A stretch of DNA of 64,000 nucleotides. Source: Eledone cirrhosa (taxonomy: Eukaryota). Of the stretch, positions 1 through 64,000 are shown one piece after another (the first letter of the stretch is position 1; each line of letters starts with the position of its first letter). The notes under the pieces were generated by a model that saw only the letters and a program-made list of their open reading frames with translations, was not told where the DNA came from and did no database searches. Position numbers and translations under genes: made by a program. The stretch covers positions 397,420,001 to 397,484,000 of the forward strand of contig OZ024740.1 of assembly GCA_964016885.1 (NCBI GenBank), written 5' to 3'.

Positions 1-123
1 TCCTAAAATGTGATAACATTTTACGGTGTAACAGACAAAATTTTGTAATAGACTAACATTGACTTTTATAGCAAAATAACACTGAGTCTTCTGTACAGCA
101 AATAATAAATAGATAGATAATAT

Positions 124-330
124 GGGGGATTGGCAGAATTAGTGGAGCATTGGATAAAATGCTATTGTGGTAATAGTTCTGGCTCTTTACAATCTGAGTT
201 CAAATCCCACCGAGATCAACTTTGCTGATCTTCGAAGGTTGATAAAATAAGTACCAGTCAAGTACCAAAATTGATTTAATCCACCTTGCCCTTCACCCAA
301 TTTTGCTGGTTTTATGCCTAAAGTAATAAT
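124..330 (+). mobile_element. old tRNA-derived SINE
   Basis: A-box-like TTGGCAGAATTAGTGG, B-box GAGTTCAAATCC, body GATAAAATAAGTACCAG shared with younger SINEs in the window. Confidence 0.7.
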
Positions 331-394
331 CGATCAGTAATAACATATAATGCCAATAATAATGATTTGGGGTGGAAACATTATCTAAGATAAT

Positions 395-574
395 TGTTTC
401 TACTATTGGCACAAGGCCAGCAATTATCCCAGTACATTACTGGTACTTTATTTTATCTACCCCGTAAGGATGAAAGGCAAAGTTAACCTCGGTGGGATTT
501 GAACTCAGAATGGCAAGGGCCGTAACTCTATGCATCAAAGCATGGCGTCCGACCCTCTGCCAAGTCACCGCCCT
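395..574 (-). mobile_element. tRNA-derived SINE (young family) with 16-bp TSD
   Basis: Minus strand GGGCGGTG..TTGGCAG...GAGTTCAAATCCC...TAGTAGAAACAATTAT; TSD CATTATCTAAGATAAT at 379-394 and 575-590. Confidence 0.9.
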
Positions 575-1013
575 CATTATCTAAGATAATATTCCCATAT
601 TGGTAAGGTTTATTTACATTGATTGAAAAAAAACAACTTGGGGTGATGAATGCTCAATGTTAACTAACAAGAAATGACAAGTACAAAGGAGATGAGAAAA
701 TAACTGCACATCAAAGGAATTAGTTTGATGAATACAGGTGAGAAAGCTATATTGATTTGGACAGTCAATGGCTGAAGCATGCTGGGTAAAAAAAGAAGCC
801 ATGAGTTAATAAAGGAAGGTATCCATGGAGAAGAGTAGCCAGTTTGAGATAAAGTTTTTAGAACAGACCTGAGAACATTGTGCTTTATAGAAGAGGTGAC
901 TGGGACTAGATCAATGTTTCTCCAAAAGGGGCTGCAGCAACCTCTTAGAGGAAATATAGATTTCAAAAAAGTTGAAGGATTGTGATGGTGGTGGTGGTGG
1001 TGGAAATAATAAT

Positions 1014-1200
1014 TGTTTCTACTTTTGGCACAAAGCCAGCAATTACCCAGTATATTACTGGTACTTTATTTTATCGACCCCCGTAAGGATGAAAGGCAAA
1101 GTTAACCTCAGCGGGATTTGAACTCAGACTGTAAAGGGACATAACTATGCTAGAAAGCATGGCATCCAACCCTCTACCGATACTGCCAATTCACCGCCCT
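1014..1200 (-). mobile_element. tRNA-derived SINE with 14-bp TSD
   Basis: Same family as 395-574; TSD GTGGAAATAATAAT at 1000-1013 and 1201-1214. Confidence 0.9.
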
Positions 1201-1451
1201 GTGGAAATAATAATGAAAATTATTATTTCCACCGGTGGTGGAAATAATAATGAAAAAGTATTACACTTTTGTAATGAAAAGTTTAATAAATATAATATGG
1301 TGGTGATGTGGTACTAATGATTTTGCAAGATCAAAAAAGGCTATTTGAGCAAAAACAGCCGAGAACAACAGAACTAGATGAAGGGAGTGATGCTGTATTG
1401 TGGACTTTCAAAACCATTGTAAAATTGATATAGAAGTAATAAAAAATAATA

Positions 1452-1590
1452 TTGATGATGGTAATGATAACTATGATGATGACACTGATAATAACAGCAA
1501 TGATGATGATGACAGGCACAATGTTGATGATAATGACAATAACAATAATTCCGATGATGATGAGGAGGATGATGATGGTGATAATGATAT
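1452..1590. repeat. degenerate (GAT/AAT)n microsatellite
   Basis: Visible trinucleotide periodicity. Confidence 0.8.
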
Positions 1591-1971
1591 TGTTTAATGT
1601 TATGGTCTAACAGAAAATATTTCCATTCAAAGTGGTGGAAGCATACACATAAAACAGCTTTGAAGGAAGCTATAAAAACATCAAATGATAAATCTGGTTG
1701 ATAAAATATTCTACAACAATAAAGAAAACTTATAAGAAAGCAATTTTTTTTTTAATATTCAAAATTCAACAAGAAACAATTTAAAAATACCAGATATGAA
1801 ATTTGAAAACCTGCATTTACCTGTTTTCAAAAGGTTCCTTTAAACATAAAGTTAATATTTCATCACATTTTAGAATATTAGATGCCCAGACAGTGTTCAA
1901 TTATATTATTATATTACTTTCAAAAACGTAATTATTTTTTTTTTAAATTTCAATTTTTTTTTTAGGATGAA

Positions 1972-1997
1972 TATATATATATATGTGTGTGTGTGTA

Positions 1998-2031
<34 letters not shown>

Positions 2032-2064
2032 TGTGTGAGTGTGAGTGTGTGTGTGAGTGAGTGT
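1972..2064. repeat. (TA)(TG)(GA) compound microsatellite
   Basis: Direct reading. Confidence 0.9.
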
Positions 2065-2670
2065 TTGTTTATATATAATTTCTGTGTTGTCTCTGTTTAT
2101 GTAGTGTATGTCTGTTTTTTTTTTCCCAGTGCTAATTATTCTATCCTCCAGTAGCTATCTGATGGAGCATGCGTATGTAATTGTGGAAGTCAAGCAAAGT
2201 GACAAAACATGACAATGAATTACTCGTAGCTATTCGGTCCAGAGTTAATCAATAGGCTCTCATCTCCATAGCAGTGTATATAAACAAAATGCAACAATAC
2301 CTAAATGATCTGCAATTGTTCAGGTCTGATGACACAATACATGTATTTCTTTTTATAAAATGGCTGCCACTTATTATTGTCCTGCAATTTCTTTCATTCA
2401 TACTTAAAGGATGATATCAACAGACGTTTTAGTTTTCTGTGTCTAATGGTTACTAAGCAATATCTCCTAAAATATAATGGACTTAGTTTCATGTTTTTAT
2501 TTTTTTATCTTTGCTGGACATAATAAGAAAATAAGAATGGGTTAATAAGCAAAAGTAAAAATTTAAATCTGTAATTAATCCAATATAACCATTTTTTTGA
2601 TTAACTTAATTGTTATTTGAAAGGATAGCTTTTAAAAGATCTTAATGTCCATCAATTAATATATTTTTAC

Positions 2671-2746
2671 AGTGAACAAGGCCAATATGTGTAGGAATAA
2701 GAAGTAGAATCAATTGAATCAACTTCAATATATTACTAGTACTCAT
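2671..2746 (-). CDS. candidate first coding exon of a secreted/membrane host protein (signal peptide); exon 2756-2671
   Basis: Acceptor TCTTTCATTTTCCAG|G at 2757, ATG at 2746, MSTSNILKLIQLILLLIPTHIGLVH then a phase-1 donor T|GTAAAA; non-repeat context; donor is weak. Confidence 0.35.
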
Positions 2747-5313
2747 ATTATCAAGCCTGGAAAATGAAAGACACACATCATGACAATATGATTTGAGTTC
2801 AGAATATAGAGGATATGGCTTATTACTATACTGCATAAATTTTACCATCTCATTTATTTTAAATAAGACAAACTGGATGTTTAGTTAATGAAATATTTTA
2901 TATTAAATCTATTGGAAAATATCATATTACACAATGGCTGTAAGGTTAAAATATTAGACTACTGTAGTTCAGTTTACATAATGCAGTTATTCTATATTGC
3001 CTCTGGGATAGATACAGGTCACCTCACTGATAACTAAATTTCACTCTTACAACATGGTTGGCTGGTTTTTGCATAAGAAGGATATCTGCAAAAATAATTA
3101 CACAAGGCCAACATGGTAAAATTAAAATATCAAACCAGAACAGAAAATTTATTAGGGATAAAATGTGAATATTCCTTGAAAGTAATTAACTTTGCTTGGT
3201 TTCTATTATAACCTGATAATTCATAATCATGTAAGAGTTCTTTAATTTGTTTCTGCTTTTCTCGCCTGCTTTTACTTCTACATGACTTTGGAATGGACCT
3301 CCATCTGTGTTAACAATGAGTGTTTCAGTTATTCTATCAATAGCATAACCTGCAAGTGACTGAGCATTCCACAAACAAGTGTACCCTTGATATGATCCTC
3401 AGGAAAACTCAGTGTAATAGTGTGTGACATGGCTGGCTCTTTGAATTACAAGTACAATTCATCTGATGAGCTTCTAGGCAGTTTTCATCTGCGACATTTC
3501 ACTCACAAAGATTGGGTCTATCCAAGGTTATGGTAAATGACACTGACCTAAGTTGCCAAGACATTGGGTCAAACTGGGACCTTATGAATGTAAAGAAAAC
3601 TTCTTAATTATTCAGCCATACTGCATCAACAGATATAAATTTAATTACTTATATACATACATTCATTTATATACATTCATTTATATACATTCATTTATAT
3701 ACATAGATATCCATTTTATGTCAAAATGATAAACTTCTGGGAAACTAAGTCTGTGGCCCAGGTTCAATTTTTACTTATTCTAGTAATGCTCTTAGAAAAT
3801 CCCACAAAACCCATCCCTCAACTTTTTGATGTTACCTGTGTTTTTTTGTTTTTTTTTGTTGGGGTCTTCTTTTTTTTTGCTTAATCAGAAGTACTCATGA
3901 ACCTTTCCATGAACTGAATGCTTACAAAAGAGTGGGCTCTGATAAAGGCACCCAAGAGTAAAGTGAAGGTGTTAAAATTGGCAACAGATTAAGTCTATTA
4001 CCCAAGTAGGCCACAGAAGGATTTAAACTCAGAATTCAAATAGATGAAACAAAAACCATATGGTATCCCCTTCACCACTTTAATGATATCTACTTTTAAG
4101 CATTCTGTCTGACACTCTAATTCCCTGATAGAATTTAATTGTTATGGCTTCATTGGAACAAAATGAGACTATGACTTTTGTAGGCCCACCAACATGAGAT
4201 TATTATTGCAGTTTATATGTCTATTATACATGTCACTTAAGTTGACATCTATGGGGAAAACTTGGGCATCAAGGAGATTTGATAAGATGCTTTGAGATAG
4301 CAGATAAATTTAGAAGACTGGGGAAAGGTGACTTTGAATCATTGAAACTAGAAATATTTGTTCTTGAGAGTTTAGGGGTAGAGGTGGGCAGAAAGTGGAT
4401 GCTGCATACATGTGCACTATCACTTTTCAAAGTGAAGTTGGAGTATAGTGTGATAAGAGCTGGGAGGTTTGTATCTCAGATAAATACAGTATGTGCAGCT
4501 TGCTTGTTTGTAAGAGGTGATGAATGAAATCCAGATTTTGCTGACATTCAGAAATATTTACAAAATGAAAGAAAAAGAAAGGAGCTGATCATTAGATTGG
4601 ACCAAGTAAATTTTCCATTGCTGATATTATTTGGATGTCAGTAGCTATGGGAAGGTCTCAAAACATTATGTGCTCACTGGTGCAATAGCCACAGACTGGA
4701 AGAAATTGGGATACATAACTATATGCCAGTTATTAAAGTAGTCTCTCAAGGTATTACCCATGGGCTAGGCCTCTACCCAATCTAACAGTTGTGTTCCATA
4801 GGGAAATCTTTTCTACCAGTACCTTCTGATAAGCAATGGCACTAGGAGGAGGAAGATGCTATAAATTGTATTATCTCCTGACCAGAAGCTATGATGGGTC
4901 TTTCAAAATTATGTGCTTGACTTGATATTGCAATACTGAGTGCTTTACAACACAATGAACTCAGCTAAAGCTGCCCAAGAGCAAAGTTATGGAATTGAAC
5001 GAAGCTGTGTGTTGTGCCTACCATCCATTCAGTGAATTATTTTAAATTTGTATACCTGTATCTGCAGAATCAAAGTCTTGTGATGTTTCTGATGAAAGGA
5101 CAGAAGTCATGAAATATTCACTGTATAGTGAGAGTTCTCAATCAATAGGCCCAGAAAACACAAATTCTGAAAATTTCAAAGAAACAGTGGAATACATTAC
5201 TCAAATATTAGCAAACAGACTATTAGTGTTTAGTGAGCAGCAGCAAAGTTAAACATTGAAAATATTGATTGACAATATATTGGTTGCCATTTCATTCAAT
5301 TCTTCAGTGTTCT

Positions 5314-5518
5314 ATCATCATCATCAGCATCATCATCATAATCATCACCGTTTAACATCCATTTTCCATGCATGCATGGATCAGACGGGTTGTCCACATC
5401 AAAAGACAAGTCAGGCCTGAATTGGTCATGCTGTAGGTTGCTCTGATGGGACTGTAAATTTGGCTGGGGTTTTACAGTACAGCTGGATGCCCTTCCTAAC
5501 GCCAACCACATTTACAAA
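5314..5518 (-). mobile_element. RTE LINE 3' terminal fragment
   Basis: (GAT)n tail, terminal CCATGCATGCATGGAAAATGGATGTTAAACG and core GTTGGCGTTAGGAAGGGCATCCAGCTGTA on the minus strand. Confidence 0.85.
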
Positions 5519-5543
5519 GGGAAACCATATATACATATACCAT

Positions 5544-5577
<34 letters not shown>

Positions 5578-8500
5578 GGAATCCTGGAGAGTGGAGGAGA
5601 GAGAGAGAAAAATCTGGACGCTCAGCGACAATGCCAAAGATAAAGACAAATTCACCTCTTGGACGAGAATGCGAGCACTCCTCATTGTTTCGACCGCGGA
5701 CGGCTAACATAACCCCATCGCCCCCCGCCCCCCACCGCCCCCAACCCCCAAACGCAATCCAAAACTTCAGAGTTGGTACCATAAATGTAGGCACCCTAAA
5801 GGGTCGCGCTAACGAGGTTGTAGAAATGCTTGAACGTAAGGAGGTCGATGTTTGTTGTATTCAAGAGACCAGGTGGAGGGGTGGGTCTGCTAGGTTCATT
5901 GAGGGTAAAAAACGATGTTATAAGCTTTTCTGGGTGGGAAACGACGATGGGCTGGGTGGAGTAGGAATCATGGTAGCAGAAAAGTGGGCAGATAAGATAA
6001 TAGACGTAAATAGAGTGAACGACAGAATAATTAAAATACGACTTGTCCTCAATAGAACTACGGTGACAGTAATATCTGCGTACGCACCCCAATCCGGACT
6101 GCCCGGCACTATAAAAGACAGATTCTATGAGACACTGATGCTAACTACCTCCCAAATATCCGACAGTGACTATATAATTATCGCAGGCGACCTAAATGGT
6201 CACGTTGGACAACATTGTGACGGCTACGACGAAATCCATGGAGGCTATGGGTTTGGTACTAGAAATGAGGAAGGCTCCAGAATCCTGGAATTCTGTGATG
6301 CAAATAACCTAACTATCTGTAACACTAACTTCAAAAAACGTGACAATCACCTGATCACCTATAGATCCGGGGAACACACAAGCCAGGTAGATTATATCCT
6401 GACCAGAAGACGTGACAGAGTGTCTGTTGTAAACACTAAATCCCTCCCCCATGAAGAATGCACCTCCCAACATAGACTGATAATTAGCGACCTCATAGTC
6501 AGGATGAGACGTACTCGACAGCAGAAGAGGACTATCCTCAGGAGAAAAATATGGAAGCTAAAGGACCCCACAGCCAGGAATAAATTTCAAAGCATATTAC
6601 TTGATGCTTTCGACAGTAAGGAAGAACATTTAGAGTCGGACAATATAGAGGGAGAGTGGGAATTTCTGAAAGCAAACCTGCTGTTGGCGACAGACGAAGT
6701 CTGTGGCTGGAGCAGGCCTGTAGGCAGGAGGAGAGTAACATGGTGGTGGAACAGTAAGGTGGAGGGGTCAATTAAGGCCAAAAAGCAGGCTTGGAAAGTA
6801 TGGCGGGATGGGGGAAGTAGAGAAGACTATCAAGTGGCCAGGAGGGAAGCTAGGAGACAAGTGTACTTAGCAAGAAGGGAAGCTGAGGAAAGAAAGTTCA
6901 AGCATGTTCTACAACGCGATGACCAAAAACGTGAGGTGTTCAGGATTGCTAGGCAATGCGTCAAGGAAAACCGTGATATTGTCGGGGAGAAGTGTGTACT
7001 AAACGACGATGGCACACTTGCCATCACCGACGCTGATAAGAAGGTAGCTTGGAAGTGTCACTATGAAAGGCTACTAAATGAGGAGAATAAATGGGAGAAA
7101 GACAGTCTCCCCCATATCGACCCAATAGAGGGACCAGCAGTGTTAGTCGAGGGGAGCATAATAAGTAAGGCAATCAAGGATATGAAGACGGGTAAGGCGG
7201 CTGGGCCTTCGGAAATAGTTGCTGAGATGCTGAAGGCATCTGGCACGGTGGGACACACCATGGTCACCCGCATAGTTAACCAAGTCGTACAGAATGGGGT
7301 TGTTCCGAAGGACTGGCATAGCAGCATCATCGTTAACTGTTATAAGGGTAAAGGAGACGCCCTAGATAGGAGTAACTATAGAGGCATTAAATTAATCGAC
7401 CAGGTCATGAAGGTCACGGAAAAAGTAATAGCGCAACTAATCAGAGAGAGAATTGACCTAGATGAAATGCAGTTCGGGTTTGTGTCAGGCAAAAGTACCA
7501 CAGACGCTCTTTTCATTGTACAACAACTACAGGAGAAGTACCTAGCTAAAGGTAAACCCCTCTACTTAGCTTTTGTCGACTTGGAGAAAGCCTTCGACAG
7601 AGTCCCCCGCTCCATTATCTGGTGGGCTCTTAGAAAACTAGGCGTTGACGAATGGCTTGTGAGGGCTATACAAGCCATGTATAAAGAAACAGTCAGCAAG
7701 GTTAGAATTAACAACGAATATAGTGAAGAGTTTAGCGTAAAAGTTGGCGTCCATCAGGGCTCTGTTCTCAGCCCCCTACTATTTATTATTGCCCTTCAGG
7801 CTATAACAGAGGAGTTCAAGACAGGCTGCCCATGGGAACTCCTACATGCAGACGACCTGACACTCATAGCGGAATCAATGGCCGAGCTAGAGAAGAAATT
7901 CCAAACATGGAAGCACGGCCTAGAGTCAAAAGGACTTAAAATTAACCTGGCTAAGACCAAAGTACTAGTTTGTAGGAAAGAAAACAAGGCGGCGGTCCCT
8001 TCTGGGAAATGGTCGTGCTCGGTGTGTAGGAAAGGCGTAGGTAGAAACTCCATTTTATGTCCTAAATGCAAAGTATGGGTGCATAAAAGATGTAGTGGGA
8101 TCACAGGTAAGCTAACTAAGAACATAGATTTTACATGTGGCCGGTGTTCTGGTGCAATATGTAGCAGCAAGTGCCCACAAAATACTAGCTCTTTCAATTG
8201 CGCAGAGGGTTCTATAGAAATAGTGGACAGCTTCCGTTACCTGGGCGATAAAATCAGCAGTGGGGGAGGGTGCTCTGAAAGTACTGTAGCTAGAGTCAGA
8301 ACTGGTTGGAAAAAGTTCAGAGAGCTTATACCACTATTAGCTGCTAAAGGGTTCTCCCTAAAAATGAAAGGCAGGTTGTACGATGCCTGCATACGAACAG
8401 CAATGCTGCATGGCAGTGAGACCTGGGCATTGTGTGCAGAGGATATACGCAGGCTAGAGAGGAACGAAGCTTGCATGCTCCGCTGGATGTGTAACAGTAA

Positions 8501-9199
8501 TATACGTGAACGGCAAAGCATAAACGAACTAAGGAAAAAATTAGAGATAAGAGGGATCAGATGTTGTTTACTCGAGAGAAGGCTACGTTGGTATGGACAC
8601 GTGATGCGCATGAAAGTCGATAGCTGTATAACAAAGTGCAGGGCAATAAAGATAGACGGTAGTCACGGAATAGGCAGACCTAGAAAAACCTGGGACGAGC
8701 TGATAAACTCCGACATCACACACTTACACCTCTCCAAGACAATGTCACTGGACCGAGACCTTTGGCGGTACTCAGTAACAGAGAAGACCCGCCGTACCTA
8801 AATATATAGTAAAACCTACTCCAGCCAGTAGGCATCTCTAACAAAATACACCCCGTCCCACCACCACCACCCCGCCCCATCCACACCACCCCGTTCTATG
8901 TAAAGTTATGTTGGTGCCGCGCCATCGAGGCCGAAACAAATGAGATCGTGTAGGTGTCACGACAAAAAAACACACAGTCCACGCTGTAATGTGGCCGTGT
9001 AGGCAACACGGTAAAACCCTCCCAGACCCACACTGTAAATGTGGTTGGTGTTAGGAAGGGCATACAACTGTAGAAAACCTGCCAGACAGTCCTATGCGAG
9101 CAAGACAATCACTCTTGCCTCAAGTGGGACTACCCCCGTCCAAACCCATGCAAGCGTGGAACACGGACGTTAAACGTTGATGATGATGATGATGATGAT
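5578..9199 (+). mobile_element. full-length RTE-clade LINE (subfamily A)
   Basis: About 53-nt 5' UTR, single APE-RT ORF, about 380-nt 3' UTR, (GAT)n tail; (CA)n(TA)n on both sides. Confidence 0.95.
5631..8801 (+). CDS. RTE ORF, 1056 aa: APE endonuclease + reverse transcriptase + PHD-type zinc finger
   Basis: GTINVGTL, CIQETRW, GDLNGH, QVDYIL, SQHRL (APE); FVDLEKAFD, GVHQGSVLSP, HADD, FRYLG (RT); C4HC3 finger at 8016-8147; RLRWYGHVMR and GRPRKTW (RTE C-terminus). The track start at 5460 lies in microsatellite, so ATG 5631 is the plausible start. Confidence 0.93.
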   Translation: MPKIKTNSPLGRECEHSSLFRPRTANITPSPPAPHRPQPPNAIQNFRVGTINVGTLKGRANEVVEMLERKEVDVCCIQETRWRGGSARFIEGKKRCYKLFWVGNDDGLGGVGIMVAEKWADKIIDVNRVNDRIIKIRLVLNRTTVTVISAYAPQSGLPGTIKDRFYETLMLTTSQISDSDYIIIAGDLNGHVGQHCDGYDEIHGGYGFGTRNEEGSRILEFCDANNLTICNTNFKKRDNHLITYRSGEHTSQVDYILTRRRDRVSVVNTKSLPHEECTSQHRLIISDLIVRMRRTRQQKRTILRRKIWKLKDPTARNKFQSILLDAFDSKEEHLESDNIEGEWEFLKANLLLATDEVCGWSRPVGRRRVTWWWNSKVEGSIKAKKQAWKVWRDGGSREDYQVARREARRQVYLARREAEERKFKHVLQRDDQKREVFRIARQCVKENRDIVGEKCVLNDDGTLAITDADKKVAWKCHYERLLNEENKWEKDSLPHIDPIEGPAVLVEGSIISKAIKDMKTGKAAGPSEIVAEMLKASGTVGHTMVTRIVNQVVQNGVVPKDWHSSIIVNCYKGKGDALDRSNYRGIKLIDQVMKVTEKVIAQLIRERIDLDEMQFGFVSGKSTTDALFIVQQLQEKYLAKGKPLYLAFVDLEKAFDRVPRSIIWWALRKLGVDEWLVRAIQAMYKETVSKVRINNEYSEEFSVKVGVHQGSVLSPLLFIIALQAITEEFKTGCPWELLHADDLTLIAESMAELEKKFQTWKHGLESKGLKINLAKTKVLVCRKENKAAVPSGKWSCSVCRKGVGRNSILCPKCKVWVHKRCSGITGKLTKNIDFTCGRCSGAICSSKCPQNTSSFNCAEGSIEIVDSFRYLGDKISSGGGCSESTVARVRTGWKKFRELIPLLAAKGFSLKMKGRLYDACIRTAMLHGSETWALCAEDIRRLERNEACMLRWMCNSNIRERQSINELRKKLEIRGIRCCLLERRLRWYGHVMRMKVDSCITKCRAIKIDGSHGIGRPRKTWDELINSDITHLHLSKTMSLDRDLWRYSVTEKTRRT

Positions 9200-9240
<41 letters not shown>

Positions 9241-9254
9241 TATATATATATATA

Positions 9255-10439
9255 TTCCGGGAAGTGGCCATGCTCAGTGTGTAGGAAAGGCGTAGGTAGA
9301 AACTCCATTTTGTGTCCCAAATGCAAAGTATGGGTGCATAAAAGATGTAGTGGGATCACAGGTAAGCTAACTAAGAACATAGATTTTACATGTGGCCGGT
9401 GCTCTGGTGCAATAAGTAGCAGCAAGTGCCCACAAAATACTAGCTCTTTCAACTGCGCAGAGGGTTCTATAGAAATAGTGGACAGCTTCCGTTACCTGGG
9501 TGACAAAATCAGCAGTGGGGGAGGGTGCTCTGAAAGTACAGTAGCTAGAGTCAGAACTGGATGGAAAAAGTTCAGAGAGCTTATACCACTATTAGCCGCT
9601 GAAGGGTTCTCCCTAAAAATGAAAGGCAGGTTGTATGATGCCTGCATACGAACAGCAATGTTGCATGGCAGTGAGACCTGGGCATTGTGTGTAGAGGATA
9701 TACGCAGACTAGAGAGGAACGAAGCTTGCATGCTCCGCTGGATGTGTAATAGTAATATACGTGAAGGGCAAAGCATAAACGAACTAAGGAAAAAATTAGA
9801 AATAAGAGGGATCAGATGTTGTTTACTTGAGAGAAGGCTACGTTGGTATGGACACGTGATGCGCATGAAAGTCGATAGCTGTATAACAAAGTGCAGGGCA
9901 ATAAAGATAGACGGTAGCCACGGAGTAGGCAGACCCAGAAAAACCTGGGACGAGCTGTTAAATTCCGACCTCACACACTTACACCTCTCCAAGACAATGT
10001 CACTGGACCGAGACCTTTGGCGGTACTCAGTAATAGAGAAGACCCACCTTACCTAAATACAAAGTAAAACCTACTACAGTCAGTAGGCATCTCTAACAAA
10101 ATACACCCCGTCCCACCACCCCCACCCCATCCACACCGCCCCTTTCAATGTAAAGTTATGTTGGTGCCACAACATCCAGGCCGAAACAAATGAGGTCGTG
10201 TAGGTGTCACGACAAAAAACACACAGTCCACGCTGTAATGTGGCCGTGTAGGCAACACGATAAAAACCTCCCACTGTAAATGTGGTTGGTGTTAGGAAGG
10301 GCATCCAGCTGTAGAAAACCCGCCAGACAGTCCTATGCGAGCAAGACAATCACTCTTGCCTCAAGTGGGAAAACCCCCATCCAAACCCATGCAAGGGTGG
10401 AACACGGACGTTAAACATTGATGATGATGATGATGATGA
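9255..10439 (+). mobile_element. 5'-truncated RTE-A copy
   Basis: ORF 9277-10056 near-identical to the C-terminus of the full-length copy; same 3' UTR and (GAT)n tail. Confidence 0.95.
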
Positions 10440-10474
10440 CACATATATATATATATCTATATATATATATACAC

Positions 10475-10531
<57 letters not shown>

Positions 10532-10533
<2 letters not shown>

Positions 10534-12445
10534 CGGAATGGGATCGTACCGAAGGACTGGCGCAGCAGCATCATCATTAACTGCTACAAGGGTAAAGGTG
10601 ATGCCCTAGATAGGGGAAACTATAGAGGCATTAAATTAATTGACCAGGTCATGAAGGTCACAGAAAAAGTAATAGCGCAACTAATCAGAGAGCGAATTGA
10701 TCTAGACGAAATGCAGTTCGGGTTTGTGTCAGGTAAAAGTACAACAGACGCTCTTTTCATTGTACAACAACTACAGGAGAAGTACCTAGCTAAAAGTAAA
10801 CCCCTATACTTAGTTTTTGTTGACTTGGAGAAAGCCTTTGACAGAGTACCCCGCTCGATTATCTGGTGGGCCCTTAGAAAACTAGGTGTTGATGAATGGC
10901 TTGTGAGAGCTATACAAGCCATGTATAAGGAAACAGTCAGCAAGGTTAGAATTAACAACGAATATAGTGAAGAGTTTAGCGTAAAAGTTGGTGTTCATCA
11001 GGGCTCCGTCCTTAGCCCCCTACTATTTATTATTGCCCTTCAGGCTATAACAGAGGAGTTCAAGACCGGCTGCCCATGGGAACTCCTATATGCAGATGAT
11101 CTAACGCTCATAGCTGAATCAATGGCTGAACTAGAGAAGAAATTCCAAACATGGAAGCATGGCCTAGAATCAAAAGGCCTCAAAATTAACTTGTCTAAGA
11201 CTAAAGTTCTAGTTTGTAGGAAGGAAAATAGGGCACCGGTCCCATCTGAGAAATGGCCATGCTCAGTGTGTAGGAAAGGAGTAGGTAGAAACTCCATTTT
11301 ATGTCCCAAATGCAAAGTATGGGTACATAAAAGATGTAGTGGGATCACAGGTAAACTATCTAAGAACATAGATTTTATATGTGGCCGGTGCTCTGGTGCA
11401 ATAAGTAGCAGCAAGTGCCCACAAAATACTAACTCATTCCATTGCACAGATGGTTCTATAGAAATAGTGGACAGCTTCCGTTACCTGGATGATAAAATCA
11501 GCAGTGGGGGAGGGTGCTCTGAAAGTACAGTAGCTAGGGTCAGAACGGGATGGAAAAAGTTCAGAGATCTTATACCACTATTGGCCGCTAAAGGGTTCTC
11601 TCTAAAAATGAAAGGCAGGTTGTATGATGCCTGCATACGAACAGCAATGTTACATGGCAGTGAGACCTGGGCATTGTGTGCAGAGGATATACACAGACTG
11701 GAGACAAACGAAGCTTGCATGCTCCGCTGGATGTGTAATAGTAATATACGTGAACGGCAAAGCATAAACGTACTAAGGGAGAAATTAGAAATAAGAGGGA
11801 TCAGATGTTGTTTACTCGAGAGAAGACTACGTTGGTATGGTCACGTGATGCGCATGAAAGTCGATAGCTGTATAAAAAAGTGCAGGGCAATAAAAATAGA
11901 CGGTAGCCACGGAGTAGGCAGACCCAGAAAAACCTGGGATGACTTGATAAATTCCGACCTCACACACTTACACCTCTCCAAGACAATGTCACTGGACCGA
12001 GACCTTTGGCGCTACACAGTAATAGAGAAGACCCGCCTTGCCTAAGTACAAAGTGAAACCTACTACAGTCAGTAGGCACCTCTAACAAAATACACCCCAT
12101 CCCACTACCCCCACCCCATTCACACCACCCCTTTCAATGTAAAGTTATGTTGGTGTCACAACATCCAGCCCAAAACAAATGAGGTCGTGTAGGTGTCACG
12201 ACAAAAAAAAAAAAACACAGTCCACGCTGTAATGTGGCCGTGTAGGTAACACGGTAAAAACCTCCCAGTTCCACACTGTAAATGTGGTTGGTGTTAGGAA
12301 GAGCATCCAGCCGTAGAAAACCCGCCAGACAGTCCTATGCGAGCAAGACAACCACTCTCGCCTCAAGTGGGAAAACCCCCCATCCAAACCCATGCAAGCG
12401 TGGAATATGGACGTTAAACGATGATGATGATGATGATGATGATGA
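10532..12445 (+). mobile_element. 5'-truncated RTE-A copy (RT with YADD, PHD, 3' UTR)
   Basis: ORF 10651-12045; WELLYADDL; (GAT)n tail followed by ACACATATATA. Confidence 0.95.
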
Positions 12446-13622
12446 CACATATATATATATACATATATATATTATGTTCTATATTCAAACATATTTAGGG
12501 TCATATAAGAAAATACACCTCCTGAAAATTGGTGCTGCAAAAGTTATGAATTCGAATTTGTAAAGAGCATCAAACATGTCATTTTGAAAAATGGAATGAA
12601 TGATATCGACACTGCTTCTTATGAAAGATTAATACATTTTACTAATGCTGCTAGTAAAATGTTGATTTTTATATATCATATTTTTTCTTGTTTGCTGAAA
12701 TTATACAGCCATCAGCATGATAGTAAGTCAATTTTGACAGTAACTGAACAATTCTATCTTCATAACTAATTGGATCTGTACAATAATATAGTATTTGCCT
12801 TAGATTGTAAGAGAGCCAGGGTGAGAAAACAGAAATATTGCAGCATGACTGAAGAGAGAAATTATACTATTTACAGAACGACAATGTTTAGATATGAGCT
12901 AACAAGGGTATTTCTACATCTTGCTCAACCTGCTAGAAACAGAAGCCAAATCGCCCTTTGATTTGTCTTCTAAAAAGAAGACACTTTGGATAATGAAGTT
13001 TGAGTCAGCTTGATCAGAGTTGACTTGGAACTAAACAACAACCTTGTGAGGATCATCAGAAAGATCTAACCATCGCTAATAAATGGGAATATATGTATAT
13101 GATAAAAGATTAATTTACATAATATATATAACACTCAGCAAGTCATCTGTAAGGAAATATTATTTTGAGAAATTGGCTTGAATTTTGGAATATTATATAG
13201 CCTCAAGCAGATCATAGGACAGTGTGAAGTGGTTGAAATCTTTTGTAGAGAAAAGATTAATTAAAAACCATGAATTGTTAGTCAAGTATTTATCAAAGAA
13301 AGTTTATGTAACTACTTTTCAGTTTGCTGAGGCTAAAATATGAAACATCACAGTGTTTGAAACACCTACTTCGACCTCAAAATAAAAACATTCATTACTA
13401 ATATTTGCAATATTTGAACTGAAGGACAGTGAATGAATTTGTAGAAGTGGAGTGGATCAATTAGCAGAATAGTTAATGTCAAATAAAATGTTTGCAGTAT
13501 TTAGTTACAGCCGTTTATACTCTGAATTCAAATCCTGTCACGGCTGACTTTGTTTTTCATCTTTATGTTGCCAATACACTGAAATTTTAATTAAGCACTG
13601 GAGTTGGTTAAGTTGATTATAC

Positions 13623-14085
13623 ATCATCATCATCAACGTTTTTATATTCGTTTTTCCATGCTTGCATGGGTTGGATGGGTACTTCTTCACACAGCATCTC
13701 TCTACTCTCCGCATTCCTTTTTTCATCTGCTCTGTGAATTTCAGTGATTTGGCATCAGTTCTCACTACCTCTACCCAGGTCTTCCTTGGTCTACCTCAAC
13801 TGTGGCTTCCCTCCATTGGAATCTTCTGCCACATCTTCACCCAGCAACCACCATCCATGTGCATCACATGTCTGTTAATGCAGTTTTCTCTCATGCACAC
13901 CACTTCAGATTCCTCTTAAACCCAGTTTCTCTCAGTTCATCCAAGCTCTGCTTTTCTCTCACATTTACATTGCACATCCAATGAAGCATGGTTGCTTTAT
14001 TTCTCTCCAGCCTACACATGTCCTCTGCAATCACTGTTCATGTTTCCCTACCATGCAGCATCGCAGTTTGCACAGAGGAGTCATA
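13623..14085 (-). mobile_element. old RTE 3' fragment (subfamily C-like)
   Basis: (GAT)n tail at 13623-13633, CCCATGCAAGCATGGAAAA terminus, decayed C-terminal coding sequence. Confidence 0.8.
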
Positions 14086-14087
14086 CT

Positions 14088-14318
14088 AGTGGTGTTGGTG
14101 GTTGTGGTTTTGGTGGTGGTGGTGGTGGTCATGTTGGTGGTGGTGGTGGTGGTGGTGGTGGTGGTTGCTGTTGTGGCGGTGGTGGTGGTGGTGGCGGTGA
14201 TGGCAGTGGTGTTGTGGTGGTGGTGGTGGTGGTGGTGGTGGTGGTGATGGCAGTGGTGTTGTGGTGGTGGTGGTGGTGGTGGTGGCGGTGATGGCAGTGG
14301 TGTGGTGGTGGTGGTGGT
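14088..14318. repeat. (GGT)n microsatellite with higher-order unit GGCGGTGATGGCAGTGGTGTTGT
   Basis: Direct reading; three recurrences of the interrupted unit. Confidence 0.9.
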
Positions 14319-15337
14319 TATTCCACAGTTTGTTGAACAAATGTGTAACAATCTAAAAAAAATACTCAACTGATTAATTTAAAAATATGTTGCAGCTGAA
14401 AAATCATTGTTGCCACACCAAGACAACACTTTAGATACAGACAAAATTCAGAATGCAATGTATAAATTTACAGTTATCACTTGTACAGCAGACTCATAAT
14501 TAAAATAGCTAATGATAGAGATGTTATATATATTATTGCTTGACATTCTAGAACCAGCAGCAAAGGTCATATTGGATAATGCATTCTAAAATAAACTTTA
14601 TCAAAAGAGTTGAGGTAATCAAAGCTAGAATGCTTTTGAATATGGATCTGCTTAATTAGATCTAACCTGGAGTTCAAAAACAACACCTCATTTTCTAATT
14701 TATGAGAAGTAAAAGTAAATTTAATGAAAAGGTACAGCATGGCTCATTGGTTAAGAAATCACTACATAATCTTGATGTACCAGTCTAAACCTACTGTCTG
14801 GTATCTTTTACTATAGCCTTTAATCAACTCCAGCCTTGGGAGTGGAATGGGGTGCATGGGAAGCGTATAGAAGCCCAGCAAGTAGACTGTACCTATAATT
14901 AAAAGGACAAATCATGTCACACATTGTGTTATGCTGAATCTCCCTGAGAATTATGTTAAGGGTACTCAGCAACTTAAGCACATTAATTTAATGAGTAGAC
15001 TATTTCACTGATTGAACAACTGAAATATTCATCATCATACTCAATAGAGGTTCAGAATTTATTTACTGGAAAAGATGAAGACAGACTTAATAGAATTCCT
15101 CTCATGAATATTGTGAACATCAGATATGCTATTACAATTTGTTTATTTAAGGGGTCTGTACAAAATATCTTTGCAGGATATCCAAGGGTGGTAAGACTGA
15201 TGCAGTTGATGTTCCGTTTGAACACCTGTAAATTGATGTCTGTAGGAAAAGCTGCAGACAGCTCTGATTCCAGAGGATTGCAGTTCTGAAGGGGAAGAAT
15301 TAGATTAGATTGGAGAGTGGTAAGCAGCTAACTAATA

Positions 15338-15396
<59 letters not shown>

Positions 15397-16381
15397 GCAA
15401 TGGGTACTCAGAATCATTAGTGTCAAACAAAATGCCTCTGCAGTATTTATTTATGGCTTTAAGTTCTGAATTGAAATATCACTAAGGTCAACTATGCCTT
15501 ACATCCTCCCTGGGCCAATAAAATATAATACTAGTCAAGTTCTTATAATTGACTATACATATCCCCTACATTTTAGACCGTGTGCCTAAATTAGAAATTA
15601 ATAGGCAAACAGGCAGATGGATGAATGGATAGATGGATGGGTGTATGGATATATGAATGGATGGATGCAAAGAGAGAAAGAGCATTAGGCAGACACTCAG
15701 GCAGACAGATAGATAGATGTTTTGGTTTTCATTGCACAAAAATCTATCAAAGAACTGTAGATAATTTTCAAACCTGATAGAAATATCTAGTTTAAAGCCA
15801 TAAATATCAACTTAAAGACCTGACTGCTAGTTAGTAATAAGGCATTCAAAATCCTAATACTAACAGGCTTTCACAATATGTAGACAGTTGCTAGAAATGT
15901 TATATTGTGTACAACAGGCAAACAATAACTACTTAAATGATGCAACATGGTCTCTGCTAAGCTAACAAGGAACTAAAACATCAGATGTGAATTGTTAGCT
16001 GAAGAAGCCATGAAGAACTGTTCAGCTGGTTTATGAGATGCAGTTGGTGGTGTCTGTTATCTAGGTTAGGGGTCAGCAAACTATGGTTATGTGTCAAATC
16101 CAACTCACAGCTCTATTTCATTCAGCTCATAGATTTTATTGTATATGTGATGTTGCATACAAAAATTCTGTTTTCTTTATCAAGCTTTGGTTAGCAAACA
16201 ATAAAACTTAGTATCGGAAAAATGTTTCATTTTGCAGTTTTCCCATGTACAAGATTTTAAACAGTAAATGTTTTTACTTTCTTAAATAAACGGTGCAACA
16301 AAAATTGTCTCATATGCAGCAACTATAATATATAGTTTACATCAATCATTGATTCTAAGAAAGGCGGGATTGACAAATAAT

Positions 16382-16569
16382 TGTTTCTACTTTTGGCACA
16401 AGGCCAGCAATTACCCAGTACATTACTAGTACTTTTATTTTATCGACCCCGTAAGGATGAAAGGCAAAGTTAACTTCGGCAGGATTTGAACTCAGAATGG
16501 CAAGGGCCGTAACTCTATGCATCAAAGCATGGTGTCCAACCCTCTACTGACACTGCCAATCCACCGCCT
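16382..16569 (-). mobile_element. tRNA-derived SINE with 16-bp TSD
   Basis: Same family as 395-574; TSD GGGATTG(A/G)CAAATAAT at 16366-16381 and 16570-16585. Confidence 0.9.
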
Positions 16570-16679
16570 GGGATTGGCAAATAATGTTGAGTTGTCATAG
16601 TTTTATTTTGTATTCACCTTGGCTCAAAAGACATAAAACATTTCCAGTCTTTTCCACCTCCCAAAACGCAATCAAGGTA

Positions 16680-17470
16680 ACCTATGTAGGGATTTGATTA
16701 GTGGCAGTTGCATATGAGACAACTACATTTATGTGATGTCCCCCAAACATTGTAACTAGATTACAGTAGTGGGATTAGGATGTGTGAGATTTATATTCTC
16801 AGGTGGATGGAGATCCTGGCACTCTCTCAGTATATGTTCAACAGTCTGCACTGATGAGTCTCAGTGGCAAGCTACTGATAGACACAGCTCCTAGTGATGC
16901 ATGGATGCATTGAATCTGCCAGAAAATGTGCATAGCCGATTCAGGGGCACACACTCCATCTGAGAGAGGTTAGCAACTGGAGGAAAGACCAAATTGGAGT
17001 TGGCATTTAGTTGGATGGGTTGAGGTGCCTGTTACCAGCTAGCTCTCAATGCCTAAAGCTTTGCTGCATTACATCAAGCGATGTTGGCTCACTAGCTATG
17101 TGTGATGCTCTCTACAAAGGAGCGTAGGAGCAATGCCAGAGAGCACAGTTAGATACTCAATTGATGTAGGACAAAGACATTCATTGATAAGCCTTAAAGT
17201 GTTGTAGTCATCTTTGTCATGCCCAGCTTCAATGTCCAGGTCTTAAATATGTTGCCAGTTGGGTCATATCTGCTGTTAGGATGCTCGCTATGTCAGTCCA
17301 GACTTATCAGAGTGGAGAAAGGTGAGATTATCTGCATAGCCATACTGTCATGATGTTGTTTAGGAGATGTCACTGATGTACAGGTTGAAGATGATAGTGG
17401 GTAGTACTGAGCCTTGAGAGACTCCACTACAAAGGCAGTACAATCTACTAGTCTGTCTATTGCTGGTTTC
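16680..17470 (-). pseudogene. decayed non-LTR RT remnant (Vingi/Ingi/I-like)
   Basis: Minus-strand frames give SGVSQGSVLPTIIFNLYISD, YADNL and YLTVLSGIAPTLLCRE; many stops and frameshifts. Confidence 0.55.
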
Positions 17471-17529
17471 CAGGACAAAGCTTCAGCTGGTTAGGATGTT
17501 GAGAGTGAATGTAGCCATACCATAATAGC

Positions 17530-17809
17530 TAATGGTGGAACGAATGGAAAATGTTTCAGAAACTGTGACTGCTTTTTGGTAACAAAAATTCCTTTTATAT
17601 AAAAAAAAAAACGGGCATCTGTATGAAATATGCATACGAATTGTGATGCTACACAGTAGTGAAACATGGTCAATGTATATGGAAACTCTTCTGAAGCTGG
17701 AAAATAATAAATCAAGGATGATCAGTAGAATAAGCAATATGAGCTGATGGATTAACTAAGTATTAAAAACATCAGCCAATGTACGACACAAATGATGATG
17801 ATGATGATG
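17530..17809 (+). mobile_element. very old RTE 3' fragment
   Basis: Decayed WKMFQKL...MLHSSETW motif and (GAT)n end. Confidence 0.6.
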
Positions 17810-18278
17810 CTACATTTTATTAGGATACTACATCACATTTTTAACACATGTAGCAGATAACCTCATCATTCAATGTGTTAATCCTTCCTTTCCTTTTGTT
17901 AGTTAATGGTATTTACCTATCTAGGAAACTGAACTGTATGCTGTAAAACAGTGTTCTCTCTATTATCAACAAGAAGATAATAGCTTTAAACTTCTTCCAA
18001 CCAATATAAAATCCACTGGCAATATTGCCTTAGAAGTGATGGTCTGTCTCATATCACTACTGAAGACTTCTAAAAGCAGAATTAATTTCTAGGTGAAGAA
18101 GAGGTAAAGAGAGAAAATCAAAAGCAAAGCAGAGTAATTTTGCTAGATTGTCACAAATTTTACAATATCTTTTTTTCTTCGCATTTTAGTGATTTCTTTG
18201 TTATATTTTCAATGGTTTCCCTTCATATACTTTTTTTTTTTTTTGGGGGGGGGGGGTCATGATTCTCATCATCATTGT

Positions 18279-18328
18279 CTATATATATATATATATATAT
18301 ATAGATAGATAGATAGATAGATAGATAC

Positions 18329-18401
<73 letters not shown>

Positions 18402-18451
18402 TATATGTGTGTGTGTTGTGTGTGTATGTGTATATATATATATATATATAT

Positions 18452-18536
<85 letters not shown>

Positions 18537-18537
18537 G
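18279..18537. repeat. long compound (TA)/(TAGA)/(CA)/(TG) microsatellite
   Basis: Direct reading. Confidence 0.95.
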
Positions 18538-18879
18538 TCTATCATATTCCCATTACATAGGTTGGTTACTATGGTAAATCAAATGCAGACATTCCATTGT
18601 GTTTCTGAAAATGATACACTCTACACTGCACACACAACAAAATTCCTACCAAACTTTTTTCAGCATACCAACAGTTTCATTACCACATACACACGAATAA
18701 AATGTATCACTACTCTGGCTCATTAAGCTAACAAGTTCCAACGGTGACTTTTCCATTAACATAAAATAGTATGTTCCAAAGTTAACTCTAATCTCTTTAT
18801 ATTTTTCAATGTTTCTTTCTATACATGGATCTAACTTAATCTATTGAAATATGCTACAATGTGTCTGCAAATGACAAAA

Positions 18880-19010
18880 AATTAGCAGTCATTAGAATGC
18901 TTAACGGTATTCATCCTGGCTTTCTGCACTTTGAATTCAAATGCTGTCGAGGTCAACTTTGCCTTTCATCCTTTTGAAGTTGATAGATAAGTATCAGTAT
19001 AGTATTGAGG
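18880..19010 (+). mobile_element. old tRNA-derived SINE
   Basis: GAATTCAAATG B-box-like motif and GAGGTCAACTTTGCCTTTCATCC body. Confidence 0.6.
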
Positions 19011-22000
19011 TTGATTCTTCCTCTACATCTCTTTCTCACTTCCTCTGTATCACTCTCTTTCCTTCTCTGGAAGAAATCAGCTGTGTCTGGACCTGGAAAT
19101 GAGATGGGCTCCACCAGGTTTAAAATGCCCATGGAATGTCATATATCACTATGGCACCCTTACTCCACCAGGAGTTACGGTCCATGCATACAATTTGTCC
19201 CATACAAAGAATGGCAACCTTTCTAAATCTGTCAACTATCAACTTATTTCTCTCACATTCACTCTCTGAAAGATGATGGAGATGATAAAAAATAACCAAC
19301 AATTTTATCAGCTTGAGTATCTTTTTCCCTTCTCAGTGATCCACACCTGACCCTAGAACAGTTTTTGTAGAACTGATTCTGGTTTTATATTACTTTATGT
19401 TACATTAACTGTATTTATATTGATTCTTATTTTCTTTAGACAAGAATGGTCTAAAAGTTTGAACTAAAAACATTGTTCTTTCCATTGTCAGACATTAAAT
19501 ACCTCACTTTCAGAAACTTACTTTTTTATAACATACAGTGTAATCTCTCATTAAGAACGTCTGCAAAAGCAATGTTTACTTTCATCAGCAAAATCTTTAA
19601 ACATATCTCCAGGTTAGGTTTTCTGTCTAAAGATGCCATCATTGAGCCAAATCTTTCAACATAGTTTGTTTTAAATATTCCGCTGAACTAAGGAGCTAAA
19701 GTGCTTGTCTGAATATTCCATCGATCTCATGGATCAGAAGCTTGCTGTCAAACAATTCCATCATAACATGGACTAAAGGAGTTCTCTTCAATCTTATGCA
19801 GATTATACCACCACTTTTTACTTCTCCTTACTCTTCTGTATACAAACACACACACACACACACACATGCAACCTAGACACTTCATGCCATATTTGGTCCA
19901 TGAGCAGTTACTTGGATAATATTCATCAACTGGGACATGAAAGCCTAGTCTTCTAGAACACAAAAAGCAACAATTACTATATATGTTAAAAAACAGCCAT
20001 ACATTACATCATTCATATTAATCAACAAAACATAACTAAAAGCTCCAACTCGTCACAATCTCTGATGATCATTCATATTAACTTCATAAATATAACATTA
20101 CATAATCTTCACATGAAATACTAGGCTTCTTAGTTCTCTGGGCCAGAAGATACTTCAGTCTTAATCAGTTGCTGGTCCTTTATAATGTTCAAGTAATACC
20201 ACATTAAAGCCAAAGGAAATCAGATAATGTTGTCCAAGAATCTGTATGCCTTAAAAAGATGGAAGGGTCAAGGCTAGACTGCCTTTGAACATATGTCTGC
20301 TCTGAACCAATGCTAAATGACAATTGATACCATATCTAGCTTGGTGCTGCTGCTGCACTTGTAAAGATGTAAAAGTGCATCTAAAAGACAACTATTTAGG
20401 TGATTGGCAAAATATTCACTGACCCATAGACATGTTTCTTCTGCTTATTCTACTGTTCCTGCAACATCTGCTTATTTGAAAGCTAAATAACCTAGCCCCT
20501 CCACATAAACCAATCTGACATGACCATCTCTTTCTTCCTCTCATCATATTTACAGTGTCTCACCCTCATAAATTCCACTCTAATACTTTGCCATATCATT
20601 CTTTTCCACAGCTACATTTCTTCCCCACCCTCATTTTCTTTTCAGTTGTTGAAAATCAGCCACATTAATGTCATTAGTTTATAACGAAAATTGGCACTGC
20701 CTCTCTTCCTCTGACTAAGTAATAAGAAGAAAACATTAAGTGTAGTGAATAGATATATCTTCTGCAAATGTTACCACCAATGTACTAGTGGCTTTTTGCA
20801 ATTAACTCAACGCTGTTTAGTTATGAAGCCATTAACAATCTTTTACTACTAACAAAGTTTTAGTATTATTTAATTCATTTCAAAAGTCTATGAAATATTT
20901 CCTAAATATACCATGCTTTATTAGTTTTAAACTATTTTATGTTATGTTTACTGTGTCTATGTTAATTCTTATTTTCTTTAAACTGGAATTGTCTAGAAGA
21001 CAGCTTAGGCTAAGAACCTTGTTCTCTGCATTGTCTGAGTTTAAATGCCCCACTTTCTTACATAAATCATTAAATATCTTAGGTTTGTGTGTGCATCTAT
21101 TTACTTTTCATGTTTTTGTCTCAATCTCTGTCAACTTTCCTTTCTTCGACCTATTAGATCACCAGTGAAGACTTCATAGTCACAGGATTAATAGGAGTAA
21201 AGTGCCTATGCTAGGTTTATGGGTAGATATTAGTTCAATAAATGAAACTAAATAAAAACTTTAAAATGCAATACCTCTACTGATTATAACAGATCTTTAT
21301 TTACACTAGGTTGTTTTATTAGATCTTTTTTCCAAAGATATAAGACAATGTCCATGATAGGATTAAAGTTGCCAACAATTTCGCTGTTTGATCAATAGGG
21401 TAACAACCTATTTACTCAGCCAGCCGTGTATCTTCTCAGAACAATCTTATAATGTTTAAGGAATTAGCAAACAAAATAAGATAAAGATAACAGAAATTAA
21501 TCTTATTTGTTCATTAAGGTTAACGATAACTTTACTTTAGAAGTCAATCATAAAAATCCTTTAGATAAACACAAAGGATAATCACTTTTTATTGATAATC
21601 TCTTTTCTATTGACATTTATAATAGTTATAACACAACATTTTTATCCTGTTATTGTCAAAGATTAACATCAGTTGCACATTTGAATGAATTCTATTCTTA
21701 ACAAAAGTTAATCCTAGTTTTAAATGAAGATAAATCGAAGAGATCAGTAAATACCAGAAGAGAAAAATTATTTTAAAATGAGAAGGAAAAATGAAAATTG
21801 ATTTACTGATTTTTACTCAATTTATCTCCCATGTGAAATTGACCAACTTAGAATTTAATCACCTTAGTTAAACAATGAAAGTCTGTAGGTCTGTATTATT
21901 TGTTGAATTTATATCAGAACAACTTTAATTATTTAGTTGGTTTAAATCATACTGGATCATTGCTTTCTGTACTGTATCTTGTTTTGTTGTTTACATTCTT

Positions 22001-23117
22001 TCTCTCAGTATATTCAATATGTGCGCATATATGCTCTGAGTAAGCCCTAATCCAACAGACCTACAGCCAAAGACCTTCTGAGCTTGACCATACCATGTCA
22101 ATGTATTCTTCCTTTTTTAAAGATGATATGGCATAATTAGAGGAAAATTTGGTTGCTATTTCTAACAACTTAAATCACCATATTGAGGTTCCTTTGTTTG
22201 GCTTGTGTGTGGGTATGCTTCTAGCTGATGTCCCAGTGAATTTCTAGAAGCTGCACACAACTGATTATAGCTAGTTAAAGATGGCTTCAATAGGGACCTC
22301 AACCATGTTACTGATCTCACTGGAAAACACAACATATTCAGTCACCACCAACATTATATTATATTTTAAACTAAAATTCTTACTCCATACTAGCCCGGAC
22401 TATCTAGATATTAAATAAGTTTATAAGTAGATGCATGTATTTGTTTTCTTAATCAAACCCAAGTCTACAAATGTATATGAGAGAAATGAGATTGTGGAAT
22501 TGTCAAATAAAAGGCTTGTTTAATGGGGTAAGTAAATGTGTATATATCGACTGGGTCAGCATTATATTCTAAGTAAACTAGGCAACAACATAGGCCACTA
22601 AAATCCAAGGGTGCCACACAAATAGGAATTCACTACCAATGTGTTTCCATATATCTGGAAGATAATCAAAAACTTGGAGGAATTTAATAAAATAACTAAC
22701 TTTTCCATCAGTAAAATTATCTTTGGAACATTACTTAACAAAAATTTCTTAACTAAAATTTGATGGAAGTATAAATAATTTAAAATGGGTAGTTTTGTAT
22801 CATAAAACTAGAATAGTTTCAGGTGGGTTTGTATCAAAAAGGTTAATCTAACAAGAAAACTTAGTAATAAAGACAATAGGAGAGGTCATTTTTTAAATGA
22901 AGGAGGATTGAGAGGAGGGATGGTCTCACTAGGGTATGAGAGATGAGAGGATCATTATAACCTGTCATATGATTTGGCATAAAACATTTAAAATTTCAAG
23001 TGATTTACTCAGTGATATACATAATAATAAGACTATAGATTTCTTATTTGGAAGTTAATTATTATTTTTTCAACAATATTTTTCAACTGGTGTAAAGAGA
23101 GTGATAGCTGGAGGAAG

Positions 23118-23600
23118 TTCATCATCGTCTTCATTTAATGTCTACTGTTCCACACTTATATGGGTTGGATGGGTCCTTTTCAGTACAGCATCTTTCCACT
23201 TGTTGTGTTCCTTTGTCATCTCCTCTATAAGCTACAGCAATTTGAAATCAACTCTTACCACTTCCATCCAGGCCTTCCTTGATCTTCCTCTACTGCAGCT
23301 TCCTTCCACTGGGATTACTTAGCACTTATTTACCCAATAATCATCAGATGTTCATACCAATGCAGTCTCCTCTCCTGCACACTACATTTGATACCTCTTA
23401 TCCCCAGTTTCTCCATTAGTTCATCCATGCTTTGTTGTTTTCAGACATTAACATTGCACATCCATCAAAGCAGTATTGCTTAATTTCTCTCCAGCCTTTT
23501 CATGTCCTCTATATTTACTGTCCATGGCTGACTACCATGCAGCATCACACTTCACACACAAGCATCATACAGCTGACCTTTTCTTCATAGGGAAAAATCT
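23118..23600 (-). mobile_element. old RTE 3' fragment
   Basis: (GAT)-like tail at 23119-23133; decayed LYDACV/MLHGS, ERN and GR.RK.W coding motifs on the minus strand. Confidence 0.75.
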
Positions 23601-24357
23601 TTTGTAGAATAAATTGGTGAAAGAGGTGCACATTATAGGGATAGAAAAAGGAGTGCAGCTTGTTGGAATGGCTTAGCACATTGAATAGCCTAGCACTGGC
23701 CCTGTTATCAAAGTGAAGCATCTCTGTCATCTGTTTAGCTATAAATCAGACAGTTGAAAGCAGTTTTACTAGATGCAAAGACAAAATTATATTTTTGCTG
23801 AGACTTTAAAGAAATAATCAATAACATTCAGCAATTTTATATATTCTAATGAACTTAGCTGTGTTGAGGTTCAGCACAAGGGAAAAACAATACTGGTTTA
23901 TTTAAGATGCAAATAATCAGTCAATTGTTGAAGGTGTTTAGCCCCTGGTTAGCACTGAGGATCAAAGGCATTCATGCTGAGATCCTGTTTCTTTTTTTCT
24001 TTTCAGGCATAGTGTATCTAGGACTACATTATCCAATGTCTTCCATTTTTAAGATGATAGGGTGTGTTTTGAGGAAGATTTAGTTAGTCTTTATTAGCAA
24101 GTCATGTGATCATGACCATTGAATCATAGTTCATTTTCTTTTATTCATTTATTGGTTTCAATCATTGGACTGCTTTTATGCTGTAACACCATCTTCAAGG
24201 TTTTATATTTAGCTGACTCCAGTAGTTAGTTCAAACTCGTATTTATTGTATTGATCCATATAAATTATACAACATTAGTCTTACACTTGTAAGACATAAC
24301 ATCCATAACCTCAGTTAGTCTCACTTGGAGAGGAGGGTGTAGGAGAGGGGGGGGGGA

Positions 24358-24558
24358 GAAGAAGAAGAAGAAGAAGAAGAAGAAGAAGAAGAAGAAGAAG
24401 AAGAAGAAGAAGAAGAAGAAGAAGAAGAAGAAGAAGAAGAAGAAGAAGAAGAAGAAGAAGAAGAAGAAGAAGAAGAAGAAGAAGAAGAAGAAGAAGAAGA
24501 AGAAGAAGAAGAAGAAGAAGAAGAAGAAGAAGAAGAAGAAGAAGAAGAAGAAGAAGAA
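24358..24558. repeat. perfect (GAA)67 microsatellite
   Basis: 201 bp uninterrupted. Confidence 0.98.
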
Positions 24559-25548
24559 ACATTTCTAAATACAATCACAGACATGAACATAGACACATAC
24601 TGTTTCAGTCTACTAAATGTTGTTCACAAGGTACTGATCACACCAGAGGACATTTTCCAAAGTTACCATAAAGTAGAATAAAATCTGAAGTCACACAGTT
24701 GTGAATTGAACTTCTTAACCACATAACTATGCCTGTGACTGTGTTTGTTTTTATTAAAAGAAGGAAAAGGATGGGTATTGTCCAGAATGTGAATGCTCAA
24801 TAAGATTTTTTAAATAAGTGACATTGGTATGGATATAATGTAACTTCAAAAATTAAAGACTAATATTTCATATATTATGAAACAGTGTGAACAAATCTGC
24901 TATGATGTGAATCTGAAGTGCAGTTTCCAATTATAGTCAATAACTTTGAAAGGAATAGATTTAACCAGGCTGATCTCTATCTTTGAGATATGATGTTGCC
25001 ATAGGTAAGTTTTGATCAAGCAGATATATGATCAAAAGCATTACAGCAGTGACCATCTAGTCTTTTTTTAATTAATTATCTAATTTATCCTTTCTTTAGT
25101 TATCATCAGCTTATTCCCCTAATCATGTAATTGAAACAAGAGGGATTAATTTTCAACTTCTTGCTATTATCTCCCCTTTTCTTTAATAGTTGCTAACAAT
25201 TGCTACTATTAATTTTTCTTTTTTTTTTCTCCAACTAAAATAAAAATTTCAATTAATACTTTTGTGTACATCATTTGGTATATTATTTCTTTGCTATTTT
25301 ATACAAATTTGTACCATTGGCTCTTTTGAGTTATTTCTTTTAACTCGTTTTATTTTTATGGAAATTATGTAATAATTTTTATGGAAATTATGTTTTATTT
25401 TTATGGAAATTATGTAATTTTCATGACTTATACACTGTTCATTTTCTTGACATTTGAACATTATTCTATGTACTATACATGCACCTTTGATGAGTTGTAG
25501 TGCACCTGAGCACTGTACACAATAATTTCATTATTATTATTATTATTA

Positions 25549-25550
<2 letters not shown>

Positions 25551-25584
<34 letters not shown>

Positions 25585-26048
25585 GTTTAACGTCCATGTT
25601 CCATGCTTGCATGGGTTTGGACGGGAGTTTTCCCACTTGAGGCAAGAGTGGTTGTCTTACTCGCATAGGACTGTCTGGCGGGTTTTCTACAGCTGGATGC
25701 CCTTCCTAACACCAACCACATTTACAGTGTGGGGCTGGGAGGTTTTTACCGTGTTGCCTACACGGCCACATTACAGCATGGACTGTCTGGCGGGTTTTCT
25801 ACAGCTTGATGCCCTTCCTAACACCAACCACATTTACAGTGTGGGACTGGGAGGTTTTTATCGTGTTGCCTACACGGCCACATTACAGCGTGGACTGTGT
25901 GTTTTTTGTCGTGACACCCACACGATCTCATTTGTTTCGGCCTGGATGTTATGGCACCAACATAACTTTACATTGAAAGGGGCGGTGTGGATGGGGGGGG
26001 CGGGTATTTTGTTAGAGATGCCTACTGACTGTAGTAGGTTTTACTTTG
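25551..26048 (-). mobile_element. RTE-A 3' UTR-only copy with tandem-duplicated core, inserted in an (ATT)n run
   Basis: (GAT)n tail at 25551-25584; (ATT)n on both sides (25530-25550, 26049-26071); about 113-bp internal duplication. Confidence 0.9.
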
Positions 26049-28005
26049 TTATTATTATTATTATTATTATTATACTGGACAAGTATTATGTAAAAATCTT
26101 TGTTAACAGATGAAGCTGGCATGAGTAGACTATACTATGCTGATGAGGTCTAATAGACTCGGTCAGTGCCAGAGTTGGGGAGGCCAAGGGTGAGTAGGGC
26201 AAAATAGAAGAAGCACTTCCAGTCACTGGCTTAATTAGAGTCCAGGACCCTCTCAATTGAAGATGTGAGGACATCAGTCACCGGCACCTGGGCTGCTTTC
26301 GGGATCTTGAGCGGGTTCTTCTGGCGCCGCCTGAACCGAGTGATGTTGACCAGCAAGACATGAGCATCAGACAAGCTCACATTTGGTGGGTAGTGAAAGG
26401 CCACAGCTGTGCTGATGAAGGGAAGAGACAGTTGCTGCACATTGTGGGGGCACTGGAGGTTCATTGTGTCAGGCCAACACAACAAAGGTGGTGGAAACAT
26501 CCACACCTAGAACAGTTCTGGCCTTTCTTCCGCCTATTCGTGGTGGTGCATATGCTGCAGTTGTCGCCTGGTGGGGATGGAGCGTCAGACAGGAAGCCGA
26601 GGACTGGAGCACTATGGGTGTGTGGCTGATTGTCTCCAACCAGGAGACTTAACTCAACGAAGGATGGGTGGAGGGGAGAAACTAGAATCATAAAGAAGTA
26701 GGCAGGGTGATGATGTAAAGGAGGCAGCATGTCTCACCTTCAATAGACCTGAAAGCAACAGCAACCAAAAAATGGGGGGGGGGTAGGAGCATAGAGAGTG
26801 ATCTAAATGGAAAATCTTAGAAATCTATATGTATGTATATATGTAAATACACACACAAACTCCCACTAATACACACACTCCCAAGTTTTCACTATGACAC
26901 CAGAGTATATGTTTTATATACGTGCTTGTATGTGAACATTCTCATGTCCATGTGTGCATGCATAGATATAATTCAGCAAAAAAAAATATATATATATATA
27001 TTAAAATTATTGCATATTCTATTTACTGATGGAATAGTTTGTGCAACAATGTTCACAGGAATCTATATAATGATTTATAACTATGTCTCTTCTTTTGGTT
27101 TTATTGAAGTATATCATGAGATTCATTGAACACTATGAACAATTGTTGTATTAGATTATTTACTTTTTATCTAAAGCAATACTAAATTACATATCATAAG
27201 AACAATGAAATATAACATGTGAAATCCAGAATATAAGATCGGGCTAATTTTAGTTTTATCTTAGTAACACCATCCTAAATCATTCAAGCCTTATATTCAA
27301 ATTACCATTAATACATTCTCTAATTTCCCTTAATATAAAGCCCTCAAAATTTAATTAATTAATGTAATTAATTAGCTATTGTTAAAAACTTTAGCTATTG
27401 TTAAAAACTATGCAGTAAGGCTGATTGTGTGATTTAAAAACTATGTGGTACTGAGCTTCATCCTGCTGTGTAGAAACATACCATATCTTGAGAGACTATC
27501 GGTTAACACTTGGAAAGTTCATCTCCAAGGTGCAGACTTGAGCAAAGATTTTTTAATGGAGAACTACATATGCAACAGAAAGGTAAGAGTGGTTCAAGAG
27601 AAAGGCAAAAGCTGATAGAGCACCTGTGTTGTCACAGACATTACTGTCAGAATGCAAAGTACCAGAACAAATACCACAAGGCATCTCTTTTGTCACTCTA
27701 AGAGTTCTTCCAATCCAACAGCCTGAACAGGTATTTCCTTTATCAATCCTGAAAATATGAATGACAAAGTTGACTTTGGTGAGATCTGGATTCAGAGCAC
27801 AAACAACCACAGCAAGTTCTGCAAGGCATTGTGTCTGATGCTCTAACAACTCTGCAACTTCATCACCTTATAAAATTAAATAAAGTACCAGTCAAGTACT
27901 GAGGTCAGTAAAATATATATATATAGATACAAAATATATATATATATATAAATTAATAAAAACAATGAAATAAAAACAAAGAACAAGTTCCTTATATTAA
28001 AAAAT

Positions 28006-28141
28006 TCATCATTTTACGATCGTTTCTAGGATGTATATGTGTGTTGGTATGTATATCATATAGATCTATGTAAAAATATTACAAATTATCAGAGGAAATA
28101 TACATACCTTCACATATACATGCTGTCTTCAGAAATGATGA
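28006..28141 (-). ncRNA. type-I hammerhead ribozyme (inverted copy)
   Basis: Reverse complement of 29938-30073. Confidence 0.75.
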
Positions 28142-28378
28142 GATTTGTTTATTGAAAAAAAACAACAAAGATTTAATATAAAAGGTCTGTTTGGGAACAG
28201 GTTTTGAATTGACCAATAGAAAAGTAGTTAGAGGTCAAGTTTATAGAATAGTGGTAGTAGAAATTTAATTTAGGAGTAGAGGAGTGCAGACTTTTGTTTT
28301 GAATGAAAAGAATACTTTGGGGATGAAAAGAGGCCAAGCCAGTGAAGGGTACACGAAAATTTGATGTTATTAAAGAAT

Positions 28379-28555
28379 TGAATTGGCAGTATCGGTAGAG
28401 GGTCAGACATGCTTTCTAGCATAGTTACGTCCCTTTACGATCTGAGTTCAAATCCCGCCGAGGTTAACTTTGCCTTTCATCCTTACGAGGTCGATAAAAT
28501 AAAGTACCAGTAATATACTGGGTAATTGCTGGCCTTGTGCCAAAAAGTAGAAACA
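28379..28555 (+). mobile_element. tRNA-derived SINE inserted in the left PLE arm
   Basis: TSD GTTATTAAAGAAT at 28366-28378 and 28556-28568; the empty site is preserved in the right arm near 29700-29715. Confidence 0.92.
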
Positions 28556-28919
28556 GTTATTAAAGAATAATGTTAAAAACGAAGGAAAATAGAATTTTAG
28601 GGTAAGAGTATTAGTGAGAAATACCAATCTTATTTAAACCACAAGGAATCTAGATCTATAACAAGAAATTAAATTAATTGATAGATATACTTATAGGGAT
28701 AAATTTATATTAATTCATATGAATATGATAAATAAGAATTAAATGTTATTAAAGAGTGTTGTTAAAAACGAAGGAAAGTAAAATTTGGGGATAAGGGTAG
28801 TAGTGAGAAATACCAATCTTATAAAATCTACAAGGAATCTATATTCATAACAGGAAATTAAATTAATTTATAGGTATACTTTTAGGTATTAATTTTAGGT
28901 ATTAATTTTATTAACTTAT

Positions 28920-29223
28920 TCATATATAGGAGCTACGTCTAACCAATTTAAAGTAAGATTTAATACCCACAAACATAGTTTTAAAAATGCCGCATTAGCT
29001 AATACAACATCCTTGGCTGAAACAATTAATAATTATAGAAAGAAGAATATAGATTACAACCTGACCTGGAGTGTGCTCAAAAGGGCCACCCCCTTATCAA
29101 AATAACAGATATGAGTGTAGGTTATGCTCCCAGGAACTTTTTGAAATCATGAAATCTAAGGAATTAATTATATCTTGCAATCATAGAATTAGAAGAACCT
29201 TCAAATATTATAAACCTAATTAA
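28920..29223 (+). pseudogene. GIY-YIG endonuclease C-terminal half of a PLE
   Basis: SYIGATSNQFKVRFNTHKHSF...TSLA...YNLTWSVLKRATP, one frameshift, then YQNNRYECRLCSQE...SCNHR; YIG, R..H..SF, CxLCxxE and CxH motifs typical of PLE endonucleases (Naiad-like). Confidence 0.85.
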
Positions 29224-29937
29224 TATACACCTTACACTTATATTTTACATATTATTATATTAACCTATAATTAGTACTACAGAGAACTTCATAATTTTAT
29301 TTCCCTCTTACAGCTCTCTTTTCCTAAAGTAAATACCTAAAAGTATACCTATAAATTAATTTAATTTCCTGTTATGAATATATATTCCTTGTAGTTTATA
29401 TAAGATTGGTATTTCTCACTACTACCCTTATCCCAAAATTTTACTTTCCTTCGTTTTTAACAACACTCTTTAATAACATCTAATTCTTATTTATCACATT
29501 CATATGAATTAATATAAATTTATCCCTATAAAGTGTTGGTGCTTATGACCCTCCCAAAGTATAACAATATCCCTATAAATATATCTATCAATTAATTTAA
29601 TTTCTTGTTATAGATCTAGATTCCTTGTAGTTTAAATAAGATTGGTATTTCTCACTAATACCCTTACCCTAAAATTCTATTTTCCTTCGTTTTTAACATT
29701 ATTCTTTAATAACATCAAATTTTCGTGTACCCTTCACTGGCTTGGCCTCTTTTCATCCCAAAGTATTCTTTTCATTCAAAACATAAGTCTGCACTTCTCT
29801 ACCACTAAATTAAATTTCTACTACCACTATTCTATAAACTTGACCTCTAACTGCTTTTCTATTGGTCAATTCAAAACCTGTTCCCAAACAGACCTTTTAT
29901 ATTAAATCTTTGTTGTTTTTTTTTCAATAAACAAATC

Positions 29938-30073
29938 TCATCATTTCTGAAGACAGCATGTATATGTGAAGGTATGTATATTTCCTCTGATAATTTGTAA
30001 TATTTTTACATAGATCTATATGATATACATACCAACACACAAATACATCCTAGAAACGATCGTAAAATGATGA
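29938..30073 (+). ncRNA. type-I hammerhead ribozyme with 99-nt stem II
   Basis: Helix I TCATCATTT/AAATGATGA, CTGAAGA, long stem II, GAAA, palindromic helix III ACGATCGT, GUA cleavage triplet. Confidence 0.8.
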
Positions 30074-30259
30074 ATTTTTTAATATAAGGAACTTGTTCTT
30101 TGTTTTTATTTCATTGTTTTTATTAATTTATCTTGACTCTGTTTTCCTATGATTTTCATCGAAAATTTTTGAATGCATCTTCTCTTTTCATGATATTTGG
30201 ATTACATTGAGTTCTTCATATGGATTGGACACTACCGTATATTTTGGTAGATTTATCTA

Positions 30260-30260
30260 C

Positions 30261-30312
<52 letters not shown>

Positions 30313-30337
30313 ATATAGGTATATATATATGTATATA

Positions 30338-30382
<45 letters not shown>
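30260..30382. repeat. (TA)n microsatellite, left edge of RTE nest 2
   Basis: Direct reading. Confidence 0.95.
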
Positions 30383-30386
<4 letters not shown>

Positions 30387-31146
30387 TCATCATCATCATC
30401 ATCACCGTTTTACGTCCGTTCTTCCACGCTAGCATGGGTTAGACGGGTTGTCCTGTTGTGGGCAGTGTCTGGTCGGCTGACCATGCCTTGCTCATACAGG
30501 AACTGATCTGGCTTGATTTCTACAGCTGGATGCCCTTCCTAACACCAACCTCATTTACAGTGAGTGCTGGGTGCTTTTTCGTGGCGCCTACACGTCCACT
30601 TTACAGTGTGGGCTGGGTGCTTTTTTGCCGTGGCACCTCCACGACCACCTTGCGGTGGGGGGGGGGGGGGGGCATATTGTTTATATGCTTCAGCATGTAC
30701 CCATGGGAGGTCGGGTACCCTGTATTACTGCGTGACGCCAGAAGTCACGGTCGTGTGTCATTGACTTTGAGAGGTGTAGTTGGGTAAGGTCGGCTTTTAT
30801 CACCTCATCCCAAGTCATCTTGGGTCTCCCCACTCCGCGGTTTCCATCAACTTCTAGTGCTCTGCACCTTTTTATGCAGCTGTCATCCTTCATACGCATC
30901 ACATGTCCATACCAGCGTAACCGCCTCTCCTGCACGCAGCATTTGATTCCTCTTATGCTCAGTCTCTCTCTCAATTCATTTATGCTTTGTCGTTCACGTA
31001 TATTACTGTTACACATCCATCGGAGCATGCAGGCTTCGTTTCTCTCTAATCTACGTAAGTCTTCCACCTTCAGCGCCCAGGTCTCACTACCATGCAACAT
31101 CGCTGTTCGGATACACGCATCATACAGTCTGCCTTTCATTCTGAGG

Positions 31147-31149
<3 letters not shown>
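30383..31149 (-). mobile_element. RTE subfamily B 3' fragment
   Basis: ORF 30690-31331(-) RTE C-terminus; distinct 3' UTR; (GAT)n tail. Confidence 0.93.
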
Positions 31150-31223
<74 letters not shown>

Positions 31224-31227
31224 TATA

Positions 31228-31947
31228 TTGGTACGGTCACGTGATGCGCATGAAAGACGACAGCTGTATAACAAAGTGCAGGGCAATAAAGATAGACGGT
31301 AGCCACGGAGTAGGCAGACCCAGAAAAACATGGGACGAGCTGATAAATTCCGACCTCACACGCTTACACCTCTCCAAGACAATGTCACTGGACCGAGACC
31401 TTTGGCGGTACTCAGTAATAGAGAAGACCCGCCTTACCTAAATACAAAGTAAAAACCTACTACAGTCAGTAGGCATCTCTATCAAAACACACCCCCGTCC
31501 CACCACCTCCACCCCATCCACACCGCCCCTTTCAATGTAAAGTTATGTTGGTCCCACAACATCCAGGCCGAAACAAATGAGATCGTGTAGGTGTCACGAC
31601 AAAAAACACACAGTCCACGTTGTAAATGTGGCCGTGTAGGCAACACGGTAAAAACCTCCCAGCCCCACACTGTAAATGTGGTTGGTGTTAGGAAGGGCAT
31701 CCAGCTGTAGAAAACCCGCCAGACAGTCCACGCTGTAATGTGGCCGTGTAGGCAACACGGTAAAAACCTCCCAGCCCCACACTGTAAATGTGGTTGGTGT
31801 TAGGAAGGGCATCCAACTGTAGAAAACCCGCCAGACAGTCCTATGCGAGCAAGACAACCACTCTTGCCTCAAGTGGGAAAACCCCCGTCCAAACCCATGC
31901 AAGCGTGGAACACGGACGCTAAACCTGATGATGATGATGATGATGAT
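31228..31947 (+). mobile_element. RTE-A 3' fragment with duplicated 3' UTR core
   Basis: ORF 31241-31441; tandem duplication about 31611-31836. Confidence 0.93.
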
Positions 31948-31950
31948 ACA

Positions 31951-32012
<62 letters not shown>

Positions 32013-32042
32013 TATATTGGTACGGTCACGTGATGCGCATGA

Positions 32043-33192
32043 GAAAGACTAAGGTCCTTGTAAGTAGACGAGAAAACAGAACCCAGATCCCCTCAGGGAA
32101 ATGGCCTTGCTCAGTATGTAGGAAAGGTGTAGGTAGGAACTCCATTCTCTGCCCCAAATGCAAACAATCGGTACACAAGAGATGTAGCGGGATCTCAGGA
32201 AGCTTAATTAAGAATGTAGGATTCACATGCAGCAGCTGTGCTGAAACAGCAAGCAAACAGCCACAGGAAACAAGTACCACCAATCTCTGGGAGGGCCCTG
32301 TAGAAACAGTAGACAGCTTCTGCTACCTAGGTGACCGAATTAGCAACGGAGGTGGGTGCTCAGAAAGTACAATAACTAGGGTAAGAACGGGATGGAAGAA
32401 GTTTAGGGAACTACTACCACTGCTAGCTGCAAAAGGATTCTCCCTCAGAATGAAAGGCAGACTGTATGATGCGTGTATCCGAACAGCGATGTTGCATGGT
32501 AGTGAGACCTGGGCGCTGAAGGTGGAAGACTTACGTAGATTAGAGAGAAACGAAGCCTGCATGCTCCGATGGATGTGTAACAGTAATATACGTGAACAAC
32601 AAAGCATAAAGGAATTGAGAGAGAGACTGAGCATAAGAGGAATCAAATGCTGCGTGCAGGAGAGGCGGTTACGCTGGTATGGACATGTGATGCGTATGAA
32701 GGATGACAGCTGCATAAAAAGGTGCAGAGCACTAGAAGTTGATGGAAACCGCGGAGTGGGGAGACCCAAGATGACTTGGGATGAGGTGATAAAAGCCGAC
32801 CTTACCCAACTACACCTCTCAAAGACAATGACACACGACCGTGACTTCTGGTGTCACGCAGTAATACAGGGTACCCGACCTCCCATGGGTACATGCTGAA
32901 GCATATAAACAATATGCCCCCACTCCCCCCACCGCAAGGTGGTCGTGGAGGTGCCACGGCAAAAAAGCACCCAGCCCACACTGTAAAGTGGACGTGTAAG
33001 CGCCACGAAAAAGCACCCAGCACTCACTGTAAATGAGGTTGGTGTTAGGAAGGGCATCCAGCTGTAGAAGTCAAGCCAGATCAGTTCTTGTATGAGCAAG
33101 GCATGGTCAGCCGACCAGACACTGCCCACAACAGGACAACCCGTCTAACCCATGCTAGCGTGGAAGAACGGACGTAAAACGGTGATGATGAT
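32043..33192 (+). mobile_element. RTE-B 3' fragment (PHD to tail)
   Basis: ORF 31928-32899; near-identical to 30383-31149 in inverted orientation. Confidence 0.93.
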
Positions 33193-33231
33193 ATATATAT
33201 ATATACAGTATATATATATATATATATACAG

Positions 33232-33637
33232 TCATCATCATCATCATCATCATCATGTTTAGCGTCCGTGTTCCACGCTTGCATGGGTTTGGACGGGGGT
33301 TTTCCCACTTGAGGCAAGAGTGGTTGCCTTGCTCGCATAGGACTGTCTGGCGGGTTTTCTACAGTTGGATGCCCTTCCTAACACCAACCACATTTACAGT
33401 GGGGCTGGGAGGTTTTTACCATGTTGCCTACACGGCCACATTACAGCGTGGACTGTCTGGCGGGTTTTCTACAGCTGGATGCCCTTCCTAACACCAACCA
33501 CATTTACAGTGTGGGGCTGGGAGGTTTTTACCGTGTTGCCTACACGGCCACATTTACAGCGTGGACTGTGTGTTTTTTGTCGTGACACCTACACGATCTC
33601 ATTTGTTTCGGCCTGGATGTTGTGGGACCAACATAAC
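33232..33637 (-). mobile_element. RTE-A 3' UTR fragment with duplicated core
   Basis: Shares diagnostic variants (GGTCCCAC, TGTAAATGTGGCC, GGACGCTAAA) with 31228-31947. Confidence 0.92.
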
Positions 33638-33682
33638 AGTATATATATATATATACATATATATGTATAAATATATATATAT

Positions 33683-35355
33683 AGGTGATTAGGGAAATGA
33701 AAAATGGTAAGGCGGCCGGACCATCGGGAATAGTTGCTGAGATGCTGAAGGCATCAGGGGACGTAGGCACTAAACTGGTTGCACGCATCATCAATCAGGC
33801 TATATATGGTGGTGTCATACCCAAAGACTGGTGCAGCAGTATTCTCATAAATTGCTACAAAGGTAAAGGGGATGCTTTGGAGAGGAGCAATTATTGGGGT
33901 ATAAAACTGATAGATCAGGTTATGAAAGTGGCAGAAAGGATTTTAGCACAACTAATTAGAGAAAGGGTCAAACTAGATGAGATGCAGTTTGGTTTTGTGC
34001 CTGGGAAGAGTACAACAGATGCCCTCTTCTTGGTGAGACAAATGCAAGAGAGGTTCTTAGAGAAGAATAAGCCACTATACTTAGCCTTTGTTGACCTAGA
34101 GAGGGCCTTTGATAGGGTACCCCGATCTGTCATCTGGTGGTCCCTAAGGAAGCTAGGTGTTGAGGAATGGCTTGTGAGGACAGTGCAAACTTTGTACAGA
34201 GGTACTCTCAGTAAAGTCAGGGTAGGAATGGAGTTTAGTGAGGAATTCCAGATAAAAGTAGGAGTACATCAGGGTTCGGTCCTCAACCCGCTCTTGTTCA
34301 TTATAGTCCTCCAAGCCATAACAGAGGAGTTTAAGACTGGCTGTCCATGGGAACTTCTCTATGCTGACGATCTGGTTCTTATAGCAGAATCAGTAGAGGA
34401 GCTAGAGAATAAATTCTGGCTATGGAAACAGCAGTTGGAAGCAAGAGGACTGAGAGTGAATCTAGCTAAGACAAAAGTGTTGATGAGTAGAAAAGAGGAC
34501 AAAACCCTGATTCCGTCAGGGAAATGGCCATGTTCGATATGCAGAAAAGGAACTGGTATAAATTCTATAAAATGCACACAATGCAGATCCTGGGTACACA
34601 AGAGATGTAGCGGGATAGCAGGCAAACTAACAGGTAGGGAGAAATATGTATGCAGTAGATGTACAGGGAAATTAGACAGTAGAAGTCGCACTGATAGACA
34701 CATTTTTCAAATGCAAGAGGGCGCTATAGAAGTGGTGGATAGCTTCCGGTACCTAGAAGATCAGATTAGCATGGGAGGAGGGTGTTCCGAGAGCATAGTA
34801 TCTAGAATAAGGACGGGTTGGAAGAAGTTTAGGCCGCTGCTTCCTCTGTTGACGAAGAAGGGTTTCTCCCTGCGTACGAAAGGCCGGTTGTATGATGCCT
34901 GTGTGAGGAGCTCGATGCTGCATGGTAGCGAGACATGGGCAGCAACTGCAGAGGATATGCGACGGCTGGAGAGAAATGAGGCAAGCATGCTCCGTTGGAT
35001 GTGCAGTGTAAATGTATGCAGCATAAATGTGTTGAGAGAGAAACTGTGTCTGAGAGGGATAGAATGTAGTGTACGAGAGAGGAGACTGAGGTGGTATGGA
35101 CATGTGATGCACATGGAGGATGACCGATGGGTGAAGAAGTGCCAGGAAATGCCAGTTGAAGGAAGACGTGGGAGAGGTAGACCACGAAAAACATGGGTGG
35201 AGGTGGTGAGAACAGACCTCAGATCATTGAAGCTCACGGTGGAGATGACGAGGGACCGTGACGAGTGGAGAGATGCTGTGCTGAATAAGACCCGTCCCAC
35301 CCTTGCAAGCAGGGAAAAGCGGACGTAAAATTATGATGATGATGATGATGATGAT
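33683..35355 (+). mobile_element. RTE subfamily C, 5'-truncated; open RT-PHD ORF 33685-35328; essentially no 3' UTR
   Basis: FVDLERAFD, GVHQGS, YADD, C4HC3; the ORF stop lies a few nt before the (GAT)n tail. Confidence 0.95.
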
Positions 35356-36072
35356 ATAGTAATATACGCGAACGGCAAAGCATAAATGAACTAAGTGAGA
35401 AATTAGGAATAAGAGGGATCAGATGCTGTTTACTTGAGAGAAGACTACATTGGTATGGTCAAGTGATGCGCATGAAAGACGACAGTTGTATAAAAAAAGT
35501 GCAGGGCATCAAAATTGATGGAAGTTACGGAGTAGGCAGGCCCAGAAAAACCTGGGACGATTTGATAAATTCCGACCTTACACATTTACACCTCTCTAAG
35601 ACAATGTCACTGGACCAAGATCTTTGGCGCTACGCAGCAATACAGAAGACTCACCTTGCCTATGTACAAAGCAAAACCTACAGTCAGTAGGCACCTCTTA
35701 ACCAAATATACACCCATCCCATTACTCCTACTCCACCACCCCCACTCCCGCCAACACCACCCTTTCTCTGTAAAGTTATGTTGATACCACAACATCCAGT
35801 CCTAAATAAATGAGGTTGTGTAGGTGTCACGACAAAAAAACACACAGTCCATGCTGTAATGTGGCCATGTAGGTAACACGGTAAAAACCTCCCAGTCCAC
35901 ACTGTAAACGTGGTTGGTGTTAGGAAGGGCATCCAGCCGTAGAAAACCTGCCAGACAGTCCTATATGAGCAGACATGGTCACCCGACCAATCTTGCCTCA
36001 AGTGGGACAATTCCCGTCTAAACCCATGCTAGCGTGGAAGATAGACATTAAAAGATGATGATGATGATGATG
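35356..36072 (+). mobile_element. RTE subfamily D 3' fragment abutting the tail of the C copy
   Basis: ORF 35463-35690 RTE C-terminus with frameshift; 3' UTR and (GAT)n. Confidence 0.9.
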
Positions 36073-36723
36073 AAGATATATAATATATATATATATACAC
36101 ATACATATAATGAATAAAAATTTTTGGGGAAGACAAGAAAATGAATGAATACAGACAGTCCTATCTCATCAGTCAACTGCTAGAGATACATTGTTTCAGT
36201 GCTCTAAGAGTAATACAACTAGCTGTAATTCACAAGGGGCAGTAACAAATGGACAAAGGACAAAACAATAGTCTTAACGACTATATACAAATAAGAGAAA
36301 ACTTGCCACTAACCCACGAGCTGCAACTGAAAAGATATTGGTGCGGCCCAACAAGAGGAAGAAGTAGAAGAGAAGGTGAGAGAGATAAAAAATATACAAA
36401 TGTTAATAAAAGTATTTTCTGTTTGGACATTAAGTCCTAAAAAGACAGGCATAACAAGCAGAGGAAAAGAGAGAGTAAGTGAAGAAAGACAGACAAATGC
36501 AGAGGCATAAGATAAATGTATATATATATATATATATATATTATGATAAAACACAAGTGTCATATAAAAACCACTTTGTGCTAGGTTTCTTTGATAATTT
36601 GATATCTTCCTCCTAACCCCCTTCTATCTCTTACAACCTTTGACAATGTAGTCAGTAGTCAAATGGGAAGCTGTCTATAGCTACCTACCTATTTATCTGT
36701 CTATCTATCAATCTATCTATCGC

Positions 36724-36800
36724 CAGTGGCGGACTGGGTCTAAAAATATTGGTTGCCAGGAGATGAAGGAGGCCCACATACATATAGAATGCTATGATTT
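36724..36800 (+). mobile_element. possible hAT-type DNA transposon end
   Basis: Begins CAGTGGCGGACTGG, a common hAT-like TIR start; partner end not found. Confidence 0.35.
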
Positions 36801-36947
36801 AATTTTTATAATCCATAAATAACATTTTCGAAAAATACACAAGTGGAAATAAAACAGTGCAATCAATTATTGCGGAAAAATATCTTACCTTCTCCAATAA
36901 AATATATTATGTATTTTGCGAAATCCAGAGATTTTCAATAACGACCA

Positions 36948-37403
36948 GAAGTCAACCCTAAATATTACTAATAGCTCCAGGAAAGCCATGAACGATACCA
37001 CATCTTTTTAACTTTGATTTTGAAAGTAGGTTTATAATTATCAATTATCATTATACTTTTGTAGCTGTCTCGGTGGCCTAGTTGGACGAATCATAGACAG
37101 TGGTGATCTTGGTCTGAAGTTTGATCCTGGTCAGGAGTAGGGTTCCCAATAAACCTTTTCAGTTTTTTTTCTATGGGTTGTAAAATAAAAACTGAAAAGG
37201 GTTACATGTACCTCTTGACCAGGATTGAATCCAAGGTCAGGATCTCCACCGTCTCTAGTACCTACCGCTAGGCCACAGAGAAAACTACGAAAATCTTATG
37301 AAAATTCATACTTATAAACCTACTTTCAAAATTTTCAAAATAAAGTGTTGTGGTGTTGTTCATGTCTTTCTTAATGTTATCACTCCTACTTAAAGTCGAC
37401 TTC
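36948..37403. mobile_element. fold-back element with two convergent tRNA-like Pol III units
   Basis: Diverged arms 36948-37170 and 37182-37403; each has TTTATAA, A box TGGCCTAG(TT/C)GG, B-box-like motif and T-run. Confidence 0.7.
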
Positions 37404-37510
37404 TAAATCATTTGGGTGTTCCATAAACATCCTCGTTTTGTTTCATATCTATCTAGACTATATTTTAACCTGTAATCCATGTTTCATTTCAGTTGCATTT
37501 CATTCCCCCA

Positions 37511-37524
37511 TCTCCCTCTCTCTC

Positions 37525-37621
<97 letters not shown>

Positions 37622-37648
37622 CTATCTCTTTCCCTCTCTCTCTCTCTG
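37511..37648. repeat. (TC)n/(TATC)n microsatellite
   Basis: Direct reading. Confidence 0.95.
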
Positions 37649-37824
37649 TGATATTTGAATCTACTATGATTTGGTCTTACCTTATTCCTATATATACGTT
37701 CTTGCATGTCAGTTAGATTCAAACTTACAATGATTGGCATTATATATTTTTATATATTTATATATATATATATATATATGAGTTATCCCGGGTTCAATCG
37801 GGGGTAACCACAGTAACCACAGTC

Positions 37825-37875
37825 AGCTTCCTGATGATTCCTCATGAATGAAACAGTTCTAGTCCTGTAGAAGCT
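37825..37875 (+). ncRNA. type-I hammerhead-like ribozyme in a short TA-flanked insert (37779-37885)
   Basis: AGCTTC CTGATGA TTC-CTCAT-GAA T GAAACAG-TTCTAGTC-CTGTA GAAGCT: all three helices can be drawn, GUA triplet. Confidence 0.7.
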
Positions 37876-37886
37876 TTCTATATTAA

Positions 37887-37918
<32 letters not shown>

Positions 37919-37926
37919 ATATATAT

Positions 37927-38590
37927 AAATGTATATATAGTGTATTTTGCAATACACTGTATGCTTAATTAAAAGCATTTTGAAGACCATACGCTATTGT
38001 TTTAAAATAGTGACAATATCACTTACTTAAATTTCTTTTTCAACAAACAGGGGAGATAAGCTGACAGAGCTCTGTTTCGTACTTGTTGGTACTCTCCCTG
38101 TTTGCTGAAAATTATGTGTGTTGGATTCTTATAGAATTCCAGTAATAATCAGGAACTGATTATACAGAGCGGTCGCCGGTCCAGCAGAAATTGAAAATTA
38201 GAATTAGTGCTCTGAAATAGCGATATATATATATATGAATGTATATATAATGTATTTTGCAATACACTGTATGCTTAATTAAAAACATTTTGAAGACCAT
38301 TATTTTGAAGACTGATTATTACTGGAATTCTATAAGAAACCAACACACATAATTGTCAGCAAACAGGGAGAGTAGTGAGCTTTGATAAGTACCAACAAGT
38401 ACGAAACGCAGCTCTGTCAGCTTATCTCCCCTGTTTGCTGAAAAAAAAATTTAAGTAAGTGACATAGTCACTACTTTAAAACAATAGCGTAAGGTCTTCA
38501 AAATGCTTTTAATTAAGCATACAGTGTATTGCAAAATACACTGTATATACATTCCTATATATATCGCTATTTCAGAGCACCAATTCTAAT
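37927..38590. mobile_element. non-autonomous PLE-like fold-back element
   Basis: Arms 37927-38151 and 38312-38552 are inverted, with a partial direct repeat at 38238-38300; TA flanks; hammerhead motif. Confidence 0.75.
38377..38423 (+). ncRNA. degenerate minimal hammerhead
   Basis: GAGCT TTGATAA GTAC-CAACAA-GTAC GAAAC GCAGCTCT GTC AGCTT; the inverted copy has the perfect palindrome ACAGAGCTCTGT but lacks the first core strand. Confidence 0.55.
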
Positions 38591-39049
38591 ATATATATAA
38601 ATATATATATATCCCCTGCCTCTCTCTCTCCCTCATACATCGTCTATACGCTTTCATGTTCTCTCTCCCCCTCCCTCTCTCTGCAAATATAAATAAATCT
38701 GCCGTGAGTTGATGAACTCAGAATCTGTCTGTCGAATCCTTGATGTTGCTGAATTGCCGTGTTGAGAAATGTAATGTATTTTCACTTCATTTTCTTGTCT
38801 CTCCAACACCCCTCGTCCATCGGTATTTATTTATATTAAACTTCTCGTTTAACTTCTCATAATTATGGTCAAATGTGTAGGACTCTCAGAAAAATTATTC
38901 TGCTCATTAACCTTCCCATTTCTCTACCCCACGCCCCCACATGCCACCATTACTATTTGGTCCAATCATAATTCAGCGGCTTATAATATGTTTCTCTCTG
39001 CAATCTCTTTCACAAAACCACCACTTCGACTAGTACTCCCTCCTCGATA

Positions 39050-39790
39050 TGCTAGATGGAGAGTCTGAAGAATGTGAACACTCAATGTCAATGTCAAAGA
39101 TAAAGATAAATTCACCTCCTGTTGCCGGACGAGAATGTAAGGACTCCTCGTTATTTCCGACACGGATGGCTAACATAATCCCATCCCCCTCACCTCTCCC
39201 TGCGCCTCCAACCCATCCTTTCCACCCACCCAACGAAATCCAAAACTTCAGAGTTGGCACCATGAATGTAGGCACCTTACAACGTCGCTCAAATGAGGTT
39301 GTAGAGATGCTTGAACGTAAGGAAGTTGATGTTTGCTGTATTCAAGAGACCAGGTGGAGGGGTGGGTCTGCTAGATTCACTGTGGGTAAAAAACGATGCT
39401 ATAAACTTTTCTGGGTTGGAAATGACAATGGGCTGAGTGGAGTAGGAATCATGTTAGCAGAAAAATGGGTAGATAAGGTAATTGCCATAAATAGAGTGAA
39501 CGACAGAATAATTAAAATAAGACTAGTCCTAAACAGAACTACTGTGACAATAATATCCGCTTATGCACCCCAATCTGGCGCTATAAAAGACAGATTCTGA
39601 GTCACTAATGCTCACTTCATCCCAAATAACCGACAGTGACTACATAATTATTGCTGGCGACCTAAATGGTCATGTTGGACAATATTGTGACGGCTATGAC
39701 GGAATCCATCGAGGCCATGGGTTTGGTACTAGAAATGAGGAAGGCTTCAGAATCCTGGAATTCTGTGATGTTAATAACCTAACTATCTGT
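39050..39790 (+). mobile_element. RTE 5' fragment (N-terminus + APE), disrupted
   Basis: ORFs 39049-39600 and 39608- align with aa 1-230 of the full-length ORF. Confidence 0.92.
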
Positions 39791-40629
39791 GCGCTCGGAG
39801 AAACTCTAGGCGTAGAGGAAGACGAATTGGCCAGTCTGTTCAGGAGGACCTTCCGCCCGGGACCGATGGACAACTTCCAAAAGTCCCTGGCCTGGCAGTG
39901 CTACCGAGGAGCTCTACCAGTTCGAGACAAGCTCTACAGACATGGGCGCCCGGCAGTGACCCTTCGAAAAAGATCTGTCCGAGATGCGTGCGAGACGAAG
40001 AAACCGTCACACACGCATTAATACACTGCCCGGGTGTTACCGACCTGTGGGGCTATGTAGGACGACTATTGTCGCAGGTGGGACCAATCCGGTTGACCAC
40101 CGAGTCCATTGTCATGATCAAACCGCCAGCCTCCTTCAAAAACGAAGGAGAGGCGGTTTTCCTTTGTGTGATAGCTATGGCGAAAGAGGTTGTATGGTGG
40201 ACGAGGTTAAAAGGACTGAGGTCAGACACCTTTATCTCTGGCCAACAACTGATTCTTTTTTCAAATACCACTTTGGAAGAAGAATCAGGATGGAGAGAGA
40301 GGTGCTGTACCCCAGCAAGTTTTATGAAAGGTGGGTGAAAGTGGCAAGAATGGCCCGAGTGAATGGGCCTTCTCTCTATATCAGCCTGTAGGTTGAGGAA
40401 AAAGAGGAAGAGAGGAAAGGGGTACAAACTCTTTGTACTCCTGGAGATGAGGGTTGCACATTTTTTCAGGGGTATGTGTTACCCATATGAAATGTCTCCC
40501 CCTATTGGGGAAAATCGATTAATTTTTAAATTGCATTTGTGATAGTATTTTACACGTTTTTATTGTATGTAAACTTCCCTCTTTGTATTTGTCCCCTTCT
40601 TTTGTGCCCCTGTGGCTAATAAAGAAACA
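39791..40629 (+). mobile_element. Tx1-like LINE 3' fragment fused to the RTE piece
   Basis: Near-identical to 54562-55394(-); CPRC..EETVTHALIHCP zf-RVT; ends AATAAAGAAACA. Confidence 0.9.
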
Positions 40630-41289
40630 TATCTATCTGTCTGTCTGTCTATCTGTCTATTTATCTACCTAACTATCTATCTACATATATGCATATCTAT
40701 ATTCTTACATACCTCTCAATATATCTACCTACCAACTACCTAATTATTTGACTGTTTTACTGTAAAACTGTAGTTATATATTTATGAATATATGTTAAGA
40801 TAGGTTTGTGTAATTACATAATTATATTTATTATGTGCATTTCAGTAATGCTAACACATTGTAGTTATGCAGTTACAACAATGACAGCTAACATGACATC
40901 ATCAGACAGTTACATAAGAATAATTCTGCATGAAAGTCTATATCAGAAAACAAAGTTGTTGATATATTTATGCCAATGTATCTTCAGCAAAGCACAAATC
41001 CCAATAGGAGTCTGAAAATAAATAGATGGACAAACAGACAGACACATAGGAAGAACAAAAACACCAAATTTAAAGGATATATGTTTATTGAGGTTTAAAG
41101 AAAATATGGAAAATAATTATTGTAATTGAATCAAATAAATGTAAAATGAAATATGGCAATGGCTGGAGTGACAAAAGAAATAAAGTGAAGGAAAGTGGAG
41201 GATTTAAGTGTCTTACATTGAATGTTGTAACCATAGAATTATCAAATTAATTATGTGCTGCCAGACACTGATGGCACTTTACCAGCTGA

Positions 41290-42298
41290 ACAATGTGATA
41301 GGCAGCCAGTAAACAATATTGGCATTCTATAGAGAATTAGTGGAACATATGAACAACAATGAGCTGCAAGTGGCTCTGGGCATTGACAGGAACAGTTTGA
41401 AGAGGCTCATATGGAGGACTTTCAGGTTGAGGATTATAGACAATTTCCAAAAATCCATGGTGGAGCAGTGCTGTAGAAGCACTACAAGGCAAGCTCTACA
41501 GGCACAGAAGTGCCAACAGCTGAATCTGTCCAAGATGCATGGCAACAAAACCATTCTACATGCTATTGCTCGGTGTCTGTGCATTGCTGAGTTGTGAGCT
41601 TCTGTTGAACAACTGCTATCATGCATAAGACAGAACTAGCTGAGTCAATAGAGAAAATTTAACCATAACCATTCTTTTAGAAAGAAAACACAGCAAGTCT
41701 TCTTCTGCCAAGTAGCTATGACAAAGAAAGCTGGCTGGCTGGCTGGCTGGCTGGTGGACTTACCTAAATGGATTGAGGACAGGTATCTTCCTCTCCAGCT
41801 AAGCATTCATCAATTTTCACTTGAGGAGGTAGATGCAGCCTTCTTATGTGCAACCTTCTACTGTGCAGCTTTCTAATGCAAATTTCACTTGAGAAGGTAG
41901 GTGCAGCATTCTGGTGTTTTATGAAAGATGGGTGAGATCAGCAATATTGACATGGTTGAATGGGTCTACTCTGATTATGCTTTTCTAAGCAGGAGGAAAG
42001 AAACCAGGAGAGGGAACTTTGAATACCCATAAGGCAATAGTGTAACCCAGGGTTTTGTGTAGTATTCTCCCTGGAATTACACAAAAGTGCAGTCCCCTAC
42101 TATTGTCAAACTGGTCGTTGTTGACATTTGTTATTGTTTTCTGTTGCTATTTATATTTATTACAATTTCAATTATTGTTATTCTTACTGTTATTTCTTTG
42201 GTGATATAACCTCTCCTTTACTCAATGTAAGCACCACTGTTTTTTGTCCTAGTATTGTCTGCAATGTCTTGGGACCTCGTAGCCAATAAAAGAATCAT
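41290..42298 (+). pseudogene. old Tx1-like 3' fragment
   Basis: AFYRELV...LIWRTF...DNFQKS resembles the Tx1 C-terminus in this window; ends GCCAATAAAAGAA. Confidence 0.7.
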
Positions 42299-42490
42299 TC
42301 GGTGGATTGGTAGTATCGGTAGAGGGTCGGACGCCATGCTTTGCAGCCTAGTTATGTCCCTTTACGGACTGAGTTCAAATCCCACCGAGATTAACTTTGC
42401 CGTTCATCCTTACGAGGTCGATAAAATAAAAGTACCAGTAATACACTGAGATAATTGCTGGCCTTGTGCCAAAAAGTAGAAACAATTATT
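42299..42490 (+). mobile_element. tRNA-derived SINE
   Basis: Same family as 395-574; (ATT)n tail. Confidence 0.9.
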
Positions 42491-42505
42491 ATTATCACAT
42501 AAGTA

Positions 42506-42697
42506 AGGGCGGTGGATTGGCAGTATCGGTAGAGGGTTGGACGCCATGCTTTGAAGCATAGAGTTACCTCCCTTTATGATCTGAGTTCAAATCCCGCCGA
42601 GGTCAACTTTGCCTTTCATCCTTACAGGGTCAATAAAATAAAGTACCAGTAATACACTGGGATAATTGCTGGCCTTGTGCCAAAAGTAGAAACAATT
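42506..42697 (+). mobile_element. tRNA-derived SINE inserted at the tail of the previous SINE
   Basis: TSD TTATTATCACA(T/G)AAGT on both sides. Confidence 0.9.
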
Positions 42698-42789
42698 ATT
42701 ATCACAGAAGTGTGGCATGGTAACAATGCCACATTCCAATCTCTGGCACACCACAACAGGCACATGTTACTCAATCTCAAGCAGATATG

Positions 42790-43775
42790 TGTGGTTTTTC
42801 AGTAGCACTTTGTCCAACTCTTCGAGAGTAGTGGTGGGCCAGATTGGACTACACTGTCTACCTCGATGGACTGCACAGCTCTCAGCGACCGACGCAGACT
42901 GTTGCAAAAAAGTAATGACTAGCTGTACGAGGGGTAAATCGCCTGGTTTGGATTGTCTGCCCTATGAGCTTTATGTATATATGCCAGGCTTGTTCAGTGA
43001 CCTCCTGGCAGCAGAATAGGAGAATTCTCAGTTCTGAGAGCCAAAGAGGAGTGGCATTGCTGAGAAAGGACTCGAACAAAGGAGATTATATTGGTAATTT
43101 TAAGCCTATAACTCTGCTAAATGCAGAATTCAAACTTTTGGCCATGGTGTTAGCGACAAGGTTGGCACTTGTCCTCAGTGGTCTGGTAGAGGAGGCACAG
43201 ACATGTGCCCTTCCAAAGAGATCCATACACGACAACCTCAACCTTATGCGATACATCATAAAAAGGGTAGTAAGGAAACTGGTATGGGTAGGGCACTGAT
43301 TCGACAGAGTCAACCATCAGTACCTGGCGGTGGTCCTCATATCAGCTGCTTTGGGGCTCATTTTCAGAGAATGGATCGCTGCTATGCTCTGTGGTTAGAA
43401 TGAATGGTCACCTCTTAGAGCCATTCAAAATCATGCACTTGGTCCACCAAGGTTGTCTCCTCTCATCCCTATTGTATGTATTTATTCTTGAGCCACTACA
43501 GTAAAAATTAGAGATGTTGAGGGGCATCCCACATAAACTAGGATGTGGGAGATCTGTGTCAGCTTATGCCAACAATGTCACTGTAGTAGTGTCAAGCACC
43601 AAACACATTGAGGTGATTGGCAGAGCTCTAAGGAAATTCAAAGTGCTGCCAGGAGTGAAAATTAATGAGGAAAAGTCAGTGGGACTACAGCTCAGCATCT
43701 GGAGAGGCAGATCCATGCCACCCATCAACTTCATCTGCCACTGGATAGATGGGCCAGTTAAATTGCTCAGGTAAA
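42790..43775 (+). pseudogene. old Tx1-like RT fragment
   Basis: GKSPGLDCLPYE, NFKPITLLNAEFKLLA, VHQGCLLS, SAYANNV, GVKINEEKS. Confidence 0.85.
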
Positions 43776-43832
43776 CCATATTTAATATGTATGAAGTATT
43801 TATTTGAACTTTTCTTAAAATCCAACATATTA

Positions 43833-43848
43833 TATGTGTGTGTGTGTA

Positions 43849-43880
<32 letters not shown>

Positions 43881-43975
43881 TGTGAGTGTGTGTGAGTGTG
43901 TGTGTATGTGTGTGTGTGCACGTGCGCGAATGTGCATGTGTGTGTGAGCATGCATGCATGCACGTGTGTGTGTGT
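43833..43975. repeat. (TG)n microsatellite
   Basis: Direct reading. Confidence 0.95.
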
Positions 43976-44060
43976 TAAAAGTAAATGGAAAACAACACAG
44001 CAAAATGATAAAGTACAATGAAGATATATATCAGTTTAACACTTGATAGAGTATCAAAAG

Positions 44061-44100
44061 AATTTTAACATTTCGGATGTTAGTCCTTTATCAGAAGATA
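44061..44100 (-). ncRNA. decayed minimal hammerhead-like motif
   Basis: CTGATAA AGGA-CTAACA-TCC GAAATGTTAA resembles the PLE consensus CTGATGAAGG..CCGAAACGTT; helix I is poor. Confidence 0.3.
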
Positions 44101-44379
44101 GAATGAGAAATAAAAGAAGAAATAGAAAGATAGAGGAAAGTAAGAAGAGGAAGGAATGAGAAAAAATGGTGTGAGGAGAAAAAATACGTGTGTTGACTAT
44201 AAATACTTGAGAGTAAGTTAATCACAAATTTAAGATGATAAGTAAAAAATATCCAAGTAATGAGATGACCCTAATATAGGTTAACTTCAAAATCACAAAC
44301 TATGACTCGATACCAAATTTTGTTTGTTTATTAGAAAATACAAAATGAACAGAGTAAGTAATTTATACAAGTGAGTCAA

Positions 44380-45075
44380 ATCCATTTAAGTCTTGTTTGT
44401 CAGATGCTTTAAGCAATTGCTGGATCAGTTCATCTGTCACAAAGCTATCTCGAGGATCCTCCTCTTCTTTTTCTGAGTTCTCTTCTTTTTAGTTCTCTGG
44501 TTCTTCATCATCTGGGTGATTTGGGAGTGCACAGACCATAACAATCCATGAAATTTGTGCTTCATCCAGCAGAAGCTTTAACCCTTTAGGATTTAAACTG
44601 GACGTATCCGGCCAGAATTCTCTCACCACTTTCTGTTCAAACCGACCATAACCAGCTGCTCATACTGATGTTAATGTATTGTTCTCAAAATAAATAATAT
44701 TAAAATCTTGTAGATTCGATATTATGTGAGATAATTATGTGAGATAAAGCCTTTACCACAAAAATACAATAGTAATTATAGAGTAGTGTAAATGCTAAAG
44801 GGTTAAAGTTCAGATCACTGAAGGTATTCTGGGTTCTAAGATCCAGCCATACATACCTTTTCATCTGCTTCATGGGGTGAGTCCACAACAGGTCATCTTT
44901 GTTCTTGGCATTTCTGCTGTTTGAACAGCTTATTTCTTCCAGTTGCTAACTTGCTTTTGTGCTACATTAAATTCTAAGTAGCTTAACTGCTGTTCTTGTG
45001 CTTATGTGTATGTACTACCACATTTAACTTGAAGTGGGCATCATAGGCATGCCTTCTTTTAGTCTGACCAGTCAT
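44380..45075 (-). pseudogene. pogo-like transposase N-terminal (Brinker-type HTH) relic
   Basis: MTGQTKRRHAYDAHFKLNVV...EFNVAQKQVSNWKK; interrupted by a MITE. Confidence 0.6.
44582..44802. mobile_element. piggyBac-like MITE
   Basis: TTAA on both sides; TIR CCCTTTAG.ATTTA / TAAATGCTAAAGGG. Confidence 0.88.
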
Positions 45076-45785
45076 TTTAGCTCCCCCTATAATATTTTTC
45101 ATCATAACAAAAAAAGAAATTGTTAAATTATGTGACAAGATTGATGTCACTATACAATGTAATGCAAATACACAAGCAAATGCTTTAATGGTTTGTAATG
45201 AAAGCAAAATATCACATTTAGATTGGCTGTAATTTCTTTGAGCTTTATTTTAACTATGGTTAACAAAAATGATTGACCTTAATTCATTATTTATTTTGTG
45301 TGATAATATGGCTCACCTGTCTATAGATATGATACCCAGATAATCAATTTCTCTGATAAAAAAAATTACATTTTACTCTATTGAGAATATATACATTGCT
45401 TTTCAATATTTGTAGTTTATTAGAATGCTCTGACATAGAATTGATTCTATCAAAATGTCATCAATGTAAACACTTATCATTAGAACATAACGCTGAAGGA
45501 AACTTGAAATAAAAACAGTAATCAAATGCTGTAATTGTTGGTAAAATTTTAATATGGCTCATGTGGATTGTTTTTTCTTCATAACTGACTCAATTATATA
45601 ATTTTCCAGATGTTAAATCCTCAAGTGTGTTGCAAGGTTCCAAGAATTCATGGAGTAGTTTAGTGTAAAATATTGTAATAGGAAAGCAGGCAAAGAGTGG
45701 AGGAGAAATTTGAAGAGAGATTTATTTGATCAAATAATTTAATATGTTTTCATTACTGATTACATAATCATGTACAAGAGCATGT

Positions 45786-46036
45786 GAAGGTGCATGGCTT
45801 AGTGGTTAGAACATTGGGCTTGCAATTGAAAGGTTGTGAGTTCAATTCTCGGACCGGGTGATGTGTTGTTTCCTTGAGCAAGACACTTTATTTCACATTG
45901 CTCCAGTTTACTCAGCTGTAGAAATGAGATGATAGGGACTGGGGTTCCTATCATTAAATCCCCTAAGACACCTCACAGCTCGCACCTATGCAGCTAAACC
46001 TGCATAGGTGCGAGCTGTCACACACACACACACACA
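45786..46036 (+). mobile_element. tRNA-head SINE with Meta-like central domain, 19-bp terminal hairpin and (CA)n tail
   Basis: A box TGGCTTAGTGG, B box GAGTTCAATTC, TCCTTGAGCAAGACACTT core; ACAAGAGC repeated on both flanks. Confidence 0.85.
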
Positions 46037-46452
46037 AGAGCTGCATAGAAATACATTTTCTATTCACTTATTCAACAATGAAGAATTGCTGAATGCAAAT
46101 ATAATGTGAGTGACTGAATAGAAAAAATAATCCTATGCTGCTCTCATATATGATTATGTAATTTGTAATGGAACACATGTTAGATTATTATGGTTTTATT
46201 CACAGTTGTATAAATAATATTACAAATATGTTTTAAGTATATACATAAATAACATTACAAATGCGTAAATAACATTATAAATTGTTTGCAATTCAATCAG
46301 AAGAACATTACAAATATATTGTTGTTGATAAACACAAATATGAGTGCATAAAAGAGAGGAAAAAAGAAGAAAAAAGGAGGGGTAGCAAAAACAAAAACAA
46401 CCATCAATTCACCACCAAGTGTGTCAATCAGTTGCACATCACATCATAAGGG

Positions 46453-46660
46453 TTAACTAAGCACTTTGAGACAAGCCAATACATTCACAGCATCGCCATG
46501 AGTGATGGCGAGGCTAAGGCGCTGAAAAAACCAGGCACCCTCATGGGCATCACCTAAAACCTCACTAAGGCGAGCTGCCAGCAATGACAAGAACTTCACT
46601 GTCAACGGCCCAACTCCACCGAATGTCTCAAACGCCACAGGCTGGAAAAAATAATTACTA
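46453..46660 (-). pseudogene. CRE-clade non-LTR restriction-like endonuclease C-terminus
   Basis: FQPVAFETFGGVGP...FL..L..RL...GD......FQRLSLAI..G.A..VL. Confidence 0.8.
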
Positions 46661-49071
46661 GATAAATCGACTTTGAAATGTGACTTTTATTCTCCGTTGG
46701 ATGTATTTCAATTAATTAATGTTAATATTTCTTTGGGAAATGTGTTAACATTATAACTAACCATGTACATGTGAGAAAATATTATTTAAAAGGAAAGAAA
46801 ACAACAATAAATAATTAGACAGCCAGTGTTTCAAATGTCCAAAATCTGTATTGACTCTAGTGTTGATAAAATAAGTGCAAGTTACATGATCAAAGAAAAT
46901 GTAATGAATTTATGACATTGCTAATATTCTTATATTTCACAATGCTGAAATTAATATATGATCAATCATCTGATAAAACAGTCATATATCTCAGAAAGTT
47001 TAAAGTCTTCAGACATTTCCTTTGTCTATAACTGATGAAGATATTTATTAACTCTATCATCACTTCTGAGATTGTTTACTACAGCAGTAATTCAATTCTC
47101 TTTTAAATCTCTGTTTTGAAAATTTATTAAACATTTAAAATTTTTCGAAACATATATACCATTGCATTGTTGCTAAATTTCATTTAGAATACATTACAAG
47201 TATAATTTTTCCCAAGAGTAAGCACTCAAAATTTTTTTTTTAATTTAGTCTATAAAATAAGTAGGAAAAATATTGTTTTAAAAAAACTACTTAAAAAGCT
47301 AAAGTAAAATACAAAACATAAATATAAAAGATGACCTCACTAGTTAAAAATATTAAAATGGATATAGCAAAAGAAATCCTAAAATAACTATTGTTGGCTA
47401 CATACATTACATAAGCTTATTGTAAGTCAACAAGAGAGCTTCTACGTTGTTGCTTGACCTATTAGTAAGAACTACCAAATCTTTCAAATCACATTTTAGT
47501 CTTAAATAAGGAAAGAACATGAAATAACATTTGATAATAATTTTACACGCCCCTAAAAACATGGGATGGTCACAGCTGGAACATCTTTGTTCCTAGATTT
47601 GTTTGATTAAGACTGACCTGGAGGATAAACAACAAAAGCAATGGAAGCTATTGAGAACCAATGAGGTAGTCTCTATGTGGTTGGACAAGCTGCTAGAAAA
47701 AACAATCAAATTCTCCTCCAGCCACACCCTACCATCTTAAAAATTGAAGGGTAGAATTTAGATAATAGTCCTGCATATAGTATCTGAAAATGATTCGTAA
47801 TGGTCATGGCTTGAACATTTTTATCATTTCTACTCAAAGAGCATTTACTTGGGGTTAAACAAATATATGGAGCTAATAAATTTCAACTTGGACTTAATCT
47901 ACAAAAGCATCAACTATTTGATTGCTTTTCTATCTTTCAATAAACAATAAAATACACCTGTAGAGAATGTATGGAAGATTTGGAGAGAAATAGTGAGGTC
48001 AGATCTAAGAATGTTTGGTTTCTAGAGATGCTGAATCAATACAACTGGAGAGATGTTGTATTATAAATGTGTCTGACACATCTCAGCATGGGAAAATAGA
48101 TATTAAAATGATGATGGTGATGATGACGATGATGATGATGACAACAAGGAGGTCTGAACAATTCTGAACATTTGGAGTCTATGTGCATTCTTACTCATTG
48201 CTCACTGGTTCCAGGTAATCTTGAAAACATCCCTGTTGGCATCATTATTATTATCATAGTCATTACCATCATCCACATCATCATCATCAACATCACTATC
48301 ACTCCAACTACCACCATTGCCATCAGCACCAGTATTGTCTACAAAGAAAAGATATTGATTTTGAATGAATGATAATTATTTATTCCTACCATTTATCTGG
48401 GAGACATTTTTCGTGAAACAGAACACTTCAGATGATATCCTAAAAGCTTCTGACCTCTAACATTTTACTTATGTCTCAGCCAACTCACCAACTAAAGTGA
48501 TTTGTTTCTTTCCAATATATATTTTTCCAATATTTGTTTGTATCATACAGAAATCTTCTCTAACAAGTGAAGTAGTAAACTTTAACACATTTGACTAAGA
48601 TATTAGAGTTGAATTAAATGTTATGTGTTACTTTATCTCCAACAATACAGCAGGTAGAGAGAGGCATTGTTATTTACTTGGCAGAGGAGTTATTCTCCTA
48701 CTCTATGCAAGCATAACAAGGCAAATGAAATCAGTGTGGTGGATATTCAGCTTGAACTTCTGTATATTTGTCCCTGTAGGCAACTTCTACATAATTACTT
48801 GACTTGCTAGAAATATTAGCCAAATTTCTACCCTTGCCATTTAAAAGAAAAGTAAGGATACGTTGGATGATGAAATCATAGGTGTACAAAAAAGATGGAA
48901 TGACCATGGCTGGAACACCTTTGATCATAGGCCTGCTTGATCAAGGCTGACCTGGAGCTAAAAAACAACAGCAATGTAGGCATGAAGTGAGTTTCAGAAA
49001 GATGTGATTCTGTGTACAAAAGAATGAAGTGTTAAGTATAGAGTTTGAAGAGAAGTAAACAGTTGATTTAA

Positions 49072-49314
49072 CTCTTTAGCATTTAAACCAGCTGTATCCG
49101 GCCAGAATTCTCTCACCTCTTTCTGTTCAAACCAGCTGTAACTGGCTGCTCATACTGATGTTAAGGTATTGTTCTCAAAATAAATAATATCAAAATCTCA
49201 CAGATTCAATATTATGTGAGGTAATTCCTCAGAATTACCTCACATAATATTAAAGGTAAACCCTTTACCAGGAAAATATAATAGTAAATATAGTGTAATG
49301 TAAATGTTAAAGGG
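49072..49314. mobile_element. piggyBac-like MITE, second copy
   Basis: TTAA flanks; homologous to 44582-44802. Confidence 0.88.
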
Positions 49315-49629
49315 TTAAGGCAGTTTTCACATCCAGAGGGCAGAAGCTCTGATAATCAATGATTAAAAAGCAAAGAGGAAATTTTTATCTGTCATCAGTT
49401 AGCAGTTGATGAGTGTTGATAAGTGAATCTCTGTCAATCGGTTGAATTGTTTTCTTTTAGAATCAGTGTGTAATGTTTGTATATGTAGAAGCAACACCTC
49501 ACTAGATATGTGAGCCGTACTTTACACTTGTGCACTGTAGAGTGTTAGCAATGTCAGGCTTCAAGCTATTTGTGGGGATACTTCTTGGAGGTAGTTTTTG
49601 CAATATTTTAGAAGTGTTCCAATAAGTGA

Positions 49630-49990
49630 AGCTACTATTAATACATCTATGTTTCAAACATGTCATCCTCATAAAAATTTGCATACCAAAACAGTTTCTC
49701 TGTGATGAGCTTGCTACAAGGAAGAGAACAGCTGGCAGCCAGAAAACATACTACAAAGAAATCCTGAATATAACATTCAAAGTCAATAGTTTTGACTTAG
49801 AATCCTAGGAACAACTATGGCACATCTTCATTACCAAGGGTCCAAAATCCTTGAAAGTGACATGCATTTAGGCAACAGAATCCAAGTGTAAGTTTTTCAA
49901 AACTCAGTTGGCATCTATATGTGGCTGTTATTTCTACATTAGAATTGATTTATCAGCTATTCATGGACAGATCAAATTCAGTTCTGTATC
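49630..49990 (+). pseudogene. old BovB-like RTE 3' relic
   Basis: HV....CIPKQFLCDEL..RKRTAGSQK..YKE.L..T.K motif. Confidence 0.6.
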
Positions 49991-50108
49991 CAAAATCATG
50001 GTCTTCATTGGTCACTGATGGATAGACACATACACAGGTGTACTCATCAGAGTTGGGTAACTTTTGCATTTATAAAGAGCTTCAAATTTTATATTGTGTT
50101 ATCTATTG

Positions 50109-50458
50109 GAGACACATGGCTTAGTGGTTAGAGCATTGGCCTTGCAATCGAAAAGTTGTGAGTTAAATTCTCAGACCGGGTGATGTGTTGTTTCCTTGAG
50201 CAAGACACTTTATTTCACATTGCTCCAGTTTACTCAGCTGTAGAAATGAGATGATAGGGTCTGGTGTCCCTATCATTCCACTGCAAAGTGGTCGTGGAGG
50301 TGCCACGGCAAAAAAGCACCCAGCACTCACTGTAAATGAGGTTGGTGTTAGGAAGGGCATCCAGCTGTAGAAATCAAGCCAGAATCAGTTCCCGTCCCAC
50401 CCTTGCAAGCAGGGAAAAGCAGACGTAAAATTATGATGATGATGATGATGATGATGAT
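50109..50458 (+). mobile_element. chimeric SINE: same head as 45786 + RTE-B 3' UTR segment + RTE-C terminus + (GAT)n
   Basis: 50109-50277 matches 45786-45955; about 50283-50390 matches parts of 32935-33086; 50391-50458 matches 35291-35355. Confidence 0.88.
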
Positions 50459-51535
50459 TGGTAGTATTGCTTAGTTGTTCTTTTGTAATATATATATAGC
50501 TACTGAATTTTGTAATATTCCTATTGGAACATATTTTAGAGTGCTCTATTCATGGAATAATAGCAGACCTGTTGTTTTGTGTCCAGATTGCTTATGGGTG
50601 ACACCAGTACACTGAAGGTCAGTGAGGAGTGAAAGGTGGTATCATTTGTATAGAAGGGTGTGGTGTTAATAGCAATGTACAGATGGAAGAGTTTATGCAA
50701 CACAAGCAAACATGGAGCACACCAGAGGTGATAAAATGTAGATTAGAAAATGTACAATTGATGCACATTGTAATGGGTTGATCTGATGGAAAACACCTGA
50801 CACAAGAAATGAGATGAATGGATGCCCAATTCCACTAGCAGGGTCATTTTGCCAAAGAATCTTTTATCAGACATGATTGGTAACTTTGCTTACATGAAAA
50901 GGGCAATAATATTGCTCCCATCAAAGTTCTCACAGGTCAGAGGTCACTGATGTGTGACAAATTTACACTAGATCTGGAAATAAATCCACTGAAAATGTTT
51001 TCCATTTCGACAACATTTGTGGACTTCAAGTCAATATTCACCCTAACAATCTCCTGAAGCTTTTACTAATACATGCTCAATCTCTGCAATGCTGAATGTT
51101 TTGTTTTTAATTCTATGCAGTAACATATGCTAGTGGAAAGGGAATAGTAAGTGCACGTGTGTGTGTGAGAGAGAGGGGTAGACAGACAGACAGGCAGACA
51201 GACAGAACTAAAAGAGGAATTACATTTTAAAACATGTCACATTGTGGGAAAGGGGTGGTTGGAGTGTGTGCATGAAAAAGTAGCTTGTTATATAAATTTA
51301 TTCAATTTATTTTGTTGTGCTGTATAAATATAATTAAATACCCTATATATGTATATCTCCTTATAATATATAACCAGCAATTTCGCTGTCTGTCTGTCCG
51401 ACAGTGGAAACACGTGCGCGCATGCGAATGTTTTTTGCGCACGCGACGCGTAGAGAGAGAGTGAGAATGAAAGAAAGAGATAGACTACAAGAGGGGGATA
51501 GCGGGAGGGAGAGAGGGGGGAATTGAGGAGTGCTA

Positions 51536-51738
51536 CAGAAACATATATACATTTCTGTGTGTGTGTAATATATATATATATACACACACAGAAATATATA
51601 TATATACACACAGAAATATATATACATTTCTGTGTGTGTAATATATATATATATACACACAGAAATATATATACATTTCTGTGTGTGTAATATATATATA
51701 TATACACACAGAAATATATATACATTTCTGTGTGTGTA

Positions 51739-51769
<31 letters not shown>

Positions 51770-51960
51770 GAAATATATATACATTTCTGTGTGTGTAATA
51801 TATATATATATATATACACACAGAAATATATATATATTTCCGTGTGTGTATATATATATATATTACACACACAGAAATGTATATATATTTCTGTGTGTAT
51901 ATATATATATATTACACACACAGAAATGTATATATATATACACACAGAAATATATATACA
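51536..51960. repeat. about 42-bp hairpin minisatellite, block 1, partly inverted
   Basis: Unit CACACAGAAATATATATACATTTCTGTGTGTGTAA(TA)n; orientation flips near 51830-51940. Confidence 0.9.
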
Positions 51961-52200
51961 TCCCTTAGCTACTGTATTGTATCTGTTGCTATCTCTCTCT
52001 CTCTCCAGCTATCCCTCTCTTTTAGTCTGTCTGTTTCTCTCACTCTCACTCTTTCTCTTTGTAACACACTAACATTCCTCCCCTCTATCACTGTGAAGAA
52101 TGGGGAGATGGAGGAGGAGGAGGAGGAGAGAGTCACTTCGTCACTTCACCTCTGCCTTTCTTTCTCTCCCCTCTCACTCCCTCATTACGTACAGACATTA

Positions 52201-52392
52201 GGGCGGTGGATTGGCAGAATCTGTAGAGAGTCGGACACCATGCTTCATAGCATGGAGTTACGTCCCTTTACGGTCTGAGTTCAAATACCGCCGAGGTTAA
52301 CTTTGCCTTTCATCCTCACGGGGTCGATAAAATAAAGTACCAGTAATGTACTGGGTAATTGCTGGCCTTGTGCCAAAAGTAGAAACAATTAT
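52201..52392 (+). mobile_element. tRNA-derived SINE
   Basis: Same family as 395-574. Confidence 0.9.
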
Positions 52393-52511
52393 TAGAAACA
52401 TTGCTTCATTTTTACATATCTAAGCATTAGTAAAATAACTAATAATTTCAAAAGTAATTTTTCAATTCCAATTGTTATGAACAGCAAAACATTAATAATA
52501 ATTTTGTTCTA

Positions 52512-52758
52512 AGAAATATATATACATTTCTGTGCGTGTAATATATATATATATACACACACAGAAATATATATACATTTCTGTGTGTGTAATATATATA
52601 TATACACACAGAAATATATATACATTTCTGTGTGTGTAATATATATATATATACACACACAGAAATATATATATATACACACAGAAATATATATACATTT
52701 CTGTGTGTGTAATATATATATATAAACACACAGAAATATATATACATTTCTGTGTGTG

Positions 52759-52799
<41 letters not shown>

Positions 52800-52882
52800 G
52801 AAATATATATACATTTCTGTGTGTGTAATATATATATATATATATATACACACACAGAAATATATATACATTTCTGTGTGGG

Positions 52883-52921
<39 letters not shown>

Positions 52922-52930
52922 GAAATATAT
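52512..52930. repeat. about 42-bp hairpin minisatellite, block 2
   Basis: Same unit as block 1. Confidence 0.9.
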
Positions 52931-52939
52931 GGGCATTTC

Positions 52940-52973
<34 letters not shown>

Positions 52974-53477
52974 CTTCCCTAAAACTCAAATGTAGGTGCT
53001 ACAGAAATATTACCTTCCCCTTCCTTTCTCCACTTTGGTACTACCAAGAGAAACACTGTCGCTATAGAAACATTACCTTCCCTCTCCGCTGACTTTGGTC
53101 ACTGAGGCCGAGGGAATCGCTGGCTGCTATAGAGACACCTTGCACAAGCCAGAAGTAACCAGTTCGAGGCAGTTCTGACTTGACACCATGCCAAGGACCA
53201 TTTGAAGATATATTTCCATCGTTATATCATAACGTTTATGTATCATAACGTTTATATTTCCGTCACTAATCTCTTTTTCTCCTTTTTCGTTTTAACATAT
53301 ATTTATTTCAAAGATTTCACCGGATAGCTAACATATATATTTATACATGCATAAAAGACACACCGAGAGACGGTGAACATGTGGTGCCGAAAACATTTCT
53401 CATCCAAATCTCAACAATATCAGTATATACACTAGATTTACTAGCAGAAAACCGCCCACCGGGTGGTTTTCTGCTAG

Positions 53478-54386
53478 TCTATATATATAAAACTGAGGAT
53501 GTCTGTCTGTGTGTGTGTGAGTTCGAATCCCTAAAACTCGAAAACCGCCCAACCGACTGTTTTCAAACTTTACACATGTAATACTTATGTTTCAGGGAGT
53601 GTTCTGAGCAAAAAGAATTTCAAATTTTCAATGCCCTAGGGGTTGCATTAGGCGATTTAGCGATCTCGCTCTATAACTCTTAGTCTTTCTCTTTTTAGAT
53701 AGATACATACATATAACGTCGCGCCCTTATAATATCTGTCTGTATGTCTGACTGTCTACATTACGTCACTTCCCTCAGGATGTCTGTCTGTGTGTGTGTG
53801 TGTGTGTGTGTGAGTTTGAATCCCTTAAACTCGAAAAGTACCCAACCGATTTTTTCAAACTTTACATGTGTATTACTTATGTTTCAGGGAGTGTTATGCA
53901 CATAAAAAATTCAACTTTTTTTTATCTCATAGGGCCCGCATTAGATGAAAAACTGCGTTTTTTAAGATTTGGGGGGTTTTTTGAGGCATTACGTCAGACT
54001 GATTTCCTTGAAATTGTAACTATGTATTAGTCAGTTTCTTCTTCATACCGTAAGCAAAGAAAATCCAACTTTCTTATGGCCTAGGTGAAAAACTTCATTT
54101 TTTCAGCTTCTTTGGGCTTTTTGGAGGCGTTATGTCTAGCCGATTTTCCCGAAATTTCAAGGCATAAAAAAAATTCATTTTATTGATACCCTAGGGCCCG
54201 CATTAGGTGAAAACCTGCATTTTTCCTGCTTCATCGGGGAAAATCTTAAAGATTATCCAGCCATCAGAGTATTCGGTTTATTTTCTTTACATATTGTCCA
54301 GGCATGCAATTTTTCCACGATTAGGTCTGTTGGCGGCCCGCGTTCCAAAATACCCTATCCCGTGCAACGCCGGGTACCACTGCTAG
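53478..54386 (+). mobile_element. non-autonomous Helitron
   Basis: 5' TCTATATATATAAAA; subterminal hairpin CCCGTGCAACGCCGGG; 3' CTAG followed by T; internal duplications. Confidence 0.85.
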
Positions 54387-54791
54387 TAATTTATAAATAA
54401 ATCATTTAAAATGTCATATTTATCTTTAATACTTAATAGTTATTTCTAATTAAACTGTGGAGTTTCCCTGGGGTCAGCTATTAAGAATTAATAAAGAAAT
54501 AGGAAAAATCTTTAATATAAAAGATTAAACTCAAAACCAGTTATATTTTTAATGTAATATATGTTTCTTTATTAGCCACAGGGGCACAAAAGAAGGGGAC
54601 AAATACAAAGGGGGAAGTTTACATTCAATAAAAACGTGTAAAATATTATCACAAATGCAATTTAAAAATCAATCGATTTCCCCCAATAGGTGGAGACATT
54701 ACATATGAGTAACACATACCCCCGAAAAAATGTGCAACCCTCATCTCCAGGAGTACGAAGAGCGAGCACCCCTTTCCTCTTTTTCCTCAAC

Positions 54792-57700
54792 CTACAGGCT
54801 GATATAGAGAGAAGGCCCATTCACTCGGGCCATTCTCGCCACTTTCACCCACCTTTCATAAAACTTGCTGGGGTACAGCACCTCTCTCTCCATCCTGATT
54901 CTTCTTCTAAAGTGGTATTTGAAAAAAAGAATCAGTTGTTGGCCAGAGATAAAGGTGTCTGACCTCAGCCCTTTTAACCTCGTCCACCATACAACCTCTT
55001 TCGCCATAGCTATCACACAAAGGAAAACCGCCTCTCCTTCGTTTTTGAAGGAGGGTGGTGGTTTGATCATGACAATGGACTCGGTGGTCAACCGGATTGG
55101 TCCCCACTCGCGACAATAGTCGTTCTACATAGCCACACAGGTCGGTAACGCCCGGGCAATGTACGAATGCGTGCGCGACGGTTTCTTCGTCTCGCACGCA
55201 TCTCGGACAGATCTTTTTTGAAGGGTCCCTGCCCGGACCCCGTGTCTGTAGAGCTTGTCTCGAACTGGTAGAGCTCCTCGGTAGCACTGACAGGACAAGG
55301 ATTTTTGGAAGTTGTCCATCGGTCCCGGGCGGAAAGTCCATTCGAACAGACTGGCCAGTTCGTCTTCCTCTGCGCCTAGAGTTTCTCCGAGCGCGTCGTC
55401 GCACTTGTTGCGGACCAACCCTCTATAGAATGACGAAGTGGAGTCTCCACTGATCGCCGGGTCCGCCTGCCAGAGGGCTGTGAGCGCCTGTGCCAGTCGC
55501 CCATTTTCCTCGGTCTTTGCTTGACCCAGGACTGCAGCTCGGTCAGCGAGACGAGTCGTGGGAAGGCTCGCCTCACGAACGGGGCCCACACCGGTTGTCC
55601 GGTGAGGAATACGTGGAGGTGCCGTAGCCTTAGCGCGTGTTTGCGCATCCCCATCCCTCCGTTGGAAGGGTGTTGGCAGCAGATGGATCTTCTCACCAAA
55701 GAAGCCTGCTTCTTGCAAAGGAGTTGGAAGAGGACGCGCTTCATTTTGGTGAGCGTTTTGGCTGGACAAGGCACGACGGTCAAGCGGTAGTAGATGACGG
55801 ACGCTATAAAAGTGTTCGCCACCTCCGCTCGACCTTTCAAGGATAGTTTGCACTCGGCCCACTTCTGGGTGAGTGCAAACACCTTGGCCGTCACCTCGTT
55901 CCTGTTCTTCTCCACCTGGAGGTCCGGACCAAACCAGACCCCGAGCAGCTTCACCGGTCTTTCTTTCCAGCGTCCGACGATCCAAGTTGCAAACCGATAT
56001 ACATGTCTCGGTTCAGCTTCGCTCCTGTGAACCATTCGTATTCCTTCAGTAAGGTGCCGACTTCCTCGATTTGCGAGGTGCTCGACACCATTACTGTCAC
56101 GTGGTCGGCGTAGGCCGACGCCGCTTTTCGCAGTCCCGGTTCCAGAGGAATGCCCTGCAATAGCTCCAACTTCAGTACGTACGTACAGAAGTGAAGAGAG
56201 AGCTCCAGTACGTACAGAAGGGAAGAGAGAGGGCTTCCCTCTCGGATGGATCGCGTGATATGGAACGGCTCCAAGAGGTAACCGTTCACCTTGACCCTTG
56301 AGCAGATGTTGCTGCTGTGCATTGCAGCAATCCAGCCCCTGAACACGGGTCCGAATTCTGCCGCCTCGAGCACCGCATCCAGGTAACAATGGTCAACCCT
56401 ATCGAAAGCCTTAGACTGATCCAAGTTGATAAGGGCCCCACCGAAGCCGGGTTTACACCCTACCTTCTCTACGATGTATCGCATGAGGTGGAGGTTGTCG
56501 TGTATGGACCTGGTCGGGATTGCGCATGTCTGCGCTTTTCCCACCAGGTTTTCGACGACAAGCACCAGCCTCTTTGCCAACACCTTGGCCAAAATCTGTA
56601 ACTCTGTGTTTAGCAGAGTTATGGGCCGGAAATTGCTTATGTCATCCCTCTTATTCTCGTCCTTCATGACTAGCATGACTATGCCCTTGGTCACAGAATT
56701 GGTAATTCTCCCATTCGGCTGCCAGTTGCAGTTGACCGCTTCCAGGAGAACAGAGAACAAGTCCGGCATTGCTACATAAAATTCGTAGGGTAGACCGTCG
56801 AGACCTGGAGATTTGCGATTGCCGAATTGGCTCAGCGCGTCTCCTATCTCAGCAGCTGAAATCGGCCTTTCGCAGAACTTCGCCTCGCTGTCCGAGAGTC
56901 GCGGCAGACCGTCGAGGTATGGACCGAAATCCATAGCCCCTCCTGGCACGCCGCCCTGCCTGAACAGTTGACCAAAGTGCCGCTGAAAGGCCGTGCACAT
57001 CTGCTTCGGCTCACATATCACGCGTCCGTTTTGGTCCTTCAAAGACCGAATCGTGGACTTGTTGCCACTTTTCGCCTCCGTCACTCGGGCCCAGCTAAAA
57101 GCTTTGGCTCCCTCGTTAACCAGAGCACGTATTTTGCTTCTGACAATGCAGCCTTCATGCTTTGCGTCGAAGAACTGGTTCAAGGCCGTTCTCATCGCCA
57201 GCACGCTGGCTACGTTGCCACTTCTAATTGCCTCTTCTACTTTATCTACCAGTTCCTTCTCGGTCCTATTTCTATCAAACGCTAATTCTTTACTAAAAAC
57301 TAACGATTATAATCTAACTGCCCTCTTGAGAGAGTACCACCATCTGTTATTGACAATGGCCCCTGTCAAGTGCTGTTTAACTAAAGTGGTAATCCATCTA
57401 CTGTAGGCTTTGCATGTCGGTAATGACAAGTTCAGCTTCCAGTAGCCGGGTCCTTATCTATGGGTTCTATCAAGGTTTACTTTGCAGGTCACTAGTTTGT
57501 GATCTGAATAGGTAACCATGAACATTTGTGGACAGCTTAACATGTCCCTATCCTTATTTCTAACTAGAACCCTATCTAGGTACGCTCTAGATGTTCCACT
57601 GAAATTAGTCCACGTCCACAGTGGCACAGTCGGAAAATCTAGTCGATATCTATCGGCCAGGTCAAATCGGCCGATTAACTGTTTGAGGCTGTTACACCCC

Positions 57701-58178
57701 CCTTTATCGGGACATGCTACCACATAGTCCCACCGTGCATCTAGGATTCCATTCCAGTCCCCCACTAAAAGCAAGGAGCGGGACGTTCCCAGAAAAGTCT
57801 CTAGACGTTTGAAGAAGTCTGGCCGTGGAGTCCCGGATGGGGCATATGCGGCCACCAGCCTGAAGGCTCCACCTTCACTACCGTCAACGTCTAGGACCAC
57901 CAGTCGACCCTCCGGGTCCAGATGTACCGTCTGTGTTACGAGGCCCAGGTGTTTCCTCAGCAAAACGGCAACCCCGCGTCACCTCCCGGCTGACATAGAA
58001 ATGCGTAGATCTCATAGTCATCGAAGATGGGAACCAGCTGTCGCTTGCTGTGGATCCTGGACTCGCAGATGGCAATTACATCCATACTGTGCGACCTGAG
58101 ATCGTTTAAGAGTTTGCCCTGTTTCCAGGGCATCCCCAGGCCGTGCACATTCACACAACCGACTCTTACATTCGCCAT
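54792..58178 (-). pseudogene. Tx1 ORF2 (APE-RT-zfRVT), broken into several frames
   Basis: VGCVNVHGL, GDWN, YLDRVL, SDHK; KSPGLDG, NFRPITLLN, LDQSKAFDRV, AYADHV; CPRC..ETVAHAFVHC. Confidence 0.9.
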
Positions 58179-58189
58179 GTCGGTAAGGA

Positions 58190-59763
58190 AGAGTTGGAAA
58201 AGAAAAGGAAAAGTTAACTCACCTTTTCGTTTCCTGGAGAGCGAGTCGCTCAAGTTCCATGGCGGTGTTGGAGGGGTTGTCTGGGTAGGTGGTGGTTTCC
58301 GGCGGGGTGGGGACGGGGATGTTTGGTGGGGAGGGGTTTCTGGTGGGATGGGTGTGTCTGGGGTGGCGGTGTCTGTGGTGGGGAGACATTTGAGAAGGAC
58401 GCGGTTAAGTGGTTTCACGCAGGAATTCCCCACATCCTTTTCAAATGTTTCTTTTAGGGACCTATAAGTTTGTATAGGGACCCTAATCAGTTTTAGGTTC
58501 GGTTTTTTATTATTTTTATTAGAGTTTGCGAAAGTTTTCCCTTCGGTTTTCACCAAAGGGTTGTTCGTGATGGTCTCCATTAGTGTTTTGTTTTCAGTGT
58601 TTATGTGTAAGTGTTTGTATTTGTCTGTAGTTCTTGTGTGTGCTTTCGTTTTGTTGTAGGTATTTTGTTTTCAGGAAGGTGGGGGTTTTGTTTGTGATGT
58701 TTTTGTTGTTTGTGTTGGTGGTTGTATGTTTGTGGTAGTGTTTGCTGGTTTTTTGTTTTTGTGGTGCCTTTTTTTTCTTTTCGAGCGATGGGGTTCTTCC
58801 TCGTCTTCACTGGGTGATGGCGAGATAGCCTCATCTGTTGTATCGTCTGTGTGATTGGGGAGGGGTATGTCTTGGGGAGCTGTTGTATCTGTATGTCATT
58901 TTGCAGTGGTTTTAGGTGGAGTGTGGTTGGGTGTTTGTTGTGGTTATTTTTGTGTGTTGGTGTTGTTGTTGTGGTGGTGGTGGTGGTGGTTGTGTTATTT
59001 TGATGGGTGTCGGCAGAAGATTCTTTTTTTGACTCATTAATTGAGGACAGGAAGCCCTCAGGTTACCCTGATAAAGCAGTAGTAACATGAAGGCCGCCTA
59101 CCCTCAACCGAAAAGTTTATGTAGGTGAGTCCATCCAGGAGTACACGTTGTGGGATCCTATCTATTCGTTCTGGGCTCATTTGCACCAGAACTTCAATGT
59201 TAGTCCCATTAAATATATCTCTGGGGAACTTTCCTACTGACAGTATTCTGTCTTCATCAAAATTGATGAAGCCGCACAGTATCAACGATATGTTTACCTT
59301 TGGTGTGACACTTGTGATTCTGGTCTTTTGTGTCCTTTTTCCCATGTATGTGGAGGAAAAGGTATACAGGTTGGATACAATTGGTGACACAGAGTAATTT
59401 TGGGCCGTCAATTGATCCTTCATGAGTACCGAAATACTCCCAAAGTGTATTTGAATGAATGAAATATCATTCATTGAATTTTTGAAAACCAGTTCAATTT
59501 CTTTCTGTGATAATTGGACCGGTTTTCGGGTAGAATTGGAAACTATCCTAAAAACTATCGTTTTGAGGGCAGTTTCCTTACGAATTTCTACAGGGGAATT
59601 GATGCTGAAAGCACCATTCTTTTCAAAAGTAACATATCTCCTAGCGTCCTTTAGAAGTTGTTCGGCATTTGATATGTCGAGATATGTTAATTCCTCCTTT
59701 TTCAGAACTGTGCAAAGGAATTTTTGGTTTCTTTGTGGAATTGTCCGTGTTGGTGGTGTTGTC
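58190..59763 (-). pseudogene. Tx1 ORF1 (gag-like, zinc knuckle, Thr/Pro-rich tail)
   Basis: VEGRRPSCYYC followed, after a frameshift, by RASCP; low-complexity T/P/K tail. Confidence 0.7.
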
Positions 59764-60263
59764 TTTTAATGTAATATAATTCCCTAATCAGGTAATGTGT
59801 TGTGTCTTCGAACAAGAGACTACAATTTTCCCCCAGTTCACTCAGCTAAATATGAGTACCAGTGGCAGCTGGGAGTTAGTCATGTGATGGATACCATCTT
59901 GTCTAGAGTGAAGTTTTGTATGCTCATTCATTTAACATCTATGAAACCGGGATAAGCTATGGGCTTTGTCCTACCTGTGCAAACATGGAATAATGGATGA
60001 AGTCAATAACTAACACACTCTGTCATATATACATATATGTATATATATTTAAATATAAGTATGTATACATACATACATATATGTATACAGACGTACAGTA
60101 GTATGTATATATACATACATGCACACATATATATATATGTACGTATGGGTTTACTGAACATTTATTATAATGTTCGGTTTGTATGTAAACAAACAGCCCG
60201 AATTATTAGCCGTACAGTATTCGGCAACCATCGTTGCCATTTTGTTCAACACTGACAAAGGAG

Positions 60264-60304
60264 CGATGAACTAGTTTCTAACTTATTAGCTGTCATCAGC
60301 ACCG
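60264..60304 (-). ncRNA. minimal type-I hammerhead
   Basis: CGGTG CTGATGA CAGCT-AATA-AGTTA GAAACTAGTT CATCG; helix III palindrome AACTAGTT. Confidence 0.7.
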
Positions 60305-60588
60305 TATACCTTCCTGTCAATTGATTGAATGTTTGAAAGTATATACTTTCCTTATGTATATTAACGGCTGAGCAGCCTAATTTGCATATCGAGTGAGTTA
60401 GTCGGCCGGGCGTACCGAAAACGATAAATGGAGAAAATGAAATTTCATTTCTCATTCTTCATTTTTTCCATTTATCGTTATGCCCGGCCGACTAACTCAC
60501 TCAATATGCAAATTAGGCTGCTCAGCCATTAATATGCATAAGGAAAGTATATACTTTCAAACGTTCAATCAACTGACAGGAAGGTATA

Positions 60589-60629
60589 CAGTGCTGATGA
60601 CAGCTAATAAGCTAGAAACTAGTTCATCG
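60589..60629 (+). ncRNA. minimal type-I hammerhead
   Basis: CAGTG CTGATGA CAGCT-AATA-AGCTA GAAACTAGTT CATCG. Confidence 0.7.
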
Positions 60630-61062
60630 TTCCTTTGTCAGTGTTGAACAAAATGGCAACGATGGTTGCCGAACACTGTACGGCTAATAATTCGGGCTGT
60701 TTGTTTACAAACAAACCGAGCATTATAATAAATGTTCAGTAAACCCATACGTACATATATATATGTGTGCATGTATGTATATATACATACTACTGTACGT
60801 CTGTATACATATATGTATGTACGTATACATACTTATATTTAAGTATCAGCCGTACTAAGAGTGAGAAATGAAATTTCATTTTTTTCATTTATATATATTT
60901 ATATAATACAGTATATAGAGAAGAAAACACAAAAGGGTGTTTTCAATTACGAGGGTATAGAACCACTAAAGTGTAAAACATAAAGTCGACGAAAAGTGTG
61001 GAAAATATATAATAATTAAAAAGGTAAATTAAAATATACAGACACAGCTTTATAACTACAAA

Positions 61063-61145
61063 ACACCTTGACAAACTCAAAGAAGAGAATGTTTCGCCAT
61101 AAACAGTGTTAGTACAATAACTTCTCAGGGCTCATCGGCAGGTGT
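61063..61145 (-). ncRNA. type-I hammerhead-like motif (variant core)
   Basis: ACACCTG CCGATGA GCC..GGC GAAACATTCTC-TTCTTT-GAGTTTGTC AAGGTGT; GUC triplet. Confidence 0.55.
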
Positions 61146-61415
61146 AAAGATGATATGGTCGACACTTCTAAAGAGATTTTAGACAACTGAAATATCACAT
61201 ACGGTGAGAGAAGGGACGGAAGCATGCACACCAGACAGAACATAGTGGCTTGAATGGATAAAAAATACGCTAGAAATACCAGCCTATAACCATTCAACTT
61301 TAAAACCTCAACTAACTTAAAGAAATTAGTTAGGAGCCAAAATATCAAATGAAAAAATCAGAGTTAAAGATTCATGATAAAACTCTGTAATTTCATGAGC
61401 TCAAGGAATAAGTAT

Positions 61416-61873
61416 ATCATCATCATCATCTTTGTTTAACGTCCATCTTCCACGCTAGCATGGGTTAGACGGGAGTTGTCCCACTTGAGGCAAGGTTGGT
61501 CGGGTGACCGTGTCTCGCTCATATAGGACTATCTGGCAGGTTTCTACCGCTGGATGCCCTTCCTAATACCAACCACATTTACAGTGTGGAACTGGGAACT
61601 TTTTACCGTGTTACCTACACGGCCACATTACAGCGTGGAGTGTGTGTTTTTTGTCGTGACACCTACACGATCTCGATCTCATTATCTCATTTATTTGGAC
61701 TGGATGTTGTGGTACCAACTTTACAGAGACAGGGTGGTGTCGGTGGGAGTGGGAGGATAAGGTAAAGGTAGTGGATTGGGTGTATATTTGGTTAAGAGGT
61801 GCCTACTGACTGTAGGTTTCACTGTGTACAAAAGCAAGGCAGGTCTTCTGTAGTGCCAAAGATCTCGGTCCAG
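61416..61873 (-). mobile_element. RTE-D 3' fragment
   Basis: Matches 35610-36072; (GAT)n tail; 5' end abuts (TA)n. Confidence 0.9.
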
Positions 61874-61953
61874 TATATATATATATATATGAATTTGATT
61901 TCTTGCTCTCACATACCGGGTTTCATAAATGTATTTATGAGTTTTATATTGAA

Positions 61954-62891
61954 CTAGCAGTAAAGCCCGGCGTTGCTCGGGGTCGCTCAGTAGCTGTGTT
62001 AAAGTTACAATGTTAAGTTTCTTTCTTGGCTTAAAAACTGTAGTGTCTACTGTGCAGACTTGCATGTGGTGTTTTTGATTAATATTCCCTCAACCAACAA
62101 TATGCCTTATGAAGTTAAGAAAACATAACGATAACCCGAATGTTATAACAAAAGAGGATGCTGGGGATAGAAACTGCACTGGTTATTTATTAACAAAGAT
62201 CGAAAATGTAAACACTGCAACGCAGAGAAAAACATTAGCGTAACCAAATTATCAGTTATGTCTGTCTGCACGCCTATATCACCTCTCTGCACGACTATCT
62301 GTCTGCACGCCTATATCACCTCTCTGCACGACTATCTGTCTGCACGCCTATATCACCTCTCTGCACGACTATCTGTCTGCACGCGTATATCACCTCTCTG
62401 CACGACTATCTGTCTGCACGCCTAACGACGAAATATTTGCTTGTTTTACGTAGTCTTTAAATAGACTTGTTTTCAAGTAAAAATATTGTTTTATAATGCT
62501 TTTAAATGGAAATGAAGCAAAACGGAAGCTTAGTGTTCGAACTGATGAATTTTGCAGGTCAATATTTTGCTGGCTCGACAACTGTAACTGTTCGTGTATT
62601 GTGTTAATGTCATTTTAAACGCTGAGAAAGCCAGCGTAATTTTTAACGTAAGACGCTCAATGTAAACAGAACAAAGGGAAATAACTGATCACTTACGCTC
62701 AAAAATCGATACATTATATTCGATTTCGTCACATAGGGTGGGTCAATTTGAAATATTTTTTTTCCGATGTCTTCGCTAGGGCTCAATGTATAAGTATAGC
62801 AATTTCGGTGCAATTCCGTGAGAGATTCTAAGAGGAGATGTGTGCCAAAAATCGATAGACAGACAGACAACCACAGTTTTATATATATAGA
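61954..62891 (-). mobile_element. non-autonomous Helitron inserted at A|T
   Basis: Minus strand TCTATATATATAAAA...CCCGAGCAACGCCGGG...CTAG; no TSD. Confidence 0.88.
62261..62424. repeat. 37-bp minisatellite, about 4.4 copies, inside the Helitron
   Basis: TCTGTCTGCACGCCTATATCACCTCTCTGCACGACTA. Confidence 0.95.
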
Positions 62892-63411
62892 TAATAATAA
62901 TAATATTTTATCCGTTTGCAAGCAAACAGCCTCATTACACTATGTATTTTGTTGATCACTATCATCTGTTCGTTCTAGCAGTGGCTTCGGAAAACAGTCA
63001 ACATGTTTCTGGGTTATTGCCCCTTGTCAAGACTGTGTATTTCTCTGCCACTCACTTGAACTGTTGAAAATTTATAATGTATTTATGAATTTTATATAGA
63101 AGCCACTGCTAGAATTCTAATTTTGATTTTAATTTTCAGCAAAGTTGCTTGGTATGCAAATGAGGCTAATCAGCCGATGTATACTTTAGAAAATATCATA
63201 TATTTTCAACAGTTCAAGTGAGTAGCAGAGAGATACGCAGTCTTGACAAAGGGCAATAACCCAGAAACATATTGACTTCCTCAAAGCCACGGCTAGAACA
63301 AATGGATGAAGGTGGTCATCAAAAACAGCATAATGAGGTAGTTTGTTTGCAAACGAATCAAATAATATTTTCATTCGATATAAAACTCATAAATACATAT
63401 ATACATACATA

Positions 63412-63690
63412 ATCATTATCATCACCATCACTGTTTAACGACCATTTTTTCCTGCTAGCATGGGTTAAACAAGTTGCCCCGTTTTGAGACAAGCCAGATC
63501 TGATAACCATGACTTGCTCATACAGAGCTGGTTTTGGTTTAGTTTCTATGGCTGGATGCCCTTCCTAACACCAACCACATTTACAGTTTGGGCTGGGTGC
63601 TTTTTGTTGTGACACTTATACGACCACTTTACAATGTGAGCTGGGTGCTTTTTGTTGTGTCACCTACACGACCACTTTACAGTGTAAACA
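63412..63690 (-). mobile_element. RTE-related 3' UTR fragment (another variant)
   Basis: Decayed (GAT)n, CCCATGCTAGCAGGAAAA terminus, GTTGGTGTTAGGAAGGGCATCCAGC core, about 42-bp internal tandem repeats. Confidence 0.8.
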
Positions 63691-64000
63691 GTAGAGTATA
63701 TTTTTATATTTTAAATTGGGAGTTCACTCAGTTGCAACTCCAATTTCCTCTCCTCCTATTGTTCGTTGTGGCAAATGATTGTTGATATTAGGTCTATTGG
63801 TTCAGTATGATGTAACATGCTAGTTATGTGTTGCTGAGACCATGTTGTTGCTGCACACTGTCATATCAATTAGGGCTTATTACAGCTAAAATGTTGACAA
63901 GATGTACATTCCTCAATCTTTACAGCTACCCCTCTACTCACCATCATCAGCATAGAATTGGAATGGCTCTTCCAGTGTGTCTCCCTCATCATCCTCCGGG

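Follow-up and report, generated by a model that had tools for sequence, protein, structure and literature searches.

RTE-like LINE insertions nested in one interrupted (TA)n array of Eledone cirrhosa

The RTE element Rte-1 of C. elegans has unusually long flanking direct repeats. The closest described systems are the RTE LINEs with a Tn-TA signature, i.e. Bov-B, plant RTEs and their SINEs (PMC6007223, PMC13295347), and as far as these descriptions go, they have in common with the LINEs analysed here the single ORF with APE and RT, a microsatellite tail that matches the first bases of the target, a TA-type cut site, a short target duplication (TSD), and a weak preference. Unlike in these described cases, 38-45% of the counted copies lie here directly on TA runs, the overlaps at unique sites are mostly below 8 nt and not 7-15 nt, two subfamilies have a 3' UTR of about 370-480 nt, and a PHD finger follows the RT.

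Non-LTR elements inside a simple repeat are likewise known from the APE LINEs Waldo, Mino, Kibi, Koshi and Dong, which are called sequence-specific in the accessible text of a review (PMC3812793), where none of them is listed for TA and the term 'RTE' does not occur. A sequence-specific LINE of the Waldo, Kibi, Koshi or Dong type would be expected to have nearly all copies inside the target repeat, which does not apply to the elements described here, as ATATATA follows the tail in 38% and 45% of the counted copies and is thus missing in more than half. A strong (TA)n bias with TSDs that are hard to read has also been described for the Penelope-like Naiad (PMC8557442), the MITE Micron (PMC3812793) and MuTAnT (PMC4486113), but according to these sources their enzymes are a GIY-YIG endonuclease or a transposase and not those of an APE LINE. 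In the lepidopteran microsatellite families (PMC2887409), RTE 3' fragments are tied to microsatellites as well, but as described, the repeat in these families is the tail of the element itself, enclosed by the TSDs, whereas the TA found here is external to the (GAT)n tail, with locus-specific marks on both sides. Searches of open-access full texts brought up no account of RTE nests with a bias for (TA)n.

Anatomy of the nest

The analysed DNA is a window of 64,000 nt from E. cirrhosa (contig OZ024740.1), to which all positions refer. As assembled, positions 30261-36109 hold six RTE-like LINE pieces (A to F) of four subfamilies that are piled into one interrupted TA array. TA tracts are found left of A, between A and B, B and C, C and D, and D and E, and right of F. 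A single junction has no TA spacer, as an earlier note on this DNA had described; it is that of E and F, where the tail of E is joined to F at F's own ATAG.

30261..30384: left TA array with interruptions GTG, GG and G, CAG absent
30382..31148, minus strand: piece A, 5'-truncated LINE of the A/C subfamily with (GAT)n tail
31149..31228: A-B TA spacer with CAG at 31190 and 31221
31229..31947, plus strand: piece B, 5'-truncated LINE of the B/D subfamily, 3' UTR with a 112-bp repeat
31948..32017: B-C TA spacer with CAG at 31949 and 32010
32018..32042, plus strand: first 25 nt of B, exact, in front of C
32044..33192, plus strand: piece C, 5'-truncated LINE of the A/C subfamily
33193..33232: C-D TA spacer with CAG at 33206 and 33229
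33233..33637, minus strand: piece D, 3' UTR fragment of the B/D subfamily
33637..33683: D-E TA spacer, starting with CAG at 33637
33685..35355, plus strand: piece E, third subfamily, RT and PHD half, ORF stopping at the tail
35356..36077, plus strand: piece F, most diverged of the six pieces, nearest copy compared 87.8%
36076..36109: right TA tract, CAG absent, older repeat family next to it

The left array adjoins the end of another repeat family, which is followed by TA also at other loci. Judged from its flanks, piece B probably has an 11-nt TSD that includes CAG, and piece D probably one of 4-5 nt (CAGT/ACAGT) with microhomology. The six pieces are independent insertions. Within the nest, A and C are 98.5% identical, B and D 98.7%, B and F 83-84%, and C and E 67%. 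Piece A is 100% identical to a copy elsewhere and B 99.4% to others, and as these identities exceed those of A/C and B/D, an inverted duplication that would have generated A from C and D from B was rejected. When a second haplotype was sought with the right flank, the sole 100% match was the flank itself; its paralogues are 70-97% identical, the near-full-length ones at most 83%.

The label RTE-like is based on ORF layout, domains and tail; none of the 120 homologues listed has a family name, and Atlas clusters bear automatic names alone. RTEs have one long ORF (about 1,000-1,100 aa) with APE and RT, and in agreement with this the frame of the B-type element comprises 1,056 aa and has the domains Exo_endo_phos and RVT_1, and C- and E-type copies have ORFs of 1,039 aa and 1,021 aa. 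A separate ORF1 is absent, as in RTEs: one C-type copy has just a 73-aa ATG frame upstream of the main ORF, and six of seven long copies have no upstream ATG frame of at least 80 aa. One E-type copy has two frames of 149-150 aa far upstream, probably in flanking DNA. The short tandem repeats that RTEs have at the 3' end are present as (GAT)n tails in all subfamilies. For LINEs of the RTE clade, an unusually short 3' UTR has been described (PMC1291365, as far as accessible); it is nearly absent in E, about 280 nt long in C, and about 370-480 nt in B. None of the eight supplementary files of PMC9115989 that were searched for a comparison with RTE-2_OV contains motifs of these families.

Target choice and target duplications

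It had been proposed in the earlier note that these elements target (TA)n, and of this proposal the genome-wide enrichment holds, but not the specificity. Among copies found by exact patterns of the element 3' end, ATATATA follows the tail in 846 of 2,224 and in 1,821 of 4,073 counted copies, and is thus missing in 55-62% of them, as compared to a background occurrence at 1.7% of random positions, 15.5% after AT, 27.8% after ATA and 40.9% after ATAT. TA targeting is a bias and not a specificity, and a preference for the four nucleotides ATAT alone would already yield the last of these background values. In an evenly spaced sample, 7 of 31 tailed ends have a TA run of at least 8 nt (5/31 come from one satellite), and a TA run of 8 nt is absent on both sides in 25 of 106 loci. 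The (GAT)n tails are intact and the flank starts in register with AT or ATA. An age effect on the TA association was not significant (young copies 23/29, older ones 16/27, p=0.15). TA runs make up about 5% of the sampled genome DNA, and the thousands of copies document how in such a genome a weak AT-motif preference of an RTE-like LINE results in a strong (TA)n bias.

LINE nests across TA spacers are indeed frequent, with 16 of 112 flanks (one adjacent pair entered twice, and tail-sharing SINE-like pieces included), as compared to 10 of 161 arrays taken at random that have a neighbour of this kind at all. Of 30 loci of an unrelated repeat, 28 have TA upstream when the listed sequences are read by eye, and since several unrelated repeat families use the same TA tracts, these tracts act as common landing pads. 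A repeat beside two insertions was tried as a source of empty sites and rejected, being itself a TA-flanked element.

The idea that the tract is copied as a long TSD found no support where duplications could be read, which is at sites outside TA, as within TA the length cannot be measured: the 25 non-TA sites have duplications of 1-8 nt, and those at eight sites with a visible empty state range from 2 to 15 nt. Three of these eight insertions are at the ATAT/ATAACAT spot of the unit of a 43-bp satellite and have overlaps of 2-7 nt, and the other five have 15 and 2 nt, 4 and 6 nt, and about 2-5 nt. TSDs of RTEs peak at 10-12 bp in the sources available (PMC6007223, PMC4245944), a typical value that is not reached at the 25 non-TA sites, with single cases of 11 and 15 nt elsewhere, and long direct repeats, from tens to hundreds of bases, were not seen at the non-TA or visible-empty sites either. 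The median overlap of all 106 loci is 5.5 nt; overlaps of at least 20 nt occur in 15 loci and of at least 30 nt in seven, every one of the latter in TA or periodic DNA, and at one young locus, which lies in a periodic array, the overlap is exact over 73 nt. At L056, 19 nt are in common and a longer, imperfect duplication is possible. Of the C-type loci, 4/60 were dropped (three not aligned, one with an unreadable flank); unresolved 5' ends led to the omission of 3/30 B-type and 7/30 C-type loci, four loci with doubtful 5' ends were kept, and all 30 E-type loci, many of which are a short derivative, were left out of the two-flank tests. A seeding of TA tracts by the LINEs was likewise not borne out, as none of the eight visible-empty sites gained a TA tract and 165 of 176 sampled arrays have no called LINE neighbour.

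Marks in the array

The seven CAG marks were confirmed, all on the plus strand; TATACTGT and TATACTGTATA, their reverse forms, do not occur anywhere in the 64,000-nt window. CAG is indeed rare: it accounts for 2 of 724 interruptions in an evenly spaced 400 kb sample, and, with the spacers of the nest itself counted, it is present in 9 of 409 interrupted arrays in all DNA examined. Inspection of the outer tracts, left of A and right of F, gave none. The C of the mark at 33637 can be part of D's end.

The B-C spacer is more than TA, as 31193-31253 is repeated exactly at 31982-32042, and this 61-nt copy carries 25 nt of B's own 5' end to the front of C. This junction occurs exactly twice in the genome, both times in this nest, and the copy of B ends where the B and C families have CATGA and AAAGAC in common (microhomology). 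Extra bases at LINE 5' ends that are copied from flanking DNA are known, and like the extra nucleotides of ZfL2, the 25 nt of B may be templated filler at an annealed 5' junction, but unlike in the ZfL2 case, as far as it is described (PMC4245944), the template is here a neighbouring LINE junction 789 bp upstream. One CAG would come from the 11-nt TSD of B and one from the 4-5 nt TSD of D, one would be a templated copy of B's 5' junction that was made during the 5'-end joining of C or by a later template switch, and the remaining four would have been present beforehand or made by slippage. As duplications are short wherever measurable, it is likely that most of the multiplication of CAG is due to the instability of the TA repeat and to local copying, and not to long TSDs.

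As the earlier note had expected, interruptions are common to the 5' and 3' flanks: 32 of 40 loci have a locus-specific one on both sides (shuffled mean 4.9). One barcode per insertion does not fit with the number of interruptions in each flank, for which the medians are 8 and 8.5, and a mark recurs inside one flank in 38 of 40 loci. Marks common to both sides of a transposon are alone no proof of a long TSD. The 3' flanks are reiterated as much as the 5' flanks, and the top mark is also found reverse-complemented in 11 of 40 loci. Arrays that have no called LINE neighbour also contain identical pairs (0.154 vs 0.053 expected), and 15 of 29 long arrays of this kind are homogeneous. LINE-flanking arrays are longer than others (median 97 nt per flank), and their identical-pair fraction is 0.52 (n=76) vs 0.14 (n=50) in the others (p=8e-11), a class that is contaminated, as very short LINE-family ends lie beside at least one 'non-adjacent' array. 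This gap persists in purity-matched arrays (p=3e-5), and with length matching it is significant at 60-100 nt alone (p=0.0002; other bins 0.08-0.11). Element 5' ends are repeated upstream at L005, L037, L087 and L220; in total, such repeats are found in 5 of 106 loci, as compared to a mean of 1.6 and a maximum of 8 after shuffling, and tail-like TGA islands in four downstream flanks vs one upstream. Locus-specific interruptions permit a clean test whether insertion grows microsatellites.

Possible origins of the nest

On balance, we favour, with some reserve, six independent RTE-like insertions in one interrupted (TA)n, with short duplications and an array that likely multiplies its own interruptions. 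The elements likely nick short AT or ATAT motifs and pair them with the (GAT)n tail, each insertion would leave only short target duplications, and slippage or templated repair in the array likely multiplies the interruptions. TA arrays would be the densest source of the preferred motif, and as an insertion leaves target on both sides, the same array may be hit repeatedly. It is unlikely, though to be taken seriously, that the array grows with the insertion itself, in that 5'-end joining or nick repair repeatedly copies nearby DNA, by which the array lengthens and the mark repeats with no long TSD. The 61-nt copy, the 5' ends repeated upstream at four loci, the distribution of TGA islands, and the longer and more uniform arrays beside LINEs would agree with this, but the 5'-end repeats do not exceed the shuffled maximum, no visible-empty site gained TA, both flanks are equally reiterated, and a long array is hit more often through its length alone.

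It appears improbable that the LINEs were patched into breaks, with long (TA)n forming cruciforms and breaking, LINE cDNA or other elements being captured, and end-joining making small duplications. In favour of this, TA repeats are fragile and, in human cells, repair favours short templated duplications (PMC13645644, as far as accessible), TSDs are often near zero, tracts are common to unrelated families, and marks can be reverse-complemented, but a satellite that has no long TA is hit at the same type of ATAT site, and the intact 3' tails in register with AT/ATA are as expected of primed reverse transcription at an endonuclease nick. Likewise improbable is a specific targeting of (TA)n in which every insertion copies the tract once as a long TSD. 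The TA enrichment, the marks common to both flanks and the 15 overlaps of at least 20 nt point in that direction, and post-insertion slippage could blur long TSDs; on the other hand, readable duplications reach 15 nt at most, marks are far more numerous than insertions, the published RTE peak is short, and a TSD cannot put B's 5' end downstream of B. An assembly artefact, in the nest or at the B-to-C junction, is very improbable in spite of the TA-rich and repeat-dense DNA, as A and B are closer to copies elsewhere than to C and D, similar nests are common elsewhere in the genome, and the B-to-C junction lies on family-level microhomology.

Beyond the favoured reading of repeated short-duplication insertions, it is conceivable, if rather doubtful, that a PHD-bearing RTE lineage homes to (TA)n and lengthens it, with templated synthesis at each insertion by which the marked unit is repeated, and neighbouring LINE junctions too. 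If true, every insertion would enlarge the landing pad for the element itself and for other TA-seeking elements, and this would help to keep about 5% of the genome TA. The window has a second nest:

5561..12470, plus strand: near-full-length B-type element and two truncated copies

In this nest, the ORF at 5631-8801 comprises APE, RT and PHD, and an ACAC mark is common to the spacers.

The nest and its elements

The contig that carries the window measures 443 Mb, in a genome of 3.0 Gb whose four largest contigs span 379-443 Mb and the next 135 Mb. The nest, a second one upstream of it, and the frames that encode a PHD finger are:

30.3-36.1 kb: main nest of RTE-like LINE pieces A (-), B (+), C (+), D (-), E (+) and F (+)
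5561-12470 (5.6-12.5 kb): second nest, three B-type copies, head-to-tail, with spacers that have an ACAC mark in common as those of the main nest have CAG
5631-8801: PHD-bearing frame (PHD residues 796-839)
33685-35328: PHD-bearing frame
32045-32899: PHD-bearing frame

The pairwise identities (A/C 98.5%, B/D 98.7%, B/F 83-84%, C/E 67%) place the six pieces in four subfamilies, as the earlier note had it, and in the sequence as assembled all junctions between them are TA tracts with the sole exception of E|F, where the tail of E continues directly into the ATAG belonging to F. Also the seven CAG interruptions were read correctly (31190, 31221, 31949, 32010, 33206, 33229, 33637; all on the + strand), and CAG is indeed rare, accounting for 2 of 724 interruptions in an evenly spaced 400-kb sample. 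As A and B are 100% and 99.4% identical to their closest copies outside the nest, A/C and B/D represent separate insertions; a local inverted duplication as origin of these pairs is ruled out by the closer copies elsewhere. The nearest-copy identities of the other pieces (F 87.8, E 97.7, C 98.9, D 99.0%) make F and E the oldest, whereas the order of B and C is not settled by these values. No empty allele of the nest was found in a genome search with its right flank. One sub-lineage of the B family is recognisable by a 3' UTR with a tandem duplication of 112 bp (31610-31841, 33340-33554, 25663-25898).

A near-full copy has a 1,056-aa frame with an APE endonuclease, an RT and then a PHD finger, and the first copy of the second nest holds this frame open. 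No ORF1 was found in long copies of these LINE families, whose tails are made of (GAT)n. A single APE+RT ORF, the lack of an ORF1 and such a tail fit the RTE plan in the available portion of PMC1291365. The PHD finger follows the RT C-terminally in all three subfamilies tested, and as its C4HC3 cysteine pattern is present in 120 of 120 homologues among the matches listed, it is the mark of a wide lineage; it might serve chromatin reading. A literature search found no paper on a PHD finger behind the RT of such LINEs. Exact 3'-end motifs were counted 18,172, 12,586 and 16,569 times in the genome, the last number taking in a derivative of ~340 bp with an E-type 3' end and AAATG/GAT tails (L061-L089 in our series of genomic loci, e.g. 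L067 and L075), which probably is a SINE mobilised by these LINEs.

TA targeting and the length of target duplications

The earlier note had proposed a landing pad that RTEs amplify by copying (TA)n targets as long target-site duplications (TSDs). What the note observed is confirmed, but its interpretation holds only in half: there is a real landing pad, found genome-wide, yet it is not built by serial long TSDs. Among 2,224 C-type and 4,073 B-type copies of fixed tail length, 846 and 1,821, respectively, have ATATATA directly behind the tail, and the predicted TA enrichment of flanks is thus found when compared with 1.7% of random positions (in the same sample 15.5% after AT, 27.8% after ATA and 40.9% after ATAT). 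The enrichment is 22-26 fold versus random but less than 3 fold versus any AT, and a preference for a 3-4 nt motif could account for all of it. TA targeting is therefore a bias: the element resembles RTEs of the Tn-TA type with their weak preference and tail-target matching (PMC6007223, and PMC13295347 in its available part), and differs from sequence-specific microsatellite LINEs as far as these are covered in the accessible text of PMC3812793.

Of the 90 loci that come first on contig 1, 18/30, 20/30 and 13/30 have a TA run of at least 8 nt behind the tail; in an evenly spaced sample that takes in older and derivative copies it is 7/31 (background 5.3%). Where both ends were resolved (106 loci), TA is found on the 5' side in 64, on the 3' side in 61 and on neither in 25. 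Nesting across TA spacers is common, with 16 of 112 C-type flanks reaching a family member over a spacer of at most 200 nt; a family member of any kind neighbours 10 of 161 random arrays.

For C. elegans Rte-1 the earlier note cites unusually long flanking direct repeats. Here, exact overlap at 25 non-TA sites is 1-8 nt by a generous measure, and the empty state is visible at eight insertion sites, none of which gained a TA tract: three insertions into a 43-bp satellite, at an ATAT/ATAACAT spot, duplicated 2-7 nt, a further pair in a satellite of 26 bp duplicated 15 nt and 2 nt, and the remaining three ~2-6 nt. The 43-bp satellite (L092, 1-8100) has B- and C-type insertions at one shared unit spot, and two of these were subsequently duplicated together with the satellite. 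Across the full set of 106 loci, overlaps have a median of 5.5 nt; seven reach at least 30 nt, all of them within pure or periodic TA, in which overlap comes as no surprise. In the available text of PMC6007223 and PMC4245944, RTE TSDs peak at 10-12 bp. As TA runs vary in length, the nest taken by itself may conceal a long TSD.

Origin and multiplication of the marks

Sharing of interruptions between flanks, which had been expected from long TSDs, does occur: the commonest 5' interruption recurs in the 3' flank at 32 of 40 loci (5,000 shuffles: mean 4.9, maximum 13), but the same would follow if the LINE had landed in an array whose mark was repeated beforehand. With medians of 8 and 8.5 interruptions per flank, and marks repeated inside one flank at 38/40 loci, the marks by far outnumber what one insertion can supply. 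A host process such as slippage between TA runs probably suffices to multiply them, since arrays without a called LINE neighbour (165 of 176 sampled) also repeat interruptions, with identical pairs at 0.154 versus 0.053 expected and one island occurring 29 times; 15 of 29 arrays >200 nt are homogeneous. Repair of breaks at TA repeats favours short templated duplications, according to the accessible part of PMC13645644. A purely host account is weakened by the greater length and uniformity of LINE-flanking arrays (0.52 vs 0.14, the non-adjacent class being contaminated with very short LINE ends); length-matching abolishes the significance of this gap in three of four bins, and purity-matching leaves it. 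That insertion itself lengthens the array through templated copying appears rather unlikely. Four loci (L005, L037, L087 and L220) show the initial 10-15 nt of the element itself reiterated 2-4 times on the upstream side of its 5' junction, and two of them have no TA tract at all.

Mark by mark, the origins in the nest can be proposed from the sequence. B is bounded on both sides by the identical 11 nt ATACAGTATAT, the tail's AT included, and D by CAGT/ACAGT with microhomology; each duplication would have made one new CAG mark. The mark at 32010 lies inside a stretch of 61 nt that reproduces B's 5' junction exactly, 25 nt of B among them. This stretch occurs just twice in the genome and cannot come from any TSD, because a TSD cannot place B's start behind B. 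As the copy terminates at a place with CATGA and AAAGAC common to both families (B and C), it suggests that the end of C's cDNA annealed to B there, copied back into TA and then returned to the target, similar to the flank-derived 5' extra bases in the available portion of PMC4245944; alternatively, the copy may stem from a later switch of template. The remaining four marks would be pre-existing or born by slippage.

Other repeats at TA tracts

TA tracts are used in common by several repeat families. The repeat adjoining the main nest on the left is followed by TA at every other locus shown, and TA also lies upstream of a hairpin repeat unrelated to the LINEs, with its exact motif counted 17,545 times, in 28/30 loci. 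This hairpin-forming repeat, flanked by (TA)n at L111-L140, is presumably Penelope-like by its tandem and inverted layout. (TA)n bias is also reported for Naiad elements (PMC8557442) and DNA transposons (PMC3812793, PMC4486113) in the available parts of these papers. Searches of open-access full texts brought up nothing on RTE nests with a (TA)n bias, although subscription papers or repeat databases may hold one, and the accessible portions of PMC13282606, PMC9115989, PMC2887409 and PMC10294476 do not describe the target site.

The window further contains a TA-based minisatellite of a 49-bp unit with an inverted repeat (51568-51958 and 52512-52948). Pieces of another, longer LINE with an upstream ORF and APE and RT frames, which we take to be L1/Tx1-like, lie at 54907-59765 (-), with fragments of its kin at 39.8-40.4 kb and 42.9-43.3 kb.

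Follow-up and report, generated by a model that had tools for sequence, protein, structure and literature searches.

How the 5′ ends of APE-type LINEs are joined to their targets, and what sets the second nick, are open questions in the literature (PMC2881922, PMC6895275; here and below, statements on a cited source concern the excerpted part of that source). The locus described here bears on both. It is a TA-repeat tract crowded with six retrotransposon (LINE) fragments, and one of these, a copy termed A+, is flanked by a duplicated block that ends in element sequence. What history of insertion could place retrotransposon sequence inside a target site duplication (TSD)? We addressed this question in the window, i.e., the whole stretch of 64,000 nucleotides that was analysed, whose positions are used throughout.

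The duplicated block and its surroundings

The fragments follow each other in the order B-, A+, B+, A-, C+ and D+ within a TA microsatellite. The features of this nest are as follows:

30261-30384, no strand: left TA tract of the nest
30383-31148, minus strand: B-, family B copy in inverted orientation, separated from B+ by 9 substitutions over 742 columns (family-majority or common allele at 7 of them)
31149-31189, no strand: (TA)20 tract upstream of block copy 1
31187-31253, plus strand: duplicated block, copy 1, A-TA-CAG-(TA)14-CAG-TATAT and 25 nt of RTE-A (31229-31253)
31229-31946, plus strand: A+, 5′-truncated RTE-like family A copy with the ORF end, a 3′ UTR with a 112-bp tandem duplication and a (TGA)7 tail
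31946-32042, plus strand: duplicated block, copy 2, A-TA-CAG-(TA)29-CAG-TATAT and the same 25 nt (32018-32042, the scrap)
32043-33191, plus strand: B+, 5′-truncated family B copy, open for 284 codons from 32045, with a PHD finger
33192-33232, plus strand: third microsatellite unit, (TA)7 CAG (TA)10 CAG T, after the B tail
33232-33636, minus strand: A-, family A copy in inverted orientation, separated from A+ by 3 substitutions over 379 columns, CAGT on both flanks
33637-33686, plus strand: CAG (TA)8 CA (TA)3 and onwards, where the compound TA target continues
33687-35354, plus strand: C+, third RTE-like family copy, 5′ boundary approximate
35356-36077, plus strand: D+, older A-like copy adjoining the C tail

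A first-pass annotation of this DNA had described a repeat at 31188-31253 and 31947-32042 that ends in about 25 nt of RTE sequence, and both copies are indeed found at these positions. In copy 1, TACAG (31188-31192) is followed by (TA)14, CAG (31221-31223), TATAT and the 25-mer; in copy 2, TACAG (31947-31951) is followed by (TA)29, CAG (32010-32012), TATAT and the 25-mer. Counting one shared left-hand A, the copies measure 67 nt and 97 nt and start 759 bp apart. They are 100% identical over their final 61 nt, the length of the TA tract being their sole difference. The direct repeat begins directly after the tail of A+ and ends at its 5′ junction, as a TSD would, and its 67/97 bp lie outside the RTE range of 7-15 bp. 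Copy 1 was said to continue in frame into RTE-A and copy 2 to jump to a different position of RTE-B; the reading frame and a gap-free alignment to other A copies agree on the former, and copy 2 enters B in frame 657 nt upstream of the collinear B position. Folding of the block is unremarkable (z -1.1).

The same annotation did not include the third microsatellite unit (33192-33232), the CAG(TA)8 at 33637 or the oppositely oriented, almost identical counterparts of B (30383-31148) and A (33232-33636). The presence of a third CAG(TA)10CAG unit indicates that the compound microsatellite unit was copied at least twice, and this unit is likely the right-hand target duplication of B. The target before insertion was probably (TA)n CAG (TA)m CAG (TA)8 with m = 10-14, and whichever of A+ and B+ came first would already have duplicated 33-53 bp of it. 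The locus shows a route by which insertions can multiply compound microsatellite units. TACAGTA occurs in the TA tracts at 31188-31194 and at four more sites up to 33210; it is similar to the footprint that Tc1/Sleeping Beauty elements leave on excision, and the CAG interruptions may have begun in this way.

Within 30383-33636 lie two pairs of oppositely oriented, almost identical copies (B-/B+, 98.8%; A+/A-, 99.2%), other copies in the window being more distant; one site was struck repeatedly by the same subfamilies. Twin priming was rejected as the source of the inversions: a tail is present on all four copies, and B- is without the private changes of B+.

The A, B and C elements appear to be RTE-like LINEs, a label taken from the first-pass annotation and from their general anatomy. 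More specifically, a single long ORF encodes AP endonuclease and reverse transcriptase (RT), as in the RTE clade: the near-full A copy at 5751-8768 aligns across residues 46-1049 of P0001 (Exo_endo_phos, RVT_1, PHD). The 3′ ends consist of short tandem repeats, with (GAT/TGA)3-8 tails on A+, A-, B+, B-, C+ and D+. The 3′ UTR measures about 290 nt in B+ and about 490 nt in A+, compared with the 177 bp of SR3, an instance of the unusually short 3′ UTR of the RTE clade (PMC1291365). The few protein matches that carry a name include some from octopus (54-55% identity), and an octopus is the likely host. A PHD finger directly follows the RT domain in the LINE ORFs at 32045-32896 and 5751-8768 (Pfam PHD above cut-off in B), as it does in many relatives. 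The 112-bp tandem duplication in the 3′ UTR marks an A subfamily, being present in A+ (31610-31841), A- (33340-33572) and the 25.5-kb copy (25663-25898).

The 25-nt piece and its junction with B

The 25-mer encodes WYGHVMRM and was assigned to family A. It has nine sites with at most 6 mismatches in the window and is exact at two of them, the two block copies; four A-like copies differ by 1-2 mismatches, B's own equivalent motif (starting at 32675) by 4 and a C copy by 5. The sequence CAGTATAT stands before the 25-mer at none of the seven other sites, so the junction between target and element was itself duplicated. Two independent insertions would hardly have broken at one and the same base and met identical target letters there, and we therefore take the block to be a true duplication.

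At the other side of the scrap, the first seven bases of B+, GAAAGAC, equal nt 24-30 of A+ and overlap the last two bases of the scrap. A match of this type between random positions of A and B has a chance of 3-5e-4, for a motif picked once it had been noticed. GAAAGTC stands at the matching position in three of the four other A-like copies, which suggests that the pairing partner was probably A+ itself or a member of its subfamily.

The bases natively upstream of B's truncation point were searched for in several ways. An exact DNA scan gave 0 matches; a wider search gave 13 related loci at just 28-43% identity, with best proteins at 55% and 63%. Among 109 homologues the residues before KTK vary, M (47) and G (52) being the commonest. 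The read survey covered the stretch 32004-33180 in 4 of the 14 listed runs. It indicates that B is a very high-copy family and provided allele shares. Among the reads listed for this stretch (24 of 2224 loose ends and 40 of 357 variants), none carried B's native upstream bases, none of the 24 loose ends spanned 32042/32043 and none represented an empty allele with one block copy. In X12, 38% of plus-direction reads at 32023 are without the T present in other A-like copies of the window, and the read joints in X12 that go back to about 32017 would be A-family reads fitting the scrap, not support for the junction.

Possible histories of A+ and B+

From sequence comparison, we tentatively favour, at slightly under even confidence, an origin of the block as a TSD formed when A cDNA annealed to a 25-nt A-type piece that was probably already present at the 5′ end of an earlier B insertion. 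Priming of B would have taken place within the TA tract, 14 nt ahead of the first CAG. When reverse transcription was almost complete, it would have changed template at GAAAGAC and copied 25 nt of an A RNA belonging to the subfamily of A+; B would then have joined after CAGTATAT, duplicating about 45-53 bp. A would then have nicked between TA and CAG in the left copy, and the AT-rich 58-67 bp to the right would have opened. Pairing of the top-strand end bearing the 25-mer with A cDNA would have set the truncation point of A and duplicated a block of about 60 bp. A- and B- would have inserted later, the TA tracts slipping to 14, 29 and 10 units. What the sequence itself shows is that there are three CAG(TA)nCAG units, that the 25-mer occurs twice in identical form, that copy 1 passes into A without a seam, that the tail of A+ is followed by TA-CAG, and that B begins with 7 nt also present in A+ (nt 24-30).

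In the observed order, annealing of A to an earlier B is the only history we found that gives both elements standard target-primed ends, each with repeat, insert, tail and repeat. The tail of A+ is followed by TA-CAG, and a C lies within two TA units of the tail in 6 of 8 A-like copies (5 of 7 excluding A+); given this consistency, A+ seems to have been truly primed at its 3′ end, and an origin of that end by template jump is less likely. Also in favour are the GAAAGAC shared at the junction between scrap and B, and the CACA(TA)n units that flank each of the three A copies in the second nest of the window (5579-12445) and resemble target duplications of 20-35 bp; units of this size thus appear to be duplicated at these microsatellites. 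Against it, RTE TSDs are typically far shorter, and those readable elsewhere in the window (A-, the 61.4-kb copy and the 50.1-kb SINE) are only 4-5 bp. Two uncommon steps are required, a 25-nt RNA switch and a later insertion of the same subfamily. TA length differs most in the pair that ought to be the youngest (14 vs 29, with 10 in the third unit), the X12 reads without the T at 32023 speak against it as well, and junction and order are unconfirmed among the listed reads of 32004-33180 in the 4 of 14 runs.

The order of the two insertions was assessed from substitutions. One of the differences between A+ and A- falls on A+. Between B+ and B-, the two sites other than the seven at which B- has the family majority or a common allele lie in a C-run (among the 40 of 357 variants listed); since B- bears the majority or common alleles at these seven, it would be a younger, independent insertion relative to B+, whose private change is 0.5-0.9%. 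Counts in matched regions, 7 differences in 742 bp on B+ vs 1 in 379 on A+, give a ratio of 6.4:1 for B as the oldest and fit A+ and A- postdating B+. The 5′ 313 bp of A+ hold up to 6 further substitutions unseen in other window copies, which may be subfamily traits. With six count sets, the odds of B as the oldest over A+ as the oldest are 6.4, 1.7, 1.9, 0.58, 0.37 and 0.10, the reversal to 1:10 arising when every 5′ difference of A+ is taken as private and the count for B+ is restricted to its strongly private changes. Dating by substitutions leaves the order of B+ and A+ undecided (6.4:1 to 1:10). The annealing model of the first-pass annotation is partly supported, in that it provides standard ends for both elements; its requirement that B came first is left undecided, and A-first histories with a later swap yield the same letters.

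Several other histories were considered. In one, A came first and B joined 25 nt inside the 5′ end of A, either with a TSD of 70-78 bp or because its cDNA invaded a homologue that carried A, at GAAAGAC, and the segments were later swapped by unequal crossover, misaligned gene conversion or circle re-integration via CAG(TA)nCAG repeats, leaving A before B. The same target junction and the subfamily letters of both 25-mers are then explained without coincidence, both tail junctions stay genuine, exchanging two segments between three identical units yields exactly the observed order as a matter of sequence logic, and some dating variants favour A first by up to 10:1. Such a history nevertheless needs a still longer duplication and one or two extra recombinations over only 30-50 bp of homology, and matched-region dating favours B first (1.7-6.4:1); we consider it unlikely, at about one chance in four. 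A further possibility is that B was primed at the tail of an earlier A and the break end took the 5′ junction of A, at a distance of about 700 bp, as its template for the block, as in the templated insertions of L1 (bioRxiv 10.1101/2024.08.27.596794) and in repair-mediated duplications (PMC2671141), with which the locus shares a short local segment duplicated at a junction. Just two events in the observed order suffice, the 7-nt microhomology fits, L1 templated insertions below 250 bp exist (22 cases, bioRxiv 2024.08.27.596794), a size within which the block falls (67-97 bp), and closely linked repair duplications reach 619 bp (PMC2671141). But L1 templates typically lie within 15 bp of the site (bioRxiv 2024.08.27.596794), and here the distance is 759 bp start-to-start, with a template that would span another element's 5′ junction. 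The tail-TACAG end of A would also become a jump site, though it matches the usual priming context of the family (5 of 7 other copies), and we regard this history as improbable.

Both remaining accounts seem to us very improbable, the second marginally more so. An assembly artefact would mean that the true order is B then A (B in A, with a long TSD) and that the assembler swapped segments or made a chimera. Three identical units do make two segments interchangeable in an assembly graph, and the 32042/32043 junction is not among the reads listed for 32004-33180. Against this, the anatomy at each junction is biologically plausible, and the 64 kb of the window contain no N, with inverted copies of 97-99% identity and long microsatellites kept separate, which suggests that the assembly rests on long reads. 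Alternatively, a single A event made both pieces: an abortive second-strand start would have copied 25-30 nt of A cDNA and folded back to pair with B at GAAAGAC; once the loop had been repaired, this cDNA would itself have integrated on the new homology. Identical junctions and subfamily would be accounted for and the 7-nt match used, at the price of a bottom-strand loop repair before completion and several steps without direct sign. A tandem A dimer whose second copy was deleted by B was rejected as unparsimonious, the B flank having (TA)7 vs one TA at A.

Generality and comparison with known systems

The preferred reading, in which A annealed to a piece carried by an earlier B, was examined for further cases. 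Among the 12 tail-bearing elements of the window, A+ is the only one whose first 8 or more bases are repeated within 110 nt after its own tail, and these 12 include no second TSD ending in collinear element sequence. This counts against the preferred reading and also against the proposal of the first-pass annotation that older RTE debris sets where later copies are truncated. Nor does the scrap fit its description as older debris, being identical to A+, not visibly older and located at the 5′ junction of B. It is doubtful, and in our view distinctly unlikely, that TA-nesting RTE-like LINEs choose their second-strand joining point by searching for homology over as much as about 60-70 bp beyond the first nick in the downstream direction, that template-switch scraps programme later truncation points and TSD lengths, and that a genome-wide class of such TSDs is to be expected in nests. 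We treat the A+ junction as a variant, seen at this one locus, of a way of joining that other retrotransposons are known to use; in view of the rival histories it is a lead and not a result. If B was first, it would be a natural case of homology-chosen second-strand joining outside R2 and L1, with 25 nt of downstream homology and a duplication of about 60 bp.

In the 'Anneal' 5′ junctions of R2, cDNA pairs with homologous target, for which as little as 11 bp is enough (PMC11331408), an observation in favour of annealing at A+. These junctions are seamless and keep a single copy of the shared sequence (PMC11331408); that of A+ is likewise seamless and collinear within the homologous stretch. 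R2 was studied as a site-specific transgene in cultured cells, with upstream homology and no long duplication (PMC11331408), whereas A+ is a natural APE-type LINE with homology about 60 bp downstream of the nick that is itself retrotransposon sequence. L1 double-TPRT/MMEJ is similar in that truncation falls where internal cDNA anneals to the end of the target, and in L1 models the position of the second nick may depend on microhomology (PMC2912911, PMC2881922). Human L1/Alu TSDs are about 15 bp, unlike the duplication of about 60 bp at the A+ locus. Microhomologies at L1 5′ junctions comprise a few bases, and the homology at A+ 25 nt. Chimeric L1s, formed when new cDNA recombines with a resident L1 to leave deletions or duplications, were reportedly described by Gilbert in 2002 and 2005 and by Symer in 2002. 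There too the new copy joins a pre-existing homologous element seamlessly; those cases are said to concern cultured human cells and longer homologies, and A+ a 25-nt piece in a mollusc-like germline genome.

The families described here share with the RTE clade, including the octopus RTE-2_OV (likened by description), a single ORF for APE and RT, a triplet-repeat tail, 5′ truncation and TA-like cut sites (PMC9115989, PMC6007223). They differ in the PHD finger after the RT and in a duplication 4-8 times the usual 7-15 bp, the range of most RTE TSDs (PMC6007223). TSDs of APE-type LINEs measure 10-20 bp, and 126 bp in R9, i.e., distant cuts exist (PMC6895275). TSDs ending in element sequence are not mentioned in the excerpted parts of PMC1291365, PMC9115989, PMC13282606 and PMC13295347, and we found no description of such RTE TSDs in the literature searched, mainly the main texts of papers outside subscription.

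Elsewhere in the window, A-like tails at 9198, 10439, 12445, 31946, 33232 and 61416 stop at a C-interruption of the TA tract, and both B copies end within pure TA, which suggests a family-specific nick preference inside microsatellites. Other readable 5′ junctions overlap the target by about 1-3 nt, as judged by eye. In the second nest (5579-12445), a family A LINE of nearly full length leads, and two truncated A copies come after it in head-to-tail arrangement. A SINE-like element at 50115-50457, with ATTGG on either side, combines a tRNA-like head (by eye; 94% to 45793-45955) with a B-like part of the 3′ UTR, and its last 65 nt are 98% identical to the 3′ end of the C element. At 39059-40632, family A is represented by a tailless 5′ fragment; the 840-bp segment that comes next has an inverted copy (93%) 14 kb away at 54559-55394. 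A foldback-type element (27948-30131) has terminal inverted repeats of about 430 bp (98%) with inner inverted repeats nested within, and is interrupted at 28379-28562 by a short dispersed repeat. Long near-palindromes of 460-810 bp lie at 36947-37404, 37917-38564, 51452-52058, 60045-60846 and 62893-63375.
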